DNA from: Vicinamibacterales bacterium | GTDB taxonomy: Bacteria; Acidobacteriota; Vicinamibacteria; Vicinamibacterales; 2-12-FULL-66-21 | NCBI GenBank assembly: GCA_036258175.1 | Contig: DATAEE010000391.1 | Coordinates: 2,833-66,832 of the forward strand | Direction of reading: 5' to 3' | DNA length: 64,000 bases | Shown here: one piece after another, positions 1 to 64,000 of the stretch | Layout: each line of letters begins with the position of its first letter | How positions within the stretch are numbered: position 1 is the first letter of the stretch | Notes under the pieces: model-generated | Seen by the model: the letters and a program-made list of their open reading frames with translations, nothing else | Databases searched by the model: none | What the model was told of the DNA's origin: nothing | Made by a program: the position numbers and the translations under genes

Positions 1-1286
<1,286 letters not shown>

Positions 1287-1365
1287 GGCGCGGGGAGGAT
1301 AACAGATTATTCCCCTTACGGTAACGTTCACGGTTGGCTTTCCGCCGGCCGGGGGCCGTGATAAC

Positions 1366-2790
1366 GTGGGCCCGGTCATGGGCGTACGACCCACCACGCT
1401 GGGCGTCATCGTGGGAAACCGCGGCTTTTTCCCTGCCCATCTGTGTTCCGCGGGGCGCACCGAGGTTCTGGCCGCGTTGCAGCAGGAAGGCTTCGGGGTG
1501 GTGGCGCTTGAGCCCGGTCAGACGCCGCATGGTGCGGTCGAGAGCCTCGCGGACGCGCGCGCCTGCGCCGACCTGTTCCGGGCGCACCGTGACGAGATCG
1601 ACGGCGTGCTCATCACGCTGCCGAACTTCGGCGACGAGCGCGCGGTCGCGAATACGCTACGCTGGGCCGGACTCGACGTACCCGTCCTCGTGCACGCCTT
1701 CGGCGATGAAGGCGACCGAATGACCATCGAGCACCGCCGCGACAGCTTCTGCGGCAAGATGTCGGTCTGCAACAACCTTCGCCAGTACGGCCTCCACTAT
1801 TCGCTGACCTCGCTGCACACGGTCTCGCCGTGCCATGCCTCGTTTCGCGCAGACCTGCGCCGGTTCGGTGCGACGTGCCGGGTCGTTCGCAGCCTCAAGG
1901 GCGCGCGCATCGGGGCGATCGGCGCGAGGCCGGCGGCGTTCAACACCGTCCGGTTCAGCGAGAAGCTCCTCGAGCGATCCGGCATTTCCGTCGAGACGCT
2001 GGATCTGTCGGAGCTGCTCGGCTGGGTGCAGCGGATGGCGGATGGCGACGCGCCGGTCAAAGCCAAGCTCGAGGCGATCAACGCCTATACCGGCACGCAG
2101 GGTATTCCGACGCTTAGTCTGATGCGGATGGCGAAGCTGGGCGTGGCGATCGATCGCTGGATGCAGGAGAAGCAGCTCTCGGCGACCGCCATCCAATGCT
2201 GGACCGCGCTCGAAGAATTCTATGGCGTCGTGCCGTGCACGCTGATGAGCATGATGTCCGAGTCGCTGCTGTCAAGCGCGTGCGAGACGGACATCGCAGG
2301 GTTGGTCGGGATGCACGTCCTGCAGGCGGCCTCCAGGGAGCCGGCCGCGCTCCTCGACTGGAACAACAACTACCGAGAGGATCCGAACAAGGGCGTCGTG
2401 TTTCACTGTTCGAATCTTCCGAAAAGCTTCTTCGCCGGCCACCGGATGGACTACCAGGAGATCATTGCCGGGACCGTCGGCAAGGAGAACACGTTCGGCA
2501 CCATCGTCGGTCGCATTTCGCCCGGTCCCTTCACCTACTGTCGCGTCTCGACGGATGACGAAGCGGGTGGGATCTCGTCTTACGTCGGCGAGGGGCGTTT
2601 CACGGACGACACCCTGGAGACCTTCGGCGGCTATGGCGTCATCGAGGTCCCCGAATTCCAGCGCCTGCTCCAGATGATCTGCAGGAGGGGCTTCGAGCAC
2701 CACGTCGCGGCTACTCGGGCGTCGGTCGCCGAGGGCGTGGAGGACGCGCTCTCGACGTATCTCGGCTGGGACGTCTATCGCCACGCCTGA
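1366..2790 (+). CDS. L-fucose/L-arabinose isomerase family protein (COG2407-like)
   Basis: 474-aa ORF with a GTG start at 1366 (ATG alternative at 1378). The N-terminus [11 protein letters not shown], then [11 protein letters not shown] and VFHCSNLP, are typical of FucI-like isomerases. It is divergent from abfA in a glycan-utilisation context. Confidence 0.75.
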
Positions 2791-2839
2791 GCGGCGTCCG
2801 GCGATCGGCCTGACCTAAGCTCTTCATGGCAGAAACGCA

Positions 2840-5212
2840 ATGACTCGACCCCGATTGGCGATCTTTTCCGCGTGCGTGGTGTGCTTCGCCCTCGCGCAGA
2901 CGGGTGGCGCGCAGCGCATCACGAACGCCGTTCCTGACGTCGCGCGGCCGCTGCCGCTGTCGGCCGTCCGTCTGACGGGTGGGCCCCTCAAGCGCGCACA
3001 GGATCTCAACGGCGAGTACCTGCTCAAGCTTGAGCCCGATCGCATGCTCGCGTATTACAGGCAGCGCGCCGGCCTCGAGCCGAAGGCGGAGCCCTACGGC
3101 GGGTGGGATGGCGACGGCCGCAACCTCACCGGCCACATCGCGGGGCACTACCTCTCGGGCGTCAGCCTGATGTGGGCGGCGACGGGAGACGTGCGCTTCA
3201 AGGAGCGCGCCGATTACATCGTCAAGGAACTGAAAGAGGTCCAGGACAAACAGGCTGATGGTTTTGCCGGCGCGCTGGCAAAGGTCAAAGAGGCATTTGC
3301 GGAAGTGGGCAAGGGAAACATCCGTTCGGCCAGCTTCGATCTGAATGGCCTCTGGTCACCGTGGTACACGCTGCACAAGACCTACGCCGGCCTGCGGGAT
3401 GCGTATCGGTACACCGGCAACCGGACAGCGCTCGACGTCGAGATCGGATTCGCGACGTGGGCGGAAGCGATGCTCGCGCCGATGGACGATGCCCTGATTC
3501 AGAAGATGCTGAATACGGAGTTCGGCGGCATGAACGAGGTGATGGCGGACCTCTATGCCGACACCGGCGACAAGCGGTGGCTCACGCTCTCGTACAAGTT
3601 CGAGCACCGCGCGGTCCTCGATCCGCTCAAGCACCGCGAGGATCCGCTCGACGGCCTGCACGGGAACACACAGGTCCCGAAATTGATCGGATCGCTGTCC
3701 CGGTACGTGTACGCCGGGCAACCCGAGGACCGCACCGCGGCGGAGACCTTCTGGGATCGCGTCGCGCACCATCACACCTTCGCGAGCGGCGGGCATGGAA
3801 AAGATGAGTACTTCCGCGAGCCCGATCGTCTCGGCAACATCGTCGACGGGCGGACTGCAGAGACCTGCAACATCTACAACATGCTGAAGCTGACGCGTTC
3901 TCTTTTCGCGCTGAAGCCGGCCGTCGAGTACGCGGAGTTCCACGAGCGCGCGCTCTTCAACCACATCCTCGGATCGATTGATCCGGAGGACGGCGCCGTC
4001 TGCTACATGGTGCCGGTCGGGCGCGGCGTACGGCGCGAGTACCAGGACATGTTTCGTAGCTTCACGTGCTGCGTCGGCACGAGCATGGAGAGCCACGCGC
4101 TGCACGGACTGGGGATTTACTACGAGTCCGGCGATCGTCTCTGGGTCAACCTCTATGCGCCGTCGACCGCGGAGTGGAAGGCCGCGGGTGTCCGCGTCGC
4201 GATGGACACGACCTTTCCCGAAGGAGATTCGGCCACGTTGAAGGTGACCTCGGACGCGCCGAAGGCGTTCACGCTTGCGGTCCGCCGGCCCTCGTGGGCG
4301 AAGGATGGCTTCGCCGTCAGCGTGAACGGCAAGGCCGTCAAGGATCTTCCAGCCCCGGCGTCGTACGTCGAGCTCAATCGGACGTGGAAGAGCGGCGACA
4401 CTATCGCCGTGACGCTTCCGAAGGGCCTTGCGCTCGAACCGATGCCGGACAACGCGCGTCTTGCGGCCGTCATGTGGGGTCCGCTCGTGCTGGCCGGCGA
4501 TCTCGGCCCGGCGCCGCAGCGCCGCACCGACGTGCCGTCCACCGGCCCGCCGACCGACACACCGCCCAGACCGGACGTTCCCGCGCTCGTCACCGCAGGG
4601 AGACCGGTCACCGACTGGGTGAAGCCGGTCGCTGGCAAGCCGGGCACGTTCCGGAGCGACGGCGTCGGACGGAGCAAAGACGTCGAGCTCGTTCCTTTTT
4701 ATCGTCTGCATCGCCGGACCTACGCCGCCTACTGGGATCTCTTCACGCCGGCGGAGTACGAAAAGAGGATGGCGGAGCTCAGTGCCGAGCGCGAGCGGCA
4801 GCAGAAGCTGGAGGCGTCGAGCATCGCTTTCGTCCAGCCTGGCGGGCAGGAGGCCGAGAAGCCGTTCAATCAGCAGGGCGAGGAGACGTCGATCGTCCGC
4901 GCCGAGGGCCGGCCGGGCCGGCGTGCCGCGAAGTGGTTCTCGTACGATCTGACGGCGTCCGCGCAACCCAGGGCGCTCGTCGTCACCTACAACAGCGACA
5001 ACCGCAGGCCTCGGTCGTTCGACATCCTCGTCGACGGGCGGAAAGTGGGCGAGCAACGGATCGATCAGAGCAGCGTGTCGCGCTTCTTCGACGTCGAGTA
5101 CCCGTTGCCCGCAGATCTCGTGCAGGGCAAACAGAAAAAGCTCACCGTCCGCTTCGAGGCGACGGGCGGGAACGAGGTCGCGCCGGTGTTTGCCGTCCGT
5201 CTCATCCGGTAA
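2840..5212 (+). CDS. GH127 (DUF1680) beta-L-arabinofuranosidase-like glycoside hydrolase, secreted
   Basis: Signal peptide MTRPRLAIFSACVVCFALAQTGGA. Motifs GHIAGHYLSG, HGNTQVPKLIG, AETCNIYNMLKL and FTCCVGTSMESH match the HypBA1-type Cys-rich region. Confidence 0.85.
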   Translation: MTRPRLAIFSACVVCFALAQTGGAQRITNAVPDVARPLPLSAVRLTGGPLKRAQDLNGEYLLKLEPDRMLAYYRQRAGLEPKAEPYGGWDGDGRNLTGHIAGHYLSGVSLMWAATGDVRFKERADYIVKELKEVQDKQADGFAGALAKVKEAFAEVGKGNIRSASFDLNGLWSPWYTLHKTYAGLRDAYRYTGNRTALDVEIGFATWAEAMLAPMDDALIQKMLNTEFGGMNEVMADLYADTGDKRWLTLSYKFEHRAVLDPLKHREDPLDGLHGNTQVPKLIGSLSRYVYAGQPEDRTAAETFWDRVAHHHTFASGGHGKDEYFREPDRLGNIVDGRTAETCNIYNMLKLTRSLFALKPAVEYAEFHERALFNHILGSIDPEDGAVCYMVPVGRGVRREYQDMFRSFTCCVGTSMESHALHGLGIYYESGDRLWVNLYAPSTAEWKAAGVRVAMDTTFPEGDSATLKVTSDAPKAFTLAVRRPSWAKDGFAVSVNGKAVKDLPAPASYVELNRTWKSGDTIAVTLPKGLALEPMPDNARLAAVMWGPLVLAGDLGPAPQRRTDVPSTGPPTDTPPRPDVPALVTAGRPVTDWVKPVAGKPGTFRSDGVGRSKDVELVPFYRLHRRTYAAYWDLFTPAEYEKRMAELSAERERQQKLEASSIAFVQPGGQEAEKPFNQQGEETSIVRAEGRPGRRAAKWFSYDLTASAQPRALVVTYNSDNRRPRSFDILVDGRKVGEQRIDQSSVSRFFDVEYPLPADLVQGKQKKLTVRFEATGGNEVAPVFAVRLIR

Positions 5213-5414
5213 CGCGGATTTCACGGATCACGCGAGCCACGGATTTCACGGATGACGCGGTTTTTTCTTTGCCGCAGATTCACGCAGATAAACGCAGATA
5301 AGCAGGCAAGAAAGACAAGCGAAGTCCGGTTCTGCGTGCGTCCTGCGTGTATCTGCGGTTCTTGAATCCGTGTAATCCGTGGTTCGTGATCGGGATCTGC
5401 GAAATCCGCGGCTA
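5210..5414. repeat. Composite inverted-repeat element (CACGGAT-type outer arms plus GCAGAT-type inner arms) filling a convergent intergenic gap
   Basis: The left end is TAACGCGGATTTCACGGAT. The reverse complement of the right end is TAGCCGCGGATTTCGCAGAT. The inner arms CCGCAGATTCACGCAGATAAACGCAGA and TCTGCGTGCGTCCTGCGTGTATCTGCGG are imperfect complements. The two end triplets are the stop codons of the flanking genes. Confidence 0.7.
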
Positions 5415-7714
5415 GAGCGTGATCGAAACCGGCCGTCCCTGGAACACGACGGTCTTCGTCGTAGTCGCGCCGGCTATTCGGGCCTCGATGGTCCGCGGCA
5501 TCGGTGGCCGCATCCGTGATCCTGGCTCGAGCCGCAGCGTCAGGCGACGCGCGCGATCGTCCCACGCCATCGCGATCCCCATCCACTCGCCTTTGCGGTA
5601 ATCAAACGTCCGCCCGTCGTCCTCGTAGAGCGTGAACGTTCCGTCAGCACCCGGGTACACGCGCACCTCGAACGGCGCGTCGATCTTTTCTGCGGTGAAC
5701 TGCTTGACGGGGCCGAGCGGCAGGATCGCGCCGGCGCGGACATACAGCGGGATCGTGGCGAGGTCGACGGGGCGCTGAAGCTCGCGGCCGCCGTCGATGT
5801 CCTGGCCTGTCCAGAAGTCGTACCACGTTCCATGCGGCAGGTAGACCGACCGGGATCCCGCGCCTTTTTCGGTCACCGGCGCCACGAGGATGTCGCGGCC
5901 CCACAAGTACTCGTCGCCGCGCGCCGACGCGATGCGATCGTCCGGGTAGTGGAGCCAAAGCGACCGCATGATCGGCAAGCCAGAGCGGGTCGTCTCGCGG
6001 ACCACGCTGTACAGGTAGGGCAGCAGTCGATAGCGAAGCTCCAGGTACTTGCGGCAGATCGGCTCGACTGCGGCGTTTCGGAGCTCCGACGCATCCGGAT
6101 TTGCCGCGCCGCTGTAGTTCGGCGTGATGATCTCGTTCGGGCCCAGCTCGCCCGTGTTCCAGCCCCACGGCAGACGCAGATGCCAGCTGCGGCCGTGCGC
6201 GCGAAAGAGCGGGCAGAACGCGCCGAACTGGAACCAGCGCACGTGCAGCTCGCCGGTGTACTCCGCGGTCGGCACGAAGCCGCCGATGTCCGTTCCCCAG
6301 TACGGAATGCCGCTCAGCCCGGTGTTGATCGCAACCGACACGTGCGTGCGGAGCGTTTCCCACGTCGTGTAGACGTCGCCGGACCATAGAAACGCCGCGT
6401 AGCGCTGCATCCCGGCGTGTCCGTTGCGATGCAACGCGAACGGGCGCTCGTTCGCGCGCCAGAGTTGCGAGCCTTCCCAATACATGCGATGCCGCGCGAG
6501 CCGTGACGGCGCGTCCAGGCCGTCCCCTTGATCCGGCCACCAGCCGTCGGCGCCGATGTCGTAGAGCGGCTTGTGATACGGCCAGTAGCAGCTGACCTTC
6601 CGGTCGTCCGGCCATTTGCCGTCGGCCGTCCGCCCGCTCGGCAAACGGTCGGCGTCACTGCACGGATCCGCCACCGCGCCAGCCAGGCGCCGGCCCTCGA
6701 GGACGATGTGGAGGACGACCTTGAAGTTGAGATCGTGCAGCGTGTCGATCATCCGCTTCGGATCGGGGAAGTTGCTGGCGTTCCAGGTGAACTCGCCGTT
6801 GTTCGTGTTCCACCCGGACGGCGTGAAGCCCGTGCCGAGATAGATGAGCGCGTCGCACGGCAGCCGCTTCTCGCGGAACGTCCGCGCCACCTTCACGATT
6901 TCGTCCGGGCCGGCGAGCGTGCGGTGCGACTGAAGATAGCCGAGCGACCAGAGCGGCGGCATTTCCGGATGACCAGTCAGTCGCGCATACTCGGCCATCA
7001 CCTGGACCGGGTCACGTGCTCCAACGATAAAGAGATCGAGCGGCAGGCCGTCCGTCGCGGGGTCGAAGCGGGCTTCCGGGCCCGTGAAATCGAACGACCC
7101 CTGCGGGTGATGGATGAACATCGCCCAGCCTGCGGTGCCGACGAGCCACTGCACGGGCGCGCGGCCTCCGTGCGTGCGCAGCCGGTAACCGCCCGACCGT
7201 TTTTCATCGCATCGGTCGAGCCGCGGCGATCGAATTGCGGCCCGCCCTCGCCAAGACCAAGAAGCGGCCCGTCACCAATGGGGAAGCGCAGCGTGCCTTT
7301 CCCGGGATCGATCTGAAGTTGCTGGACCATCCGGCCGTCTGCAGCGTCCACGCGGACGGTCAGCGGGTCGAAGGAAATAGATACGTTGAACGCGCCGCAG
7401 CGAATGCGGTGACGGTCGCCTGGGGGCATCACTTTCGCCACGGGCGCCGACGATGATGTCGCTGGCTGCGCGAGCGCGCCGTCGAGCGGGACGGACAGGG
7501 TGCGCCCACGGCCGCGCGGGCTCACCGTCACCCGGACGCTGTGCTGTCCGGAGGGCGCGACGGCCACTTCGATCCCCGGGCCTTCAGCCGTGGGGACTCT
7601 GACGAGAGCGGCCGCGCCCGCCGCGCCGAAGGTCTTCAGGGCGTCGCGTCTCGAGATAAAGGGGACAGCTACCTTTTTCCGCACGCCGTAAAAAGGTGAC
7701 TGTCCCCTTTTCAT
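5412..7714 (-). pseudogene. GH31 alpha-glucosidase/alpha-xylosidase-like gene, interrupted by a frameshift near 7190-7205
   Basis: The C-terminal 580 aa (ORF 5412..7154) carry GH31 motifs WWPDQGDG, WSGDVYTTWETL, GIPYWGTDIGGF and FCPLFRAHG. The N-terminal ~170 aa lie in another frame, as the tail of the 999-aa shadow ORF. They read MKRG..SRRDALKTFGAAGAAALV (Tat-like) through LGLGEGGPQFDRRGSTDAMKNG. The frames overlap between 7160 and 7275, next to a T5 run at 7200-7204. Confidence 0.75.
7658..7710. repeat. 53-nt double-stem palindromic element, copy A
   Basis: AAAGGGGACAG-CT-ACCTTTTT, an 11-nt loop, then AAAAAGGT-GA-CTGTCCCCTTT. The outer stem is 11 bp and the inner stem 8 bp. The second copy is at 25690-25742. 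Confidence 0.8.
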
Positions 7715-7723
7715 TGGCCGCCT

Positions 7724-10204
7724 ATGGTAATACCTATCTCCATGTTGCGAAGCGCGCGATTCTGCCTTCCAGTGGTTGCGGCGCTGACGGTTCTTGGTGC
7801 GGCGCAAACGCCACCCGGCTCGGCACGCAGCCTGAAGCGTGACTATCCAGTCCAGCCCGTACCCTTCACGGCGGTGCACCTGACCGACGTGTTCTGGGCG
7901 CCGAAGATCGAGACCAATCGCACCGTCACGATTCCGTTCGCGTTCGAGCAGTGCGAGCGAACGGGCCGCGTGGATTTGTTCGAGCGGGCCGCGACGGTGC
8001 TGCGCGGTCAGCCGCTCGAGAACCGCCAGCCGCCCGGGTATCCCTTCGACGACACTGACGTCTACAAGGTCATCGAGGGCGCATCGTATACGCTCAGCGT
8101 CCACCCTGATCCGAAGCTCGACGCCTACGTCGATTCGCTCATCGCGAAGATCGCCGCGGCGCAGGAGCCGGATGGCTACATTTACACCACGCGGACCATC
8201 GATCCGCAGAACCCGCACAAGTGGGCGGGGAAGGAACGATGGGAGCTCGAGCGCGACGACAGCCACGAGCTGTACAACCTCGGGCACTTGTACGAAGCGG
8301 CCGTGGCGCATTACCTCGCGACCGGCAAGCGCACGCTGCTCGACGTCGCCATCAAGAGCGCCAACCTGCTCGTGAGCGTGTTCGGTCCGGGCAAACGGTC
8401 GATCTGGCCCGGCCACCAGATCACTGAGATGGCGCTTGCGCGGCTGTATCGCGTGACCGGCGACGAGCGCTATCTGACGCTCGCGAAGTTCCTGCTCGAC
8501 GAGCGCGGGCCGAATCCCGGCGAGAAAGTGAACCCGCGCGGGTTGGCCTACAACCAGGCGCAGCAGCGCGTGGTCGAGCAGACCGAGCCCGTCGGCCACG
8601 CCGTCCGCGCAACGTACATGTACTCCGGAATGGCGGATGTCGCGGCGTTGACCGGCGACGCCGCCTACATTAAGGCGATCGACACGATCTGGGAAAACAC
8701 CGTCGGCAGGAAGCTGTACATCACCGGCGGGATCGGCGCGACGGGCGCCGGCGAAGCGTTCGGCCACCATTACGAGTTGCCGAACATGACGGCGTACAAC
8801 GAGACGTGCGCGTCGATAGGGATGGACTACTGGAACCACCGCCTGTTCCTGCTCCATGGCGACGCGAAGTACATCGACGTCATGGAGCGGACGCTGTTCA
8901 ACGGCTTGATCTCGGGCGTGTCGCTGGACGGCAAGACGTTCTTCTATCCGAACCCGCTCGAGTCGAACGGCCAGCACGAGCGCAGCCCGTGGTTCGGCGT
9001 CGCTTGCTGTCCATCGAACATCACACGGTTCCTGGCGTCGGTTCCCGGCTACGTGTACGCAAAGCAAGGTGAGACGATCTACGTCAACCTCTTCGCGGAA
9101 AGCAGGGCTGAGATCGACGTGGGCGGCGGACGCGTGCTGAAGATCGTCCAGGAAACGCGATATCCGTGGGACGGCCTGGTCCACCTGAAGATAGATCCGG
9201 GAGCTGCGCGGTTCTTCGAGATCAAAGTACGCATCCCGGGCTGGGCGAGCGACAGGCCCGTGCCGAGCGATCTCTACCGTTTCTATACAGTGACGCGTGA
9301 TTCCTTGGTCCGGAGGCGGATGCTGATGGTCAACGGTGAGCATGTCTCGTTGAACCAGGCAAAGGGCTATGCAAGCCTCGCGCGAGTCTGGCGTGCCGGA
9401 GACACGATCGATCTGAACCTTCCGATGCCAGTCCAACGCGTTTTCGCGCACGACAGCGTTGAAGCCGATCGCGGACGCGTCGCGCTGCAGCGCGGACCGT
9501 TGATGTTCGCCGCCGAGTGGCCCGACAATCCGAACGGCCGTGTACGCAATCTGGTTCTGACGGACTCGACGCCGTTGACCTCTGAGTTCCGGCCGAACCT
9601 GCTGAATGGCGTGCAGGTGATCACAGGACGCGCCACTGCGCTCGCGTTCGACGAGAAGGGCGCCGTCACGAAGACGGAGCAGGACTTCACAGCCATTCCG
9701 TATTACGCGTGGGCGAACCGCGGACGCGGGCAGATGATCGTCTGGCTGCCGAACTCGGAGGCGAACGCGCGACCCGCGCCGTACCCGACGCTCGCGACGG
9801 CCGCAACGGTGACGACCTCCGGCCGGAAGAACCCGCGGATGATCAATGACGGCGAGGAACCTCCAGCGTCCGCGGATTCGTCGTCGTATTTCGACTGGTG
9901 GCCGACGCGTGGGACGACCGAGTGGGCCGAGATGACGTTCGCGAAGACAGCGACGGTCTCCGGCGTCGAGCTGTATTGGTTCGACGACACCGGCCACGGC
10001 CAGGTGCGCGTGCCCGCCTCCTGGCGCCTCTTATATAAGGATGGCGCCGAGTGGAAGCCCGTCGCCCCGAGCGGTCCTTACGGTGTCGCGAAGGACGCCT
10101 GGAACAAAGTGGCGTTCGCGCCGGTCACGACCACCGCCCTGCGCCTCGAAGTGACGATGCAGCCGCAGTGGTCCGCGGGGATCCAGGAGTGGAAAGTTCG
10201 CTGA
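7724..10204 (+). CDS. GH127 (DUF1680) beta-L-arabinofuranosidase-like hydrolase with a C-terminal discoidin/F5-8 type C-like module
   Basis: The likely true start is ATG 7742, giving signal peptide MLRSARFCLPVVAALTVLGA. Motifs are SHELYNLGHLYEAAVAHY, GHAVRATYMYSGM, YNETCASIGM and FGVACCPSNITRF. The C-terminus EWAEMTFAKTATVSGVELYWFDD looks like a carbohydrate-binding jelly-roll. Confidence 0.85.
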   Translation: MVIPISMLRSARFCLPVVAALTVLGAAQTPPGSARSLKRDYPVQPVPFTAVHLTDVFWAPKIETNRTVTIPFAFEQCERTGRVDLFERAATVLRGQPLENRQPPGYPFDDTDVYKVIEGASYTLSVHPDPKLDAYVDSLIAKIAAAQEPDGYIYTTRTIDPQNPHKWAGKERWELERDDSHELYNLGHLYEAAVAHYLATGKRTLLDVAIKSANLLVSVFGPGKRSIWPGHQITEMALARLYRVTGDERYLTLAKFLLDERGPNPGEKVNPRGLAYNQAQQRVVEQTEPVGHAVRATYMYSGMADVAALTGDAAYIKAIDTIWENTVGRKLYITGGIGATGAGEAFGHHYELPNMTAYNETCASIGMDYWNHRLFLLHGDAKYIDVMERTLFNGLISGVSLDGKTFFYPNPLESNGQHERSPWFGVACCPSNITRFLASVPGYVYAKQGETIYVNLFAESRAEIDVGGGRVLKIVQETRYPWDGLVHLKIDPGAARFFEIKVRIPGWASDRPVPSDLYRFYTVTRDSLVRRRMLMVNGEHVSLNQAKGYASLARVWRAGDTIDLNLPMPVQRVFAHDSVEADRGRVALQRGPLMFAAEWPDNPNGRVRNLVLTDSTPLTSEFRPNLLNGVQVITGRATALAFDEKGAVTKTEQDFTAIPYYAWANRGRGQMIVWLPNSEANARPAPYPTLATAATVTTSGRKNPRMINDGEEPPASADSSSYFDWWPTRGTTEWAEMTFAKTATVSGVELYWFDDTGHGQVRVPASWRLLYKDGAEWKPVAPSGPYGVAKDAWNKVAFAPVTTTALRLEVTMQPQWSAGIQEWKVR

Positions 10205-10330
10205 GCCACGGATGTCGCGGATCACGAAGCCACGGATTACACGGATTATTTCGCTACGGATTTCACGGATTCTTAAGGAACCGCAGATTCACGCAGATAC
10301 TATCTGCGTGAATCTGCGTCCATCTGCGGC
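10202..10330. repeat. Left arm of a composite inverted-repeat element (CACGGAT units plus a perfect GCAGAT hairpin)
   Basis: TGAGCCACGGATGTCGCGGATCAC begins at the GH127 stop codon. An 18-bp perfect stem, CGCAGATTCACGCAGATA/TATCTGCGTGAATCTGCG, lies at 10282-10318. Confidence 0.7.
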
Positions 10331-10507
10331 CGGACATCCAAGTTACGCCGATGCAGCCAAGACATGGCGCAGGTCGGAGGCGGCTCCTTGATCGTATCGA
10401 GACTTCGAACTCTGTGAAACCTAAGACCACCTTTGCATTAAAGAATCGCTTTGTCTGGATTGTTGCCTTCGTAGCTCGGGAGCCCACGGCCATGAGTAGG
10501 AGGGTGC

Positions 10508-10840
10508 GTGGAGACCACGATTGAGCTCGAGATCGCTGGCCTCGGTATCATCTTCTACTCGCCCTTCGCGGTCGCCCACATCCAGAAGGATGAGGAATAC
10601 ATAGAGGTTCACTTCTGGGAACCGCCGGATGTCGCCGCGCATGTCAATGCATGCACCATATCGGCCTTTGGGACCGGCGGTCCGGGCACGTTTGTCCTGC
10701 GGCTGTATGACGGCGAACTCGACGTTCAGGTTCTCAAGTCGGCGAAGGCAAGCGTCCGCCTCGGTATTGAGGTCCGTGACAGCACGCTGTGCTTTCGGGA
10801 TCTCTACGACCTCCGGTTCTTTTGCCAAACGAGGTACTAA
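10508..10840 (+). CDS. Hypothetical protein (110 aa) in a low-GC islet
   Basis: GTG start 6 nt after a strong SD, TAGGAGG (10495-10501). Local GC is lower (28/60 at 10381-10440). I recognise no family. The FGTGGPGTFVLRLYDGE stretch is only reminiscent of small beta-rich immunity/DUF proteins. Confidence 0.5.
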   Translation: METTIELEIAGLGIIFYSPFAVAHIQKDEEYIEVHFWEPPDVAAHVNACTISAFGTGGPGTFVLRLYDGELDVQVLKSAKASVRLGIEVRDSTLCFRDLYDLRFFCQTRY

Positions 10841-11016
10841 AAGACCAGGGCCTCTAAGAGCAAGTCAAACTGAAGGCCGAGCAGCATGGTGTCGAATTCG
10901 GAACCGCCGCCCCGCGGCGACTTGCCATGTAACGCACCTTAAGAATGAAGATGCTGCATCGGCTCGAGGCAACGTCGGTGGAAGCAACGGAGCCGCAAAG
11001 TGAACGTAGGTTTTCT

Positions 11017-11095
11017 GATCCGCGTAATCCGTGGCTCGTACGTGGAATCTGTGAAATCCGTGGCTCGTGGGTAGGATCCGCGAAATCCGCGGCTA
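11017..11095. repeat. Right arm of the composite inverted-repeat element (ATCCGTG units)
   Basis: The reverse complement of the end, TAGCCGCGGATTTCGCGGATCC, matches the left end at 10202 (17/19 over the core). The terminal CTA is the GNAT gene's stop codon. Confidence 0.65.
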
Positions 11096-11614
11096 CCGGA
11101 CCAGCGCCTTCTCGTACCGCCACACTTCCAACGGGAACGTACCGGCCGTCGTGTCCAACAGGCTGACAACTGTTCCCGCGAGGTGCCATCCGCGTTTTTC
11201 GTAGAATCGTGCGGCCCGGTTGTTGCCGATCGCGCACGCGAGCCAGGCGGTGTCGGCTCCGCTCCGCGCCAGCCGCGCCTCCGCGTCGTCAATCAATGCG
11301 GCGGCGACCCCTGATCCGCGTGCCGGCGCCGAGACGAAGAGCTGATAGAGCTCGTCACCCTTGATAGTGCAGAACCCGACCGGGGCGCCAACGGGCCCAA
11401 CGACTCGGACGTTCGGAAGATCGGCCCGGAGCCGTTGCCTGAAGCTCTCGAGAGTGCGGGCTCGCGTGAGCTCCTCGGGGACGATGCGCGCGTGGGCATC
11501 CTGCCAGGCTTCGTACCAGAGCTTCGCGAGAGCGTCGACCTCTGATTCTTCGGTGGCTCGTACTTCCATTGAAACGTCGACTCCAGCGTTGTGACCCGCG
11601 GCTGCGTATCGCAT
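11093..11614 (-). CDS. GNAT family N-acetyltransferase
   Basis: LFVSAPARGSGVAAALIDDAEARLARSG and NNRAARFYEKRGW form the acetyl-CoA binding motif A region. An alternative start is ATG 11569. Confidence 0.8.
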   Translation of the reverse strand: MRYAAAGHNAGVDVSMEVRATEESEVDALAKLWYEAWQDAHARIVPEELTRARTLESFRQRLRADLPNVRVVGPVGAPVGFCTIKGDELYQLFVSAPARGSGVAAALIDDAEARLARSGADTAWLACAIGNNRAARFYEKRGWHLAGTVVSLLDTTAGTFPLEVWRYEKALVR

Positions 11615-11619
11615 CCGCG

Positions 11620-12861
11620 TCAGATCAGCGCCCGTCGGCGCTCGAGTAAATCGCGCTCGCGCGCGTTCGCAGCCCGGGCGATGGCCTCGGCGTACGCCTG
11701 CGCCGCCTCATCCCTCCGGTCCAGCCGGCGGAGGAGGTCGGCGCGAATCGCATGGAATAAATGATAGCGATTGAGATCGGTGTCGAGTCCATTCACCAGC
11801 GCAAGCGCCGCCGCGGGTCCTTCCACCTCGGCCACCGCGACGGCGCGGTTGAGCGCCACGACCGGGCTTGGCGCTATCGAGAGGAGCTGATCATACAGAT
11901 GAACGATCTGTTTCCAGTCCGTGTCGGATGCGACGCGCGCATCGCTGTGAACCGCATTAATCGCGGCCTGGATCTGGTACGGACCCGGTCGATTCCGCGC
12001 GAGACACCGCCGAACGATCGCCTGGCCTTCGGCGATGAGGTCGCGATTCCAGAGCCCGCGGTTCTGGTCAACGAGGAGGACGACGTCGCCGTCGGCGGTC
12101 GTGCGGGCTCCGCGCCGCGCTTCGATGAGCAGCATGAGCGCCCGCAGCCCCATGACCTCCGGTTCGTCCGGCAGCAGGCCGGCCAGGAGCCGTCCGAGAC
12201 GGATCGCCTCCGCACAGAGATCCTCGCGCACGAGGCGGTCCCCGGAGCTCGCCGTGTAGCCTTCGTTGAAGATCAGATAGACGACCGCGAGAACGGCGCG
12301 AACGCGAGCCGGCAGATCGGCTTCACCCGGGACCCGATAGGGGATTCGCGCGTCGCGAATCTTCCCCTTCGCCCGAACCAGCCGCTGCGCCATCGTCGGC
12401 TCCGGAACGAGGAACGCGCGCGCGATCTCCGCCGTCGTGAGGCCGCCGATGAGCCGCAGCGTCAGCGCGACCTGAGCCTCGGTGGCGAGGGTGGGATGAC
12501 AGCACGTGAAGATCAGACGCAGTCGATCGTCCTGCACGTCTCCCTCTTCCTCGCCATCTGAAAGGTTGCCTCTCGCCAGAAGCTGCGCGGCCTGTGCGTG
12601 CCGATCCTCGCGAGAGGCCTCGCGCCTTAGTCGGTCGATCGCACGGTTGCGCGCTGTGGTGATGATCCAGGCCGCCGGATTGGGCGGTACTCCGTCGGAC
12701 GGCCATCGCTGCAGCGCCACGGTGAACGCATCCTGAACGGCTTCTTCCGCAAGATCGATATCGCGGAAGTACCGGACGAGGACCGCGACCGCGCGGCCGT
12801 ACTGCTCGCGGAACACACGTTCGATCTGTGGTACGGCGAGGATTTGCTCGGCAGCGATCAG
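11620..12861 (-). CDS. ECF-type RNA polymerase sigma-70 factor with a long C-terminal extension
   Basis: Region 2 is [18 protein letters not shown] and [20 protein letters not shown]. Region 4 is [29 protein letters not shown]. About 200 further residues follow. The start is uncertain: GTG 12816, or a non-canonical codon abutting the YCII stop. Confidence 0.8.
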
Positions 12862-13214
12862 CCCTTCGCCTCTTCCCTGAATGGTCGGACCTCGATCGCA
12901 AGCGGCGACAGCACGCGCGCGAGCTTGCGGCCCCACTCGAGCGCGACGTCGAGATCCGGGGCCTTGACGACCATGAACCCGCCGATGTGCTCTTTGCCCT
13001 CGGCGTAGGGGCCGTCGGTCATGAGCACCTCATCCCGCTGGAACCGCAGGACGGTGGCCGTCGTCGGCGGGTGCAGGCCGCCGTTGAAGACCCAGACGCC
13101 CGCGGACTTGGCCTCATCGAGGAGCGCGTAGACGTCCCGCATGACCTTCGCCAGGAACTCGGGCGGAGGCGTTTCGCCGTCGGGCTGATAAATACTGAGC
13201 AGATACTGCGTCAT
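12858..13214 (-). CDS. YCII-related (DGPF) domain protein
   Basis: ATG 13214 is preceded by [16 protein letters not shown] through [28 protein letters not shown] is the typical YCII signature. The longer 185-aa track ORF is an upstream over-extension. Confidence 0.8.
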
Positions 13215-13269
13215 CGTTGTTCTCCCACCTACTATACGAACGGCAGTCGGCGGGATCGACAGGCTGCGG

Positions 13270-14397
13270 TCAGCGGGTAACGCCGAACGTGAACACGGTC
13301 CGCGACCGATACTCCACGCCTGGCCGCAGAATAGTTGAGGGGAAGTTCGGTCGGTTGGGTGAATCGGGGAAGTGCTGGGTCTCGAGGCAGAGCCCCCAGC
13401 GCTGCGCGTAGACACGACCCTTCTTGCCTTTGAGAGTTCCGTCGAGGAAGTTCCCGGAATAAAACTGCACTCCCGGCTCGGTCGTCGCGATGTCGAGGGT
13501 CCGGCCCGAGACTGGATCGACGAGCCGCGCGGCTTGGGACAGCTCGGAGGCCGTCTTCGGCGTCAGCAGGGCGAAGTTGTGGTCGTAGCCGCGGCCGCGC
13601 AGGAGCTGGACGTGCTTGTCTTCGATCCGTGCGCCGATCGCCATCGGCTTCCTGAAATCGAGCGGCGTCCCGGCCACCGGTGCGAGCTCGCCTGTCGGGA
13701 TGAGCGTCTCGTCGACGGGCGTGAACCGGTCGGCGTTGATCGTCAGCTGATGGTCGAGGATGTTCCGATCGCCGCCCGAGAGATTGAAGTAACTATGCTG
13801 GCTCAGGTTCACGTGCGTCGGCTTGTCGGACGTCGCGTGATAATCCACGATCAGCTCGTTGCGGTCATTTAGCGTGTAGGTGACTCTCGCTTTCAGCGTG
13901 CCCGGATAGCCTTCCTCGCCGTCCCGGCTCGTATAGGTAAAGGCGACGCCTGGCCCGTCGGGTCCCGTGACCGGCTCACCGCTCCAGGCCACCTTGTCGA
14001 AACCCTTGACGCCGCCGTGCAGGTGGTTGGGCGCGTTGTTCGTCGCGAGTGTGTATTCCTGCCCGTCGAGCGTGAACCGCCCTTTGGCAATCCGGTTCGC
14101 GTAGCGCCCGACCACTCCGCCGAGGTACGGCGTGTTCTTCGAGACGTAGTCGGCAAGCGTGTCGTAGCCGAGCACGATGTCGGCCGATCGGCCGCTGCGA
14201 TCCGGTGCGGTGAGCGAGACGATGATCGCGCCGAACTCGATCGCGCGGACTTCCATGCCGCGCGCGTTGGCGATGGTGAAGACTTCGATCGACGTGCCGT
14301 CGGGCATCGTTCCGAACGCCGCGCGCGTGACTCCGGTTCCCGCGGGGAGCAGCGCGACAGGCAGGGTCAGGAGTATCGAGACGACAAGGGCGCGCAT
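13270..14397 (-). CDS. galM: Aldose 1-epimerase (galactose mutarotase family), secreted
   Basis: Start ATG 14397 gives MRALVVSILLTLPVALLPAG. Motifs are GRYANRIAKGRFTLDGQEYTL, NHLHGG, NLSQHSYFNL and the terminal FTFGV. Confidence 0.85.
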   Translation of the reverse strand: MRALVVSILLTLPVALLPAGTGVTRAAFGTMPDGTSIEVFTIANARGMEVRAIEFGAIIVSLTAPDRSGRSADIVLGYDTLADYVSKNTPYLGGVVGRYANRIAKGRFTLDGQEYTLATNNAPNHLHGGVKGFDKVAWSGEPVTGPDGPGVAFTYTSRDGEEGYPGTLKARVTYTLNDRNELIVDYHATSDKPTHVNLSQHSYFNLSGGDRNILDHQLTINADRFTPVDETLIPTGELAPVAGTPLDFRKPMAIGARIEDKHVQLLRGRGYDHNFALLTPKTASELSQAARLVDPVSGRTLDIATTEPGVQFYSGNFLDGTLKGKKGRVYAQRWGLCLETQHFPDSPNRPNFPSTILRPGVEYRSRTVFTFGVTR

Positions 14398-14491
14398 GCA
14401 GTCTAACCGGACGGGCAATCGTAATATCATAGCCGGCCGATGTCTACGAGTCGGCTGAACGGACGCATGCAGAGGCAGGAAGAGGTAGGTC

Positions 14492-15409
14492 ATGAAGAAC
14501 GCACGTGACATTCTCGCTGGGCTCGGCCTCCCGCCGCGCGACGCGCACGAGCTGCCGGTGTCCCGCAAGCGGTTCGCCGACGGCGGACAGTACCGCATCG
14601 AGATCCCGTCGTGCGAAGGGCCGCGCGTCATGCAGATCGTGGTGACTGAAGCGGATGCGCAGGGTGTCCCGGTGCATCGCGTGAGTCAGGGAAGCGGCAT
14701 CATGCTGCAGACCGACGACGAGATCCGCGCGATGGTCGCGCTCGGCCGCGAGCGCGGCATCGAGGTCTGCCTATTCGTCGGCCCGCGCGCGAACTGGGAC
14801 ATCGGCGTTCAGGCCGCCAGCACGAACGGACGTGTGATCGGCTCGGCGCTGCGCGGCGCCGACCAGCTCGCGTACGGCCTCGACGACGTGCTGCACGCGG
14901 CGGAGCTCGGCATCCGATCGGCCCTCGTCGCCGACGTCGGCCAGCTGATGGTGCTCGGTCGAATGAAGCAGTCAGGCGTGCTGCCCGACGACTTCGCACT
15001 GAAAGTGTCGGTGACCGTCGCGGCGCCGAACCCCGCGACGGCGCGGGTACTCGAGGATCTCGGCGCAACCTCGATTAATCTGCCCGGCGATCTGTCGCTT
15101 GCGCAGATTGCCGCGATTCGCCAGGCCGTGGATGCCGCCATCGATCTCTACATTGAGAGCCCGGACGATTTCGGCGGCGCGGTCCGCCACTACGAAATCG
15201 CCGAACTGGTTCGCGTCGCGGCTCCGATCTACCTGAAGTTCGGGCTGCGGAACGCGCCCGGCCTGTATCCCTGCGGGCAGCACCTGGAGCCGACCGCGAT
15301 CGCGATGGCACGCGAGCGGGTCCGCCGCGCCTCAATCGCGCTCGCGCTTCTGCGGCGCTACGCGCCGGACGCCGTGCCATCGCCCATCGGCGTGCTCGAG
15401 CGGCGATGA
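14492..15409 (+). CDS. Conserved hypothetical protein, first gene of the sugar-acid operon (weak resemblance to peptidase-U32-type TIM barrels)
   Basis: ATG follows GAGGTAGG. Its stop overlaps the next start as ATGA at 15406. Segments IRSALVADVGQLMVLGRM and LKVSVTVAAPNPATARVLEDLGATSINLPGDLSLAQI recall U32 barrel strands, from memory only. Confidence 0.7.
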   Translation: MKNARDILAGLGLPPRDAHELPVSRKRFADGGQYRIEIPSCEGPRVMQIVVTEADAQGVPVHRVSQGSGIMLQTDDEIRAMVALGRERGIEVCLFVGPRANWDIGVQAASTNGRVIGSALRGADQLAYGLDDVLHAAELGIRSALVADVGQLMVLGRMKQSGVLPDDFALKVSVTVAAPNPATARVLEDLGATSINLPGDLSLAQIAAIRQAVDAAIDLYIESPDDFGGAVRHYEIAELVRVAAPIYLKFGLRNAPGLYPCGQHLEPTAIAMARERVRRASIALALLRRYAPDAVPSPIGVLERR

Positions 15410-16944
15410 CGACGTTCACCGCTGTCGACCCGCGGACGGGGCGCCCGGGACAGGAGCAGTTCGAAGAGGCGACGCTCGCTGACGTCCGCGCGGCGGCGGC
15501 GCGGGCCGCGCGCGCCTTCCGCGCCTGGCGCGCCGCGGCGCCCGGCGGGCGCGCACGGTTTCTCCGCAGCGCTGCCGATCGGCTCGAGGCGAGCCGTGCA
15601 ACGCTCGTTGCAACCGCGGACGGCGAGACCGGTCTTGGCGCCGCCCGACTGAACGGCGAACTGGATCGAACGACGGCGCAACTCCGGGCCTTCGCCGACA
15701 TCGTCGACGAAGGCTCGTTCGTCGAGGCGATCATCTCGCCGGCCGATCCGTCGGCCAAACCGCCGCGGCCGGACGTGCGGCGCATGCTGGTTCCCATTGG
15801 GCCGGTTGCAGTGTTCACGCCGAGCAATTTTCCGCTGGCTTTCGGCGTCGCCGGCGGCGACACCGCCTCGGCGCTCGCCGCGGGCTGTCCAGTTGTCGTG
15901 AAGGGACATCCTTCACATCCCGCGACATCGGCTGCCTGCGCAGAGGCCTTGCGTGCTGCCGGTAAAGAGACCGGGATGCCGGACGGCGTCATCGATCTGC
16001 TGCAGGCGCGCGGCCTCGACGCGGCGCGGGCGCTGGTCACCGCGCCCGAAATGCGAGCGGTCGCGTTCACCGGATCGCTGAGCGGCGGACGTGCCATTCA
16101 CGACCTTGCTGCTTCCAGGCCGGAGCCGATTCCTGTCTTCGCCGAGATGGGGAGCCTCAACCCCGTCTTTATAGCTCCCGGCGCGTTCTCCGCGAGAAGC
16201 GCCGAAATCGCCGAAGGACTGGCGAATTCGATCACGCTCGGCACCGGTCAGTTCTGCACCAAGCCGGGCGTCGTCTTCGTGCCATCGACGGATGCGAGCG
16301 GCCGCGCGTTCGCTGCCGCGATTGCCGAGCGCGTCGCCGCCCGCGCGCCGGGCCTGATGCTGAACCCGCAGCTGCACGCCGGGTTGAAAGAAAAGCTGGA
16401 GAGGACGCGGGCGCTGCCAGGAGTCGAGATCCTGGGCGGTAATGAAGTAAAAGAGTCGGGTGCTCTTGCCCGGCCTGGCGTCATCATGACCACGGACCTC
16501 GCGACGTTTACGGCGACGCCGGCGCTGCGCGAGGAATATTTCGGACCGGTGTCGGTGATCGTGCGATGTCCGTCGGCCGAATCGCTCATCGACGTCGCCG
16601 GGGATCTCGAGGGCAGCCTCACGGCGACGATTCACGCGGATGCCGCGGATTCGGACTGGGCCTCGAGGCTCTCGTCCACGCTCACCGACAAAGCCGGACG
16701 GATCGTGTGGAACGGCTATCCCACCGGCGTCGTGGTCGTGTGGGGTATGCAGCACGGCGGCCCGTATCCCGCCACGACATCCGCGGGCCACACGTCCGTT
16801 GGCGCGACCGCGATTCGCCGCTTTCTGCGTCCCGTTGCGTTTCAAAGTACGCCGGACGCGCTCCTGCCCGAGCCGCTCCGGGCCGCCAACCCACTCGGCA
16901 TTCAGCGGCTCGTGGACGGCCGCTGGACCAAGGATCCTGCCTGA
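15406..16944 (+). CDS. NADP-dependent aldehyde dehydrogenase, alpha-ketoglutaric semialdehyde (2,5-dioxovalerate) dehydrogenase-like
   Basis: GELDRTTAQLRAFAD, FTPSNFPLAF, VVVKGHPSHP and GQFCTKPGVVFVP are hallmarks of the KGSADH-type ALDH subfamily. Confidence 0.8.
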   Translation: MTTFTAVDPRTGRPGQEQFEEATLADVRAAAARAARAFRAWRAAAPGGRARFLRSAADRLEASRATLVATADGETGLGAARLNGELDRTTAQLRAFADIVDEGSFVEAIISPADPSAKPPRPDVRRMLVPIGPVAVFTPSNFPLAFGVAGGDTASALAAGCPVVVKGHPSHPATSAACAEALRAAGKETGMPDGVIDLLQARGLDAARALVTAPEMRAVAFTGSLSGGRAIHDLAASRPEPIPVFAEMGSLNPVFIAPGAFSARSAEIAEGLANSITLGTGQFCTKPGVVFVPSTDASGRAFAAAIAERVAARAPGLMLNPQLHAGLKEKLERTRALPGVEILGGNEVKESGALARPGVIMTTDLATFTATPALREEYFGPVSVIVRCPSAESLIDVAGDLEGSLTATIHADAADSDWASRLSSTLTDKAGRIVWNGYPTGVVVVWGMQHGGPYPATTSAGHTSVGATAIRRFLRPVAFQSTPDALLPEPLRAANPLGIQRLVDGRWTKDPA

Positions 16945-18110
16945 TGAAGATCGTCGACCTGCGCATCACCGTCGTCGGCGCCCCGTGGCGCGAACTGACG
17001 TTCGTCGAGCTCGTGACCGATCAAGGTCTCACGGGCGTCGGTGAAGTGCGGATGGTCAACAAGACCGAGACGCTCGTCGCGTGTGTGCAGGAACTCGCGC
17101 CGCGCTACGTCGTCGGCGCCGATCCATTCGACGTCGAGCGGCTCGCGTGGAACGTGCAGCGCGCCGAGTACGGCAGGCCTGGCGAAATAACGCAATCAGC
17201 GCTCGCGGCGTTCGACATCGCCTGCTGGGACCTGATGGGGCAGGCGCTGAACGTGCCGGTGTGGAAGCTGCTCGGCGGCAAGTTCCGCGAGCGCGTGCCC
17301 GCGTACGCGAACGGGTGGTATCAGACAGATCGCGAGCCGGCTGCGATCGCAAAGCTCGCGAGAGGCGTCGTCGCTAAAGGTTACCGCGCGCTGAAGATCG
17401 ATCCGTTTGGCGCCGCGTCGGCCGAGATCGCGCGGCCGGAGAGGCGCCGCGCGGTCGAAATCGTCGCCGCGGTGCGGGAAGCGGTCGGCCCAGACGTGCA
17501 GATCATGATCGAGATGCACGGCCGGTTCACCGCGGCGGCGGCCGCGAAGGTGGCCTCTCTTCTTGAGCCCTACGATCCCGAGTGGATCGAGGAACCGGTG
17601 CCGCCCGAGAACGCGCGCGTTCTCGCGCGCGTCCGCACCGCCACGACGACGCCGATCGCAACAGGAGAGCGGGCGCACACGGTCGAAGACATCCGTCCCT
17701 TCATCGAAGGCGGGTCGATGGATGTCGTGCAGGTGGACATGACGCATTTCGGCGGCTTCCTTCCGATGAAACGCCTGGCGGGCTGGGCCGACGCGTATTC
17801 GTTGCTGCTCGCGCCGCACAACGTCTGCGGTCCTGTGGGCACGACGGCAAACCTGCACTTCGCGGCGTCCACACCGAACTACAAGGTGCTCGAGCACTTC
17901 AACGACTTCGCGGATCCGTGGGTGCAGACGCTCGTCGATCACGCGCCGCGCGTGGACGCGGCGGACGGCTGCTTCACGGTGCCCGAACGGCCAGGCCTGG
18001 GCGTAAAGCTGAATCACGAGATCTGCGCGGCCCACCCGCCGACCGGCGGCCGGATCAAGTTGTTCGAACACGGTTGGGAATCGCGCCTGGGCGTGCGCAG
18101 CCCTTCCTGA
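16944..18110 (+). CDS. Enolase-superfamily (mandelate racemase/muconate lactonizing) sugar-acid dehydratase
   Basis: True start ATG 16944, with an ATGA overlap. MKIVDLRITVV, AAFDIACWDL, ALKIDPFG, IMIEMHG, EWIEEP and ATGER are the metal-ligand and catalytic motifs. Confidence 0.85.
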   Translation: MKIVDLRITVVGAPWRELTFVELVTDQGLTGVGEVRMVNKTETLVACVQELAPRYVVGADPFDVERLAWNVQRAEYGRPGEITQSALAAFDIACWDLMGQALNVPVWKLLGGKFRERVPAYANGWYQTDREPAAIAKLARGVVAKGYRALKIDPFGAASAEIARPERRRAVEIVAAVREAVGPDVQIMIEMHGRFTAAAAAKVASLLEPYDPEWIEEPVPPENARVLARVRTATTTPIATGERAHTVEDIRPFIEGGSMDVVQVDMTHFGGFLPMKRLAGWADAYSLLLAPHNVCGPVGTTANLHFAASTPNYKVLEHFNDFADPWVQTLVDHAPRVDAADGCFTVPERPGLGVKLNHEICAAHPPTGGRIKLFEHGWESRLGVRSPS

Positions 18111-18979
18111 TGGAGGACGTGGAGCTCGTTCACGATGCGCGCGCCGAGCTCGGCGAGGGTCCCATCTGGGACGCAGCCGCGGCGCGCCTGCTCTGGGTCG
18201 ACATTCTTCAGGGCCGCGTCCACCGGTTCGACCCCGGTTCCGGACAAGAGGAGATCCGGGAGGTAGGGCGGCCGGTCGGTGCCGTCACGCCGAGCCGCGA
18301 CGGCTCGCTCGTCATGGCGACCAGCCGTGGTTTCGAGCGGCTGGAGTGGGCGACTGGGAGCGTGTCGACGATCGCCGAGGTCGAAGCGGACGTGCCCGGG
18401 AACCGCATGAACGATGGCGCCTGCGATCCAGCCGGCCGGTTCTGGGCCGGGACGATGGCGCTCGACGAGAAGGGAGCGGCCGGCTCGTTGTATCGCCTCG
18501 ACCCGGACGGCCGGGTCTCGAAGATGGCCGGCGACATCTCGATCTCGAACGGGATCGCGTGGAGCGCCGACGCACGCGTCATGTACTACGTCGACAGCCC
18601 CACGCACCGCATCGACGTGTTCGACTACGATCGTGCGACCGGAGCCATCGCGAACAGGCGCGCGCTCGCCCGCATCGCGCCCGAGCACGGTTTCCCGGAT
18701 GGTCTGGTCCTCGACGCGGATGGATTCGTCTGGCTGGCGTTGTGGGGTGGGTCGGCGCTGCACCGGTATGCGCCGGATGGGAAGCTCGATAGAGTCGTCG
18801 CGGTCCCGGCGGCGTATCCGACGAAATGCGCGTTTGGCGGCGCAGCGCTCGACGAGCTCTACATTACGAGCGCGACGATCGCGCTGAAGCGTGCGAAGAA
18901 ATCTCCGGGACCGCACGATGGCGGCCTCATGCGGATTCGTCCCGGCGTGCGCGGACAGGCGCCCAACATCTATGGATAG
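18110..18979 (+). CDS. SMP-30/gluconolactonase/LRE-family sugar lactonase
   Basis: ATG 18110 with an ATGA overlap. LGEGPIWD, NDGACDPAGRFWAGTM, SNGIAWS and PDGLVLDADGFVWLALWGG. Confidence 0.85.
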   Translation: MEDVELVHDARAELGEGPIWDAAAARLLWVDILQGRVHRFDPGSGQEEIREVGRPVGAVTPSRDGSLVMATSRGFERLEWATGSVSTIAEVEADVPGNRMNDGACDPAGRFWAGTMALDEKGAAGSLYRLDPDGRVSKMAGDISISNGIAWSADARVMYYVDSPTHRIDVFDYDRATGAIANRRALARIAPEHGFPDGLVLDADGFVWLALWGGSALHRYAPDGKLDRVVAVPAAYPTKCAFGGAALDELYITSATIALKRAKKSPGPHDGGLMRIRPGVRGQAPNIYG

Positions 18980-20477
18980 CGTCCCGGCCGTTTCGTTCCG
19001 TGGCGTGCGCAAGTCGTTCGGCGCGGTTCACGCGCTCCGCGGCGTCAGCTTCAACGTCGCCGCGGGCGAGGCGCACGCGCTCGTCGGCGAGAACGGCGCC
19101 GGAAAATCGACGCTGCTCAAGATTCTCTCAGGCTCGCTCCGGCCGGACAGCGGCGAGCTGTGTCTCGACGGCCGTCCCATCGCGCTCGCGCGGCCGCGCG
19201 ACGCGCTCGCGCACGGGATCGGGATCGTGCACCAGGAGATGCTCGCGTTTCCCGATCTGACCGTCACGGCGAACATTTTTGCGGGCAGGGAGCTGACCCG
19301 GGGCGGCCTGCTCCGCGAGCGGGAGATGCGCGACCGGACGCGATCGCTGCTGGAGCGATTGCACATTCCGGTTTCGCCCGACGACCTCGCGGGTTCCTTG
19401 TCGGCCGCCTATCGTCAGCTCGTGCAGGTCGCGCGGGCACTGGCGTTCGAGTGCCGGATCCTCGCGCTCGATGAGCCAACGACCTCGCTGACCGATGCGG
19501 AGGTCGATCATCTGTTTCGCGTGCTGGCCGATCTGAAGAGCCGGGGCACGACACTCATCTACGTGTCACACCGGCTGCCTGAGGTGTTCGCGTTGTGCGA
19601 TCGGATCACCGTTCTGCGGGACGGTTCGCACGCTGGCACCTTCGAACGCGCGGCGACGCGCGCCGATGCGATCGTTCGCGCGATGGTCGGTCGCGATCTT
19701 CCGCCGCGCGTTGCGGCTGGATCCGGACCGCGTCCTTCGGATCAGCCGCGCCTGACTGTCGACCGTCTCACACGACGCCCCTGCTTCGAGGATGTGTCGC
19801 TGACGATCCGACCAGGAGAGATCGTGTGCCTGTTCGGCCTCGTGGGTTCCGGGCGCTCCGAGTTGCTGGAGACGCTCTTCGCGCTGCATGCTCGTGACGC
19901 CGGTGCGGTGCTGATCGACGGGGTCGAATGCCGCTTCGCGACGCCGCGGGACGCCGCGCGTGCCGGTCTCGCGCTGGTGCCGGAGGATCGCCAGCAGCAG
20001 GGACTGTTCTTCAACCTCGATCTGCGCCACAACCTGGTCCTGCCGCGCGAAACCGCCCGGTCGAGCCTCGTGGTCCGGCCGCGCGCTGAGCGGACCGCCG
20101 CACAGGAGATGATCCGCGCCTGGAGCATCAAGACGCCCGGGCCCGACACGTTTCCAGACAGTCTGAGCGGCGGCAACCAGCAGAAGGTCGTCGCGGCTCG
20201 GTGGTTGGCGATGCAGCCACGGATACTGCTGATGGACGAACCAACCAAGGGCGTGGACGTGGGCGCGAAGTTCGAGATCCACGAGATCATCCGCCGCCAG
20301 GCGCGCGAAGGCATGGCCTGCCTCATCGCGTCCAGCGATCTGCCGGAGGTGCTCGAGCTCGCACATCGCGTGGTCGTCATGCGCGAGGGGCGGATTCAAG
20401 GCGAGATCGCCGGCGAGCGGGCCGATGAAGAGTCGGTGATGCGGCTCGCGACAGCCGAACCGGGAGCCGCGGCGTGA
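18972..20477 (+). CDS. Sugar ABC transporter ATP-binding protein (two fused NBDs)
   Basis: Walker A GENGAGKST. Signature LSAAYRQLV and LSGGNQQKV. Walker B ILALDEPT and LLMDEPT. It overlaps the lactonase by 8 nt. Confidence 0.9.
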   Translation: MDSVPAVSFRGVRKSFGAVHALRGVSFNVAAGEAHALVGENGAGKSTLLKILSGSLRPDSGELCLDGRPIALARPRDALAHGIGIVHQEMLAFPDLTVTANIFAGRELTRGGLLREREMRDRTRSLLERLHIPVSPDDLAGSLSAAYRQLVQVARALAFECRILALDEPTTSLTDAEVDHLFRVLADLKSRGTTLIYVSHRLPEVFALCDRITVLRDGSHAGTFERAATRADAIVRAMVGRDLPPRVAAGSGPRPSDQPRLTVDRLTRRPCFEDVSLTIRPGEIVCLFGLVGSGRSELLETLFALHARDAGAVLIDGVECRFATPRDAARAGLALVPEDRQQQGLFFNLDLRHNLVLPRETARSSLVVRPRAERTAAQEMIRAWSIKTPGPDTFPDSLSGGNQQKVVAARWLAMQPRILLMDEPTKGVDVGAKFEIHEIIRRQAREGMACLIASSDLPEVLELAHRVVVMREGRIQGEIAGERADEESVMRLATAEPGAAA

Positions 20478-21502
20478 CGACATCAAATCTGGGCACGGCA
20501 ACCGAACTGCGGAATCGGCCAGGCCCGCGGAACCTCCGTCTGTCATCGGCTTGGCGAACGCGCGAGCTCAGCACGCTCGCCATCCTTGCGGTCGAGATCC
20601 TCTTTTTCGCGTGGTACCTCGCACCTGACGGTGATCGTTCCCATCCATTTCTGAACTTTCCTAACGCGCTACTCATCCTGAAGTACTCGTCGATCTACGG
20701 CATCGCGGCGATCGGCGCCGCGATGGTGATCATCTCCGGCGGCGTTGATCTATCGCCCGGCGCCGTCATCGCGCTCGCGAGCGTCGTCCTCGGCGGCCTG
20801 TTCGTCGAGAGCGGCTGGTCGCTTGGGTCGAGCGTGACGATGGCGATCCTGGCCGGGCTCGCGGCGGGCGTGGTGACCTCCGCGCTCGTGGTGCTCGTGG
20901 GATTGCCGCCGTTCATTGCGACGCTCGGGGTGATGGGTATCGCTAGAGGCGCGGCGTTCATCTTTACCCAGGCGCGGTTCTTCGACGTGTCCGGCGCCCT
21001 GCCGCCCGGCTGGCAGCCGTTCGGCATCCCGCTCGACTGGTTCGCGCCGGGCGCGATGATCGGGCTCGCCGTCCTCTTTCAGATTCTGATGGTCCGGTTC
21101 CAGTGGGGCCGCGCCATCTACGCCGTCGGCGGCAACGAAACCGCGGCGCGCTTCTCCGGCGTCGCCGTAGGTGCCGTGAAGACGTCGGTCTATGTCCTCG
21201 CCGCGCTCTTGTCAGCCATCGCCGGCGTCGTGCTCGCGGTCGTGCAGGGGCAGGGGAAGGCGGACCTCGCCATGGGCTACGAGCTGGACATCATCGCGTC
21301 GGCAGTCGTCGGCGGCGCGAGCTTATCCGGAGGGCGAGGATCAGTCATCGGGGCGGTGCTCGGCACGCTGATCTTCGGCGTGCTGCGCAACGCGCTGCCG
21401 CAGATCCCCGGCGCAACGTTCTACGATAGGCTCATTGTCGGCTTCGTCGTCATCGTCATCGTCGTGATGGATCAGCTCCTCGTTCGCCGGGGAGCCCGAT
21501 AA
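20474..21502 (+). CDS. Sugar ABC transporter permease (RbsC/AraH-like)
   Basis: GTGA overlap with the ATPase. It is multi-TM, with GGVDLSPGAV, PFIATLGVMGIARG and GGASLSGGRGSVIGAVLG. Confidence 0.9.
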   Translation: MTTSNLGTATELRNRPGPRNLRLSSAWRTRELSTLAILAVEILFFAWYLAPDGDRSHPFLNFPNALLILKYSSIYGIAAIGAAMVIISGGVDLSPGAVIALASVVLGGLFVESGWSLGSSVTMAILAGLAAGVVTSALVVLVGLPPFIATLGVMGIARGAAFIFTQARFFDVSGALPPGWQPFGIPLDWFAPGAMIGLAVLFQILMVRFQWGRAIYAVGGNETAARFSGVAVGAVKTSVYVLAALLSAIAGVVLAVVQGQGKADLAMGYELDIIASAVVGGASLSGGRGSVIGAVLGTLIFGVLRNALPQIPGATFYDRLIVGFVVIVIVVMDQLLVRRGAR

Positions 21503-21513
21503 CCGGTTATTTC

Positions 21514-21560
21514 GTAGCGCAGCCCGTTAGGGCTGCCGTAGCGCAGGCCTTCAGGCCTGC
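21514..21560. repeat. Two tandem REP-type hairpins (GTAGC-GCAGCCC-GTTA-GGGCTGC and GTAGC-GCAGGCC-TTCA-GGCCTGC)
   Basis: 7-bp GC stems with 4-nt loops at 21519-21536 and 21543-21560. They lie between the permease and binding-protein genes. Relatives are at 26715, 37647 and 49337. Confidence 0.8.
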
Positions 21561-21574
21561 CGGAGGCCGACATC

Positions 21575-22543
21575 GTGCGCCACCTTTGCCTGATCGTTTG
21601 CCTGGGACTCGCCGCGTGCGGCGGCGGAAGCCGGGACGCGGCGACGTCGGGAGATTCCGCAACGAAGAAGCTTCGCTTCGCGGTCATCCCGAAGTCGCTC
21701 GATCTCCCTGTCTTCAACTACGCGAAGGTCGGCGCCGAGCGGGCGGCGGCGGAGCTGGGAAACATCGAGGTGATCTGGCGCGGGTCGGAAACCGCCGATC
21801 AGCTCCGTCAGAAGGAGATTCTCGAATCGTTCATCACACAGCGCGTGGATGGGATCGCGATCTCCAGCCTGGGCGGCGATTTTCTCAACGAGACGATCAA
21901 TCGCGCGGTCGACGCGGGCATCCCGGTCGTGACGTGGGATTCCGACGCACCGAATTCCAAACGGATCGCGTACTACGGCGTCGACGATCGCGCCGCCGGC
22001 CGCATCATGGGTGAGGAAACGGTCAAGATGCTGGATGGCAAGGGCCAGGTGGCGCTCATCACCAGCATCGGTGCCGTGAATCTGGCGCGGCGGCTCGAAG
22101 GCGTTCAGGAAATACTCGCCAAACATCCGGGCATCAAGGTTGTCGAGGTCTACGACATCAAGGAAGACAGTATCCGCTGCGCGGAGATCATCGCGTCCGG
22201 GACGAACCGCTATCCGGATCTCAAGGCGTGGATCTCGGTCGGCGGCTGGCCGGTGTTCACGCGCAACGCGCTCGACGCGGTCGATCCCGCCAGGACGAAG
22301 TTCATCGCCTTCGACACGATTCCACCGGCGCCTGAACTCATCAAAGCGGGCAAGGTGCAGCTGCTCATTGGTCAGAAGTACTTCGGCTGGGGCGCTGAGT
22401 CGGTGAGGCTGCTCGCCGGCATTAAGGCAGGCAAGATGCCGTCTTCGCCGGTCGTCGATTCCGGCGTCGACGTCGTCACGGCCGCGAACGTCGATCAATA
22501 CGTCGAGCAGTGGAAGAAGCTGGAGCGCGGGGAACAACCGTGA
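21575..22543 (+). CDS. Sugar ABC transporter periplasmic binding lipoprotein
   Basis: Lipobox LGLAAC. KLRFAVIPKSLDLPVF, VDGIAIS and PVVTWDSD are typical of the type I PBP (RbsB-like) fold. The GTG start follows GGAGG. Confidence 0.85.
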   Translation: MRHLCLIVCLGLAACGGGSRDAATSGDSATKKLRFAVIPKSLDLPVFNYAKVGAERAAAELGNIEVIWRGSETADQLRQKEILESFITQRVDGIAISSLGGDFLNETINRAVDAGIPVVTWDSDAPNSKRIAYYGVDDRAAGRIMGEETVKMLDGKGQVALITSIGAVNLARRLEGVQEILAKHPGIKVVEVYDIKEDSIRCAEIIASGTNRYPDLKAWISVGGWPVFTRNALDAVDPARTKFIAFDTIPPAPELIKAGKVQLLIGQKYFGWGAESVRLLAGIKAGKMPSSPVVDSGVDVVTAANVDQYVEQWKKLERGEQP

Positions 22544-22656
22544 GCACAGGAAGTTACGAAGAGTCGACCGTCCCACGCGCGGCGGCGCGAAAATGATCAT
22601 CCAACGGCTGAGTCTGGGATAACATCAGGGCTCTTCGGCATTCCTGAGGTCGCGCA

Positions 22657-23841
22657 TTGACATCCGCCACTGGCAGTTACGCGGAGATACTGGCCGAACG
22701 CATCGAGGCCGAGCGCGTGAGGCTGGCCCAGGCCTGGCTCGACCGGCTCAAGACCGTGCTCTCGGTCGAGCCGAACGACGTCTTTCCAACCGACAGGCTA
22801 CTGGATCACATCCCTCTGCTGCTCGGGGAGATCGCCCGCTACCTGCGAGCGCCGAAGACCGAAGAGATCGCCGCGAACGCTGCCGTCATCGACAAGGCGC
22901 GCGAGCTGGGGCAGCTACGCCACGAGCAGAAAGCCTCGGTACACCAGATCCTGCGGGAGTACGAGCTGCTCGCAGAGATCCTGGAGAGTTTCGTCGCGTC
23001 GGAGACGAAGCGCCTCGATCTGGAGCCGGCGTCCTCCGTGTGCCTGGACGCGATGCGCAGACTGATGCGGTCGGTGCGCGCGCTGATGCGCACGACCGTC
23101 GACACGTTCGTCGGCGAATACACCGCAACCATCGAGGCGCAGACCGAGCAGCTCCGGAGCTATAACCGGATGGCCAGCCATGAGTTGCGCTCGCCTGTCG
23201 GCACGATCCTGGTCGCGGCGAGCCTGATCATCCGGGAGGACGTCCAACACGATCCCCAGCGGTGGGAGCGCATCGCAAGCACGATTCGGCGGAACGCGGA
23301 GCGTTTGAGCGTGCTGTTGAGCACGCTGCAGCGCGTCGCGCACCTCGACGAGGCGCTCGACGGCCCGAGCTCGCAGGTCGTCGAAGTGGCCTCGCTCGCG
23401 GAGGAGGTTGCGCGCCAGCTTCGGGAAATGGCGCAGGCCCGTCAAGTGGCCGTACGAGTCGATCCGGGGCTGCCTGTTCTACTGATCGATCCGGCGCGGC
23501 TCGAACTTGCCCTGCTGAACCTCATCTCCAACGGAATCAAGTACAGCGACCCGGCGAAGCCGGATCGCTTCGTCGAGATTCGCTTCGACGGCCAGTCGGA
23601 TTCGACCTGCACGATTTGCGTGCGCGACAACGGCCTGGGTATCCCAGACGACGCGAAGCCAGCGGTCTTCAAGCGGTTCTTCCGGGCACACGCCGAGCTG
23701 GACGACCGGCTCGGCATAGACGGCAGCGGTCTCGGCCTCGCCATAGTCGCCGAATGCGTGCAGGCGCTCGGCGGTGCGATCACCTGCGAGTCGCGCGCCG
23801 GCGAGGGCACGACCTTCTACCTCGAGCTCCCCGTCAAGTAA
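22657..23841 (+). CDS. Cytoplasmic sensor histidine kinase (orphan; no adjacent response regulator)
   Basis: H-box MASHELRSPVG. N-box LISNGIKY. DNGLGIP and GSGLGLAIV are the G-boxes. There are no TM segments. TTG start. Confidence 0.85.
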   Translation: MTSATGSYAEILAERIEAERVRLAQAWLDRLKTVLSVEPNDVFPTDRLLDHIPLLLGEIARYLRAPKTEEIAANAAVIDKARELGQLRHEQKASVHQILREYELLAEILESFVASETKRLDLEPASSVCLDAMRRLMRSVRALMRTTVDTFVGEYTATIEAQTEQLRSYNRMASHELRSPVGTILVAASLIIREDVQHDPQRWERIASTIRRNAERLSVLLSTLQRVAHLDEALDGPSSQVVEVASLAEEVARQLREMAQARQVAVRVDPGLPVLLIDPARLELALLNLISNGIKYSDPAKPDRFVEIRFDGQSDSTCTICVRDNGLGIPDDAKPAVFKRFFRAHAELDDRLGIDGSGLGLAIVAECVQALGGAITCESRAGEGTTFYLELPVK

Positions 23842-23847
23842 GTCTTC

Positions 23848-23929
23848 CATCGTCAATCGTCAATCGTCCCCAATCATCAATCGACAATCGCCGAACAATC
23901 GACAATCAACAATCCACAGTCCACAATGG
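23848..23929. repeat. Tandem array of ~12 degenerate heptamers (CAATCGN)
   Basis: CCATCGT CAATCGT CAATCGT CCCC AATCAT CAATCGA CAATCGC CGAA CAATCGA CAATCAA CAATCCA CAGTCCA CAATGG. It lies between the kinase stop (23841) and the lhr start (23933). Confidence 0.85.
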
Positions 23930-23932
23930 AGT

Positions 23933-26900
23933 GTGGCTCTCTCGCAATTTCATCCTGTCGTGGCGCGCTGGTTTGCCGAGACGCTCGGCGAACCGACGAC
24001 GGCTCAGGTCCGCGGGTGGGCGTCGATCCGCGAAGGCCGTCATGCGCTCGTGGCGGCCCCGACCGGATCGGGCAAGACACTCGCGGCATTCCTCGGCGCG
24101 CTCGACGATCTCCTTCAAGAAGGATTACGAGGCCCGCTGCCGGATGAGGTGCGAGTCGTCTACGTCTCGCCTCTGAAGGCGCTCAGCGCGGACATCGTCA
24201 AAAACCTCGGCGAGCCGCGGCGCGGAATCCGGGAGCTGGCGGAGGAGGCGGACCTCGACGCGCCGCGCATTACGGCGGCGGTGCGGACCGGCGACACGAC
24301 TCAATCCGAGCGCGCCGCGATGCTGCGTACGCCGCCGCACATTCTAGTCACGACTCCCGAGTCGCTTTACCTCCTGCTCACTGCGGAACGCAGCCGCGAG
24401 ATGCTCCGCACCGCGCGCATGGTCATCGTGGACGAGATCCACGCCGTCATCGGGACCAGACGTGGCGCGCACCTCGCGCTGTCGCTGGAGCGGCTCGAGG
24501 CATTGACCGAGGGGACGCTCCAACGCGTCGGTCTTTCGGCTACTCAGAATCCAATCGAAGAAGTTGCCCGGTACCTCATTGGCACCGATCGCACCGAGTG
24601 CGCCATCGTCGATGAAGGGCACCGCAGGGAAATGGATCTTGCGCTGGAGATCCCGCGGTCGCCGATCGAAGCGGTGATGTCCCACGAGGTGTGGGAGGAG
24701 TACTACGATCGCCTGACCGAGCTGATCGCGGCGCACCGGACGACGCTGGTGTTCGTGAACACGCGGCGTCTGGCGGAGCGGGTGGCCCGGCACCTCAGCG
24801 ACCGCTTAGGCGACACCGTCGTCACGGCGCATCACGGCAGCCTGTCGAAGGAGCGGCGGCTCGATGCGGAATCACGACTCAAAGGCGGTCACCTGAAAGC
24901 GCTCGTCGCGACCGCGTCCCTTGAACTTGGCATCGACATCGGCTCGGTCGATCTCGTCTGCCAGATCGGCTCGCCGCATCACATCGCGACCTTCCTGCAG
25001 CGCGTCGGGCGGTCCGGCCACAGCATCCATGGGCTGCCGAAGGGGCGGCTGTTTGCCGTCTCGCGCGACGACCTCGTCGAGTGCGCCGCGCTGGTGCGGT
25101 CGGTCAGGCGCGGCGAGCTCGACCGGATCGTGTCGCACGACGCGCCGCTCGACGTGCTGGCGCAGCAGGTGGTCGCTGAGTCGGCGTCCCGTGAGTATTC
25201 GGAGGACGAGTTGTTCGCGCTCGTGCGGCGGGCGTGGCCTTACCGCGCGCTCGAGCGGCGCGACTTCGATGCCGTGGTCAAGATGACGGCCGAGGGGTTC
25301 GCCACGCGGAGGGGCCGCCGCAGCGCCCTCGTCCATCGAGATGAAGTGAATGCGAAGGTGAGGGGACGTCGCGGCGCCCGCTCGCTCGCGATCACCTCGG
25401 GTGGCGCCATCCCGGAAGTGGCGGACTACCGCGTTGTGCTGGTCCCGGAGGACACGTTCATCGGCACGCTGAACGAGGACTTCGCGATCGAGAGCTCCGC
25501 CGGAGACATCTTTCAACTCGGCAACGCGTCGTGGCAGATCCTGCAGGTCGGCCCGGGCATCGTGCGCGTAGCGGACGCGAAAGGAGCACCGCCGACAATA
25601 CCGTTCTGGTTCGGCGAGGCGCCGGCGCGCAGCGACGAGCTGTCACGCTCGGTCAGCAATCTGCGCTCGGAAGTCGAGAGCGCGCTGGAAAAGGGGACAG
25701 CCCCCTTTTTACAAGAAACGGAAAAAGGTGACTGTCCTCTTTCTCCCGCCGCCGCGGAGCAGATCGTCGCGTACCTGGCCGACGGGCGGCGGGCGCTGGG
25801 CGTGCTGCCGACACAGGACACGCTCGTGCTCGAGCGCTTCTTCGACGAATCGGGCGGGATGCAGCTCGTGCTTCATGCGCCGTTCGGCAGCCGCGTGAAC
25901 CGCGCGTGGGGTCTCGCACTCCGCAAGCGCTTCTGCCGGCAGTTCAACTTCGAGCTGCAGGCGGCGGCCAACGAGGACGCCATCCTACTCTCGCTCGGGC
26001 CGCAGCACTCGTTCCCGCTGGCGGACGTGTTCCGGTACCTGCACCCTGCGACGGCGCGGGACGTGCTGGTGCAAGCATTCCTCGACGCGCCCGTGTTCCA
26101 GACGCGCTGGCGCTGGAACACCACGGTGTCGCTCGCGGTCCCGCGCAACCGCCACGGCAAGAAAGTCCCGCCGCAGCTCCAGCGCATGCTGGCGGACGAC
26201 TTGATGGCGGCGGTGTTTCCAGATGCGGCCGCGTGCCTCGAGAACATTCCGGGCGACCGGGAAATCCCGGACCATCCTCTGGTCAGTCAGACCGTTCGTG
26301 ACTGCCTCGAGGAGGCGATGGACTTCGAGACGCTGTCGGCAGTGCTCGAGCGGATCCATCGTGGCGAGTTGCGTCTCGTGTCGCGCGACACGCCTGAACC
26401 ATCACCGCTCGCGCACGAAATCCTGAACGCTCGCCCGTACGCGTTCCTGGACGATGCCCCGCTCGAAGAGCGCCGGACCCAGGCCGTCTATACCCGACGC
26501 GCGACGGAGCCGGCGTCCGGAGGAGACCTCGGCGCGCTCGACGTGGCGGCGATCGAACGGGTGCGCGACGACGCACGGCCAGAGCCGCGCGACGCCGACG
26601 AGCTGCACGACGCGCTGCTGACTGCAGGATTCCTGACGATGGGGGAGGGGGCCGCCTTCCAGCCCGAGCTGTTCGAGCCCCTGATTGCCGGTGGTCGGAT
26701 CACTCGCGTAGTGGCGCAGCCCTTCAGGGCTGCGGAAGCGGACTGGCTCTGGACAACAGCCGAACGGCTTCCCGAGCTGCTCGCGGTTCATCCGGGCGCG
26801 TCCCTCGATCCGCCGGTCATGCCCCCGGCATCGCGCACCGCACGAACCTGGAGGCGCGAGGAAGCGATCGTCGAGCTGCTTCGCGGCAGACTCACGGTTA

Positions 26901-28249
26901 CCGGACCGACGACGGCCGGCGAACTGGCGCAGTCCCTCGACGTCACCGAAGCAGAGGCGATGACGGCCCTCGAGGCGCTCGAAGCGGAAGGCGTCGTCCT
27001 GCGCGGTTTTTTCACGCCCGAATCCGCGCTGGAATGGTGCGATCGGCGGCTGCTCGCGCGAATCCATCGCTACACGCTCAATCGCCTTCGCGCGGAGATC
27101 GAGCCGGTGAGTCCGGCCGACTTCATGCGTTTCCTGTTCGTGTGGCAGCACGTGGACAAGACGACGCGTCTGAGCGGCCTCGACGGTCTGCGCGCGGTTG
27201 TCGGAGAGCTCGACGGGTTCGAACTGCCAGCGCGCGCGTGGGAGCGGTCGGTGCTTCCTGCGCGGCTCGATCGCTACGAGCCGTCGATGCTCGACCTGCT
27301 GTGCCTCACCGGTCATGTGGGATGGGCGCGTCTCTCCGCGGGATCAGTACCTGTGGCGGGCGTCAGCCCGATCGCGCTGTTTCTTCGAGAGCACGCTGAC
27401 GGTTGGCTGACGCTGCGCGCCGAAGGTGGTACGAGGCTTCCGCCTAGTCCGCCGGACGAGGAGCCATCGCTGACCCCGCTCACGCGCACCGTGCTGGGCG
27501 TACTCGTGGCGCGCGGCGCATCGTTCCTCAAAGAGATCGCAACGGCTTGCGCGATCGACGAGGTGACGGCTCGAAGCGCCGTCGGCGAGCTGGTCTCGGC
27601 GGGGCTCATCACGTCCGATGGCTTCGCCGGCCTGCGCGCGATCCTGCGCGCCCGGCGGCCGGATGCGGCCCGCGAACGCGGCGCCGATTCTTCAGGGCGC
27701 TGGTCGCTTCTTCGGCCACGGATCACAGCGGATGACGGACCACAGATCACCGCGGATCGTGAAGCCGCCGTGGAGGTCCAGGCCTGGGCGCTTCTGCGCC
27801 GGTACGGCGTCGTGTTCCGCAGGCTGCTCGCGCGGGAGACGAACGCGGCGCCGTGGCGCGAACTGGCCCGCATGTATCGCCGCCTCGAAGCCCGTGGCGA
27901 GATCCGCGGCGGCCGGTTCGTGAGCGGCATGTCCGGCGAGCAGTTCGCGCTCGGCGAGGCGGTCGAGCGGCTGCGCGAGGTTCGCCGTACGCCGGTCGAC
28001 GACACGCTCATTTCGATCAGCGCCGCCGATCCGCTCAACCTCGCGGGCATCGTGACGCCCGGCGACCGGGTGCCGGCGCGCGGCGCGAGCCGGATGGTCT
28101 ACCGCCACGGCGTACCGATCGCGGTGATGGAAGGGGACTACGTGCGGCCGCTCGTCGAGTACGATTCTTCGCTCGCCGGCGAGGTCGCAACCGCGCTCGC
28201 CGGTCGGAGAGTGCCCGCGGTCCTGAGCGGTTTCGTCGGACGGCACTAA
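23933..28249 (+). CDS. lhr: Lhr-family large ATP-dependent DEAD/DEAH-box helicase
   Basis: The probable GTG start at 23933 gives (M)ALSQFHPVVARWFAE. Motif I is APTGSGKTLAAFL. VDEIH, helicase C HHGSLSKERR, then NRAWGLALRKRFC and a long C-terminal domain follow. The track ORF start at 23774 runs through the heptamer array. Confidence 0.9.
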   Translation: MALSQFHPVVARWFAETLGEPTTAQVRGWASIREGRHALVAAPTGSGKTLAAFLGALDDLLQEGLRGPLPDEVRVVYVSPLKALSADIVKNLGEPRRGIRELAEEADLDAPRITAAVRTGDTTQSERAAMLRTPPHILVTTPESLYLLLTAERSREMLRTARMVIVDEIHAVIGTRRGAHLALSLERLEALTEGTLQRVGLSATQNPIEEVARYLIGTDRTECAIVDEGHRREMDLALEIPRSPIEAVMSHEVWEEYYDRLTELIAAHRTTLVFVNTRRLAERVARHLSDRLGDTVVTAHHGSLSKERRLDAESRLKGGHLKALVATASLELGIDIGSVDLVCQIGSPHHIATFLQRVGRSGHSIHGLPKGRLFAVSRDDLVECAALVRSVRRGELDRIVSHDAPLDVLAQQVVAESASREYSEDELFALVRRAWPYRALERRDFDAVVKMTAEGFATRRGRRSALVHRDEVNAKVRGRRGARSLAITSGGAIPEVADYRVVLVPEDTFIGTLNEDFAIESSAGDIFQLGNASWQILQVGPGIVRVADAKGAPPTIPFWFGEAPARSDELSRSVSNLRSEVESALEKGTAPFLQETEKGDCPLSPAAAEQIVAYLADGRRALGVLPTQDTLVLERFFDESGGMQLVLHAPFGSRVNRAWGLALRKRFCRQFNFELQAAANEDAILLSLGPQHSFPLADVFRYLHPATARDVLVQAFLDAPVFQTRWRWNTTVSLAVPRNRHGKKVPPQLQRMLADDLMAAVFPDAAACLENIPGDREIPDHPLVSQTVRDCLEEAMDFETLSAVLERIHRGELRLVSRDTPEPSPLAHEILNARPYAFLDDAPLEERRTQAVYTRRATEPASGGDLGALDVAAIERVRDDARPEPRDADELHDALLTAGFLTMGEGAAFQPELFEPLIAGGRITRVVAQPFRAAEADWLWTTAERLPELLAVHPGASLDPPVMPPASRTARTWRREEAIVELLRGRLTVTGPTTAGELAQSLDVTEAEAMTALEALEAEGVVLRGFFTPESALEWCDRRLLARIHRYTLNRLRAEIEPVSPADFMRFLFVWQHVDKTTRLSGLDGLRAVVGELDGFELPARAWERSVLPARLDRYEPSMLDLLCLTGHVGWARLSAGSVPVAGVSPIALFLREHADGWLTLRAEGGTRLPPSPPDEEPSLTPLTRTVLGVLVARGASFLKEIATACAIDEVTARSAVGELVSAGLITSDGFAGLRAILRARRPDAARERGADSSGRWSLLRPRITADDGPQITADREAAVEVQAWALLRRYGVVFRRLLARETNAAPWRELARMYRRLEARGEIRGGRFVSGMSGEQFALGEAVERLREVRRTPVDDTLISISAADPLNLAGIVTPGDRVPARGASRMVYRHGVPIAVMEGDYVRPLVEYDSSLAGEVATALAGRRVPAVLSGFVGRH
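25690..25742. repeat. 53-nt double-stem palindromic element, copy B (inside the lhr coding sequence)
   Basis: AAAGGGGACAG-CC-CCCTTTTT, an 11-nt loop, then AAAAAGGT-GA-CTGTCCTCTTT. The arms match copy A at 7658-7710, while the loop sequence is unrelated. Confidence 0.8.
26715..26734. repeat. REP-type hairpin CGCAGCCC-TTCA-GGGCTGCG inside the lhr coding sequence
   Basis: The core is the same as the intergenic hairpins at 21519, 37647 and 49343. It is translated as VAQPFRAAEA. Confidence 0.6.
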
Positions 28250-28278
28250 GCACAGATCGTCGATGCCTCGTGCCTTGT

Positions 28279-28398
28279 GCCGGGTGCCTGGTGCGAACGG
28301 GGTGCCGGGTGCCTGGTGGGTGCCTGGTGCTTGGTGAGTGCGTGGTGCACCCGGCACCCACCTGGCACCCGGCACCCCGCTCGCACCAGGCACCAGGC
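28279..28398. repeat. Long near-perfect hairpin built from GGTGCC/GGCACC units (51-nt arms, 18-nt loop)
   Basis: Left arm 28279-28329 against the reverse complement of 28348-28398 gives 47/51 identical by hand alignment. It begins 30 nt after the lhr stop and could act as a terminator or REP. Confidence 0.85.
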
Positions 28399-28547
28399 AT
28401 GTGGCACCAGGCACCCAGACGCCAAACAGCGATCGAATCGAATTCTCAAATCTTCGTCATCTCGAGATGTGATGGTGAGAAGATCATCGACATCATGCGG
28501 AGATTCTATGAATCGATCGCGAGCGCGCTCGCTATCATGCGTTCGCG

Positions 28548-31500
28548 TTGTCTCGATCGCTTCCTCCGCTCTATCGTCCGGAGCTCGAACGTGACGCCTG
28601 CGGCGTCGGCCTCGTCGCCGACGCGCGAGGACGACGAAGTCACGGGATCGTCGAGCGTGCGCTCGACGCGCTCGCTAGGCTCGCGCATCGCGGCGCCGCG
28701 CGGCCCTCGTGTCCGGACGGCGCCGGGATCCTGACGCAGATTCCGTGGACTCTCTTCGCGCGCGAGCTGTCGACCCGGCGGCCGCGGGCGGGCGGGACGC
28801 GGATGGCGGGCATGTTCTTCTGGCCGGCGGGCGCGAAAGCGGTGGTTGCGCCGGCCATCGAGCGCGCGATCCGTTCAGCGGGCTGGCCGGTCGGGCAGTG
28901 GCGGCAGGTTCCGGTCGACGCGAGCGTGCTCGACCCCGTCGCCCGCTCTGCGCAGCCGGAGATCTGGCAGGCGATCGGGTTCGCCGACGGGACGCTGGCC
29001 GATCCCGATACCCGCCTTCACCGCGCCCGGCTCCGCATCGAGAAGTACGCCACCCGCATCAAGCTCGCCGGCTTCTCCGTCGTGTCGCTGTCCACCTCGA
29101 CGCTGGTGTACAAGGGGCTCGTCACGCCGGCGCAGCTGCCGGTTTTCTATCCAGACCTTCGCAGCCCCGCGTTCGACAGCGCGCTCGCGATCGTACACCA
29201 ACGCTTCAGCACCAACACGGCGCCGGAGTGGCGCCTCGCGCAGCCGTTCCGCATGCTCGCGCACAACGGGGAGATCGACACCATCCAGGGCAACCGCCTC
29301 TGGATGCGCGCGCGCGCCCGCGACCCGAAGTGTCTCGGCGCTTACGCCGGCGGGCGCGTCGTCGACGACACCGGCAGCGATTCGCAGAGCCTGGACGAGG
29401 CCGTCGAGCTCCTGCGCCACAGCGGATTCAGTCTGCCGCACGCGATCTCGCGCCTGCTGCCGCCCGCCTGGGAGCAGGACCGCGAGCTGGCGGCCGACGT
29501 CGCGGCGTTCTACGCCTACCAGGCGTGCTTCAGCGAACCGTGGGACGGTCCGGCGGCGATCGCGTTCACCGACGGGCGCGTCATCGGCGCGGCGCTCGAT
29601 CGCAATGGCTTCAGGCCGCTTCGCTACCTCCGGACCGCCGACGATCATCTGCTGCTCGGATCGGAGACCGGCATCTTTGACGTGAGTCCGTCCGAGGTCA
29701 TCACCCGAGGGCGCGTCGGCCCGGGCGGCATGATTGCCGTCGACACGGTCGCCGGCACCGTTCGCGAGACCGCCGCCATCCGCGCGTCGCTCGCGCGGCA
29801 GCGTCCGTACGGGCGGCTGCTCGCGCGCGCCGTCGTGAAGGTTGACGCCCCGCGGCGCGGGCGGATCCGTTCGCGCATGCCGGCCGGGGAGCTCCTCGTC
29901 GCCGAGCAGCGGCGCTTCGCGTACACGCGCGAAGAGATCGAGCTGATTCTCCGCGTCATGGCCGAGCACGGGGAGGAGGCGGTCGGCTCGATGGGGGACG
30001 ACACGCCGCCGGCGGCGCTGTCCCGGTCGTCGCGCATCCTTCCCGATTTCTTCCGTCAGCGCTTCGCGCAGGTCACGAATCCACCGATGGATCCGATCCG
30101 CGAAGCATGCGCGATGTCGCTTGGCGTCCTCATCGGCCCGCGCGCCGGCTATCTCGACGAGTCCGAACTGCTGCCGGAGGGCGGATTGGTCGGGCTCCCG
30201 TCGCCGATCCTCAGCGAGGACCAGTTTGGCCGGCTGCTTGGTCAATTCGGCCGGGAGGGCGTCGCGCGCATCCCGCTGGTGTTTCCAGCCGATGGCGGAG
30301 AGGATGCGCTGGAGTCGGCGCTCGAGGAAGTGGTCGCGACGGCGGCCGCGTCCGTGGACGCGGGCGCGAAGCTCCTCGTTCTCAGCGATCGTGACATCGA
30401 TCCGGGTCGCGCGCCGATCCCGGCGCTGCTGGGAACGGCGGCGGTGCATCACCGCCTCGCCGCGCGCGGCCGCCGGATGCGCGTCAGCCTCGTCGTCGAA
30501 ACCGGCGAAGCGCGCGATCCGCATCAGATCGCCACGCTGTTCGCCTACGGCGCGGCTGCGGTCTTCCCCTATCTCGCGTACGCGACGGTCGCGTCGCTCA
30601 TGCCGCGCGGGCGCATCGGCGCGGGGGTCGAGCGGTATCGGCAGACGCTCGAACACGGGCTGCTGAAGATCTTCTCGAAGATGGGCGTGAGCACGTTCAG
30701 TGGGTATTGCGGTGGGCAGCAGTTCGAGACTCTCGGCCTCGACCGTTCGATCGTGGATCGCTTCTTCCCCGGGACGCCGTCGCCGCTCGGCGGCTTGACG
30801 CTCCGCGATCTGGCAGCGCAGATTCTGAGCCGGCAAACCGCCGGCGTACCCGCGTTCCCCGGGTTTCATACCTACCGGCGCGATGGCGAGTATCACGCCA
30901 ACAATCCCGTGATCGTGCGCCAGCTCCATCGCGCGGCCGGTTCGCAGAACGAAGAAGCGTACGACGCGTTCGCGCGTCTCGTCGTCGAACGGCCGCCGAC
31001 GGCGCTGAGAGATCTTCTCGAATTTCGCGCGGCGGAGGCGGTCGCCATCGAAGAAGTCGAACCGGCCGACGAGATCTGCCGCCGCTTCTTCGCGTCAGCG
31101 ATGTCGGTGGGCGCGTTGAGCCCCGAAGCGCATCGGACGATTGCGATCGCGATGAACCGGCTCGGCGGCCGCAGCAACAGTGGTGAAGGCGGCGAGGAGC
31201 CCGAGCGGTATCGCCGCCGCGAGGGATCGGACTGGGCGGGAAGTGCGATCAAACAGATCGCGTCGGCGCGGTTCGGCGTGACGCCCGCATATCTGATTTC
31301 GGCGGATGAGATCCAGATCAAGATTGCACAGGGATCGAAGCCGGGCGAGGGCGGGCAGCTTCCGGCCGTCAAGGTCGTCGATCACATCGCGCGGCTGCGG
31401 CACGCGCAGTCAGGCATCACGCTGATCTCGCCGCCGGTCCATCACGACATCTACAGCATCGAGGATCTCGCGCAGCTGGTGTTCGACCTGAAGCGGTTTC

Positions 31501-32969
31501 ATCCGGTCGCGCGGATCGGCGTCAAGCTGGTCGCGCAGACCGGCGTTGGGATTGTCGCCGCCGGCGTCGTCAAGGCCGGAGCCGACGCCGTGCAGATCAG
31601 CGGACACGATGGCGGCACGGGTGCGTCGCCGCGCGCGTCGATCAAGCACGTCGGCATGCCCTGGGAGCTGGGCCTGGCCGAGGCGCAGCAGGTACTCGAA
31701 CATCATGGCCTGAGGGACCGTGTCCGGTTGCAAGTGGACGGCGGCTTGAAGATCGGGCGAGACATCGCGATCGCCGCCGCCCTTGGCGCGGATGAATTCG
31801 GGTTCGGCACAGCCGCCGTCGTCGCCATCGGCTGCGTCATGGCGCGCCAGTGCCATCTGAATACCTGCCCGGTCGGGATCGCGACGCAGCGTCCCGATCT
31901 GCGGGGCCGCTTTGCCGGAACGCCCGACATGCTCGTCGCCTACTTCCGGCTGCTCGCTGAGGACGTGCGGCGGATGCTCGCCCGTGTCGGGCTCCGGCGC
32001 CTTGACGATCTGATCGGTCGATCCGATCTGCTTTCGGCGCGAGACGGTGGCTCGGCCCGCCTCGACGTCACGCCGCTTCTGGCGAGACCGCAAGAAGTTC
32101 GGCTCGAGCCGGAAACCACCTGCGACGGTGTGGCGCCAGGCTTTAGCCTGGCGGGTCTCGACACAATCGATGACGAACTCCTCAGCGTCGTCAGCCCGCA
32201 GCACCCCCTCGAGCTGTGCGGCACCGTTCGAAACACGGATCGAGCGGTCGGTGCGCGGCTCGCCGGCCGAATCGCGGCACGCTTCGGCGACGCGGGCCTG
32301 CCGGATGGTTCGATCCGAATCGCGCTCGCGGGATCGGCGGGACAGAGCTTCGGCGCGTTCATGCTGCCGGGCATGTGGCTGCACCTGACGGGCGACGCGA
32401 ATGATTACGTCGGAAAGGGTATGCACGGCGGCGAGATCGTGATCAGACCGGCGTCGACGTCAGGCGCCGGGGGCGTGATCGTGGGCAACACGGTTCTCTA
32501 CGGCGCCACGGGCGGGCGCGCGTTCATCGCCGGAGCCGCGGGCGAGCGCTTCGCCGTACGCAACAGCGGCGCGACCGCCGTCGTCGAGGGGGTCGGGGAT
32601 CATGCCTGCGAATACATGACCGGCGGACGCGTCGTCGTGCTCGGCTTGACTGGACGGAACTTCGCCGCCGGAATGACCGGCGGTAGTGCTTTCGTCCTCG
32701 ATTCCACACGCGGTTTTCAGCAGCGTTGCAACAACGCGATGGTCGACGTCGTGTCGCTCGATGAAGACGATTGGGACGAGTTGACGGTGCTGCTGACGCT
32801 GCATCATGAGCTCACCGCCAGCCGGACGGCGCGACAGTTGCTCGAAATCGGCAGTGAAGCGGCGACCGCGTTTTGGAAGATCGTTCCGAAGGGCCAGCCA
32901 GCGCGACAGGAGCGCGACGAGCGCACCACGTTCGAGATCGCGGCCGCACCAGCTCAGGCGTTCCAGTAG
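28548..32969 (+). CDS. gltB: Glutamate synthase large subunit
   Basis: TTG start. N-terminal amidotransferase ERDACGVGLVAD. FMN/Fe-S region SGEGGE, KIAQGSKPGEGGQLP and ISGHDGGTGASP. C-terminal GXGXG beta-helix domain. Confidence 0.9.
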   Translation: MSRSLPPLYRPELERDACGVGLVADARGRRSHGIVERALDALARLAHRGAARPSCPDGAGILTQIPWTLFARELSTRRPRAGGTRMAGMFFWPAGAKAVVAPAIERAIRSAGWPVGQWRQVPVDASVLDPVARSAQPEIWQAIGFADGTLADPDTRLHRARLRIEKYATRIKLAGFSVVSLSTSTLVYKGLVTPAQLPVFYPDLRSPAFDSALAIVHQRFSTNTAPEWRLAQPFRMLAHNGEIDTIQGNRLWMRARARDPKCLGAYAGGRVVDDTGSDSQSLDEAVELLRHSGFSLPHAISRLLPPAWEQDRELAADVAAFYAYQACFSEPWDGPAAIAFTDGRVIGAALDRNGFRPLRYLRTADDHLLLGSETGIFDVSPSEVITRGRVGPGGMIAVDTVAGTVRETAAIRASLARQRPYGRLLARAVVKVDAPRRGRIRSRMPAGELLVAEQRRFAYTREEIELILRVMAEHGEEAVGSMGDDTPPAALSRSSRILPDFFRQRFAQVTNPPMDPIREACAMSLGVLIGPRAGYLDESELLPEGGLVGLPSPILSEDQFGRLLGQFGREGVARIPLVFPADGGEDALESALEEVVATAAASVDAGAKLLVLSDRDIDPGRAPIPALLGTAAVHHRLAARGRRMRVSLVVETGEARDPHQIATLFAYGAAAVFPYLAYATVASLMPRGRIGAGVERYRQTLEHGLLKIFSKMGVSTFSGYCGGQQFETLGLDRSIVDRFFPGTPSPLGGLTLRDLAAQILSRQTAGVPAFPGFHTYRRDGEYHANNPVIVRQLHRAAGSQNEEAYDAFARLVVERPPTALRDLLEFRAAEAVAIEEVEPADEICRRFFASAMSVGALSPEAHRTIAIAMNRLGGRSNSGEGGEEPERYRRREGSDWAGSAIKQIASARFGVTPAYLISADEIQIKIAQGSKPGEGGQLPAVKVVDHIARLRHAQSGITLISPPVHHDIYSIEDLAQLVFDLKRFHPVARIGVKLVAQTGVGIVAAGVVKAGADAVQISGHDGGTGASPRASIKHVGMPWELGLAEAQQVLEHHGLRDRVRLQVDGGLKIGRDIAIAAALGADEFGFGTAAVVAIGCVMARQCHLNTCPVGIATQRPDLRGRFAGTPDMLVAYFRLLAEDVRRMLARVGLRRLDDLIGRSDLLSARDGGSARLDVTPLLARPQEVRLEPETTCDGVAPGFSLAGLDTIDDELLSVVSPQHPLELCGTVRNTDRAVGARLAGRIAARFGDAGLPDGSIRIALAGSAGQSFGAFMLPGMWLHLTGDANDYVGKGMHGGEIVIRPASTSGAGGVIVGNTVLYGATGGRAFIAGAAGERFAVRNSGATAVVEGVGDHACEYMTGGRVVVLGLTGRNFAAGMTGGSAFVLDSTRGFQQRCNNAMVDVVSLDEDDWDELTVLLTLHHELTASRTARQLLEIGSEAATAFWKIVPKGQPARQERDERTTFEIAAAPAQAFQ

Positions 32970-33007
32970 AAACCCCTCACTCCCGCCGCAGCGTTTAGAA
33001 TTCAGTA

Positions 33008-33646
33008 ATGAAGTCGATGCTGAAGGCGTTGGGGCTGCTCGTCCTGCTGCTCGTGATCTTCGGCGCGGTCGGTATCTGGTACCTCATGAGCACGGGCCTC
33101 AGTGCACGCGAGGAACCGGGAGCTCTGGAGGCCGTCGCGGCGAGGCGCGCGCGGACGCTGGCGATCGCCCGGCACGCGCGCTCGTTGCAGAACCCTGTCG
33201 CGTACTCGGATGACGTTGTCGCTTCAGGGCGTGCGCACTTTGCCGATCATTGCGCCAGCTGTCATGCCAACGACGGCAGCGGTGAAACAGAGATAGGCCG
33301 CGGCCTGTATCCCCGGGCGCCCGACATGCGCGCGTCCGCGACGCAGGAGCTCTCCGACGGGGAGCTCTTCTGGATCATCGAAAACGGCATCCGGTTCACC
33401 GGGATGCCGGCGTGGAGCACCGGCACGAAGGAAGGCCAGGAGGCGAGCTGGCATCTCGTGCACTTCATCCGGCGACTGCCGAAGTTGACGAAGGCTGAGA
33501 TCGAAGAAATGGAGGCGCTCAATCCGCGCTCGCCGGCGGAGCTCGAGGACGAGAAAGCGATCGAAGAGTTTCTGCGGGGCGGGGACAAATCAAGGTCCTC
33601 GCCGGCGCAGCCGAAGCATAGACATCCCGGAGACAGCGATGAATAG
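33008..33646 (+). CDS. Membrane-anchored mono-haem c-type cytochrome
   Basis: N-terminal TM LLVLLLVIFGAVGIWYL. Haem motif CASCH. Distal GMPAW. Confidence 0.8.
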   Translation: MKSMLKALGLLVLLLVIFGAVGIWYLMSTGLSAREEPGALEAVAARRARTLAIARHARSLQNPVAYSDDVVASGRAHFADHCASCHANDGSGETEIGRGLYPRAPDMRASATQELSDGELFWIIENGIRFTGMPAWSTGTKEGQEASWHLVHFIRRLPKLTKAEIEEMEALNPRSPAELEDEKAIEEFLRGGDKSRSSPAQPKHRHPGDSDE

Positions 33647-33968
33647 TGTTCGAGCGATTCTGTTGTATGCCACTGCGATAGCCCTGTGCCTGGCGCCGTT
33701 CGTGTACGCGCACGAAGGGCACGACCACAAGGTCATGGGAACCGTTGCGAAGATCCAGGAGAGCCAGCTGGAGGTCCAGGGGCAGGACGGGAAGACCGTC
33801 ACGGTGACCCTGAACGATCAGACCAAGATCCTGCGCGGCAAGCAGAAAACGGCGAAGACGGAGATCAAGGAAGGCGAGCGCGTGGTCGTGATCTACACCA
33901 CCACGAAGGACAAGGTTTCCGTGGCGAAAGAGGTCAGGCTGGCGGCGCAGACGACAACAACGCACTAG
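33639..33968 (+). CDS. Small secreted His-rich protein (OB/DUF5666-like)
   Basis: Signal peptide, then AHEGHDHKVMGTV. The sequence is beta-rich. There is an 8-nt overlap with the cytochrome gene. Confidence 0.65.
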   Translation: MNSVRAILLYATAIALCLAPFVYAHEGHDHKVMGTVAKIQESQLEVQGQDGKTVTVTLNDQTKILRGKQKTAKTEIKEGERVVVIYTTTKDKVSVAKEVRLAAQTTTTH

Positions 33969-33984
33969 CTGACTCGAACCGTTC

Positions 33985-34689
33985 ATGACGCGAGCGTTCC
34001 GTGCCCCAGCGGTATCGGCGTGTGTGGCGCTCGCGTTCGTGATCAGCCAGCCGCCGTCCACTGGCGCCATAGAAGGCCGTGTGAGCTTCGAAGGGACGCC
34101 GCCGGCGCCGACGTTCGTGGTGGAAGGTGGCCGCACGCAGCAAGTGCTGTACGTAGATAAGAGCGGCGGCCTGCAGTACGCAGTGGTCTATTTGAACGTT
34201 TCTCGGGGCGGTCCGACTGACGCGCCGCCCGCAACGCTGAACCAGCGCGACTTCATCTTCGAACCGCAGGTGCTTGCGGTCAGTGCCGGGCAACCGGTCC
34301 GGTTCACGAGCGACGATCCAGCCAACCACAACGTTCGGTCGGACGCGAAGGGCCGCAACGCTTTCAGCGTAAACACCGCCGCCGGGTCGCCGGCCCCGCC
34401 GCCACGGACGTTCGCTCCGACCTCGCCGGATGATCCCGTGGTGGTCTCGTGTGACATCCACCCCTGGATGATCGCGTGGGTCTACGCGTTCGAGCGCGAT
34501 CGGTTCAGCGTGACGGACGCACGCGGCCGCTTTAGGTTCGAAAACGTGCCGCCCGGACAGTACCGCATCGGCGTCCGCCAGCCCGCCGGGCGGCTGACCC
34601 GCGACGTGGCCGTCGAGGTCGCGGCCGGCAGGACCGCTACTGTTGACGTGCGCTTCACGCAGAGCGACCTTGCGGTCCCGACGCGGTGA
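33985..34689 (+). CDS. Cupredoxin (type-1 copper site) protein with a C-terminal carboxypeptidase-regulatory-like domain
   Basis: His in DDPANHNV plus CDIHPWM supply the Cys-His-Met ligands. The C-terminus RFRFENVPPGQYRI is CarboxypepD_reg-like. Confidence 0.7.
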   Translation: MTRAFRAPAVSACVALAFVISQPPSTGAIEGRVSFEGTPPAPTFVVEGGRTQQVLYVDKSGGLQYAVVYLNVSRGGPTDAPPATLNQRDFIFEPQVLAVSAGQPVRFTSDDPANHNVRSDAKGRNAFSVNTAAGSPAPPPRTFAPTSPDDPVVVSCDIHPWMIAWVYAFERDRFSVTDARGRFRFENVPPGQYRIGVRQPAGRLTRDVAVEVAAGRTATVDVRFTQSDLAVPTR

Positions 34690-34728
34690 TCTGCGTCGTC
34701 ACTCCATCGCGTATGATGTGCTCGTTTT

Positions 34729-35031
34729 ATGCGGCTGACTGAACGCGAAATCGACAAACTCCTGATCTTCACGGCGGCGGAGGTGGCGCGGCGACGGCGG
34801 GACCGCGGGCTCAAGCTGAATCATCCTGAAGCGGTCGCGCTCATCACCGCCGAGGTGCTCGAAGGCATTCGCGACGGCCGCTCGGTCGCGGATCTCATGA
34901 CGCTCGGCATGAAGATTCTGACGCGTGACGACGTGATGGATGGTGTCCCCGAGATGATCAAAGAAATCCAGGTCGAGGGAACGTTTCCCGACGGCACGAA
35001 GCTCGTAACGGTCCACGACCCGATCAGATGA
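34729..35031 (+). CDS. ureA: Urease gamma subunit
   Basis: [39 protein letters not shown] is near-canonical UreA. Confidence 0.95.
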
Positions 35032-35078
35032 ACCCGGAACCCATGGAACCTGTGGAACCCATGGAACCCATGGAACCT
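35031..35078. repeat. 9-bp-periodic tandem array of GGAACC units (reverse complement of the GGTTCC arrays)
   Basis: AACCCGGAACC CATGGAACC TGTGGAACC CATGGAACC CATGGAACC, in the ureA-ureB spacer. Confidence 0.85.
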
Positions 35079-35088
35079 TGTTGTTGAT

Positions 35089-35457
35089 ATGCATCCCGGC
35101 GAGTGGATTCTCGACGACGGAGATATCGAACTGAACGCGGGGCGGCGGGGGCTGACGCTGCGCGTCGATAATCTGGGCGACCGGCCGATTCAGGTCGGCT
35201 CGCACACACATTTCTTTGAAGTGAATCGCTTTCTCAAGTTCGATCGCGCGCGCGCCTACGGTTGTCGCCTGAACATCCCGGCAGGGACGGCATTGCGGTT
35301 CGAACCTGGCGAAGGGCGCGAGGTCGAGCTCGTGGAGCTCGCCGGGGCCCGACGCGTCTACGGGATGAACGCGCTCGTCAATGGATCGCTCGACGACGAT
35401 CGCGATCGCGCTCTCGACCGTGCGCGCACGGCCGGCTTCCTCGAACCCCCGCGATGA
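35089..35457 (+). CDS. ureB: Urease beta subunit
   Basis: [31 protein letters not shown]. Confidence 0.95.
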
Positions 35458-37160
35458 AGATCCCGCGCCGCTCCTACGCGAATCTCTACGGTCCGACCGC
35501 GGGTGACCGGGTCCGGCTCGGCGATACCCGACTCATCCTGAAAATCGACCGCGACTTCGTGAGTTACGGCGAAGAGGTCGTGTTCGGTGGCGGGAAGGTT
35601 ATTCGCGACGGTCAGGGGCAGTCGCAGCGGTCGCGTGCGGAAGGCGCACCGGATCTCGTCATCACCAACGTCATCGTGCTCGATCACTGGGGCATCGTGA
35701 AGGCAGACGTCGGCGTGCGGGACGGGAAGATTTCCGCGATCGGCAAGGCGGGGAATCCCGACATCCAGGAGGGCGTGACCGCCGGCCTCGAGATCGGCGC
35801 CTCCACCGAAATCGTCGCCGGCGAAGGGAAGATCCTCACGGCCGGCGGCATCGATGCGCACATTCATTTCATCAGCCCGCAGCAGGCCATCGAAGCACTC
35901 TATTCGGGCGTGACGACGATGATTGGAGGTGGCACCGGTCCTGCGGACGGAACGAACGCGACGACGTGCACGCCCGGCGCATGGTATCTGCATCGTATGA
36001 TCGAGGCCGCTGAAGGCCTGCCGCTCAACTTCGGTTTCCTGGGCAAGGGAAACGCCTCGAAGCCGGAGCCGCTCGTCGAGCAGATTATGGCGGGCGCAAT
36101 CGGCCTCAAGCTGCACGAGGACTGGGGCACGACTCCGGCCGCTATCGACACGGCGCTGTCCGTCGCCGACGAGCACGATGTGCAGATCGCGATTCACACC
36201 GACACGCTCAACGAGTCGGGCTTCGTGGAAGACACGATCGCGGCAATCAAAGGACGGACGATTCACACGTACCACAGTGAAGGGGCCGGCGGCGGGCACG
36301 CTCCCGACATCCTTCGAGTCTGTGCGCAGCCGAACGTGCTGCCGTCGAGCACGAATCCGACGATGCCGTACACGGTGAATACGCTGGACGAGCATCTCGA
36401 CATGCTGATGGTCTGCCACCATCTGAACGCGCAGGTGCCGGAAGATGTTGCGTTCGCCGAGTCGCGGATCAGGCCGGAGACGATGGCGGCGGAGGACGTG
36501 CTGCACGACTTGGGCGCCATCAGCATGATGTCGTCCGACTCGCAGGCCATGGGCCGCGTCGGCGAAGTGATCGCGCGCACGTGGCAGACCGCGCACGTGA
36601 TGAAGGACACCCGCGGCGCGTTGCCGGGGGACACGGCGGAAAGCGACAACCTCCGCATCCGCCGCTACGTCGCGAAGTACACCATCAACCCCGCGCGGAC
36701 CCACGGCATCGCCGACTATGTCGGCTCGATCGAAGTCGGAAAGTACGCGGATCTGGTGCTGTGGTCGCCGGCGTTTTTCGGCATCAAGCCGGATCTGGTC
36801 ATCAAGAGCGGCATGATCGTCGCGGCGCTGATGGGCGATCCGAACGCCTCAATCCCGACGCCGCAGCCCGTCCGGTACCGGCCGATGTTCGGCGCGTTCG
36901 GCCGTGCACCCGAATCGCTCGCGTTCACGTTCGTATCGCGCGTATCGATGGAGCGTGGATCTCTGGGATGCCGAGTCCGGCGCACGGTGCTGCCGGTCCG
37001 GAACACCCGATCGCTCGGCAAGCGGGACATGGCGCTCAACGACGCCTTGCCGCGGATCGAAGTGGATCCGGAGAGCTACACTGTCACGATTGACGGCGAG
37101 AGGATTGTGCCGCGCGGGGCGGCCGTCCTGCCGCTCGCCCAGAGGTACTTTCTATTCTGA
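35454..37160 (+). CDS. ureC: Urease alpha subunit
   Basis: ATG 35454 with an ATGA overlap with ure[29 protein letters not shown] and TINPA. Confidence 0.95.
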
Positions 37161-37177
37161 CGAGGCTAAAGCCTCGT
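37160..37177. repeat. Intercistronic hairpin ACGAGGC-TAAA-GCCTCGT
   Basis: A 7-bp stem immediately after the ureC stop. Confidence 0.6.
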
Positions 37178-37189
37178 AATACAGACGTT

Positions 37190-37630
37190 ATGGTCGTTAT
37201 CCAATCTCTGAGTCACCACCATCCCGCGCGGCCCGGCGGCCGCCGAGTCGTCGAGATTCCGATGAGCGCGGAGGATCGCCGGCGCGTCAGGCGCCGGATC
37301 GAAGCGCCGGACGGCGCGGTCTTCGCGCTCGAATTGCCGACCGGCACGGTCCTGCATCCCGGACAGGTGTTGCACGAGCTGCCCGATCGCTTGTACGTAG
37401 TCGGCGCGGCCCCCGAGGACGTGCTGCTCGTCCGTCCGCGCGACTGGCGCGAGGCGGCGCGCGTCGCCCACATGATCGGCAATCTCCATCGGGAGATCGA
37501 TCTCCAGGACGAGGGCATCATCGTACTCTACGACCCGATGCTGTTGGAGCGGCTGCGGCGCGCGGGCATTCCGGCCGGACGCACGCACCTGCCGTTCCGC
37601 GGCAATCCGCCGTCCGAACATAAGCACTGA
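37190..37630 (+). CDS. ureE: Urease accessory protein UreE
   Basis: The position in the operon and AHMIGNLHREIDL fit the conserved UreE core. His clusters SHHH and EHKH lie at the termini. Confidence 0.85.
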   Translation: MVVIQSLSHHHPARPGGRRVVEIPMSAEDRRRVRRRIEAPDGAVFALELPTGTVLHPGQVLHELPDRLYVVGAAPEDVLLVRPRDWREAARVAHMIGNLHREIDLQDEGIIVLYDPMLLERLRRAGIPAGRTHLPFRGNPPSEHKH

Positions 37631-37646
37631 CCGTTCTGGGGCAGCC

Positions 37647-37664
37647 GCAGCCCTAAAGGGCTGC
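37647..37664. repeat. REP-type hairpin GCAGCCC-TAAA-GGGCTGC in the ureE-ureF spacer
   Basis: The stem is the same as at 21519, 26715 and 49343. Confidence 0.7.
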
Positions 37665-37674
37665 GCCACCAAGA

Positions 37675-38340
37675 ATGACGAATCTCTCTTTCCTGCGTCT
37701 GCAGCAGCTCTTCGACTCGCAGTTTCCGATCGGCGCGTTCGCGCACTCGGGCGGGCTCGAGACCTATGCGGGCACCGGCCTGGATCTCGCGGGGCTCCGC
37801 GAGCTGTTGGCGAACGAGATCGCGCTCGGCTGGAGCCGCGGCGATCTCGCCGCGGTTCGGTTGGCTTGGCGTGAGGCGGCCGAACCAGATGCGGCTGAAC
37901 GCCTGGACGCCCTCGCGCGGCGCGTGGACGCGTACAAAGTGATCCGGAGCGTGCGCGACACGAGCCTACGGCTTGGCGCGCGCCTGGAGTCGCTCGTGCG
38001 CCGGCTGCATCCGGCTGTGGCCGGCTCGCTGGACGTCCGTCCGACGCATTACGCGGTCGTCGCCGGCACAGCCGGACGCCTGCTCGATCTGCCGCTTCGG
38101 GAGCTGCTGCTCGCGTTCGGTCAATCGACGATCGCCGCATCGCTCGCCGCGGCCACCCGCTGCATGCCCGTCAGCCCCGCGCAAGCGCAGTCGACGCTGA
38201 TCGATCTCCAGCCGGCAGTCGCCGCGGCGGTCGAACGCGTGCTCGGTGACGATTCCGGCGTGCTCTTCACCTGCACGCCCGCGCTCGACATTCGGAACCA
38301 CGAACAGGCGTTCCTTCACACGAGGCTTTTTCAATCATGA
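37675..38340 (+). CDS. ureF: Urease accessory protein UreF
   Basis: [25 protein letters not shown]. Confidence 0.9.
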
Positions 38341-39017
38341 AGGTTCCAGAGGTTCCTAAGGTTCCTGGGGTTCCTCAGGTTCCTGAGGTTCGAGGTTCTC
38401 GATGCGCCAAGATCGGTGTCGGCGGCCCGGTGGGTTCCGGGAAAACGGCGCTCCTCGATAGCCTGTGTAGGGCGCTGCGGGATCGCTACAGCATCGCGGT
38501 CATCACCAACGACATCTACACGTATGAAGACGCGGAATTCCTGATGCGCTCGGGCGCGCTGCCGCTCGAGCGGATTCGCGGCGTGCAGACCGGAGGATGT
38601 CCGCACACCGCGATCCGCGAGGACACGTCCATCAACCACGAGGCGATCGACGAGACGCTCGCGAAGTTCCCGGACGTCGAGATCCTGTTCCTCGAGTCGG
38701 GCGGCGACAACCTCGCCGCGTCGTTCAGCCCGGAGCTGGTGGACGTCAGCGTCTATGTCATCGACGTCGCCGGCGGCGACAAAGTGCCGCGCAAGGGTGG
38801 TCCTGGCGTGACGCGCAGCGATCTCCTCGTCATCAACAAGACCGACCTGGCGCCGTACGTCGGCGCGGACCTCGGCGTGATGGCGCACGACGCCGCAAAG
38901 ATGCGTGGCGAGAAGCCCGTCGTGTTCACAAACCTGAAAACCGGCGACGGCCTCGACGGAGTGATCGCGTGGATCCAGCGGGAGGTCTTGTTCGAGGATG
39001 CGGTCAGATCGCGTTGA
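38337..39017 (+). CDS. ureG: Urease accessory GTPase UreG with a repeat-encoded N-terminal extension
   Basis: ATGA overlap with ureF. P-loop [11 protein letters not shown], then ESGGDNL and INKTDL. The first ~20 codons ([17 protein letters not shown]) are the GGTTCC array. Confidence 0.95.
38341..38399. repeat. 9-bp-periodic tandem array of GGTTCC units inside the ureG 5' coding region
   Basis: AGGTTCCAG AGGTTCCTA AGGTTCCTG GGGTTCCTC AGGTTCCTG AGGTTCGAGGTTCTC. Confidence 0.85.
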
Positions 39018-39804
39018 CGGCCGGCTCGAGCTGGTCTTCGGCCGCAGAGGCGCGCAGACCACGCTGACGCACGCGTACGCCAGAGCGCCACTGAAGATCG
39101 TCCGGCCGTTCCCGCTCGACGGCGGCCGGCAACTCGTTCAGATCATCACCCTTGGCCCTGGCGTATGCGCGGGCGATGCATTCGCCATCGACGTCACCGT
39201 CGAAACCGGCGCATCGGCGGTCGTCATCACGCAGTCGGCCTCACGGCTGCACCACATGCCGAACGGCGGACGCGGCACGCAATCGGTGACGCTCGCGGTG
39301 GCCGCGGGAGGTCACCTCGAATACTACCCAGGCGTCACCATTCCATTCCCGGCCGCAGATTTCGCTCAGACCATCGACGTGTCGCTCGAGGCCGGCGCCC
39401 GCTTCGGCCTCCTTGAATGCTGGGCCATGGGTCGCATCGGACGCGGCGAGTACCTGAAATTCCGATCTCTGACGAGCCACACCGAAGTGAGGGTCGATCG
39501 GCTGCCTGTCTATGCCGACACGCTGTCGCTTGACACGCGCGCCGTCGATCTCGCCGGCCCGGGCCTCCTGGAGCAGCACAAATATCTGGCGTCGGGATAC
39601 TGGTACGGCGCGGATGTCGAGCCAGCGCGCGGCAACGGCGACGGCGTTCTGTCGGCCCTCGGACAGTCGTCGCCGGGTCACGCGTACTTCCGGGCGCTCG
39701 CGATGGATGCCGAAGCGCTTGGACACGCGATGCGCGTCGCGCTGAAGCAGGTGTACCGATCGTGGAACCTGGAGATGATGCCGGTACCACGGTTTGCCTC
39801 GTAG
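38998..39804 (+). CDS. ureD: Urease accessory protein UreD/UreH
   Basis: [31 protein letters not shown]. It overlaps the ureG end by 20 nt. Confidence 0.9.
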
Positions 39805-40156
39805 CCACGGATTACCGCGGATCTCAAAACAGCCACGGATCGGATTTTTCTAACCACAGATGAACGCAGATTCACGCAGATCGGAATCTGCGTGGCGCAC
39901 GCTCGGAGCGGCCGGCGGAGCCGGCCGCCTGGCTGGGACTGCGTAGCCACGGCCGTGAGACAAAGGCTCGTGTTGAACGTCTCACGGTCGTGGCTACGCA
40001 GTCCCAGCCTTCGCGCCTGCGGCGCGACCGAGCGGCGCCCTGGGTTGATCTGCGGTTCTTTAAATCCGTGAAATCCGTGAAATCCGTGGTTTCGTGATCC
40101 GAGATCAGTGGTGATCCGTGGCTTCGTGATCCGAGATCCGTGGTGATCCGTGGCTA
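39802..40156. mobile_element. MITE-like composite palindromic element (355 bp) with 24-bp terminal inverted repeats and a central 31-bp-stem hairpin
   Basis: Left end TAGCCACGGATTACCGCGGATCTC against the reverse complement of the right end TAGCCACGGATCACCACGGATCTC gives 22/24. The central arms at 39931-39961 and 39979-40009 are 30/31 complementary. There is an inner CACGCAGAT/ATCTGCGTG hairpin and ATCCGTG tandem units. It has no coding capacity. Confidence 0.55.
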
Positions 40157-41485
40157 GACCGTGACGACCCGCTCGACGGCCCGTCGCACGGCATCGTAGT
40201 CGTTCGGCAGATCGATCGGCGGATTGGCAAGCGCCGGCTGGACGCCGTTGAGCCGCTCCGCGTGGTAGCCGACCTTGAACTCCGCGAATTTGAGGCCGCT
40301 CGCGGTGGATACAACAACGACTCGATCGTCGCGCGCGATCTCGCCGCGCGTGGCCATCTTTTCGAGCGCCGCCAGCGCCACGCCGGTATGCGGACACGAG
40401 AACAGGCCCACGCGGTCGGCGCGGGCCGAGGCATCCGCCAGCTCCTGCTCGGTGGCCTGCTCGACGGCGCCGTCGTAGCGCTTGAGTGTGTCGATCGCCT
40501 TGTGAACCGAAACGGGATTGCCGATCTGAATCGCGGAGGCGAGCGTCGAGCGCGCGGCCATCGGCTCGAATTCCCAGTTGCGGTGATACGCGCGGTAGAG
40601 TGGGTTCGCCGCTTCGCTCTGCGCGACGACGATCCGCGGCCGCCGCGCGATGAGGCGCAGCGCTTCCATCAGGTCGAACCCGGCCCCGATCGCGCTGACG
40701 TTGCCGAGGTTTCCGCCGGGCACGATGATGAGGTCCGGCACCTCCCAGTCGAATTGCTGGACGATCTCGATCGACAGCGTCTTCTGACCCTCGATGCGCA
40801 GGCTGTTCATCGAGTTCGCGAGGTACACGCCCTCGTCTTCGACCAGCCGCTGCACGATCGCCATGCAGCCGTCGAAATCGGTGTCGAGCGCGAGGACCTG
40901 CGCGCCGTTCGCCATCGGCTGGACGAGCTGCGCCGGTGTCACGCGCGAGCGGGGGAGGATGACGATCGCGGGGATGCCGGCGGCCGCCGCGTACGCGGCG
41001 AGTGACGCCGACGTATCCCCCGTCGACGCGCAGGCGACGGCGCGGACTCTGGCGCCGTCCGCCATCATCTGCTTGACCACGGAGACGAGCACCGTCATCC
41101 CGAGGTCCTTGAAGGATCCGGTGTGCGAGTTCCCGCACATCTTCACCCAGACGTCTTGGAGGCCGAGCTCGCGCCCCAGCCGCTCGGCCCAGAACAGGTT
41201 CGTCCCGCCCTCGTCCATCGAGACGATGTTGTCGTCGCGGATCTCCGGGCACACCCATTCTTTCTTGCCCCAGACGCTCGACCCGAACGGCCACGTCGTC
41301 CGCTTATACCGATCGTCAAAGAGCCGCATCCACGCGACGGCACTGCGGTGCGAGAGCGCGTCGACGTCGTGCACGACCTGCAGCAGGCCGTGGCACGACG
41401 GACACCGGTAGATCGGCTGCCAGATGGAGTGATCGCCCGGGCAGCCCGCGACGCAGCGGAAGACCGCGCGGTAGCTGCTTGCCAT
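40154..41485 (-). CDS. thrC: Threonine synthase (plant/bacterial class with an N-terminal Cys4 ribbon)
   Basis: [19 protein letters not shown] holds the PLP lysine. The N-terminus carries CVAGC...CPSC. Confidence 0.9.
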
Positions 41486-41489
41486 GGTG

Positions 41490-42731
41490 CTAGGTTGTGC
41501 CGGTCGCGGCCAGCGTCGCTACTTTAGCTTCGAAGTCGCGCAGCGAGCGGCCGACGCGCATCGGTTCGACGCTGCGGTCGCGCAGCGCCTCGACCGTCTT
41601 GTATCCGTTCCCCGTCACGCAGACGACGATTGACTCGTCGCGCGGGATGGCGCCGCGCTCCACAAGCCGGCGTGTCGCTGCGACGGTCGTCCCGCCAGCT
41701 GGCTCGGTGAATATCCCTTCCGTCTCCGCAAGGAGCTGAATGCCCTCGAGGATCTCGTCGTCATCGACCATCGCGCCGGATCCACCCGTGGATCGGACCG
41801 CACGCAGTACTTGAAAACCGTCCGCCGGATTGCCGATGGCAATCGATTTCGCAATGGTCTGCGGCTTGACCGGCTCGGGGAATTCCAGGCCGGCTTCGAG
41901 CGCCCGCACGACCGGCGCGCAACCGGCCGCCTGCGCCGCATGGATCGACGGGAGCTCGCCCTCGACGAGACCAACCTGCCGCAGTTCTTCGAACGCCTTG
42001 AGGATTCGCGGCAGCAACGTCCCGCCGGCCACGGGCGACACGACGTGACGCGGAAATCGCCAGCCGAGCTGCTCAGTGATCTCGAATCCGCACGTCTTAG
42101 CGCCTTCGGCGTAGTACGCGCGAAGGTTGATGTTGGCAAAGCCCCAGCCGTACTTGTCCGCGATCTGAGTGCACAGCCTGTTCACGTCGTCATAGTTCCC
42201 TGCAACGGCGACGATGTGCGGGCGAAACACGCCCGCGCCCGCGACTTTCCCCGTCTCGAGATCGTCGGGAATGAAGACATAGCAGCCGAGTCCCAGCCGC
42301 GCCGCGTGCGAAGCAACGCTGCCCGCGAGGTTGCCGGTCGATGCGCAGGCGAGCACGTCGAAGCCCAGCTCGACGGCGCGGGTTGCGGCGATGGCGACCA
42401 CCCTGTCCTTGTATGAGCAGGTCGGATGGTTGACGGAGTCATCCTTTATATAGAGCTCGCGCACGCCGAGCCGGGCCGCCAGCCGATCCGCCCGCACGAG
42501 CGGCGTGAAGCCGGAGTGCAGGCCGGTGCGCGGCTCCCGCTCGATCGGCAGGAGCTCCCGGTACCGCCACAAATTCCGCGGTCGGCCTTCGATGGCCTCG
42601 CGCGAGATCGCGCGCGCGACTTCGGGGTAGTCGTAGGTCACCTCGAGCGGTCCCAGACACTTGCTGCAGACCCACAGCGCATCCGCTGCATAACCGGCCT
42701 GGCAGAGGTGGCAGCGAAGAGTGAAGTTCAT
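41490..42731 (-). CDS. Threonine synthase-like PLP enzyme (second, divergent paralogue)
   Basis: Start ATG 42731 with an ATGA overlap with thrB. Zn-ribbon CHLC...CSKC. The PLP-lysine region is [25 protein letters not shown] follows. Confidence 0.8.
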
Positions 42732-43633
42732 AGTTTTTCTTGTCCGAACGGTTGGCACGCCGACAGGGTCCTAATCGTACACTGCACGCCGAGCCGACGG
42801 TACAAATCCTCGAGCAGCGCCGCGACCTCCGACTCGGCACCCGTCGTCAACGCGGCGACCGATGGTCCAGCGCCACACAGGCAGACTCCGGCGATGGCCG
42901 GGTGTTCGAGCGCCAGCACTTCGGCCAGACCTGGAACGAGCGGCTCGCGAAACGGTTGATGCCACCGGTCGCGCATCGCTTCACGAATGTCGCCGCTCTC
43001 GCCGGTCTCGAGCGCTCGCAGCAACAACAGCGAGCGCTGCAGGTTGAAGACGGCATCGGCGCGTGGGACGCGATCCGGCAGCACGTTCCGTGCGACCGGT
43101 GTGGCGAGCTCGACTGCCGGCGTCGCGACGACGAACTTGATCGACGCCGGCCATCGCCAGGAGCGCGCCGTGATTCGGCCGTCTTCGTGCTGACAGCTCA
43201 AGGTCAGGCCGCCGAGCAGTCCCGCCGCCGCGTTGTCGGGATGGCCTTCGATCGTCGCCGCCATCGCGAGCCACGTCTCCGCCGGTTTCGGCGATGTGAC
43301 CGCCTCGTAGAGGCGGAGACCCGCGATGGTCGCGGCTCCGCTGCTGCCAAGCCCGGCCCGCATCGGAATCTCGGAGCGGACCTCGACGTGAAGTCCCGGC
43401 GTCGGGATGCCGATCAGGTTACGCGCGTGCCGGAAGGCGGCGCCGATCCGGTTGTCGCCGGCAGGCGCGCCGTCCACGAACACAAAGTCCACCGTGTCCT
43501 GAACCGACGGCCGCCGTTCCAGAATCCGCAGCCGAAGCCACAGCTCAATCGCCACGGACAACGTGTCGAAGGCCGGCCCGAGATTGCTGATCGACCCGGG
43601 CACGACGATCTCGCCGCCGTCGTTAGCGGCCAT
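42728..43633 (-). CDS. thrB: Homoserine kinase (GHMP family)
   Basis: SISNLGPAFDTLSVAI and PMRAGLGSSGATIAG (GHMP motif II). Confidence 0.85.
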   Translation of the reverse strand: MAANDGGEIVVPGSISNLGPAFDTLSVAIELWLRLRILERRPSVQDTVDFVFVDGAPAGDNRIGAAFRHARNLIGIPTPGLHVEVRSEIPMRAGLGSSGAATIAGLRLYEAVTSPKPAETWLAMAATIEGHPDNAAAGLLGGLTLSCQHEDGRITARSWRWPASIKFVVATPAVELATPVARNVLPDRVPRADAVFNLQRSLLLLRALETGESGDIREAMRDRWHQPFREPLVPGLAEVLALEHPAIAGVCLCGAGPSVAALTTGAESEVAALLEDLYRRLGVQCTIRTLSACQPFGQEKL

Positions 43634-43765
43634 GCGGCGTCTCGGGTCGCGTCACGCTATCATCATCCCACCACTCGTCACATTCGCCGGGTGGTGCGAC
43701 GTTCCTGCGTGCCGGACAGACAGTTGTTCGATAAGATCCCAAGGAATTCATTCTGGAGAAAGACA

Positions 43766-45925
43766 ATGCCTTACGCCCGTCAATTCGCCGGTTCGAGTGG
43801 TCTCGTTGCGCTCGCGCTGCTGGCTTCCGGCCCGGCCAGCCTGGCCGGCCAGGAGGCCGTCAAGCCGCCTGTCGCGAAGATTGAGCCGAAGACGACGACG
43901 CTTCACGGCGATACGCTCGTCGACAATTACAACTGGCTCCGCGACAAGGGCAATCCCGAGGTCATCAAGCACCTCGAGGCGGAAAACGCCTACACCGCGG
44001 CGCGCATGAAGCACACCGAGGCGTTGCAGGAAACGCTCTACAAAGAGCTGCTCGGCCGCATCAAGGAATCCGACAGCGCGGTGCCGTATTTCAAAGACGG
44101 GTACTGGTACTACACGCGCACCGAGCAGGGGAAGGGGTATCCCATTTTCTGCCGCAAGAAGGGCACGCTCGACGCGCCGGAGCAGGTGATCCTCGATCAG
44201 AACGCCCTCGCGGAAGGAAAGAAATTCCACGGTCTCGGCGGGTTCGATGTCAGTCCCGACGGCACGAAGCTGATTTATCTCGAGGACCTGACGGCCTTCC
44301 GCGAGTACACGCTCTACGTGAAGGATCTGACGACCGGTGCAATCGTTGACTCGATCCCCAAGGCCTGGAACGGCACCGCCTGGGCGGACGACAACAAGAC
44401 GTTCTTCTATATGACAGCCGACGAAGCGAAACGCGGGAACGCCGTGTGGCGCCACGTCATCGGAGGGCCGAAAGGGCAGGACGTCAAGATTTTCCAGGAA
44501 GACAACGTCCTCAACAACGTCTACGTGTTCCGGTCGCGCAGCGACAAGTTCATCTTCATTCCGAACGATGGGTTCACGTCCTCCGAGTGGCGGGTGATTC
44601 CGGCGGCCAGCCCGACGGACGCGCCGCGTGTGATCGCACCGCGCCGGGCCAACGTGGAGTACAGCATCGAGCACGGTGGCGGGTACTTTTACATCCTCAC
44701 GAATGACGGTGCGCAGAACTTCCGTATTGTCCGCACGCCGGATACTGAGGGAGCGCCCGCGAGCTGGAAGGATTGGGCCGCGCACCGGCAGGAAGTGTTC
44801 ATCGAGAACCTGGACGTGTTTCAGAAGCACGCAGTGGTGACGGAGCGTCGCGACGGGCTTCGGCGGCTGCGCGTCGTCGATCTCGCATCGAACGAATCCC
44901 ACGATGCCACATTCCCCGAATCGGCGTATGGCGTGTTCGGCAGCACGAATGCCGAGTTCGACACCGACGTGTTCCGCTTCAGCTATTCCTCCTTTGTCAC
45001 CCCGTCGTCCGTGTTCGACTACAACATGACGACCCGTCAGCGCGAGCTGAAGAAAAAGCAGGAGATTCCCAGCGGATTCGACGCGGCGCAGTACGAAGTC
45101 CAGCGCCGGATGGCGCCGGCGCGCGACGGCGTGCAGGTGCCGGTCTCGATTCTCAAGAAGAAGAACGTAGAAGGTCCCGCCCCGCTGTTGCTGTACGCGT
45201 ACGGATCCTACGGAGCCACGACCGAGCCGACGTTCAACTCAAACGTCTTCAGCCTCGTCGATCGCGGGATGACCTACGCCATCGCCCACATTCGCGGCGG
45301 CCAGGAAATGGGCCGCAAGTGGTACGACGACGGGAAGATGATGAAGAAAAAGAATACGTTCAACGACTTCATCGACGTCGCCGAGTACCTGGTAAAGAAC
45401 AACTACACGAAGCCGGACGGGCTCGTGGCGAACGGCGGCAGCGCCGGCGGTCTTCTGATGGGCGCCGTCGCGAACATGCGACCCGACCTGTTCAAGGCGA
45501 TCGTCGCCGACGTCCCGTTCGTCGACGTCATCAACACGATGCTCGACAAGTCGCTGCCGCTGACGGCGCAGGAATGGGAGCAGTGGGGGAATCCGCAGAA
45601 TCCCGAGCAGTACAAGTACCTGAGGAGTTACTCGCCGTACGACAACGTCGAGAAGAAGGCCTATCCGTGGCTGCTCGTGACGACGTCGCTCAATGACTCG
45701 CAGGTCATGTTCTTCGAGCCGGCGAAGTGGGTTGCGAAGCTGCGCGCGATGAAAACCGACAGCAATCCGCTGTACTTCAAGATCAATCTTGCAGGCGGGC
45801 ACCGCGGGAGCTCGGGTCGGTACGACCGGCTGCGCGAGACCGCGTTCCGCTACGCGTTCATGCTCGACGCGGTGGGGCTCGCGAAGAGGCCGACGTCGAC
45901 GGAGCAGGCGGCGGGCAGACGCTAA
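43766..45925 (+). CDS. ptrB: Oligopeptidase B / protease II (S9A prolyl oligopeptidase family), secreted
   Basis: ATG 43766 follows GGAGAA. There is a signal peptide. DNYNWLRD, GGSAGGLLMG (the catalytic Ser) and SLNDSQV. The upstream 340 aa of the track ORF are antisense to thrB. Confidence 0.9.
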   Translation: MPYARQFAGSSGLVALALLASGPASLAGQEAVKPPVAKIEPKTTTLHGDTLVDNYNWLRDKGNPEVIKHLEAENAYTAARMKHTEALQETLYKELLGRIKESDSAVPYFKDGYWYYTRTEQGKGYPIFCRKKGTLDAPEQVILDQNALAEGKKFHGLGGFDVSPDGTKLIYLEDLTAFREYTLYVKDLTTGAIVDSIPKAWNGTAWADDNKTFFYMTADEAKRGNAVWRHVIGGPKGQDVKIFQEDNVLNNVYVFRSRSDKFIFIPNDGFTSSEWRVIPAASPTDAPRVIAPRRANVEYSIEHGGGYFYILTNDGAQNFRIVRTPDTEGAPASWKDWAAHRQEVFIENLDVFQKHAVVTERRDGLRRLRVVDLASNESHDATFPESAYGVFGSTNAEFDTDVFRFSYSSFVTPSSVFDYNMTTRQRELKKKQEIPSGFDAAQYEVQRRMAPARDGVQVPVSILKKKNVEGPAPLLLYAYGSYGATTEPTFNSNVFSLVDRGMTYAIAHIRGGQEMGRKWYDDGKMMKKKNTFNDFIDVAEYLVKNNYTKPDGLVANGGSAGGLLMGAVANMRPDLFKAIVADVPFVDVINTMLDKSLPLTAQEWEQWGNPQNPEQYKYLRSYSPYDNVEKKAYPWLLVTTSLNDSQVMFFEPAKWVAKLRAMKTDSNPLYFKINLAGGHRGSSGRYDRLRETAFRYAFMLDAVGLAKRPTSTEQAAGRR

Positions 45926-46815
45926 GACGTCCGCCCGGCCGCTTGCCGCCCGACCTTGATCGTCTCGGGATAGTCGCGGTCGTAAATAATGATGACGCGG
46001 AAGCCTTCGCGAAGGCGCTTCTCGATATCCTTCGCGTTAGCGGTGATGCCGCACGGAACGCTGAACTCCTTGCAGGATGAGAGCTGCATCTGGATTGCGT
46101 TCTCGACCTTTTCCATGTCTCCCTGGTAGACGCGCCGCAGCGTGCCGGGGCCCGGCGTCGCGATCGTCGGCCGGACGCGTGTGATCTCGCGGCTGTTCGC
46201 GATCCCTTTCTCGCTTTCGATGATGAAGAACGAGGCGAGCTCGCCATCCGGATTCAGCGGATAGACGTCGGCCTTTTTCTTGTACTCCTGCGCCGTCATT
46301 CCCCAGTACGCTGGAGCGCCGCCGGCGTCATCCGGACGCGTGCCGGACGGCGCGAATCGCATCGCGGCGATCGCCTGTTCTGCTTCCTCGCGGCTTTCCA
46401 TCCCCGGGAACACGATCGCGTGCGCGCCGAGGTTGAGAATCTCGCCCGTGCGCTGGCGTGCGGTGGCCGGGTCGTCGTGAAAGACCGGAAGCCTGGCCAT
46501 CAGCGGATGACTGTTGGGATTTTTCGGAGCGCCTCCCTGCAGCGCCAGCATGAAGCTCTTCAACTCGGCGGGGTTGTAGCTCTGGACCTGCTCCATGTTG
46601 AAGAAGATGAAGTCCATCTCTGCGTCGGCCGCCGCCTTCTTCGCCGCCTCGGCGGTCCGGGCCGGCGCAAACCAGCCAAGCAGGACCTTGTTCTGCGAGA
46701 GGAGATCGATGATCCGGTTGTGTCGCGGCGCGCGCCGTCCTTCGAGCGGCCTCGGAGTGGCCAGTCCGGCTAAAGCGCCGGCGATCAACAGGATTGCTCC
46801 CGCTTGGAACCTCAT
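45922..46815 (-). CDS. HpcH/HpaI aldolase-like family protein with a predicted signal peptide
   Basis: Start ATG 46815 gives MRFQAGAILLIAGALAGLA. ILNLGAHAIVFPGMESREEAEQAIAAMRF resembles the HpcH barrel. The usual EH metal motif is not evident (NMEQ). Confidence 0.5.
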   Translation of the reverse strand: MRFQAGAILLIAGALAGLATPRPLEGRRAPRHNRIIDLLSQNKVLLGWFAPARTAEAAKKAAADAEMDFIFFNMEQVQSYNPAELKSFMLALQGGAPKNPNSHPLMARLPVFHDDPATARQRTGEILNLGAHAIVFPGMESREEAEQAIAAMRFAPSGTRPDDAGGAPAYWGMTAQEYKKKADVYPLNPDGELASFFIIESEKGIANSREITRVRPTIATPGPGTLRRVYQGDMEKVENAIQMQLSSCKEFSVPCGITANAKDIEKRLREGFRVIIIYDRDYPETIKVGRQAAGRTS

Positions 46816-46910
46816 CGAGCACCTCGTTTTCGGGCCGAAACACCTACCGTTTGTCCCATCGGCGGCCGTATACTGCTGCGAGAGTGTACGCGCCCTGCCT
46901 GGGGCCGACA

Positions 46911-49328
46911 ATGAGGAAGACCAGCGCGGCGATCTTCAGCGCCGTTGTCGTCGGTTTGTGCTTAGGGGCACCGCCCACGCGGGCGGAACGAGTACCTCCG
47001 CGGCTCGCCGTATCGCACACCGCAGTTCTCAGCCCGCAATCCCAACGCACGTTGATCGAGGAGTACTGCCTCACTTGTCATGACGATGACAAGGAGAAGG
47101 GCGGCCTGAGTCTTCAGGCGTTCGATCCGGCGCGGGCCGATCAGCAGGCGGAGATCGCCGAAAAAGTGATTCGAAAGTTGCGCGCCGGGATGATGCCGCC
47201 TCCGGGCCAGGACCGGCCGGATGCAGCGACGGTCGACGCGCTCGCGGCCGCGCTCGAAGCGCATGTCGACAAGGCTGCGGCTGCGCGTCCGAACCCGGGA
47301 CGCCGCACCTTCCAGCGCCTGAACCGCGCCGAGTACGCCAGGTCGATTCGCGATCTCCTCTCGCTCGACGTCGACGTCTCGGCGTTTCTGCCGCCGGATA
47401 CCCTCAGCCACAACTTCGACAACATTGCCGACGTGCAGTCGTTCTCGCCGACGCTGCTGGAAGGGTATCTCCGCGCGGCGGGGAGAATCAGCCGTGACGC
47501 GCTCGGCGATCCGGACGCGAGCCCGACCTCGACGACCTTCAAGCTTCCGCGCACCGGCTCACAGCTCGCGCACGTCGAGGGCGCGCCGTTCGGCACGCGC
47601 GGCGGCATCTCGGTGATTCATAACTTTCCAGCGGACGGCGAGTACACGTTCCGGATGATGCTGCACTCGATCCCGACGGGTCAGCTGTACGGCAGCACCG
47701 CGCGCAACGAGCAGCTCGAAGTGTCCATCAACGGGGAGCGGAAGGCGCTGCTGGACATCAACCCGCGCATGAGCGAGGCGGATCCGAACGGCATGAACCT
47801 GCAGACGCCGCCCATCAGCGTCAAGGCAGGTCCACACCGTGTCTCCGCGGCGTTTATCCAGCGGTACGAAGGGCCGGTCGACGACATCCTGCGGCCAGTC
47901 GAGCACACGCTGGCCGACACGCAGATCGGCAGCGCGCTCGGCGTCACGACGCTGCCCCACCTCCGTGACCTCGCGATCGTGGGCCCGCTCAAAGTCACCG
48001 GCGTCTCCGAGACGCCGAGCCGGCGCAAGGTCTTCACGTGCCGGCCGCTCGAGCCGCAGGAACAGACGCCGTGCGCGACGAAGATCGTGTCGGACCTCGC
48101 ACGGCGCGCCTACCGGCGTCCCCTCACGCCGGAGGACGTCGCGGGGCTGATGAAGTTCTACAAGGCCGGGCGCGAGGAAGCCGACTTCGAGACCGGCATC
48201 CGCACCGCGCTGCAGGCGATCCTCGCCAGCCCGCATTTCATTTTCCGGCTCGAGGAAGTCCGGCCGGCCGCGAAGCCCGGGCAGAACTACCGGCTGAGCG
48301 ATCTGGATCTCGCGTCGCGGCTGTCGTACTTCCTCTGGGCGTCGCCGCCCGACGCCGAGCTGCTGACCGCTGCCGAGCAGCAGACGTTGAGGATCCCAGC
48401 AGTTTTCGAAAAGCAAGTGAGACGGATGCTCGCCGACCCGCGCGCTGCGGCGCTCGCGACGCGGTTCGCGGCGCAGTGGCTCCGGCTGCAGGATCTCGAG
48501 AAAATTCATCCCGACCCGCTGCAGTATCCGCAGTACGACCATACGCTCGGCGAGGCCATGCAACGCGAAACCGAGCTCTTCGTCGAGAGCATCGTCCGCG
48601 ACGATCGCAGCGTCCTTGACCTGCTGACTGCGGACTACACCTTCGTCGACGCTCGTCTCGCCCGCCACTACGGCATCCCGAACATCAGTGGCACGCGCTT
48701 CCAGCGCGTGCGCCTCCCGGATGAAAACCGTCGTGGCCTGCTCGGCCAGGGCAGCATCCTGACGATGACCTCGGTCGCCGACCGGACATCGCCCGTGCTG
48801 CGAGGCAAGTGGGTGATGGAAGTGCTCCTGGGAACGCCGCCACCGCCGCCGCCGGACGACGTGCCGGATCTCGAGGCGACGGGCTCGGCGAAGGGAGGCC
48901 GGCTCTTGTCGGTGCGCGAGCGGATGGAAGAGCACCGCAAGAACCCGACCTGCAATTCCTGTCACCGCGTCATCGATCCGCTCGGTCTGGCGCTGGAGAA
49001 CTTCGATGTCACCGGAGCGTGGCGGATCAGGGACAACGGCGTGATCGTGGATGCGTCCGGAACGCTCTACGACGGATCGACGTTGAACGGTCCTGCAGAT
49101 CTGCGTCAGGCGCTCCTCAAGCGCCAGGAAACGTTCCTGCGGACGTTCACCGAGAATCTGATGGCGTATGCGCTCGGACGCCGCATCGAGCCGTTCGACA
49201 TGCCGACGGTCCGCGCCACGGTGCGCGAGGCGGGCACGGCCAACCACAGGTTTTCGTCGTTTGTGATGGGGATTGTGAAGAGCCCGGCCTTCCAGATGAG
49301 CAGGATGGAGTCGGCCACAGAGCAATAA
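46911..49328 (+). CDS. DUF1592/DUF1587/DUF1595/DUF1588/DUF1585-type protein with an N-terminal planctomycete-type cytochrome c motif
   Basis: Start ATG 46911 gives MRKTSAAIFSAVVVGLCLG. CLTCH lies near the N-terminus and CNSCHRVIDPLG near the C-terminus. FQRLNRAEYARSIRDLL and FLWASPPD are typical of this family. Confidence 0.85.
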   Translation: MRKTSAAIFSAVVVGLCLGAPPTRAERVPPRLAVSHTAVLSPQSQRTLIEEYCLTCHDDDKEKGGLSLQAFDPARADQQAEIAEKVIRKLRAGMMPPPGQDRPDAATVDALAAALEAHVDKAAAARPNPGRRTFQRLNRAEYARSIRDLLSLDVDVSAFLPPDTLSHNFDNIADVQSFSPTLLEGYLRAAGRISRDALGDPDASPTSTTFKLPRTGSQLAHVEGAPFGTRGGISVIHNFPADGEYTFRMMLHSIPTGQLYGSTARNEQLEVSINGERKALLDINPRMSEADPNGMNLQTPPISVKAGPHRVSAAFIQRYEGPVDDILRPVEHTLADTQIGSALGVTTLPHLRDLAIVGPLKVTGVSETPSRRKVFTCRPLEPQEQTPCATKIVSDLARRAYRRPLTPEDVAGLMKFYKAGREEADFETGIRTALQAILASPHFIFRLEEVRPAAKPGQNYRLSDLDLASRLSYFLWASPPDAELLTAAEQQTLRIPAVFEKQVRRMLADPRAAALATRFAAQWLRLQDLEKIHPDPLQYPQYDHTLGEAMQRETELFVESIVRDDRSVLDLLTADYTFVDARLARHYGIPNISGTRFQRVRLPDENRRGLLGQGSILTMTSVADRTSPVLRGKWVMEVLLGTPPPPPPDDVPDLEATGSAKGGRLLSVRERMEEHRKNPTCNSCHRVIDPLGLALENFDVTGAWRIRDNGVIVDASGTLYDGSTLNGPADLRQALLKRQETFLRTFTENLMAYALGRRIEPFDMPTVRATVREAGTANHRFSSFVMGIVKSPAFQMSRMESATEQ

Positions 49329-49336
49329 AGGATGGA

Positions 49337-49359
49337 GTAGCGCAGCCCTTTAGGGCTGC
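49337..49359. repeat. REP-type hairpin GTAGC-GCAGCCC-TTTA-GGGCTGC
   Basis: It lies in the DUF1592-DUF1552 spacer and is near-identical to 21514-21536. Confidence 0.75.
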
Positions 49360-49370
49360 TCGAGGCAACG

Positions 49371-50774
49371 ATGTACATCACCAAAAAGCACGTGTCCCGT
49401 CGAACCGTCCTTCGCGGGATGGGAGTGACCGTCGCGCTGCCGTTCCTCGACGCGATGGTTCCGGCGCGCACCGCCCTCGCGAAGACCGCAGCGGCCGGCA
49501 GCACGCGCCTCTCGTGCATCGAGATGGTGCATGGCTCGGCAGGCGCGACGGCGTTCGGCCTGACGAAGAACATGTGGTCTCCGGCGGATGTGGGACGCAG
49601 CTTCGATCTCTCGCCCAGCAGCCTCAGCCCCCTGGAGCCGTATCGCGACTACCTCACAATCATCAGCAACACCGACGTGCGCAACGCCGAAGCGTTTCTA
49701 CCGAACGAAATCGGCGGCGATCATTTCCGATCGAGCGCGGTGTTCCTGACGCAGGCGCACCCGAAGCAGACGGAAGGCTCGGACGTGTACGTCGGGATCT
49801 CGATGGACCAGATGTACGCGAAGCGGTACGGCCAGGACACGCCCATCCCATCCCTGCAGTTGTGCGTCGAGAACGTCGACCAGTCAGGCGGCTGCGCATA
49901 CGGCTACGCTTGCGTCTACACCGACACGATCAGTTGGGCGGGGCCTGAAGATCCGCTGCCGATGGTCCGCGATCCGCGCGCCGCGTTCGACCAGTTGTTC
50001 GGCATGGGCGCTACGCCGGAGCAGCGCGCCGCGCACCGCAAAACCAACCGGAGCATCCTGGATTGGATTGCCGGCGAGGTGTCGCGCCTCCGCACCGACC
50101 TCGGCCCGGGCGACCGCGCGCGGCTGACGCAGTATCTCGAGGACATCCGTGAGATCGAGCGCCGCATCCAGCGCATCGAAGCGCACAACGCGAGCGGCGA
50201 GCCGCGCGAACTGCCCGGCGCACCGATCGGCGTGCCGGATTCGTTCGAAGAACACGTGAAGCTGATGTTCGACCTCCAGGCGCTCGCGTTCGCCGCCGAC
50301 ATCACACGCGTGTTTTCGTTCAAGATGGGACGCGATGGATCGGCGCGCGTCTATCCGATCGAGGGCGCCAAAGTGCCGTTCCATCCGGCGTCGCACCACG
50401 GCGAGCGCGAAGATCGCATCACCCAATTCGCCGCAATCAACAAGTACCACGTCGCGCTCGTCCCGTACTTCCTGGAGAAGCTCAAGAACCTGCAGGAAGG
50501 CGACAGCAATCTGCTCGCCAAGACGCTCGTCGTCTACGGGTCGCCGATGGGGAATTCGAACGTCCACAACCACAAACGCTGTCCGCTCTTCCTCGCGGGC
50601 CGGGCGAACGGCCAGTTGAAGGGGAACCTGCACCTCAAGGCCGCGGACGGTACGCCGATGGCGAACGTGATGTTGACGCTGCTGCACGGGCTCGGTCTCG
50701 ACGACGTGCAGAGCTTCGGCGACAGCACGGGGACGTTCGACCTGACGGGGGTTCCGAACACGACGATGGTGTAG
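49371..50774 (+). CDS. DUF1552 domain protein with a Tat-type signal
   Basis: SRRTVLRGMGVTVALPFL. GGDHFRSSAVFLT and HHGERED are typical of the DUF1552 partner of DUF1592 proteins. Confidence 0.85.
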   Translation: MYITKKHVSRRTVLRGMGVTVALPFLDAMVPARTALAKTAAAGSTRLSCIEMVHGSAGATAFGLTKNMWSPADVGRSFDLSPSSLSPLEPYRDYLTIISNTDVRNAEAFLPNEIGGDHFRSSAVFLTQAHPKQTEGSDVYVGISMDQMYAKRYGQDTPIPSLQLCVENVDQSGGCAYGYACVYTDTISWAGPEDPLPMVRDPRAAFDQLFGMGATPEQRAAHRKTNRSILDWIAGEVSRLRTDLGPGDRARLTQYLEDIREIERRIQRIEAHNASGEPRELPGAPIGVPDSFEEHVKLMFDLQALAFAADITRVFSFKMGRDGSARVYPIEGAKVPFHPASHHGEREDRITQFAAINKYHVALVPYFLEKLKNLQEGDSNLLAKTLVVYGSPMGNSNVHNHKRCPLFLAGRANGQLKGNLHLKAADGTPMANVMLTLLHGLGLDDVQSFGDSTGTFDLTGVPNTTMV

Positions 50775-50777
50775 CGC

Positions 50778-52595
50778 ATGCGAAACGTACGTGGCGGCCT
50801 GATCGTTAGCGCCACCGGCGTCTTGTGTCTTTCTGTGGTGCTCGTGGCCTCCGAGTCCAGCGTCGCGGATGCCGCGATGCAGGGCGGCCGCGAGACTGTG
50901 CGATCGCTGATCAAACAGGGCGCCGACGTCAACGCCGCGCAGGGTGACGGCATGACGGCCCTGCACTGGGCGGCGCGTCACGGCGACGCCGAGCTCGCGC
51001 GGACGCTGGTGTACGCCGGCGCGAACCTGAAGGCGACGACGCGGCTCGGCGGTTTCACGCCGCTCATCATGGCCAGCCAGATCGGCGACAGCGCGGTACT
51101 CGAGGTGTTGCTGAAAGCGGGCGCCGATCCGAAAGTGCCGACGGCGAACGGAACGACGCCGCTGATGTTCGCCGCTGCCTCAGGCCGCGTCGAGGCGGTC
51201 AAGCTGCTGCTGGCGCACGGCGCCCAGGTTGACGCGAAAGAATCCGCGCGCGGCGAGACCGCCCTGATGTTCGCCGCGGCACTGGGACAGATCGAGGCCC
51301 TGAAGGCGCTTGTGGAGAAGGGCGCCGACGTCAAAGCCGCGACGAAAGTGGTGGACGTCAAGACGCTCACCAACGCCGAAGAAGAAGCGTTCCTTCGCGC
51401 GCAGCAGCAGGGGCAGCGGCCACCGGCGCAGCGCACACCCGGCGCCGAGCCCGCCGTCGTCGGCGGCTACTCGGCCGCGCTGGCCCGTCCCACGACGAGC
51501 TCGGCGCGCGGCGAGAACACAGAGGCGCGCCCATCGCCGCAGCGGGCCGAGGGTGAGGCACGGCCCGATCCGGCGACGCAAGTCGCCGGGCTGAGCCGCC
51601 AGTTCCGGTTCGCCGAGCTGGTCAGCACACAGGGCGGACTGACCGCCCTTCACTTTGCGATCCGGCAGGGGCACGCCGACGCCGTCAAGCTGTTGCTCGA
51701 GTCCGGCGCCGAGCTGAATCAACCCAGTGGCGACGGCACGACGCCGCTCCTCGCGGCCATCATCAACGGTCGCTTCGACCTCGCGATGTCTCTGCTCGAT
51801 CGCGGCGCTGATCCGCGGCTGGCGAGCGACAACGGCGTCACGCCGCTCTACGCCGCGCTCAACGTCCAGTGGGCGCCGAAAGCGCTGTATCCTCAGCCGC
51901 GCGCCTATACACAGCAGAAGGCGTCCTACATCGACGTGATGAAAGCGCTTCTCGACAGGAACGTCGACGTCAACGCGCGGCTGAAGAAAAAGGTCTGGTA
52001 CTCCGGGTACAACTTCGATTTGTCCGGCGTTGACGAAATCGGTGCTACGCCGTTCTGGCGCGCGGCGTACGCGAGCGACGTCGAGGCGATGAAGCTACTG
52101 GTCGCGCACGGCGCGGATCCGAACCTGGCGACCGTCAAGCCGGCAGGGCGCCCGCGGACGGGCGATGGCGGCCGAGAAGTGGTCGAGGACGTGTCGGGCC
52201 TGCCGCCAGTGCCAGTCGGAGGACCGGGCGTGACGCCGCTCCAGGCTGCGACGGGCGTCGGATACGGCGAGGGGTTCGCCGCGAATTCCCATCGCAACGC
52301 GCCGAGCGGCTGGATGCCGGCAGTCCGCTACCTCGTCGAAGAGATCGGCGTCGACGTGAACGCGAGAGACCACGAGGGGAACACCGCACTCCATCACGCG
52401 GCGGCGCGTGGCGACAACGAGATGATTCTCTATCTAATCTCGAAAGGCGCCGACGTGAAGGCGGTCAACCGCGCCGGCGAGACGACGGCGGACATGGCCA
52501 ACGGTCCGGTGCAGCGCACACAGCCGTTCCCCGAGACGCTCGAGCTGCTGGTGAAGCTGGGCGCGAAGAACAACAATAAGTGCAAGTCGTGTTAG
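50778..52595 (+). CDS. Secreted ankyrin-repeat protein
   Basis: Signal-like N-terminus. There are repeated GDGMTALHWAARHGD, GFTPLIMA and GNTALHHAAARGD units, plus a central low-complexity linker. It starts 4 nt after the DUF1552 stop. Confidence 0.85.
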   Translation: MRNVRGGLIVSATGVLCLSVVLVASESSVADAAMQGGRETVRSLIKQGADVNAAQGDGMTALHWAARHGDAELARTLVYAGANLKATTRLGGFTPLIMASQIGDSAVLEVLLKAGADPKVPTANGTTPLMFAAASGRVEAVKLLLAHGAQVDAKESARGETALMFAAALGQIEALKALVEKGADVKAATKVVDVKTLTNAEEEAFLRAQQQGQRPPAQRTPGAEPAVVGGYSAALARPTTSSARGENTEARPSPQRAEGEARPDPATQVAGLSRQFRFAELVSTQGGLTALHFAIRQGHADAVKLLLESGAELNQPSGDGTTPLLAAIINGRFDLAMSLLDRGADPRLASDNGVTPLYAALNVQWAPKALYPQPRAYTQQKASYIDVMKALLDRNVDVNARLKKKVWYSGYNFDLSGVDEIGATPFWRAAYASDVEAMKLLVAHGADPNLATVKPAGRPRTGDGGREVVEDVSGLPPVPVGGPGVTPLQAATGVGYGEGFAANSHRNAPSGWMPAVRYLVEEIGVDVNARDHEGNTALHHAAARGDNEMILYLISKGADVKAVNRAGETTADMANGPVQRTQPFPETLELLVKLGAKNNNKCKSC

Positions 52596-53224
52596 TGGGT
52601 TCCTGGGGTTCTTAAGGTTCCTGGGGTTCTCGGTTCCTGCGGTTCCGACGTTTTCCCCTCACTTTCGACCTGCCGCAGCCGCGTTTCGAGCTGCCGGCAT
52701 CGCGCCTCCGACTCCTGCAACAGCTTCCGCCCTTCCACTTCGTGCATGACGCACGTCGCGAGCTCCTGCAGGGTTTCCACGTCCTCGTAACTCCACGTGC
52801 GCGGCCGGCTGTCAATCACGCAGAAGCTGCCGATCACATGGCCGTCGCTCGTCGTCAGAGGAATGCCGGCGTACGCCGCGATGCCCATCAACTGAATCGC
52901 CGGGTTCATCTGCACGAGCGGGTTCACCCGCGCATCGTCGACGATGAGCGGCTTGGCGCTGCCGACGACGTGCTTGCAGAAGGAGTGAGAGAGCGGCGTC
53001 TGCCGCTCTGAGGCGATCGGCTGGGGAAGGCCCACGCAGGACTTGAAGAACTGCCGGTCGCGATCCACGAGGGACACCAGCCCGATCGGCGCGTGGAGCA
53101 TGCGGCACGCGATGCGCGTCAGGCGATCGAGGGCCGCTTCCGGAGGCGTGTCCAGGATGCTGAGGCGTTGGAGCGCCGCGAGACGGGAAACGGACCGGAC
53201 GATAGCGAGGAGCTCATCCGACAT
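52592..53224 (-). CDS. GAF-domain protein with a coiled-coil and a repeat-encoded C-terminal tail
   Basis: Start ATG 53224 gives MSDELLAIV. LDRLTRIACRMLHAPIGLVSLVD, IAAYAGIPL and GSFCVID form the GAF domain. The tail SEPQEPRTPGTLRTPGTH is encoded by the GGTTCC array. Confidence 0.8.
   Translation of the reverse strand: MSDELLAIVRSVSRLAALQRLSILDTPPEAALDRLTRIACRMLHAPIGLVSLVDRDRQFFKSCVGLPQPIASERQTPLSHSFCKHVVGSAKPLIVDDARVNPLVQMNPAIQLMGIAAYAGIPLTTSDGHVIGSFCVIDSRPRTWSYEDVETLQELATCVMHEVEGRKLLQESEARCRQLETRLRQVESEGKTSEPQEPRTPGTLRTPGTH
52597..52647. repeat. 9-bp-periodic GGTTCC/GGTTCT tandem array
   Basis: GGGTTCCTG GGGTTCTTA AGGTTCCTG GGGTTCTC GGTTCCTGC GGTTCCG. It lies inside the 3' end of the GAF gene. 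Confidence 0.85.
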
Positions 53225-53339
53225 GGCAACCCTCCGGCGACCCCAGGACCCGTAGCTTACGCCCCGCCTTCGCACACAGGCAAGCCAGTCGCTTCCGCCT
53301 GCCCGCGTCGCGCTTCGGCGGGACAAGTCGGCGCGGCTC

Positions 53340-53395
53340 TTGACAGTCTATACTGTGCGATATACAGTGTGTGTCACACACTGTGAGTAACACAG
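53340..53395 (+). promoter_or_regulatory. Candidate sigma-70 promoter overlapping nested ACAGT/ACTGT palindromes (putative PadR operator)
   Basis: TTGACA (53340-53345), a 17-nt spacer, then TACAGT (53363-53368). A 19-bp perfect palindrome, CAGTGTGTGTCACACACTG, lies at 53365-53383. Flanking dyads are ACTGT-N7-ACAGT and CTGTG-N5-CACAG. Confidence 0.5.
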
Positions 53396-53727
53396 CACCC
53401 GCCGTCAACGAGGACCTGTTCGAATCGCTCCGTCTCGAGCTCCGCCGCGGCTGCCTCATCGTCGCCGTGCTGGCTCAGCTCCGAGTCGAGCACTATGGGT
53501 ACACCCTTCGAAAGGCGCTCGCCGAGAAGGGGATAGTGATGGACGAGGGCACGCTGTATCCGCTCCTGCGCCGGCTCGAAAGCCAGGGGCTCCTCGTGAG
53601 CGAGTGGCGCGAGGAAGAGAAGCGCAACAAGCGCTTCTATCGTCTGTCGGCCGACGGAAAGCTGATCCTCAAGCAGCTGCTGGCGGAGTGGAAGAGCATC
53701 AACACCGCGCTGGAACGGATTCTTTAA
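53371..53727 (+). CDS. PadR-family transcriptional regulator
   Basis: YGYTLRKAL, EGTLYPLLRRLESQGLL and KRNKRFYRLSADG form the PadR winged helix. The start is uncertain (GTG 53371 or GTG 53383) and the mRNA may be leaderless. Confidence 0.85.
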   Translation: MSHTVSNTAPAVNEDLFESLRLELRRGCLIVAVLAQLRVEHYGYTLRKALAEKGIVMDEGTLYPLLRRLESQGLLVSEWREEEKRNKRFYRLSADGKLILKQLLAEWKSINTALERIL

Positions 53728-53738
53728 GGAACGACGCC

Positions 53739-54725
53739 ATGGAACTGCTCGATCGATATCTGCACGCGCTCAAGACGTATCTCCCCAAGGCGCAACAGCG
53801 CGACATCGTCGCGGAGCTGTCGGACAACATCCTGTCTGATGTCGAGGAGCAGGAGGCGGTGCTCGGGCGGCGGCTGAACCGCGCCGAGGAAGTCGAGGTC
53901 CTCAAAAAGTACGGCCATCCGCTCCTGGCCGCCGGCCGCTACCTTCCGCAGCAGTATCTGATCGGCCCTGCGCTCTATCCGTACTACTTGTTCGCGCTGA
54001 AGGTGCTGACGGCGATTCTGGTGCTGGGAAACGTCGCGGCCGCGATCGTCTCCGGCTTCATGTCCAGGAATCCGGCGGGGATCGCCGGCCATCTCGTCGA
54101 AAACGTGATCCGGGCCGTCATCTTCGGCATCGGCGTCGTCACGATCGGTTTCGCCGCGCTGGAGCGCTGGCAGGTCAAGATTCGTTTTCTCGAGACGTGG
54201 GACCCGGCCGCGCTGCCGGCGGTGTCGAGCGTCGACGCCGAGCGCGTCCCGCTGTCCGAGTCGATCTTCGGGCTCATTTTCGGGGCGCTCTTCCTTCTCT
54301 ACTGGCTCGCCGTGCCGCCGTTCGACCGAATTGCCGTCGGCGGCGAGGGCGTCAGGGTCCAACTGGCTCCGATCTGGCGGCAGTTCTATCTGCCGGTCAT
54401 GTTTCTCATCCTGATCGGCATCGTCCAGACCGGCGTCAACCTGGTGAAGCCTCACTGGATCCGTTTCCGCGAAATCACTCGCATCGTGACCGACGTGATC
54501 GTCATCGTGATGGCCTATCTGATCCTGCGCACGAAGGATCTCGTCCTGATCATCGTCGAAGCTACCGGAGATCCGACTGCGCACGCCGACAAGGCGGCGA
54601 TTCTCAACAAAGTCGTCGCGTTTGGGATCGCAGTGGCCGCCGCGGTCTTCGCCGTCGACATGATCATCAACTTGTGGCGGATCGCCGGGCGGCCGGGCGC
54701 GAATCTCGTGCACGTGCGATCGTGA
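53739..54725 (+). CDS. PadR-associated membrane protein (DUF1700/HAAS-like N-terminal helix domain plus about 6 TM)
   Basis: ATG 53739. MELLDRYLHALKTYLPKAQQRDIVAELSDNI through VLKKYGHP, followed by multiple hydrophobic helices. Confidence 0.7.
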   Translation: MELLDRYLHALKTYLPKAQQRDIVAELSDNILSDVEEQEAVLGRRLNRAEEVEVLKKYGHPLLAAGRYLPQQYLIGPALYPYYLFALKVLTAILVLGNVAAAIVSGFMSRNPAGIAGHLVENVIRAVIFGIGVVTIGFAALERWQVKIRFLETWDPAALPAVSSVDAERVPLSESIFGLIFGALFLLYWLAVPPFDRIAVGGEGVRVQLAPIWRQFYLPVMFLILIGIVQTGVNLVKPHWIRFREITRIVTDVIVIVMAYLILRTKDLVLIIVEATGDPTAHADKAAILNKVVAFGIAVAAAVFAVDMIINLWRIAGRPGANLVHVRS

Positions 54726-54749
54726 GGGCGCGGTTATACTGACGGCTCC

Positions 54750-56222
54750 ATGCGCTTAACGATTTTCATCACGTTGTCCGTCACGCTTGGCGTTGCCGCT
54801 CACGCGTCGGAGAACTGGACCCGCTTCCGCGGTCCGAACGGCACCGGCGTGTCGGATGCGAAGAATCTTCCGACCACCTTCGGTCCGACGACGAATGTGC
54901 GGTGGAAGACGGCGCTGCCACCGGGTCACTCCTCACCGGTCGTCACGAACTCCCGAATCTTCCTGACCGCGCATACGCCGGACAAGACTGAGTTCCAGCT
55001 GTTCGTCATCGCCCTCGATCGATCCACCGGCCGCGAGCTGTGGCGACGCGAGGTTCCTCGCCGGCAGAAGGGGAGGCAGGAGAACGTCAACGGGCCCGCC
55101 TCGCCGAGTCCGGTCACCGACGGAACGAATGTGTATGCGTTCTTCCAGGACTTCGGGTTGATCAGTTTCGGCCCCGACGGCCGGGAGCGGTGGCGCCTGC
55201 CGCTTGGCCCGTTCAACATGTTCTATGGCTTCGGCGCGTCGCCGATTCTCGTGGAGGACGTGCTGCTGTTGCCGGTTGATCAGGACACCGATTCGAACCT
55301 GCTGGCGATCGATTCTGCGACTGGCAGGGAACGGTGGAAGGTGTCTCGCCCGCACGTCATCTCCGGCTACTCGACGCCGACGGTCTACCGGCCTGCAGGC
55401 GGCGGCGCGCAGATACTGGTGCCCGAATCGTTCCAGCTGACCGCCTATTCGGTGAAGGACGGCTCGAAAATCTGGTGGGTGCGCGGCCTCGCGTGCGAGA
55501 TGAAATCGGTGGCGAGCCTCGACGCCACGACGCTCTACGTCAACGGCTGGGGCTTCCGGCAGAACCAGGCGGGCGAGCAGATTCCGACCGTCACGTTCGA
55601 GGAAGGCCTCAAGCGGTACGACAAGAACGGAGACGGCCTCATCGCAAGCGGCGAAGTGATCGGCGACGAGCCGATGGACCGAATGTTGAGTCCGAAGTAC
55701 GGCTACGCCGCGTTCGACGGGAATCGCGACGGACAGCTGAACGCCGTGGAGTGGGCGATCTTCCGCGCGATGCTGGCGTCGGAGAACGGACTGCTCGCCA
55801 TTCGCCTCGGCGGACAGGGGGACATGACCGATCAGGCGGTCCGCTGGAAGTACAAGCGGCCGGTTCCGCAGGTCCCATCGACGCTGCTGTATCGCGACGT
55901 CCTGTTCATGGTGAACGACAGCGGGATTCTGATCTCGTTCGACCCGCAGACCGGTGACGTCCTCAAGCAGGGCCGTCTCAAGGGCGCCATCGACAAGTAC
56001 TTCGCCTCACCGATTGGCGCCGATGGCAAGGTCTGGCTGGTCAGCCAGGACGGCACCGTTTCGGTCGTGTCCGCCCAGGCTCAGTGGGAGATCCTGGCAG
56101 TGAACGCGCTCGAGGACGAAGTGTTCGCGACGCCGGTGCCGGCAGACGGCGAGTTGCTGATCAGAACGAAGAGCGCCCTGTACGCCTTTGGCGCCTCCGG
56201 TGCTGCGCCGAGCGGGCACTAG
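54750..56222 (+). CDS. Secreted PQQ-like (BamB-type) beta-propeller repeat protein with two EF-hand calcium-binding loops
   Basis: Signal peptide. NWTRFRGPNGTG, SSPVV and DGRERWR are the repeat motifs. EF-hands are DKNGDGLIASGE and DGNRDGQLNAVE. Confidence 0.8.
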   Translation: MRLTIFITLSVTLGVAAHASENWTRFRGPNGTGVSDAKNLPTTFGPTTNVRWKTALPPGHSSPVVTNSRIFLTAHTPDKTEFQLFVIALDRSTGRELWRREVPRRQKGRQENVNGPASPSPVTDGTNVYAFFQDFGLISFGPDGRERWRLPLGPFNMFYGFGASPILVEDVLLLPVDQDTDSNLLAIDSATGRERWKVSRPHVISGYSTPTVYRPAGGGAQILVPESFQLTAYSVKDGSKIWWVRGLACEMKSVASLDATTLYVNGWGFRQNQAGEQIPTVTFEEGLKRYDKNGDGLIASGEVIGDEPMDRMLSPKYGYAAFDGNRDGQLNAVEWAIFRAMLASENGLLAIRLGGQGDMTDQAVRWKYKRPVPQVPSTLLYRDVLFMVNDSGILISFDPQTGDVLKQGRLKGAIDKYFASPIGADGKVWLVSQDGTVSVVSAQAQWEILAVNALEDEVFATPVPADGELLIRTKSALYAFGASGAAPSGH

Positions 56223-58675
56223 GACCTTCGCAGGGCGTCCACCGGATTCAACCGCGCCGCGCGCAGTCCCGGGATACCGCTGGCGAGCATCGCGACCAGC
56301 GTGAGCATGGCCGCGACGCCGACATATGTCGCCGCGTCCCGTGGGCCGACGCCAACGAGCAATCGTGAAGCGAACGGCAGCACGGCCAGCGCACCGGCGC
56401 TGCCGATGGCCAGCCCTAGAAGCGCGACGCGCACACCTTGGCTCGTCACCGATCGCAGAATGTCCGCCGGTCTGGCGCCAAGTGCCATGCGGACGCCGAT
56501 CTCACGCGTCCGCTGAGCGACCGCGAACGCCATGACGCCGTAAAGCCCTACGCCCGCCAGCAGCAGCGCGAGCGCGCCGAACAGGCCGAGAAACGACGCC
56601 GCAATCCGGTTCGCGAACGTCCCGAAGGCCATCTGCTGCTCGCCGGTTTTTGTCGCGAAGATCGGCAGATTCGGGTCGAGCGCCGACACGACCGATCGGA
56701 TTCGCTGGAGCGCCGCTCCTGCGCTCTCGGAGCTTCGGACGTGAATGATGGCGTTGGGGCGATACCTCTGCCGGATGGACACGTAGAAGAACGGCCGCGG
56801 ATCCTCGGCGAGCGTCTGGTACTTGCCGGTTGGCACGACGCCTACGACCTGGTACGGCGTATCACCGATCCGCACGATGCGGCCGAGGGGATCTCCTGAC
56901 CAATAACGCTCGGCCATCGTGCGGTTCACGATCATCACGTGCGTCGTGTCGATGCGATCGTCGAACGTGAAGTCGCGACCCGCGATGACGGGGATCTGCA
57001 TCGCCGCCAGATAGCCGGGCGACACAATGTTGTATTGGATGTTGAGATCCTCGTCCTCCCGGCGCGAGTAGCCGTCGATCGAGACCGTCATCGAGCTGAT
57101 GCCCTCGAAGCCAAGCGGCAACCGGACCGCGACACCCGCCGCCTGGACGCCCGGTTCGGACTGCAGCTGGCGTACGAGCCGCTCATGAAACACCGCGCCG
57201 GTCTCCGGGGTGTAGCCGTTGGGAAACAGGTTGTAGCCGGCCAGCATGAGGTCACGGGGGTTGAAGCCAGGGTCCAGCCGTTCGGCGGCGACCAGGCTTC
57301 GAAGGAACAGCCCGGCTCCGACCAGGAGCATCGCCGAAAGCGCGACCTGCGTGACGACGAGCGCGTCGCGGAGGCGGGAACGATGCCGGCTGCCGGCGGC
57401 TGACTCGTCGCGGAGCGCAACGATCACGTCGGCTCGCGCCGATTGAAACGCCGGCGCGAGGCCAAACACGATGCCGGTCACCACGCTCAGGAGCGCCGTG
57501 AACGCTACGACCCCCCCGTCCACGCTGATCGCAGGTCGAAGCATCAGATCCGTCGGCGGATTGAACCTCGAGAGCAGCGGACTGGCAGCCATCGCGACGA
57601 GGATGCCTCCCGCGCCACCAAGGCCGGCAAGCATCAGGCTTTCCACGAGCATCTGACGGACGAGACGTCCTCGGGACCCGCCGACCGCGAGCCGGATCGC
57701 CATCTCGCGCCGGCGGCCGAGGGCTCGTGCCAGGAGCAGGTTGGCAACGTTCGCGCACGCGAGCAGCAGCACGAGCGACACGACGCCGCTCAGCGTCAGG
57801 AGCACCGGCGTCAGAAAGAGCTGCGCGCCGAAGGGCGATCGCCACATCGGCACTACTGCGCCGGTCCAGCCTTCGTTTGTGCTTGGCCAGGCTTGCGCGA
57901 GCCGTTCCACCGCCGCCTTCACTTCGGCTTCCGCCTGCTCCACGGTGACGCCGGGAGCCAGTCGGCCGAGCGTCTGGAGCCAGCGGCTTCCGCGAGCCCG
58001 AATCAGATCGCCCTGCATGACATCGGCCTGCATCATCACGGGAATCCACAGATCCAGTGCGAGACCGCTCCAGACGCCATAGAAGTCCGGCGGCGCAACC
58101 CCCACGACGGTGTACGGCTTACCGTTGATCGGCATCGTGTGGCCGACGATCGCCGCATCGCCAGCGAAGCGGCGCTGCCACAGCCCGTGGCTCAGGACGA
58201 CGACCGGCGCGCGCCCGGGTGCCTCATCCTCCGCGCGGGTAAAGCCGCGTCCGAGCGACATACCGGTCCGCAGGACGTCGAAATAGTTCCCACTCACCAG
58301 CGATCCGTACACGCGCTCGGCATGTCGCGACTCTGCCGTGGCGCCCAGGCTCACGGTCACGATGCTGTCCACGACCAGGCCGTCCAGGGTCTTGCACGCA
58401 TCCCGCAGGTCCACGTAGTCCGGATACGAGAGCGTGCGCCAGGCGCCGCTTCGGCTGCGGTTTGCCACGACGACGATGTCTTGCTGTTGGCTCACGCCGG
58501 AAAGCGGCTCGATGAGGACCCCGCGGACCCAGCTGTAGATCGCGCTGTTCGCGCCGATGCCGAGCGCGAGCGACAGCGCGGCGGCCGCCGCGGTTCCGGG
58601 ACTTCGGCGCAAAATGCGGAGGCCGTACCGGACGTCCTGGAGAATGGTCATACGACTCCATACGGCCGGATTCAC
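56219..58675 (-). CDS. ADOP-family permease (duplicated FtsX/MacB-type, no adjacent ATPase)
   Basis: ILQDVRYGLRILRRSPGTAAAAALSLALGIGANSAIYS is the canonical ADOP N-terminus. There are two FtsX 4-TM modules and REIGVRMALGA. Confidence 0.9.
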   Translation of the reverse strand: MNPAVWSRMTILQDVRYGLRILRRSPGTAAAAALSLALGIGANSAIYSWVRGVLIEPLSGVSQQQDIVVVANRSRSGAWRTLSYPDYVDLRDACKTLDGLVVDSIVTVSLGATAESRHAERVYGSLVSGNYFDVLRTGMSLGRGFTRAEDEAPGRAPVVVLSHGLWQRRFAGDAAIVGHTMPINGKPYTVVGVAPPDFYGVWSGLALDLWIPVMMQADVMQGDLIRARGSRWLQTLGRLAPGVTVEQAEAEVKAAVERLAQAWPSTNEGWTGAVVPMWRSPFGAQLFLTPVLLTLSGVVSLVLLLACANVANLLLARALGRRREMAIRLAVGGSRGRLVRQMLVESLMLAGLGGAGGILVAMAASPLLSRFNPPTDLMLRPAISVDGGVVAFTALLSVVTGIVFGLAPAFQSARADVIVALRDESAAGSRHRSRLRDALVVTQVALSAMLLVGAGLFLRSLVAAERLDPGFNPRDLMLAGYNLFPNGYTPETGAVFHERLVRQLQSEPGVQAAGVAVRLPLGFEGISSMTVSIDGYSRREDEDLNIQYNIVSPGYLAAMQIPVIAGRDFTFDDRIDTTHVMIVNRTMAERYWSGDPLGRIVRIGDTPYQVVGVVPTGKYQTLAEDPRPFFYVSIRQRYRPNAIIHVRSSESAGAALQRIRSVVSALDPNLPIFATKTGEQQMAFGTFANRIAASFLGLFGALALLLAGVGLYGVMAFAVAQRTREIGVRMALGARPADILRSVTSQGVRVALLGLAIGSAGALAVLPFASRLLVGVGPRDAATYVGVAAMLTLVAMLASGIPGLRAARLNPVDALRRS

Positions 58676-58753
58676 GCGCAGGTTCGAACTGTTCGCCCGC
58701 CTACGCCAAGGCTTCGGCGCGGCAAGCCGGTATCATGAAGGACGGATGCCGCA

Positions 58754-60121
58754 ATGAAGGACCTAACCCAGGGTTCGGTCGCGCGCAACCTGATGCAGAT
58801 CGCCGCGTTTCTCGCGGCGAGCATGCTCCTTCAGACGTTGTACCTCCTCGTCGACATGTACTGGGTGGGACGCCTGGGCAAGGAGGCGATTGCCGCCGTC
58901 GGCCTCGCCGGCACCGTGTCGTTCATCGTCCTCGCGCTGACCCAGGCGCTGGGCGTTGGCACGACCACCCTGGTTGCGCACGCGGTTGGCGCGAAGGACC
59001 AGGCGCGCGCGCGCCGGGTCTTCAACCAGTCGCTCGTCCTGTCGATCCTCAGCAGCGGCTGCTTCCTCGCCGTCGCCTTCGCGCTGCGCGGGGCGTACTG
59101 CCGCGCGCTCGCGGCGGATGCCGAGACGGTACGCCTCGGTGAAGAGTACCTGGCGTGGTTCCTGCCCGCGCTCGCACTGCAGTTTGCTGTCGTTTCCATG
59201 GGCTCGGCGCTTCGCGGCACGGGGATCGTCAAGCCCACCGTCATCATCCAGATCATCACCGTCCTGCTGAACATCGTGCTGGCGCCGGTGCTCATTTTCG
59301 GCTGGGGAACCGGCCTCGCGATGGGAGTGACGGGCGCGGCGCTGTCGACGTTCGTCGCCGTCGTGCTCGGCTTCGTGCTGCTCGTCGGATATTTCCTGCG
59401 AGCCGATGGCTTCATCACGTTCGATCGCGCCGCCTGGGCCCCCGACCTGAGAATCTGGAAGAGGATGATGGCGGTTGGCGCGCCGGCCGGCGGTGAATTC
59501 CTGCTCATTTCGCTTCACATGATCCTGGTGTACCGGTTGATTCAAGGCTTCGGCGCAGCGGCGCAGGCAGGATTCGGCATAGGCAGCCGCGTCATGCAGT
59601 CGCTGTTCCTCCCAGTCGTGGCGATCGCGTTCGCCGCGTCGCCGGTCGTGGGGCAGAACTTCGGCGCCCGGCTCGCCGATCGCGTGCGGGAGACCTTCCG
59701 GTGGGCCGCCGTGATGGCGTCGGCGGTGATGATGGTGCTGACCGTGTTGTGCCACATCTCGCCGGCCGCGCTGATTCGACCCTTCTCCTCCGATCCGGCC
59801 GTCATCCTGGTCGGCGGCGAGTACCTGCGCATCACCTCCTGGAACTTCGTGCCCAGCGCGATCGTGTTCACGAGCTCGAGCATCTTCCAGGGGATCGGCA
59901 ACAGCGTGCCGCCGGTGATCATCTCGGCCGCGAGGCTGCTGCTGTTTGCGGTGCCCGCGTTTCTTCTGTCACGGACGGCGGGGTTCGAACTGCGGCAGAT
60001 TTGGTATGTCGGCGTCGCCGCGGTGATCGTGCAGATGACTTTGAATATCTGGCTATTGCAGCGGGAGTTCCGGCGGAGGCTGACGTTCGGGCCGACTGCC
60101 GTCCCCGCGCCCGCGCCGTAA
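58754..60121 (+). CDS. MATE-family efflux transporter
   Basis: 12-TM profile, with LMQIAAFLAASMLLQTLYLLVDMYWVGRLG. Confidence 0.9.
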   Translation: MKDLTQGSVARNLMQIAAFLAASMLLQTLYLLVDMYWVGRLGKEAIAAVGLAGTVSFIVLALTQALGVGTTTLVAHAVGAKDQARARRVFNQSLVLSILSSGCFLAVAFALRGAYCRALAADAETVRLGEEYLAWFLPALALQFAVVSMGSALRGTGIVKPTVIIQIITVLLNIVLAPVLIFGWGTGLAMGVTGAALSTFVAVVLGFVLLVGYFLRADGFITFDRAAWAPDLRIWKRMMAVGAPAGGEFLLISLHMILVYRLIQGFGAAAQAGFGIGSRVMQSLFLPVVAIAFAASPVVGQNFGARLADRVRETFRWAAVMASAVMMVLTVLCHISPAALIRPFSSDPAVILVGGEYLRITSWNFVPSAIVFTSSSIFQGIGNSVPPVIISAARLLLFAVPAFLLSRTAGFELRQIWYVGVAAVIVQMTLNIWLLQREFRRRLTFGPTAVPAPAP

Positions 60122-60137
60122 TTTCCAAACCGCTCCG

Positions 60138-61364
60138 CTAGCCGTCTGCCAGCCGCGCGGCCAGGTGGTGCAGAAAGAGCCCCGCGTCGGTGACCACGCC
60201 GAGCGTCTGTGAGGATCCGCGGTCGGCGAGCTTCGTGATGACCGCGGGATTGATGTCCACGCACACCATACGCACCCACGCCGGCACCATGTTGCCGACG
60301 CCGATGCCGTGGAGCATGCTCGAGAGCACGACGACCATGCTGACGTCCGCGAGTGCGGCGGCATAGCGATCCTGCGCCTCGATGAGATTCATCATCGTCT
60401 CCGGCAGCGGCCCATCGTCGCGTATGCTGCCTGCGAGCAGGAACGGCACTCCGCGTCGCACGCACTCGTGCATGATCCCCGACTGGAGAATGCCGGACTC
60501 GACTGCGGCGGCGATCCCGCCCGCCCGTCTGATCGCGTTGATCGCGCGCATGTGATGGCGGTGGCCACCCTCGACGGCTACGCCGGTCTCGAGGTTCACA
60601 CCAAGCGACGTGCCGAAGAGCGCGCCTTCGATGTCATGAACGGCGAGCGCATTGCCGGCAAGGAGCACGTCGACGAAGCCTCTTCGAATCAGATCGCAGA
60701 AATGCGGGATGCCGCCCGTGTGCGCGACGACGGGGCCCGCGACGAACGCGATCCGGCCGCCGGCTGCCTTCGTCTCGCGAAACATCTCGGCGATGCGCCC
60801 GACCGTCGCTTCCACGCGCCGCTCGGACGACACCTCGTTGTTCATGAACGCGAAGCCGAGGCGGTCCCGGGCCCGGAACTCCGGCACGACGCGGATCCCG
60901 TCGAGGCCGCAGACGATTCGATCGCCGGCGCGGATATCGCGAAGCTTCCGGCAGGAGGCCGTCGTGTCCTCGATCACGATCGCCGCATCCATTCGTTGGC
61001 GCTCGACGGGAATCCACCGTGCGGCGACCCGCACTTCGGTGCGCTGGTTTGTCGTCGAGTAGAAGTCCTCCGGCGCGCAACCATCGCGATCGGCTGGCCG
61101 GACGAGTGCGTCGCGCTGGCGCTCGCGACGACAGCCCAGGGACACGAGCTCTTCGAGCAGATCGTCGAGGGCCTGATCGGTAGGCGCCGTGACTTTCAGC
61201 GACAGGCGGGAAAACTCGTCGTTGGTGCGGCCCAAGTCGAAGCGCAGGACTTCGAAGGCACCGCCGCGCGAAATCACCTTGTCGAAGATTGTGGATAGAA
61301 CGTCAGAATCGACGAGGTGTCCTTCGGCCTCGACGATCTCAGTGCGCGGCGCGTTGTGTGTCAC
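60138..61364 (-). CDS. TIGR00300-like protein (LOR/SDH-type N-terminal domain plus deoxyhypusine-synthase-like domain); putative archaeal-type ornithine cyclodeaminase family
   Basis: GTG 61364 in a GTGA overlap with the glpK stop. The N-terminus reads [36 protein letters not shown]. The C-terminus reads [12 protein letters not shown] and [14 protein letters not shown]. The family assignment is from memory. Confidence 0.7.
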
Positions 61365-62881
61365 GGATTGAGCTCAATCCATCCAAACGTCCGTTCGACC
61401 GCCTTCTTCCATCCCGCGTAGGCGGACTCGCGCTGATCCGCGCTCCATCGCGGCTCCCAACGCTTATCTGGACGCCACTTACGCTCCAATTCAGGCAGAT
61501 CCTTCCACACGCCAGCAGCGAGCCCCGCGGCATACGCCGCGCCGAGAGCCGTCGTTTCTGTAATCACTGGCCGAACGACGGGAACGCCCAGGATGTCGGC
61601 CTGAAGCTGCAGGAGCGTGTCATTAACCGTCGCGCCGCCGTCGACCTTGAGTACGTCGAGCGCCAGGGCCGCGTCGGTGATCATCGCGTCGAGCACGGCG
61701 CGCGTCTGGAAGCAGATCGCTTCGAGCGTTGCGCGGGCGAGATGGCCCTTCTCGTGGAACCGCGACAGACCCACGATCGCGCCGCGTGCGTCGGAGCGCC
61801 AGTACGGCGCGAACAACCCCGAGAACGCCGGCACGAAGTACATCCCTCCCGCGTCCTTGACGGAATTCGCCAGCGTCTCGATCTCAGCGGCAGTACTAAT
61901 GATGCCCAGCTGGTCGCGCAGCCACTGAACCGCCGATCCGGTCACCGCGACGGATCCTTCCAGCGCGTACACCGCAGGCCGATCGTCGAACCGGTAGCAT
62001 GCCGTCGTCAGGAGTCCCGACGTGGACGGAACCCGGCGCGTGCCCGTGTTCAGCAGCATGAAATTACCGGTGCCGTAGGTGTTCTTCGCGGTGCCCGGGG
62101 CGTAGCAGGCCTGACCGACCGTCGCCGCCTGTTGATCGCCGAGGTCCGCCGAGATGGGCACCTCGCCGCCGGTCGGGCCGCTCGCGCGCGTCGCGCCGTA
62201 CGACCGCCGGTCGGAAGACGGACGAACCTCCGGCAGCATCGCGCGCGACACACCGAACAGCTTCAGGAGCTCGTCATCCCACGTCAGCGTCTCGAGATTG
62301 GCAAGCATCGTCCGGCTCGCGTTGGTTACATCGGTCACGTGGACGCCGCCGTCCGGCCCGCCGGTGAGGTTCCAGATGACCCACGTATCGATCGTCCCGA
62401 CGATCGCATCGCCGCGCTCGGCGGCGCGCCGGACGCCGTCCACGTTCTCGAGGATCCACTGGAGCTTCGGCGCGGAAAAGTACGTCGCCGGCGGCAGGCC
62501 GGTCTTCCGGCGGATGGCCGCACCGTGGCCGTCGCGTTCGAGGCCGGCGACGATGCGGTCGGTGCGGGTGTCCTGCCAGACGATCGCGTTCGTCCAGGGT
62601 TCACCCGTTTTCGGGTTCCAGACAACCGTGGTCTCGCGCTGGTTCGTGACGCCGATCGCCGCGAGGTCGGCGGCGAGGACGCGGGCGTTCCGCATGCCGC
62701 CCGCGATGACTTCTTCAGTGCGCTTCAGGATCTCGATCGGATCGTGTTCGACCCAGCCGGGCTGTGGAAGAATCTGACGGTGCTCGAGCTGATGCTGTCC
62801 CACGATGCCGCCCGCCTCGTCGAAGACGATGAAGCGGCTGCTCGTGGTCCCCTGATCGATCGCGCCGACGTATCGTGCCAT
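61361..62881 (-). CDS. glpK: Glycerol kinase
   Basis: ATG 62881. [38 protein letters not shown] and VDGGA. Confidence 0.95.
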
Positions 62882-62888
62882 GCGAACC

Positions 62889-63635
62889 TCAGAAGCCGAT
62901 TGCGGAATAGAACCACGCGCCGAGCACGCCGCCAATCAGCGGACCGGCCACCGGAATCCAGGCGTAGTCCCAGTCAGCGTCTCTCTTGCGCGGAATCGGC
63001 AGCACGCTGTACGCCAAACGCGGTCCAAGATCGCGCGCCGGATTGATGGCGTATCCGGTCGGACCGCCGAGTGAGAGACCGATAGCGAGGACCAGCGCGC
63101 CGACGAGCAGCGGCTGAAGCCCGTGCTGAAAGACAAGCGACAGATCGATCTGCGCGGGGTTCGTCATCGCGCTCGCGTTGGCGGCGATGGCGAGCACGCC
63201 AAAAAGCAGAACGGCGGTGCCGATCGCTTCAGTCACGAGATTCGCGGTGGGTTGGCGAATCGCGGGACCCGTGCAGAAGACAGCCAGCTTGGCATCGGCG
63301 TCCGTGGTCTGGCGCCAGTGGGGCAGATAGGCGAGCCAGACGACGACCGCTCCGGCGAAGGCGCCCAGCATCTGTGCCAGGACGTACCCGGGCACATGGG
63401 CCCATTCGAACGCGCCGATCGACGCCAGTGCGATCGTGACAGCCGGGTTGAGATGTGCCCCGCTGATGCGGCCTACGGCATACACGGCGATCGCCACGGC
63501 GAGTCCCCATCCCGTGGCGATCACGATCCACCCGCTGCCCTGGCCCTTCGACTTGTTCAGCAGCACGTTCGCGACCACACCGTCACCCAGGGTGATGAGC
63601 AACATCGTCCCGACCGCTTCGGCAAGATAGTTCAT
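62889..63635 (-). CDS. glpF: Aquaglyceroporin (MIP family glycerol facilitator)
   Basis: ATG 63635. Two NPA boxes, [10 protein letters not shown] and [11 protein letters not shown]. Confidence 0.9.
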
Positions 63636-63642
63636 TGGATCC

Positions 63643-64000
63643 TCATTGGCCGGAGCCCTTCCAGCGCTCGTAGGTCCCGAGGGTCCGCAGCGAGCGGGCG
63701 AACTCGCCGAGGTGAACGAGCGCACGGGCGCACTGCAGCTCCTCCCGCGCGATTCCGAGGTCGATGTAGAACAGGTACTCCCACGGCCGTCCGCGAATGG
63801 GTCGCGACTCGAGCTTCGTGAGATCGATGTTGCGCAGGGCGAAGACGCTGAGCGCCTTGAACAGCGAGCCGGGCTCATTGCCGAGTGACACAACGATCGA
63901 CGTTTTGTCCGGAGTGCCGAGCGGTACGGGCCGCTTGCAGATCAACAGGAAACGCGTGATGTTCGATTCGTAGTCCTGGATGCCGGATCGCAGCACCTCG
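63643..64000 (-). CDS. pheA: Prephenate dehydratase, C-terminal ACT-domain part (the gene continues beyond the window)
   Basis: NITRFLLI, GSLFKALSVFALRNIDLTKLESRP and YLFYIDL. Confidence 0.8.
   Translation of the reverse strand, partial: EVLRSGIQDYESNITRFLLICKRPVPLGTPDKTSIVVSLGNEPGSLFKALSVFALRNIDLTKLESRPIRGRPWEYLFYIDLGIAREELQCARALVHLGEFARSLRTLGTYERWKGSGQ

Follow-up and report, generated by a model that had tools for sequence, protein, structure and literature searches.

A 53-nt hairpin at the start of a GH31 gene as a probable doublet of TIRYT-type terminal inverted repeats

TIRtrons are IS-like units whose gene product is a tyrosine transposase (Y1/HUH) of TIRYT type (subclass 2.1), an enzyme group related to the RAYTs. 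The names 'TIRtron', for a RAYT-like gene with long flanking inverted repeats, and 'TIRYT', for its enzyme, were introduced by Di Nocera et al. (2013, PMC3733652). They described the motif GGGGWSAS as shared by the TIRs, which form moderately abundant families occurring as single, dimer and grouped units, and distinguished one TIRYT group as specific to Acidobacteria. That TIRYT mobilises TIR doublets is put forward there as a proposal only. The same paper (PMC3733652) reports intragenic, in-frame dimers of REPs that encode 20-30 residues and are frequent in DNA-repair genes, linkers and N-termini, and it recalls in this connection the RPEs of Rickettsia. Quentin et al. (2018, PMC6006769) assigned TIRYT to TnpA_Y1 subclass 2.1, found in 14.9% of strains and carrying a C-terminal HTH domain, and also defined the GGGGWSAS motif. 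Within the literature searched, the term TIRYT occurred in these two papers only.

Here we describe a 53-nt hairpin between two divergent glycosidase genes that is very probably made of both end repeats (TIRs, terminal inverted repeats) of a TIRtron, joined head to head as a doublet and presumably moved in trans by a TIRYT. This class of element has already been described, and the hairpin adds to the known TIR doublets of TIRYT type. The DNA analysed was a single 64-kb stretch, referred to below as the window.

The hairpin at the GH31 start and its empty-site counterpart

The features surrounding the hairpin are as follows.

7658-7710: TIR doublet, copy 1, with left arm 7658-7678, loop 7679-7689 and right arm 7690-7710
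7712-7714, minus strand: ATG of GH31, equivalent to the ATG of the empty-site orthologue
7682-7684, minus strand: in-frame GTG in the hairpin loop, the sole alternative start codon upstream of the Tat motif
7634-7654, minus strand: SRRDALK codons (twin-arginine motif), directly after the element
6998-7714, minus strand: GH31 N-terminal ORF fragment, the true frame being lost after about 7195
5412-7195, minus strand: rest of GH31, with TIM barrel and C-terminal domains, frame-shifted by a 1-nt deletion
7724-10204, plus strand: divergent gene for a GH127 beta-L-arabinofuranosidase, start ATG 7724 or alternatively ATG 7742

The sequence of 7658-7710 is AAAGGGGACAG-CT-ACCTTTTT-CCGCACGCCGT-AAAAAGGT-GA-CTGTCCCCTTT. 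Its 53 nt fold just as the preliminary description had claimed: a 2x2 mismatch separates an outer stem of 11 bp from an inner stem of 8 bp, which closes a loop of 11 nt. As RNA the element has a minimum free energy (MFE) of -32.4 kcal/mol on the plus strand and -33.4 kcal/mol on the minus strand (z = -6.0 and -6.1, respectively), and none of 200 shuffled sequences was as stable. The corresponding values for single-stranded DNA are -18.4 and -21.0 kcal/mol (z = -7.7 and -7.4). The GGGGWSAS motif lies near the outer end of the arm, and GGGGACAG is present in both arms of this copy. Relatives have a fourth A/T and a G/C; with these included, the unit may span 7656-7712. In one arm of copy 1, a 2-nt change has given rise to the letters GTAG. 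A covariance-model scan of 7500-7900 against Rfam returned chance-level matches only (best 18 bits, E = 0.72), and BLAST of the window copy against plasmids gave no match. The motif string also turned up in a Thiomargarita paper, where it is a PCR primer and irrelevant here.

On the minus strand the GH31 gene opens with the ATG at 7714-7712, followed by a single spacer base (7711) and then by the element. Copy 1 is free of stop codons in minus-strand frames 1 and 2 and in plus-strand frame 2. Its proposed translation as a new N-terminus holds at the level of the sequence: the element is in frame, specifies residues 2-19 (KRGQSPFYGVRKKVAVPF) and leads directly into ISRRDALK. The Pfam TAT_signal model aligns to GH31 residues 20-38 with E = 3.8e-4, at 20.7 bits and thus just below its 22.7-bit cut-off. 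The only in-frame ATG, GTG or TTG codons upstream of the twin-arginine motif are ATG 7714 and the loop codon GTG 7684, so that the element must be at least partly translated if the protein is still made. Beyond 7714 the minus-strand frame has no stop for a long distance in the upstream direction, but this stretch is simply the antisense of GH127 in a genome with 66% G+C.

The closest GH31 relative (P0245) is encoded on a syntenic contig, L122, on which GH127 and GH31 likewise lie back to back. There the site is empty and reads ...CCATAAGCCGCGTC ATG ACT GAT CGA ATC TCG AGA, whereas the filled site in the window reads ...CCATAGGCGGCCA ATG A[53 nt]ATC TCG AGA. The GH31 N-termini are accordingly MTDR-ISRRDALK in L122 and M-KRGQSPFYGVRKKVAVPF-ISRRDALK in the window. 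Relative to L122, 8 nt have given way to 53 nt, which makes the window sequence longer by 45 nt (15 codons). The difference is therefore not a clean insertion of 53 nt, and with 8 nt missing and a nucleotide identity to L122 of ~80% the exact insertion event is not reconstructible. An element-like N-terminal peptide is absent from all 120 GH31 homologues, and the 45 whose N-termini were inspected begin with M-x(2-5)-[IL][ST]RR or close variants. The comparison of orthologous N-termini that the preliminary description called for thus finds the element peptide not to be conserved and, together with the empty site in L122, identifies the palindrome as inserted rather than as part of an ancestral N-terminus.

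As assembled, the GH31 gene is not intact, since a 1-nt deletion at 7194/7195 breaks its frame (AACGGTC-GGGCGG, compared with AACGGTCAGGGCGG in L122). L122 has frameshifts of its own at different positions, which makes an assembly error a real possibility. On the other side of the element, the preliminary description gave a distance of 13 nt to the GH127 start. This is correct for ATG 7724, but the gene call on L122 starts GH127 at the ATG equivalent to window position 7742, and the distance may instead be 31 nt.

Further copies in the window and in other genomes

A second doublet is present in the same window, within a helicase gene.

25690-25742: TIR doublet, copy 2, more decayed than copy 1 (covariance-model score 57.4 bits)
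23774-28249, plus strand: Lhr-type helicase ORF of 1491 aa, which hosts copy 2

The preliminary description had proposed a search for other copies, and both its local and its wider form were productive, the former yielding copy 2 and the latter the doublets in other genomes considered below. For the pattern AAAGGGGACAG-N25-40-CTGTCCCYTTT the number of chance matches expected in the 64-kb window is 0. When the window was searched with a covariance model for decayed extra copies, only the two copies were recovered, copy 1 scoring 58.9 bits. The window thus holds two head-to-head dimers within 64 kb, a repetition of the kind seen in TIRYT-associated TIR families. Copy 2 has GGGGACAG in one arm and GAGGACAG in the other, and direct repeats indicative of a target-site duplication are absent at both window copies.

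Copy 2 falls within the linker that joins the WH_Lhr domain to the DEAD_assoc domain and is translated in frame as EKGTAPFLQETEKGDCPLS. The frame used differs from that of copy 1, indicating that conservation acts on the DNA and not on the protein. The peptide is absent from Lhr homologues, whose linker is hypervariable and in several relatives contains other odd inserts. A conserved protein motif was considered as an explanation for the element and rejected, because homologues lack the peptide and the two copies are read in different frames.

Outside this contig, we scanned a collection containing one genome per species with the two outer arms as query and obtained doublets at 120 or more loci, where by our own estimate chance should produce no more than a few matches. 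The scan required the outer stem, which is consequently common to all matches by construction, and the informative part of the result is the shared inner architecture and the existence of multi-copy genomes. The common architecture comprises AAAGGGGACAG, five subfamily-specific bases, a run of 4-5 T residues, the loop, and the mirror image of these parts, the whole measuring 49-57 nt. Several genomes have multiple copies, and the matches listed represent at least 10 phyla, including Bacillota, Pseudomonadota, Acidobacteriota, Planctomycetota, Actinomycetota, Myxococcota, Elusimicrobiota, Nitrospirota, Omnitrophota and Bacteroidota, among others. Doublets near-identical to those in the window are found in two other Acidobacteriota MAGs (L015 and L056), in each case exactly between the stop codons of convergent genes. 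The loop of the L056 doublet, CAAGAAACG, is that of window copy 2. In-frame copies also occur elsewhere, one within a HypF_C_2 domain (L011) and one within a giant ORF (L118). A special inverted duplication of the target was considered for the palindromes flanking doublets, but many of these are nested or grouped TIR units, or reflect insertions inside other palindromic repeats. A scan of viral contigs with the exact Acidobacteria arm produced one chance match, on an AT-rich contig without a TIRYT.

The distribution of the copies bears on the suggestion of the preliminary description that the hairpin gates both glycosidase genes. In its most explicit form this reading treats the element as an exapted regulatory hairpin that controls GH31 translation by sequestering the bases right behind the AUG, attenuates transcripts entering GH127, or does both. 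The element is very stable (-33 kcal/mol) and its MFE fold begins at the G of the AUG, the divergent intergenic space amounts to only about 10-30 nt, and on the plus strand TTTTCATT follows the hairpin just upstream of the GH127 start, all of which would suit such a role. However, the same element occurs in a helicase gene, in a HypF domain and between convergent stop codons, and this range of unrelated contexts indicates a dispersed mobile repeat and not a dedicated regulator. The orthologous locus, moreover, works without the element, the GH31 gene carries a frameshift, and scanning copy 1 for promoters and terminators gave no site resembling either consensus. We regard an exapted regulatory role of this hairpin as unlikely, and gating of the two genes, which is unsupported, is not needed to explain the element. 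Structure in initiation regions hinders translation initiation, and a strong hairpin from position +5 of the ORF would be expected to lower translation from the GH31 ATG, though as a side effect.

A broader version of the same idea would have the doublet co-opted to set the GH31 translation rate, possibly with a shift of the start to the loop GTG, and to insulate or attenuate between the glycosidase genes. The 49-57-nt GGGGWSAS doublets as a whole might be a pan-bacterial REPIN-like population that repeatedly remodels signal peptides and linkers. We consider this unlikely.

Transposase genes bounded by ends of the same type

The identification of the hairpin as a TIR doublet is based, at the level of the family, on genes whose ends match the arms of doublets. 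BLAST with a Pseudomonas-type query led to a Pseudomonas aeruginosa record containing three 230-aa 'transposase' genes. Each has ATAAAGGGGACAGATTTATTTTCCC... (AAAGGGGACAGATTTATTTTC...) on its left and the inverse directly after the stop codon, and the 50-nt doublets present in other Pseudomonas genomes have arms identical to these gene ends. The same record contains gene-less derivatives of roughly 170-190 bp. The encoded protein is a Y1_Tnp/IS200-like HUH enzyme (Pfam PF01797, E = 7.6e-14), and the family to which it belongs numbers 37,858 protein clusters at 50% identity (E <= 1e-3).

The association of these genes with inverted repeats is general. With an 11-sequence alignment we retrieved 80 metagenomic loci encoding relatives, 69 of which had enough flanking DNA for analysis. 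An inverted repeat of at least 14 nt spans the gene at 56 of these 69 TIRYT loci, and the GGGGWSAS motif (GGGG[AT][CG]A[CG]) lies within the repeat at 41 of the 56. Controls with shifted flanks gave an inverted repeat in 5 of 30 cases and the motif in 0 of 30. At L153 the TIRYT gene is bounded by a left TIR of AAATGGGG(A/T)CAGACCACGTTTA type and a right TIR of AAAAAGGGGACAGACCACGTTTTC type, and this locus also contains four 48-nt doublets composed of those same left-type and right-type arms. At L126 the gene ends are the arms of doublets on the same contig (GGGGTCAG-type element), and at L197 doublets lie beside the TIRYT gene. Against a covariance model whose training set comprised the hairpin loci alone, the doublets of L153 and L197 reach 40-51 bits. 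Searches by tblastn and profile HMM detected no TIRYT gene in the 64-kb window or in the 120 hairpin loci, and the gene-flanking TIRs nearest to the window arms, those of L197 and L198, are about 3 edits away.

This evidence also bears on whether the hairpin might instead be a classical REP or REPIN, that is a GTAG-tagged doublet mobilised by a RAYT, or an RPE of the Rickettsia type with its CGTC tag. The overall logic of such elements is the same, with hairpin doublets, a relative of the Y1 transposase and in-frame intragenic copies (PMC3733652). The best NCBIfam model for the P. aeruginosa protein, furthermore, is REP_Tyr_transpos (REP-associated tyrosine transposase). Its score of 75.6 bits, however, falls below the RAYT cut-off of 80. 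The canonical arm, GAAAAGGGGACAGTCACCTTTTT in L015 and in the window, lacks GTAG at its end and does not form a clean palindrome, and the CGTC tag is absent from either end of the window copies. The arms bear instead GGGGWSAS, the defining motif of TIRYT-type TIRs. It is thus very unlikely that the hairpin is a REP, REPIN or RPE.

Inverted terminal repeats with flanking A- and T-runs are also what would be expected of a MITE derived from a DDE-type insertion sequence, or of a bidirectional intrinsic terminator that arose in place, and the position of the L015 and L056 copies between convergent stop codons is terminator-like. Across 125 doublets, however, target-site duplications of at least 3 nt were present at chance level only. 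This lack of duplication fits HUH/Y1 chemistry and speaks against a DDE-type MITE, as does the match of the arms to the ends of Y1 and not of DDE transposase genes. Both window copies lie within ORFs, and a simple terminator scan did not call copy 1 and called only a partial inner hairpin of copy 2. We judge an origin as a MITE or a terminator to be extremely improbable.

Proposed origin and comparison with known systems

In our preferred reading, the TIRtron-derived doublet would be a minimal gene-less derivative in which the left and right ends are retained and the interior is deleted, and so an analogue of a REPIN. A TIRYT whose gene lies at another place in the genome would mobilise it in trans, probably as a folded single-stranded DNA hairpin by analogy with IS200/IS605 and RAYT/REPIN, and its transposition would leave no target-site duplication. 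The cognate TIRYT gene would be bounded by GAAAAGGGGACAG[TC]CACCTTTTT. Copy 1 would have landed just after the GH31 ATG in a stop-free frame, replacing about 8 nt and lengthening the n-region of the Tat signal peptide, and copy 2 would have landed in the flexible Lhr linker. Intragenic copies would be expected to survive only in stop-free frames at permissive positions, which here would be the n-region of the Tat signal and a linker between domains. Neither copy has the look of an evolved regulator; both seem to be insertions that the host genes tolerate, and if the hairpin affects GH31 translation or GH127 transcription at all, it would do so incidentally.

For annotation, doublets of 49-57 nt explain odd N-terminal extensions and linker inserts, as well as peptides such as KRGQSPF, KGTxxF or KGDxPL, and they mark possible start-codon miscalls. 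New here are a clean pair of empty and filled sites for a TIRYT-type doublet and the occurrence of this class in frame in coding sequence, as is the case for REPs and RPEs. The scans also reveal the TIRYT system to be widespread and little studied, with about 38,000 clusters and doublets in at least 10 phyla. These modest additions extend a described class and leave current understanding unchanged.

The window elements resemble the IS200/IS605 family in the lack of a target-site duplication and, on the reading given above, would share with it a Y1 HUH transposase and the use of single-stranded DNA hairpins as substrates. They differ in that the ends of IS200/IS605 elements are differing subterminal hairpins and not inverted repeats of each other. 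To our knowledge there is no GGGGWSAS motif in IS200/IS605.

REPINs (Bertels & Rainey 2011, PMC3116915) are closer in architecture, since they too consist of two short inverted units with a short spacer that form a long hairpin. They are also non-autonomous, depend on a single Y1/HUH enzyme and leave no target-site duplication. However, REP units are headed by GTAG and are self-palindromic, RAYTs belong to another subclass, and doublets of the window type are shorter at 49-57 nt (comparison with PMC3116915). The RPEs and intragenic REP dimers, as reviewed in PMC3733652, are likewise palindromes inserted in frame in functional genes, where they add about 15-30 residues, and they are frequent in linkers, N-termini and DNA-repair genes, of which Lhr is the example here. 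According to PMC3733652, RPEs differ in being CGTC-tagged, mostly longer, confined to Rickettsia and without a known transposase.

The TIR families of TIRtrons and their TIRYTs are the closest match. They share with the window elements the GGGGWSAS motif near the outer end of the arm, at family level, arms that are the inverted repeats flanking Y1 genes, occurrence as single, dimer and grouped units, and presence of the class in Acidobacteria. The difference lies in the setting, as both window copies are read in frame as part of genes, and one immediately follows a start codon, whereas the intragenic copies in the available portion of PMC3733652 are GTAG and CGTC REPs, with none of TIR type there. 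Overall, the window case is a neat but unexceptional instance of something already known.

Reading frames around the two doublets

The first doublet lies just inside the minus-strand GH31 gene, beside the divergent GH127 gene, and both genes can be compared with L122, a syntenic relative in which the site is empty. The two divergent genes are separated by a short spacer (GGTATTACCATA / ATGGTAATACCTATC) that is kept in both genomes (window 7715-7745, L122 5960-6000). Also kept is an ATG that precedes the called GH127 start by 18 nt, and translation of GH127 could begin at either 7724 or 7742. Relative to L122, the window lacks one base of GH31 at 7194-7195, and this deletion breaks the gene into two ORFs (6998-7714 and 5412-7154). 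Since L122 has other frameshifts of its own, the break may stem from an error in long-read assembly and need not mark a pseudogene.

The second doublet is hosted by the Lhr helicase ORF, where a hypervariable linker joins the WH_Lhr and DEAD_assoc domains (window 25650-25760; homologues P0004, P0006, P0008, P0011 and P0043). Several Lhr relatives carry other odd inserts in this linker (PVASGFSRT..., SESASENVLVAQAFRP... and VRLEPDT...), which look like other palindromic repeats translated in frame. If that is what they are, the linker would be an insertion hotspot.

Other repeats in the window

The window contains further repeats:

5200-5410 and 10205-10330, both orientations: arrays of the short motifs CACGGAT(T/G) and CGCAGAT(A/T), just past the stop codons of GH31 and GH127
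10282-10318: perfect palindrome of 18+18 nt within these arrays
28264-28413: dyad of ~150 nt made of GGTGCC(T/G)GGTGC-like units, directly after the Lhr stop codon, with 67-nt arms that are 88% complementary
39931-40009: long palindrome with 31-nt arms, 97% complementary, and a 17-nt spacer

The short-motif arrays are a repeat family distinct from the terminal inverted repeat (TIR) doublets. The palindrome at 39931-40009 may be a GTAG-type REP doublet, because each of its arms contains GCGTAGCC.

Doublets and TIRYT genes at other loci

In 47 of 126 doublets the palindrome reaches 4-50 nt beyond the doublet through locus-specific sequence (L016, L063, L104 and L057 among them). Three sources account for this extension in the inspected examples: partial TIR units, arranged in tandem or nested (GTGCAAAGGGGAC...), one doublet nested within another (L104), or a doublet inserted into the middle of a REP hairpin of the GTAGGAGCG type (L057). 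A subfamily of 55-nt doublets with GGGGACAGGCTACTTTTT arms (L007, L011, L028, L067, L070, L084, L090, L099, L101 and L103) has a conserved, asymmetric loop, AYAGGGGTAATTA. That MAGs labelled Eubacteriales and Aminicenantes share this subfamily, loop included, suggests that the whole doublet has spread horizontally.

Across the 80 metagenomic loci encoding the TIRYT transposase (L123-L202), GGGGTCAG-type ends are apparently commoner than GGGGACAG-type ends, and at several (L133, L190) tandem motif arrays adjoin the TIRYT gene. Downstream of a DUF637 protein in Pseudomonas aeruginosa (L121, NZ_CP116719.1), TIRtrons, the units encoding TIRYT, and their ~170-190-bp derivatives are interleaved with small cassettes of a toxin/immunity-like kind (deaminase, EndoU, endonuclease and glutamine deamidase), and they seem to punctuate an orphan-toxin array.

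Follow-up and report, generated by a model that had tools for sequence, protein, structure and literature searches.

We consider it fairly likely that the interval between the convergent GH127 beta-L-arabinofuranosidase and GNAT acetyltransferase genes of the window (the whole 64,000-nucleotide stretch of Vicinamibacterales DNA analysed here) consists of two independent gene-end repeat arrays and the remnant of a variable gene region, and is not one element split by cargo. More specifically, each CRCRGAT array would begin where its gene ends, at the stop codon, and read in the sense orientation of that gene (plus strand for GH127, minus strand for GNAT), and because both genes converge, the arrays are mutually inverted and would pair if joined. 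The interval would be a variable region in the course of being emptied, holding 0 to about 6 small genes in relatives; in the window, it would retain the 5' two-thirds of an inherited gene with a ComJ-like fold and about 370 bp of low-GC non-coding DNA, with loss in progress. Once emptied, as in the relative L293, the arrays would abut and give a 'cargo-less' palindrome of the kind seen at 5213-5411 and 39805-40153. Such a history would provide a route to palindromes between convergent genes, in which two independent sense arrays collapse together. The locus would then amount to the loss, still under way, of an ordinary gene flanked by gene-end arrays, and should be annotated neither as a transposon nor as a novel gene.

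Arrays at convergent gene ends

The left array adjoins the GH127 stop codon (TGA, 10202-10204), with its CRCGGAT units spanning 10207-10270 in the sense orientation of that gene (Table 1), and is followed by a perfect 18-nt inverted repeat with stem halves at 10282-10299 and 10301-10318. The right array adjoins the GNAT stop codon (11093-11095, CTA on the plus strand); its ATCYGYG units (11018-11091) read on the minus strand as CRCRGAT units in sense orientation, directly 3' of the stop. A preliminary description of this DNA had given the composition of both arms (CACGGAT-type units with an 18-bp GCAGAT hairpin on the left, ATCCGTG-type units on the right) and the coincidence of their ends with the convergent stops, all of which agrees with the coordinates above. 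The core match that it had reported between the ends was also recovered, with 18/20 and 18/19 matches.

Table 1. Positions of the genes, arrays and interior segments of the interval, and of the two cargo-less copies in the window.
Feature	Positions	Strand	Description
Cargo-less copy el1	5213-5411		between convergent GH127-paralogue and GH31 genes
GH127 beta-L-arabinofuranosidase gene	7724-10204	+	Pfam PF07944/PF20736/PF20737, E 1e-115
Left array	10205-10281	+	five CRCGGAT heptamers, 24-nt super-period, inner spacer TTCTTAAGGAAC
GCAGAT-unit hairpin	10282-10329		perfect 18-bp stem and third ATCTGCG unit
Segment a	10331-10504		174 bp non-coding, 54.6% GC; 3' end is the AGGAGG ribosome-binding site
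110-aa ORF	10508-10840	+	truncated gene of ComJ/CgnJ-like predicted fold
Segment c	10811-11008		198 bp non-coding, 55.6% GC; stands in place of the gene's 3' third
Right array	11009-11092	-	spacer GGTTTTCTG and six ATCYGYG units, 29-nt super-period
GNAT acetyltransferase gene	11093-11614	-	Pfam PF00583
Cargo-less copy el3	39805-40153		between convergent UreD and PALP-enzyme genes

The window contains 31 copies of CACGGAT, where 11.6 +/- 3.1 are expected, with clusters at three convergent gaps, and arrays are found at 3/3 of the non-trivial convergent gaps. Inspection of 10204/11093 and 10330/11008 showed no target-site duplication. We found no terminator-like site in the arms, and neither a sigma-70-like promoter nor a U-tract terminator; the window elements together with 18 loci from other phyla gave no Rfam covariance-model match at the gathering score.

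The copy el1 is laid out as an A array, GCAGAT units, a loop, ATCTGCG units and a second A array, and folds as a single hairpin (-107.6 kcal/mol, z = -8.0); in el3, an unrelated GC-rich palindrome is nested at 39893-40047. When joined in silico, the two arms of the interval give an A array, the GCAGAT hairpin, the spacer and an A array, colinear with el1, with a fold of -124.9 kcal/mol (z = -10.5) and only one break point, where ATCTGCGG meets GGTTTTCTG. In el1, el3, L005 and L297, a CTGCGG unit stands before the spacer; the right arm of the window is without it. In L293, the closest relative, the orthologous arms stand side by side as a 156-bp cargo-less palindrome that includes the orthologous hairpin, and the first 47 nt of its left array are identical to those of the window. 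The proposal that the arms are of the same kind as the halves of the cargo-less copies is upheld.

The interior gene and its surroundings

The 110-aa ORF that had been reported for the interior is present and is coding-like in its GC1/2/3 (0.61/0.39/0.74), and AGGAGG (10498-10503) stands 4 nt upstream of its GTG start, not 6 as had been given. The preliminary description had recognised no family for it. Orphan (ORFan) status is ruled out by 62 homologues in the protein collection, with E down to 1e-53, and by homologues at 79 metagenome loci; the source genomes range from 29 to 76% GC. Codons 1-101 (to 10810) correspond to the 5' part of a ~166-aa family and are followed by nine unrelated codons and a stop. 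The last ~65 residues are missing, among them the invariant W105 and P152, and three strands of the C-terminus are lost as well; the window copy is truncated and probably a pseudogene.

The AF2 model has a pLDDT of 94.3, and a Foldseek search with this predicted fold returns 4mqd (E 8e-7), which is ComJ, the Bacillus subtilis NucA inhibitor, and 6i86 (1e-6), which is CgnJ. The matches to ComJ/CgnJ have a probability of 1.0, E 8e-7 to 2e-6 and TM 0.51-0.64, values that refer to the predicted full-length fold. The likeness is one of fold only: there is no sequence-level similarity between ComJ/CgnJ and the ORF family, which has no Pfam, NCBIfam or PDB profile match, and none of 56 family members matched Pfam, including the ComJ family PF11033, at E <= 1.

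In L005, a full-length orthologue (ORF166) lies between GH127 and GNAT. Because this orthologue occupies the same place and its dS to the window ORF (0.68) equals that of GH127 (0.65), the ORF can be regarded, on sequence comparison, as a vertically inherited resident and not as acquired DNA; its dN/dS is 0.14.

The preliminary description had also contrasted the interior with its flanks in GC content. Its counts are exact on recounting (28/60 at 10381-10440 and 41/60 at 10081-10140), and the 686-bp interior as a whole has 56.7% GC against 66% for the window, the minimum among such stretches in the 64 kb. Part of the contrast is however a trait of the gene family, the full-length copy of L005 having 61% GC. 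The arms themselves are also low in GC (52-58%). Segments a and c have no counterpart at the locus in the relatives examined, and a search for degenerate repeat units in them found none. Segment a is missing from L005 and L293, and among the fetched loci it matched only same-strain contigs (L001-L004).

An alternative is a secondary insertion: the ancestor of the window strain would have carried an intact, L293-like palindrome, which took up about 680 bp at the junction of the ATCTGCGG unit with the GGTTTTCTG spacer, for instance when a break at the hairpin was repaired. The DNA taken up would comprise both non-coding segments (a and c) and ORF166 without its 3' end. The lowest GC of the window, the unmatched segments a and c, the single break point of arms that are colinear with el1 when joined, the missing CTGCGG unit and the intact element of L293 all fit such an event. 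Overall we regard it as unlikely, on the comparisons that follow.

The same interval in related genomes

Orthologues of GH127 were found in L005, L293 and L296-L298. Directly 3' of the GH127 stop codon, the array of that gene is found in the window, L293, L296, L297 and L298 but not in L005; an array on the GNAT side is common to all six genomes (window, L005, L293, L296-L298). Between the two genes lie no gene in L293, 1-2 genes in the window and L005, and 3-6 genes in L296-L298. The left array of the window matches that of L297 at 44/46 positions, against a third-codon identity of 68% (P about 5e-6). Its right array is most like the GNAT-side arrays of L296 (score 77) and L297 (score 63), both with eight units and without a partner arm. 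Neither of the two arms of the window is the other's best match. On these alignments, each arm can be assigned to its own gene, and the arrays track genes, not each other.

The polarity of the originally proposed insertion into a resident element is reversed, as the arrays are conserved at their own stops with 3-6 genes between them. Both genes' arrays predate the split between the window and L293. Because the right arm and GNAT C-terminus of the window (..ALVR, then stop) are of the outgroup, ancestral type, whereas the GNAT end of L293 has been remodelled (..LTC, then stop) at a GNAT dS of only 0.038 from the window, the compact form of L293 would be derived and the split state of the window older. 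Furthermore, with the L005 orthologue in place between the same genes and its dS equal to that of GH127, a foreign origin of the ORF would need loss followed by regain at the same site.

Reading the locus as two gene-end arrays around a shrinking gene region has costs of its own. L005 has the order GH127, ORF166, GNAT, and at its 'empty' site the left arm and segment a are missing together; since it has no GH127-side array, one gain or loss of an arm must be assumed. L293 and L296-L298 are without the ORF, so that it must have been lost more than once independently, or alleles must have been exchanged by recombination.

The arms could also be terminal inverted repeats of one transposable unit with the ComJ-like gene as passenger, comparable to the GxxExxY copies described below, where arrays of the same type enclose genes with near-perfect 29-nt inverted ends in several phyla. 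Bracketed small ORFs are indeed seen: in L297, the GH127-side arm and an inverted partner enclose a different, 111-aa membrane ORF; in L155, a 105-aa ORF is bracketed. In P0002, a full-length homologue, 85% identical, reads straight into ATCCGTG units (C-terminus ..WIRVIRAIRGS), with 280 bp of uncalled DNA upstream. We nonetheless hold this account to be highly improbable. Outside the clade, 0 of about 50 loci with ORF homologues in other organisms have arrays or inverted repeats of at least 12 nt around the gene, the arms are not a cognate pair, and the window holds no second copy of the arm-ORF-arm unit. In addition, the ORF of L005 stays between GH127 and GNAT without a left arm, and the arms persist without the ORF in L293 and L296-L298. 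The earlier suggestion of an element able to carry cargo applies to the repeat family elsewhere, where it brackets GxxExxY genes, but not to this locus.

A cross-phylum repeat family and GxxExxY genes

The rules of the repeat family were drawn from 119 genome loci and 65 viral-contig loci. The unit is a non-palindromic heptamer, CRCRGAT, with the consensus outer end TTAACCACGGAT and a spacing of 9 nt in 278 cases and 10 nt in 84. Paired arrays stand in +/- orientation 78 times and in -/+ orientation 4 times. Stop codons adjoin on both sides in 12% of cases against 0.5% at random, and on one side in 45% against 13%. Near-identical heptamer arrays occur in Acidobacteriota, Verrucomicrobiota, Planctomycetota, Bacteroidota, Alphaproteobacteria and others. 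The arrays make up a cross-phylum family with a strict stop-codon and strand rule, for which Rfam and the searchable literature yielded no description.

Under the two-array reading, each 3' UTR would open with the transcribed array. RNA that reads through a convergent junction would fold, with the GCAGAT hairpin, into a long hairpin, and this may end transcription or shield 3' ends for both genes. Alternatively, the arrays might be purely host 3'-UTR or DNA signals with no mobile history, such as sites for RNA- or DNA-binding proteins, their inversion being a by-product of convergent transcription. CsrA/Rsm proteins bind a CANGGA core, which CACGGAU fits. The preference of solitary arrays 3' of stop codons for sense over antisense orientation (27:6), the existence of solitary eight-unit arrays unable to form hairpins, the conservation of orthologous arrays far beyond the synonymous rate, and other 9-nt-phased arrays (GGAACCNNN) at gene ends elsewhere in the window all point the same way. 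We judge a purely host origin improbable all the same, since horizontal spread seems needed to account for identical 17-mers in over 10 phyla (low-GC Bacteroidota among them) and in viral contigs. Of about 45 gene ends in the window, only 6 have arrays, presence or absence differs between relatives, the GCAGAT and CACAGAT units are without the GGA core, and GxxExxY genes have arrays as their inverted ends, the last unit containing the start codon.

These GxxExxY genes (TIGR04256/PF13366) encode ~125-aa, PD-(D/E)XK-like proteins. All six in the pattern-selected loci (6/6) lie within inverted arrays, which form near-perfect ends of about 29 nt in several phyla, and two further genes, reached independently via the protein, also lie within CACGGAT arrays. 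One viral-contig gene is bracketed as well, by arrays of a different 9-nt unit; that its protein nevertheless shares 55% identity with one flanked by CACGGAT counts against the link. The window and the sampled relatives contain no GxxExxY gene, and the link is an associative one. Arrays may have arisen as a selfish element, or be dispersed by one, which in its gene-bearing form would carry a GxxExxY gene between the same inverted arrays. We tentatively hypothesize that CRCRGAT arrays are the cis sites of a cross-phylum selfish system with the GxxExxY protein, REPIN-RAYT-like but with a PD-(D/E)XK nuclease replacing the HUH transposase. Arrays would be deposited sense at stop codons and kept by hosts as 3'-end signals, and loci such as this one would show palindromes built from two gene-end arrays as genes vanish. 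That the arrays form the inverted ends of GxxExxY genes leads to a testable hypothesis for a very large family of unknown function (at least 8000 members).

Among known systems, REP/BIME/REPIN sequences and their RAYT transposase have been described in E. coli and Pseudomonas, with GTAG- and CGTC-tagged REPs (PMC3733652). Like these, the arrays are short multi-copy intergenic repeats 3' of genes, mostly where neighbouring genes are convergent or co-directional, frequently in inverted pairs that can fold into larger hairpins, with a small dedicated protein gene itself between inverted repeats. However, the REP unit is a 20-40-bp imperfect palindrome with a GTAG/CGTC head, whereas here 7-mers phased at 9-10 nt run sense from the stop codon. 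RAYT is an HUH tyrosine (Y1) transposase, the array-bracketed gene here is GxxExxY, and no Y1_Tnp was found between arms in the sampled loci. REP families are also typically restricted to a species or genus, unlike the 17-mer shared by many phyla. The arrays agree with REP/REPIN-RAYT in location, but not in the unit or, in the sampled loci, in the transposase. GTAG occurs near the arrays only where a TAG stop codon happens to stand before GCC.

Bacterial MITEs (Correia/CREE of Neisseria, RUP, Nezha) are likewise non-autonomous inverted-repeat elements of 100-350 bp that fold into hairpins, are co-transcribed with neighbours and come with longer, gene-bearing relatives that share their ends; for the arrays, these would be the GxxExxY-bearing copies. 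Unlike them, the arrays show no target-site duplication and no DDE transposase partner, and their arms stand single at gene ends and are orthologously conserved, which is not expected of transposon halves. The 23S rRNA intervening sequences of Leptospira and Coxiella carry small ORFs ('four helix bundle / 23S rRNA IVS protein'), sit within rRNA genes and are cut out by RNase III. They share with the present locus a small ORF within long inverted repeats that form a transcript stem, but the site here is between protein genes, and the window ORF belongs neither to the IVS-protein nor to the GxxExxY family. Bidirectional intrinsic terminators also place a strong hairpin exactly between two stops, symmetric for both transcripts; the present hairpins have ten times the length (156-350 nt), consist of units of a shared repeat family and are not followed by a U-tract, and at 10202-11095 the arms are 680 bp apart. 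Finally, gene callers run ORFs into the arrays, giving tails such as ..IRVIRAIRGS and spurious small ORFs.

Layout of the GH127-GNAT junction

The genes for a GH127 beta-L-arabinofuranosidase and a GNAT acetyltransferase are convergent and leave a gap of 888 bp. The heptamer arms, the 18-bp GCAGAT hairpin and the coincidence with stop codons noted in the preliminary description are all present in this gap. Both 60-nt GC counts from which a low-GC interior had been proposed are exact, and across the full segment (10331-11016) GC is 56.7%, the lowest of any 686-nt stretch in a window of 66% GC.

Features of the GH127-GNAT gap and other repeats and matches in the window
Feature	Position	Strand	Description
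Cargo-less element el1	5213-5411		at a convergent gap; CACGGAT cluster
GH127 beta-L-arabinofuranosidase gene	7724-10204	+	stop TGA at 10202-10204
Left array	10205-10281		directly 3' of GH127 stop; five CRCGGAT heptamers, 24-nt super-period; spacer follows
GCAGAT-unit hairpin	10282-10318		perfect 18-bp stem; next after left-array spacer
Segment a	10331-10504		non-coding DNA before truncated ORF
Truncated ORF	10508-10840		GTG start
Segment c	10811-11008		non-coding DNA after truncated ORF
Right array	11009-11092		immediately ahead of GNAT stop (+ coordinates); six ATCYGYG units, 29-nt super-period
GNAT acetyltransferase gene	11093-11614	-	stop 11093-11095 (CTA on +)
Palindromic block	28264-28416		GGTGCCTGG / CCAGGCACC units, periods 7, 11, 18; between very large co-directional ORFs 23774-28249 and 28548-32969
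9-nt-phased array	35036-35077		GGAACCCAT x4.7; immediately 3' of TGA stop
5_ureB_sRNA match	35603-35893	-	76 bits; antisense in urease cluster
9-nt-phased array	38341-38391		AGGTTCCTG x5.7; immediately 3' of TGA at 38338-40
Cargo-less element el3	39805-40153		at a convergent gap; CACGGAT cluster
9-nt-phased array	52597-52646		GGGTTCCTG x5.8; at convergent junction

The window contains 31 copies of CACGGAT, compared with an expectation of 11.6 +/- 3.1, clustered at three convergent gaps, namely the GH127-GNAT gap and those holding el1 and el3; the remaining four convergent junctions have a 4-nt overlap or a 16-nt gap. Convergent pairs in the window overlap, lie 16 nt apart or have an array element between them, and in three of them (45922-45925, 52592-52595 and 56219-56222) the stop-codon overlap is exactly 4 nt. 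Upon folding, el1 forms a single 200-nt hairpin (-107.6 kcal/mol, z = -8). When the two GH127-GNAT arms are joined in silico, the product is colinear with el1 and reaches -124.9 kcal/mol (z = -10.5). A best-match test of these arms was non-discriminating; the arms of the intact elements are not mutual best matches either. Nested in the centre of el3 (39893-40047) is a GC-rich palindrome of unrelated sequence (GGCTGGGACTGCGTAGCCACGGCCGTGAGAC ... GTCTCACGGTCGTGGCTACGCAGTCCCAGCC), and junction-element centres therefore accept other repeats. The GNAT protein is called with 158 aa in public records versus 173 aa for the longest ORF.

The truncated ORF and its family

The interior ORF is coding-like in its codon-position GC, and AGGAGG precedes its GTG start, as expected from the strong start described previously, but at a spacing of 4 nt rather than 6. 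It had been regarded as an orphan; our searches instead recovered 62 homologues, nearly all of 160-185 aa, and a further 79 metagenome loci ranging from 29 to 76% GC. Homology is confined to residues 1-101 and ends with ..FRDLYD at 10810, and no downstream frame encodes the missing ~65 C-terminal residues, which include the invariant W105 and P152. The most plausible reading of the window copy is a pseudogene of recent origin.

Searches of Pfam, NCBIfam and PDB sequences gave no match for the full-length family. Its AlphaFold model (pLDDT 94.3), from which the truncation takes away three strands, has only two significant structural neighbours, ComJ (4mqd) and CgnJ (6i86), with Foldseek E-values of 8e-7 to 2e-6 and TM scores of 0.51-0.64. 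ComJ is the inhibitor of the NucA nuclease in B. subtilis, and the resemblance is one of predicted fold only.

A full-length orthologue, ORF166, lies between GH127 and GNAT in the relative L005, whose GH127 is 87% identical; only 4 nt, and no repeat arm, separate its start from the GH127 stop. Relative to L005, the window ORF has a dS of 0.68 and a dN/dS of 0.14, and GH127 has values of 0.65 and 0.11. Because the dS values match and dN/dS is low, the two genes were inherited jointly, with the ORF under purifying selection until recently. The ORF is ~60% GC in both the window and L005, so low GC is a trait of the family. Furthermore, none of the ~50 homologue loci in other organisms has heptamer units in its vicinity or an inverted repeat of at least 12 nt within 400 nt. 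Taken together, the orthologue in place, the dS parity with GH127, the family-wide low GC and the bare homologue loci led us to reject the ORF as cargo. The original observation is confirmed in part; the structure of the earlier interpretation stands, but its history and the orphan status do not, and the cargo reading is mostly refuted.

Another homologue, P0002, encoded on a 911-bp contig of JGI 3300043331, is full length and 85% identical; its C-terminus, ..WIRVIRAIRGS, is translated from ATCCGTG units, and its gene is preceded by 280 bp of uncalled DNA. This locus probably has the order arm, full-length ORF, arm. Arrays and start choice both lead gene callers astray, as seen for P0002, which gains 16 residues from ATCCGTG units, in the calls for the same-strain contigs L001-L004 and at the GNAT gene of the window.

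Segments a and c have no similarity to ~300 comparison loci, to the relatives' interval genes or to GxxExxY proteins, and degenerate repeat units are not enriched in them.

The same interval in relatives

Five more contigs of relatives were reached through GNAT orthologues. In synonymous distance to the window over the GH127 C-terminal region, L293 is at 0.11, L297 at 0.62 and L005 at 0.72. In L293 (with L294 and L295) the GH127-GNAT interval is only a 156-bp cargo-less palindrome, with no ORF and no segment a or c. Its GH127-side array has an initial 47 nt identical to 10202-10248 and is accompanied by the orthologous GCAGAT hairpin, and its GNAT-side array is present but remodelled. The window has both arrays, the GNAT-side one of ancestral type, around segment a, the truncated ORF and segment c. 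In L005 the interval consists of ORF166 and a ~150-bp remnant, with the GNAT 3' end ~300 bp beyond ORF166 and two units in the GNAT-side array; the GH127-side array is absent, so one gain or loss must be assumed. L296, L297 and L298 have three to six genes in the interval (a 392-aa protein, DUF2161, DinB, SnoaL_2 and small ORFs) and a GH127-side array at the stop codon in sense orientation. Their GNAT-side array is an unpartnered run of eight units in L296 and L297 and a single unit in L298. The convergent gap proposed earlier for comparison is variable in its ORF, absent in L293 and L296-L298 and full length in L005, and the arrays, except for the GH127-side one of L005, persist across anything from zero to 3-6 intervening genes.

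The GH127-side arrays of L297 and the window are identical at 44 of 46 positions versus a third-codon identity of 68% (P about 5e-6). The window GNAT ends in ..ALVR*, the outgroups in ..SLVR* and ..TLTR*, and L293 in ..ALTC*, although the L293 protein is otherwise nearly identical to that of the window (dS 0.038). Likewise, the right arm scores 77 and 63 in similarity with the outgroups for the window, and 48 and 39 for L293. Because the GNAT end and right arm of the window are outgroup-like and those of L293 are not, the compact palindrome of L293 is derived and the separated arms of the window are older. A single clean break point lies between ATCTGCGG and GGTTTTCTG, as would be expected had DNA been inserted secondarily into an intact element, an account that we consider improbable. 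Instead, each arm appears to be a property of its own gene, and the interval, a variable region, appears to be undergoing emptying, with an intermediate kept in the window. Gene-end arrays with an interval being emptied between them are the explanation we favour, with reasonable though incomplete confidence.

The intervals of relatives contain further small ORFs. At the orthologous site past the GH127 stop of L297 (7129-7652), a seven-unit and an inverted five-unit array enclose a distinct ORF of 111 aa, left uncalled and containing several hydrophobic helices, and the 392-aa gene is next. In L296 (4479-7796), nearly all small genes between GH127 and GNAT (SnoaL_2, a 75-aa ORF, DUF2161) are followed by a punctuation-like sense heptamer array of 3-9 units, and a called 59-aa ORF overlies the GNAT-side array. 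L005 has a 63-aa ORF at 3143-3334, in the stretch that separates ORF166 from the GNAT-side array, with an end, ..DILYNNAARFLRLGSR, resembling an amidohydrolase-type C-terminus; it is probably a further gene remnant of the variable interval. It has no match among the other relatives.

An array family across phyla and its association with GxxExxY genes

The interest of these observations rests mainly on a possible cross-phylum link between arrays and GxxExxY genes, and less on the locus itself. The array 17-mer ATCCGTGAAATCCGTGG matched at least 119 stretches in a 596-Gb collection, for which ~70 matches are expected by chance; the matches are not chance because of their array context. Hosts among the matches listed include Verrucomicrobiota, Acidobacteriota, Planctomycetota, Bacteroidota, Ignavibacteriales, Azospirillum, Phenylobacterium, Leptospirales, Lentisphaerae and others; Oleiharenicola lentus 23ND54W-5 (L174) and Azospirillum melinis TMCY0552 (L102) are cultured carriers. 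Among these same listed matches, units are spaced by 9 nt in 278 cases and by 10 nt in 84, most phyla have 2-3 units per array, and inverted pairs take the order CACGGAT...ATCCGTG in 78 cases against four in the opposite order. The listed inverted pairs lie directly against stop codons of long ORFs much more frequently than randomly placed positions do, and solitary arrays after a stop codon are sense rather than antisense by 27:6 (P about 3e-4). A further 65 stretches were found in IMG/VR contigs, with no GxxExxY gene adjoining them.

Where listed pairs lie 300-550 bp apart, the enclosed ORF is repeatedly TIGR04256 GxxExxY (PF13366, PD-(D/E)XK-like; E 1e-35 to 1e-42), and all six GxxExxY genes in sampled loci are bracketed by arrays. 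Two more, picked via protein search, have near-perfect inverted ends (AACCACGGATTTCACGGATGGGCACGGAT ... ATCCGTGCCCATCCGTGCAATCCGTGGTT) whose last unit contains the start codon; one is within an opp operon and the other between aldehyde dehydrogenase and amidohydrolase genes. No GxxExxY gene was found in the window or the sampled relatives, and the searchable literature names GxxExxY in three papers, none of which ties such genes to repeats. At L273 (1185-1740), an oligopeptide ABC transporter operon has a GxxExxY gene with CACGGAT-array ends lodged between its two ATPase genes, and a second palindrome of the CACGGAT family, this one gene-less, comes right after it. A protein-based scan of IMG/VR yielded one viral locus only. 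A GxxExxY gene in a viral contig has arrays built on another 9-nt unit, CGCNAAAAG, on both sides. At L272 (1440-1910, IMG/VR) the inverted arrays of this other kind read CGCGAAAAG / CGCTAAAGA, and their translation extends the protein at both its N- and C-terminus (..TAKDAKSAKE.., ..FRDFSAFRGY).

The arrays are sense-oriented and abut stop codons, their conservation between the ends of orthologous genes exceeds the synonymous rate, and they can pair across convergent junctions. They may be transcribed into 3' UTRs and, with the GCAGAT hairpin, could serve as bidirectional stops or 3'-end protectors. Scanned for promoters and terminators, the region gave nothing exceeding shuffled expectation. 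Rfam, in gathering and E-value modes, assigned no family to the window elements or to 18 loci from other phyla; a twoAYGGAY RNA motif was considered and set aside for want of Rfam support. CsrA sites are a candidate identity for the units.

The closest analogue is the REP/BIME/REPIN system with RAYT, and the arrays might derive from a selfish system, or owe their spread to one, with GxxExxY as the putative counterpart of RAYT. REP/REPIN units are palindromic with a GTAG or CGTC tag, a unit absent from these arrays, and RAYT is an HUH protein whereas the array-bracketed protein is PD-(D/E)XK-like; because unit structure and protein differ, the arrays do not belong to REP/REPIN. Nor are they MITEs, since no target duplication was seen and single arms are orthologously conserved. 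A survey of REP sequences (PMC3733652) does not cover this array type, and the repeat strings retrieved no relevant paper from the searchable literature.

Other repeats occur in the window. Its three 9-nt-phased arrays, some within mechanically called ORFs, appear to form a second array family, alike in phasing but with a different core, GGAACC. The inverted arrays of the block at 28264-28416 represent a third family of repeats. The sole match at Rfam gathering score in the window, to 5_ureB_sRNA, may reflect mere conservation of the ureB coding sequence.

Follow-up and report, generated by a model that had tools for sequence, protein, structure and literature searches.

A REP-type hairpin doublet inside an Lhr helicase gene of Vicinamibacterales, probably an old and tolerated in-frame insertion

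How did a 53-nt palindrome come to be translated as part of an Lhr helicase, and is it best understood as a mobile repeat, as a hairpin that works inside the gene, or as a protein motif? The palindrome in question (copy B) has a second copy (copy A) in the window, by which we mean the whole 64-kb stretch of DNA that was analyzed. We consider both to be a REP doublet of the Vicinamibacterales, that is, a REPIN-like nonautonomous element whose Lhr copy is old, in frame, and tolerated; we put the probability of this reading at about 0.8. The features of the Lhr gene that bear on it are as follows.

23933..28249, plus strand: Lhr helicase gene, 1438 codons plus stop, with copy B between WH_Lhr and DEAD_assoc
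25690..25742, plus strand: copy B, a 53-nt REP doublet (hairpin), in frame within Lhr as (E)KGTAPFLQETEKGDCPLS
25690..25710, plus strand: left arm of copy B, AAAGGGGACAGCCCCCTTTTT, with 2 mismatches to the consensus; includes GGGGACAG
25711..25721, plus strand: loop of copy B, ACAAGAAACGG, 11 nt
25722..25742, plus strand: right arm of copy B, AAAAAGGTGACTGTCCTCTTT, with 1 mismatch
26711..26733, plus strand: second in-frame repeat of the window's Lhr, a GTAG-type REP of another family, GTGGCGCAGCCCTTCAGGGCTGC, encoding VAQPFRAA

The Lhr open reading frame extends over 23774..28249, and its real start is the GTG at 23933, which gives 1438 codons; database protein P0001 is identical to the product. 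The initial annotation had placed copy B in frame, in a linker that precedes a conserved block of this protein, and we find the same: the full element, AAAGGGGACAGCCCCCTTTTT-ACAAGAAACGG-AAAAAGGTGACTGTCCTCTTT, translates to EKGTAPFLQETEKGDCPLS directly ahead of LPTQDTLVLERFFDE, and the peptide sits between the Pfam domains WH_Lhr and DEAD_assoc. The host linker, which leads from the winged-helix domain to domain 4, is hypervariable and surface exposed.

Copies A and B have in common the inverted 21-nt arms AAAGGGGACAGTCACCTTTTT and AAAAAGGTGACTGTCCCCTTT, which enclose unrelated 11-nt loops. The near identity of the arms, already remarked upon in the initial annotation, is not a matter of chance: a search of the 64-kb window with the arm consensus, allowing up to 3 mismatches, returned exactly four arms with 0 to 2 mismatches each, and 100 shuffles returned none, so that none would be expected. 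Each arm is laid out as an A-tract, GGGGACAGTCACC, and a T-tract, and two inverted arms with a short spacer would form a hairpin of ~21 bp. Folding gives each of the two copies a strong hairpin, with energies from −29 to −33 kcal/mol and z-scores between −3.8 and −6.1. All left arms contain GGGGACAG, which fits GGGGWSAS, and the right arms contain its complement, CTGTCCCC. Neither a GTAG nor a CGTC tag is present at the arm ends of copies A and B, and a search of the window against Rfam, at gathering thresholds, gave no match at either copy. As to the loops, the description of them as unrelated holds between copies A and B, which agree at 3 of 11 bases, but not beyond this pair: the loop of copy B is similar to those of unrelated copies at two other loci (L108 and L141), and that of copy A to loops in L191 and L134. 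Since the loops have relatives elsewhere, the copied unit is the whole 53 nt.

Copy A lies in a different setting.

7658..7710, no strand assigned: copy A, a 53-nt REP doublet flanked by two divergent genes, GH31-like (minus strand) and GH127 (plus strand)
6998..7714, minus strand: 5' portion of the GH31-like gene; its putative N-terminus MKRGQSPFYGVRKKVAVPF-ISRRDALK... would take in copy A

Its full sequence is AAAGGGGACAGCTACCTTTTT-CCGCACGCCGT-AAAAAGGTGACTGTCCCCTTT. On the minus strand, copy A is in frame and takes up the 54 nt that separate the ATG at 7714-7712 from the twin-arginine motif ISRRDALK. This 5' part of the gene is frameshifted relative to the open reading frame at 5412..7271, with the apparent frameshift near 7150-7200. 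Of the two copies, both of which the initial annotation regarded as translated, copy B is securely so; for copy A, translation from the candidate start at 7714-7712 is plausible. A 99%-identical GH31 fragment is present in the database as P0170.

Outside the window, the arm pattern occurs in metagenome-assembled genomes (MAGs) of Vicinamibacterales and other Acidobacteriota and in 101 soil or sediment contigs; 15 contigs from one soil metagenome carry it. Family members are mostly inverted doublets, with spacers of 11 to 13, 18, 22, 29, 37 to 39, or 53 nt. There are two doublet copies in the 64-kb window and at least three loci in one related MAG (L001, L022, and L102). With three free positions, the arm pattern is too generic for a census, as the listed matches come from nearly every phylum; among the matches listed, many are A5-GGGG-NCTGT-CCCC-T5 palindromes. 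Likewise, the left- and right-arm patterns each match all arms because every arm is nearly palindromic itself, and a test for arm pairs that enclose a large element was uninformative before the enclosed open reading frames had been inspected.

Inspection of these frames links the arms to transposase genes. At four loci (L153, L004, L074, and L006), arms bracket an open reading frame on both sides, and those of L153 are identical to the window's. All four frames score above the Pfam threshold for Y1_Tnp. Among NCBIfam models, they match best the REP-associated tyrosine transposase (REP_Tyr_transpos), for which one of three tested transposase homologs scored above the cutoff and two below. An HUH motif was found in three of the four and was not picked out in L006. 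Where the gene start could be set (L074, L004, and L153), the arms lie 27 to 79 nt upstream and 10 to 118 nt downstream of the transposase gene. At four additional loci, an arm flanks one side of such a gene, and near-identical arms also flank homologous Y1 genes in other phyla; the 64-kb window itself contains no Y1 transposase gene. The early suspicion of a mobile element is therefore well founded, given the copies in related genomes and soil metagenomes and the arms that flank Y1 genes. According to the mechanism that we favor, the transposase would act in trans and mobilize the hairpin in the form of single-stranded DNA.

A different mobile origin would be a MITE, derived by deletion from a DDE-type insertion sequence and mobilized via its terminal inverted repeats. 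The 21-nt inverted ends and the existence of subfamilies that differ in their interiors and have common ends are what such a model predicts. Yet the copies lack direct target-site duplications, their flanks instead extend the palindrome, in many cases across the stop codons of convergent genes, and the transposase-like genes found bracketed by arms are exclusively of the Y1/HUH type, with no DDE gene among them. We rejected the MITE model on these two grounds and regard it as very improbable.

The REP-doublet reading places the family beside two known systems. It resembles REP/REPIN sequences and their RAYT transposases (Nunvar 2010; Bertels & Rainey 2011, PMC3116915; Ton-Hoang 2012; Bertels 2017, PMC5581495) in that short palindromic units are inverted around a short spacer and form a hairpin, the family appears to be dispersed, units flank a Y1/HUH gene (here in related contigs only), and the usual site of family members is just after genes. 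It differs in that the arms in the window are without a GTAG tag, the host is an acidobacteriote rather than a member of Enterobacteria or Pseudomonas, and copies A and B lie within reading frames (putatively for A) rather than in extragenic DNA. The second system consists of repeats with a GGGGWSAS motif that flank RAYT-like "TIRYT" genes, including those of Acidobacteria (Di Nocera et al. 2013, PMC3733652). Here, the likeness comprises the fit of GGGGACAG to that motif, dimers as the rule, flanked RAYT-like genes, and acidobacterial hosts, whereas the published hosts are Koribacter, Terriglobus, and other genera and not Vicinamibacterales. A full-text literature search with the core sequences gave unrelated primer matches only; neither the 21-nt arm nor its in-frame copies turned up in the literature that could be searched. 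Our results extend REP/RAYT-type hairpin repeats, mostly studied in Proteobacteria, to the abundant and poorly studied Acidobacteriota of soils.

Where in the genome do members of this family reside? Among 85 other distinct doublets, 41 (48%) lie no more than 30 nt past a stop codon, and 9 of these 41 are enclosed by convergent stops; in-frame intragenic copies make up ~5% of the 85 sampled. The latter include a clean 16-residue in-frame insertion in MetH, evident by comparison with PDB 4CCZ, and copies in the r2-r4 linker of an ECF sigma factor, the tail of AsnB, and a membrane protein; the reading frame in which the element is translated differs from gene to gene. The family is not specialized for coding DNA, as stop codons immediately precede roughly half of the sampled copies. 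The initial annotation had proposed that frame-preserving insertion is tolerated or selected for; tolerance agrees with these data, while the proportions lend no support to selection. Copies behind genes may persist because a hairpin with A- and T-tracts would do no damage at such sites or would even be of use, perhaps by terminating transcription in both directions or by stabilizing 3' ends. The terminator role can be inferred from position and sequence: as in bidirectional intrinsic terminators, an A-tract precedes a GC-containing hairpin and a T-tract follows, and family members occur between convergent stops. In contrast to such terminators, the ~21-bp stem is very long, the sequence is conserved across unrelated loci, and copy B is intragenic, its sense-strand hairpin tail being an interrupted U-tract (UCUUUCU).

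We then turn to the age of the Lhr copy. The peptide is absent from Lhr orthologs that are ≤74% identical and from Mycobacterium Lhr, and it is present in three orthologs, L124 (97%), L120 (82%), and L123 (82%). All peptide-bearing orthologs also carry the DNA palindrome; none encodes the peptide by nonpalindromic codons. The alignment thus bears out the view of the peptide as an insertion. Two further orthologs (L121 and L122) retain an internally deleted remnant from which the center has been lost. The loop is unchanged in L124 and L120 and differs at two bases in L123. On this comparison, the Lhr copy appears to be a single old insertion, vertically inherited in lineages whose Lhr genes are just 79 to 80% identical, and it can be dated to before ~20% nucleotide divergence. 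The element would have entered the hypervariable surface linker long ago and been passed on vertically; as it happened to be free of stop codons and a multiple of three in length, it is translated as 18 to 19 extra residues, which are tolerated.

The manner in which the element is conserved points to its nucleotides rather than to the peptide. Among orthologs, it is 86 to 94% identical, versus 79 to 80% for the whole gene, and its third-position identity ranks in the top 1 to 10% of 18-codon windows. Its AT3 is 0.47 to 0.68, against 0.14 to 0.18 in the remaining gene. These AT-rich, unusually conserved third positions agree with the original claim that conservation acts at the nucleotide level and not at the protein level. 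Selection on the peptide as a functional Lhr motif, or convergence of generic terminator-like hairpins, could in principle have produced the similarity with no shared mobile origin, considering that several orthologs keep the peptide and that A5-GGGG-NCTGT-CCCC-T5 resembles a generic bidirectional terminator and is found in many phyla. Neither would explain why rare AT-ending codons survive near-saturated synonymous divergence, why the element's frame varies between genes, why the same loops recur at unrelated loci, or why the arms are tied to transposase genes, and we regard this as the least probable of the accounts considered.

Although a REP doublet remains our preferred reading, the nucleotides of the Lhr copy evolve more slowly than neutral sites, and a pure passenger model fails to account for conservation above the neutral rate. 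Gene conversion limited to the arms was rejected as the cause because the loop is conserved as well as the arms among orthologs. A hairpin that functions inside Lhr might be the reason: as an RNA or DNA structure, it could pause ribosomes between domains, attenuate or terminate sense or antisense transcription, or serve as a processing site, and different lineages would have recruited different REP hairpins to this one site. The element's third positions are among the most conserved of the gene, even though no other part of the protein varies as much as the linker, and TTTT follows the hairpin on the antisense strand. This antisense T-tract is, however, weak in L123, and the center of the element is gone in L121 and L122. 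Nor did we find support for compensatory evolution of the stem; the changes are one-sided, with the left arm drifting T>C and A>C and leaving mismatches. A terminator scan of the Lhr region flagged just a minus-strand sub-hairpin (half of the element), no commoner than in shuffled sequence.

The linker of other Lhr proteins bears on the same question. REP-like peptides occupy it in 48 of 120 orthologs (~40%) and are far rarer in other parts of the protein. They derive from at least four or five unrelated families of hairpin repeats, with DNA confirmation in L229, L230, and L231. Such recurrence would favor a functional hairpin, but ~60% of orthologs have no recognizable linker repeat, and the presence of the same element in frame in unrelated genes is what tolerated insertions would give. 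Overall, we consider a functional hairpin unlikely. A broader proposal, which we hold to be about as unlikely, makes the junction of the winged-helix domain with domain 4 a genuine target of hairpin repeats or a site at which they are selected; a second loop gathers more copies, and copy B is kept at the nucleotide level over near-saturated synonymous divergence. The hairpin would then either work in cis, by attenuating transcription within the gene, terminating antisense transcripts, or pausing translation cotranslationally, or reflect Y1-transposase elements that preferentially invade, or are retained in, genes whose products are DNA-repair helicases acting on structures of this kind.

Taken as a REP doublet, the Lhr palindrome is real but largely of an already described kind. 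Palindromic elements of Rickettsia (RPE), reportedly described by Ogata et al. in 2000, offer one parallel. In-frame REPs in genes for DNA replication and repair have also been published (Di Nocera et al. 2013, PMC3733652). Copy B is like these intragenic REPs and like RPE in that a palindrome in frame adds ~20 to 30 residues at a permissive site, often in DNA-repair helicases and nucleases; moreover, different REPs at about one site have been reported for recB in Xanthomonas. It is unlike them in sequence family and host, in that a single Lhr linker has received at least four or five families, and in that the insertion is datable, as older than ~20% nucleotide divergence. Host phylum, the 53-nt length, and the transposase association argue against membership in the RPE, so the likeness would be one of analogy only.

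The Lhr copy thus offers a datable case of a REP turned into a part of a protein, and the several families in one linker, together with the slow evolution of copy B, make Lhr a system in which to ask whether intragenic REPs are tolerated or functional. Differences in the length of the Lhr linker should not be taken as functional divergence. Similarly, peptides such as EKGT..F...KGDCPL, VRLKADTT/SGFSRT, and ALKGCAT/AQPFRAA are not protein motifs of the Vicinamibacterales but footprints that repeats have left in their proteins.

Both palindromes of the initial annotation, with their matching arms, were recovered on re-reading the two sequences, each as 21-nt inverted arms around an 11-nt loop (left arm / loop / right arm):

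7658-7710, copy A: AAAGGGGACAGCTACCTTTTT / CCGCACGCCGT / AAAAAGGTGACTGTCCCCTTT
25690-25742, copy B: AAAGGGGACAGCCCCCTTTTT / ACAAGAAACGG / AAAAAGGTGACTGTCCTCTTT

With up to three mismatches allowed, the consensus arm matches the window exactly four times, in the arms of copies A and B (0 to 2 mismatches each), and has no match in 100 dinucleotide-preserving shuffles of the window. The loops have 3 of 11 bases in common. As RNA, both copies form hairpins on either strand (-29 to -33 kcal/mol; z-scores, -3.8 to -6.1), and neither has a matching Rfam family. The 53-nt element belongs to the REP doublets of the RAYT/TIRYT type, whose usual place is behind genes; the copy in the Lhr helicase gene entered a permissive linker long ago, in frame, and is tolerated there. 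The annotation's overall reading, a real, mobile palindrome tolerated in frame, is essentially right.

A scan of GTDB genomes with the pattern AAAAAGGNNNCTGTCCCCTTT returned at least 119 loci, with nearly every phylum represented among the matches listed, many of which are A5-GGGG-NCTGT-CCCC-T5 palindromes (L handles denote loci or contigs of other genomes or metagenomes). Also among the matches listed, window-type hairpin doublets (GGGGACAGTCACC ... GGTGACTGTCCCC) occur in Acidobacteriota and Vicinamibacterales MAGs (L001, L022, L023, L109, and L111), and variant doublets occur in L036, L086, L088, L101, L102, and L108. When metagenome contigs were scanned in full with the exact arm, 101 loci matched, the majority of them GC-rich soil or sediment contigs with inverted doublets; the spacers measure 11 to 13, 18, 22, 29, 37 to 39, or 53 nt and are conserved in sequence within subfamilies. 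The loop of copy B recurs at unrelated loci (TCAAGAAACGT in L108 and ACAAAGAACGA in L141), and that of copy A resembles the CTGCASYGCCA type of L134, L191, L200, L212, and L218; such recurrence indicates that the copied unit is the whole element.

Two subfamilies combine the same arms with longer conserved spacers of 37 to 39 nt (CGCGATGCGCGAGGCAGGCCGTGAGCACCCCGGAGA-like) or 29 nt (GCCGGAACGGCCCTTCGGGTGCTTCGCAC-like) and have many copies within one soil metagenome, sample Ga0190265 (L131, L142, L145, L152, L163, L164, L194, L195, L201, L207, L220, L222, and L224); further loci are L144, L148, L172, and L208. A near-identical 23-nt palindrome, AAAAAGGGGACTGTCCCCTTTTT, is found in many phyla (L004, L006, L009, L012, L020, L045, L058, L064, L071, L074, L092, L115, and others); it flanks RAYT-like genes in MAGs of Planctomycetota, Nitrospira, and Gammaproteobacteria, and in Myxococcota it is part of a larger palindrome, TTAACCCTTTC...GAAAGGGTTAA. 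Such cross-phylum conservation of the repeat sequence is unusual for REPs.

ORFs bracketed by the arms in related loci encode Y1/HUH transposases. In L153, whose arms are identical to those of the window, the transposase gene has a doublet at its 3' end and a lone arm 79 nt before its start. Arms occur on both sides of the transposase genes of L004 (Planctomycetota), L074 (Gammaproteobacteria), and L006 (Nitrospira) and on one side of those of L093, L099, L174, and L067. Pfam Y1_Tnp scored above threshold for all three transposase proteins tested, and the best NCBIfam match of these three is "REP-associated tyrosine transposase" (87.5, 70.9, and 66.4 bits; cutoff, 80). Arm-flanked transposases are 27 to 49% identical among themselves. 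RAYT-like "TIRYT" genes are flanked by inverted repeats with a common GGGGWSAS; they occur as dimers or clusters, in families of moderate abundance, and one well-defined group is in Acidobacteria (Di Nocera et al. 2013, PMC3733652). The arm motif of the window, GGGGACAG, likewise fits GGGGWSAS.

To place family members relative to genes, we used a habitat sample of 85 distinct doublets outside Lhr, on contigs of at least 58% GC. Nearly half (41/85) lie within 30 nt downstream of the stop codon of a GC3-supported ORF, 9 of them between convergent stops, and adjacent stop codons often lengthen the palindrome (TGAAAAGGGG...CCCCTTTTCA). This placement agrees with the published distribution of REPs. 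The position, together with the A and T tracts, suggests that extragenic doublets may serve as bidirectional terminators or in another 3'-end role. About four of the 85 are intragenic and in frame:

L001, MetH: a clean 16-residue insertion relative to PDB 4CCZ
L218, ECF sigma factor: in the r2-r4 linker
L155, large membrane protein
L148, asparagine synthase: in the C-terminal tail

The reading frame of the doublet varies from gene to gene, and the loop decides which frames are open: a loop ending in CGT followed by AAAAA creates TAA in the EKGT frame, and intragenic copies in that frame have CGG or CGA instead.

Copy B lies in such an open frame, as initially annotated. ORF 23774..28249 (plus strand) matches Pfam DEAD, Helicase_C, WH_Lhr, DEAD_assoc, WH3_Lhr, and WH4_Lhr; from GTG 23933 it encodes a 1,438-residue Lhr identical to database protein P0001. 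The nearest named relatives are from Vicinamibacterales, which assigns the window to an Acidobacteriota genome within this order. Copy B encodes (E)KGTAPFLQETEKGDCPLS, between WH_Lhr and DEAD_assoc and directly before LPTQDTLVLERFFDE, in the least conserved part of the alignment to Mycobacterium smegmatis Lhr (PDB 5V9X and 7LHL). In 120 orthologues, the stretch from PFWFGEAP to LERFFDE ranges in length between 68 and 149 residues, and the element peptide is confined to the closest clade, as expected of the proposed insertion of about 18 residues:

P0001/P0002: EKGTAPFLQETEKGDCPLS
P0004/P0005: KKGTATFLQETENGDCPLS
P0063: EKGTVTFLQATKKGDCPLS
P0003: remnant EKGTDCPLFG

Every peptide-bearing orthologue carries the DNA palindrome, with a homologous loop; none has the peptide without it. 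The loop ACAAGAAACGG is common to the window, L124, and L120, and that of L123 is ACAAGCAACGA. In L121/L122 (11825-11860, in an 84%-identical Lhr orthologue), an internal deletion of the centre has reduced the element to AAAAGGGGACAG-AT-TGTCCCCTTTT, leaving AAAAGGGGACAGATTGTCCCCTTTT, a perfect 12-bp stem encoding EKGTDCPLF. The neighbourhood is syntenic among these orthologues: a histidine kinase lies upstream of Lhr, and glutamate synthase follows it. Homologous loops and conserved synteny point to a single, vertically inherited insertion rather than repeated insertions.

Copy B evolves more slowly than neutral sites in the orthologue comparisons. The Lhr genes of the window and L120 or L123 are 79 to 80% identical in nucleotides and 49 to 54% identical at fourfold-degenerate sites, near saturation for this base composition, whereas the element is 86 to 94% identical. 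It ranks 20th to 31st among about 1,400 18-codon sliding windows in comparisons with L120, and its third-position identity falls in the top 1 to 10% of 18-codon windows in the five pairs compared. Its AT3 is 0.47 to 0.68, versus 0.14 to 0.18 in the remaining gene, in all five sequences. The linker around it is hypervariable, and so the conservation is not protein-level, in agreement with the initial annotation. Differences among orthologues are one-sided, left-arm T>C and A>C changes that give mismatches, with a single G-U wobble in the L123 stem; by this pattern, the stem is slowly eroding, without compensatory upkeep.

Among the orthologues (P0001-P0120), at least four or five unrelated families have in-frame hairpin repeats in the linker between DLRxDVE and DWLVxETGIP. 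By peptide signature, 48 of the 120 carry linker repeats, with 64 matches in the linker and 11 in the remaining protein. Three other linker repeats were confirmed in DNA, where the regions fold at -70 to -85 kcal/mol:

L229, 4729-4866: GAAAAGGGGCCGTACCCCTTTTT...AAAAAGGGGTACGGCCCCTTTTC
L230, 4729-4893: three GTAG-type units (GGTAGTGTCCGGCTTTAGCCGGAC)
L231, 4741-4860: a doublet of GTAGCGCAGCCCTTTAGGGCTGC-like units

Repeats also gather in another variable loop, ahead of AERLPEL. In the window it contains an in-frame GTAG-type REP at 26711-26733 (context, 26680-26780; GTGGCGCAGCCCTTCAGGGCTGC, encoding VAQPFRAA), and in other orthologues it contains REP-like or palindrome-like peptides, e.g., ELRIKNLELSIL and EFQIPNSKFQIL. 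Further GTAG-type copies (GTAGCGCAGCCCTTYAGGGCTGC) lie at 21514-21560 (a tandem pair, 21514/21538), 37647-37669, and 49337-49359; with the 53-nt doublets, the genome thus carries two or more distinct repeat families. Genes for DNA replication and repair are frequent hosts of intragenic REPs, and recB of two Xanthomonas species carries different REPs at about the same site (Di Nocera et al., PMC3733652); both this kind of element and in-frame REPs in repair genes are already published.

The proposal that both copies are translated holds for copy B, within the 1,438-residue frame, and is at most plausible for copy A. On the minus strand, the 54 nt that come after an ATG (7714-7712) are element, and the next codons are ATC TCG AGA CGC ..., giving ISRRDALKTFGAAGAAAL, a twin-arginine signal (Pfam TAT_signal, E = 0.002). 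Most of 120 GH31-like homologues begin M-x(2-9)-[ST]RR, and the 69%-identical L127 orthologue begins MSSAISRRDALR, with no element upstream. This layout and the homologue starts would place copy A in codons 2 to 19 of the GH31-like gene, or in its leader if the loop GTG is the start. The gene is frameshifted near 7150-7200, with the N-terminal part in 7714..6998 and the rest in ORF 5412..7271, which is why translation of copy A is only plausible. Two independent database entries, P0167 and P0170 (99 to 100% identity), both start past the frameshift, and the L127 orthologue (3238-5497) is also split, called as two overlapping genes; the frameshift could reflect a pseudogene, an assembly error, or recoding.

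Other features of the window are as follows:

10281-10329: a perfect 18-nt palindrome, CGCAGATTCACGCAGATA/TATCTGCGTGAATCTGCG, plus a partial copy, shortly past the GH127 gene end (10204)
23845-23925: about ten tandem CAATCNN heptads (CAATCGT CAATCGT ... CAATCGA CAATCAA CAATCCA), directly 5' of the Lhr start
28264-28413: an imperfect palindrome of 150 nt, made up of GGTGCC(T/G)GGTG-like units and with 67-nt arms that are 88% complementary, just past the Lhr stop and ahead of the glutamate synthase gene
39931-40009: a hairpin, GGCTGGGACTGCGTAGCCACGGCCGTGAGAC, containing GTAG (31-nt arms, 97% complementary; 17-nt loop)
35603-35893, minus strand: a full-length Rfam match to 5' ureB sRNA (76 bits) within the urease gene cluster, most likely reflecting conserved urease coding sequence and not an sRNA gene
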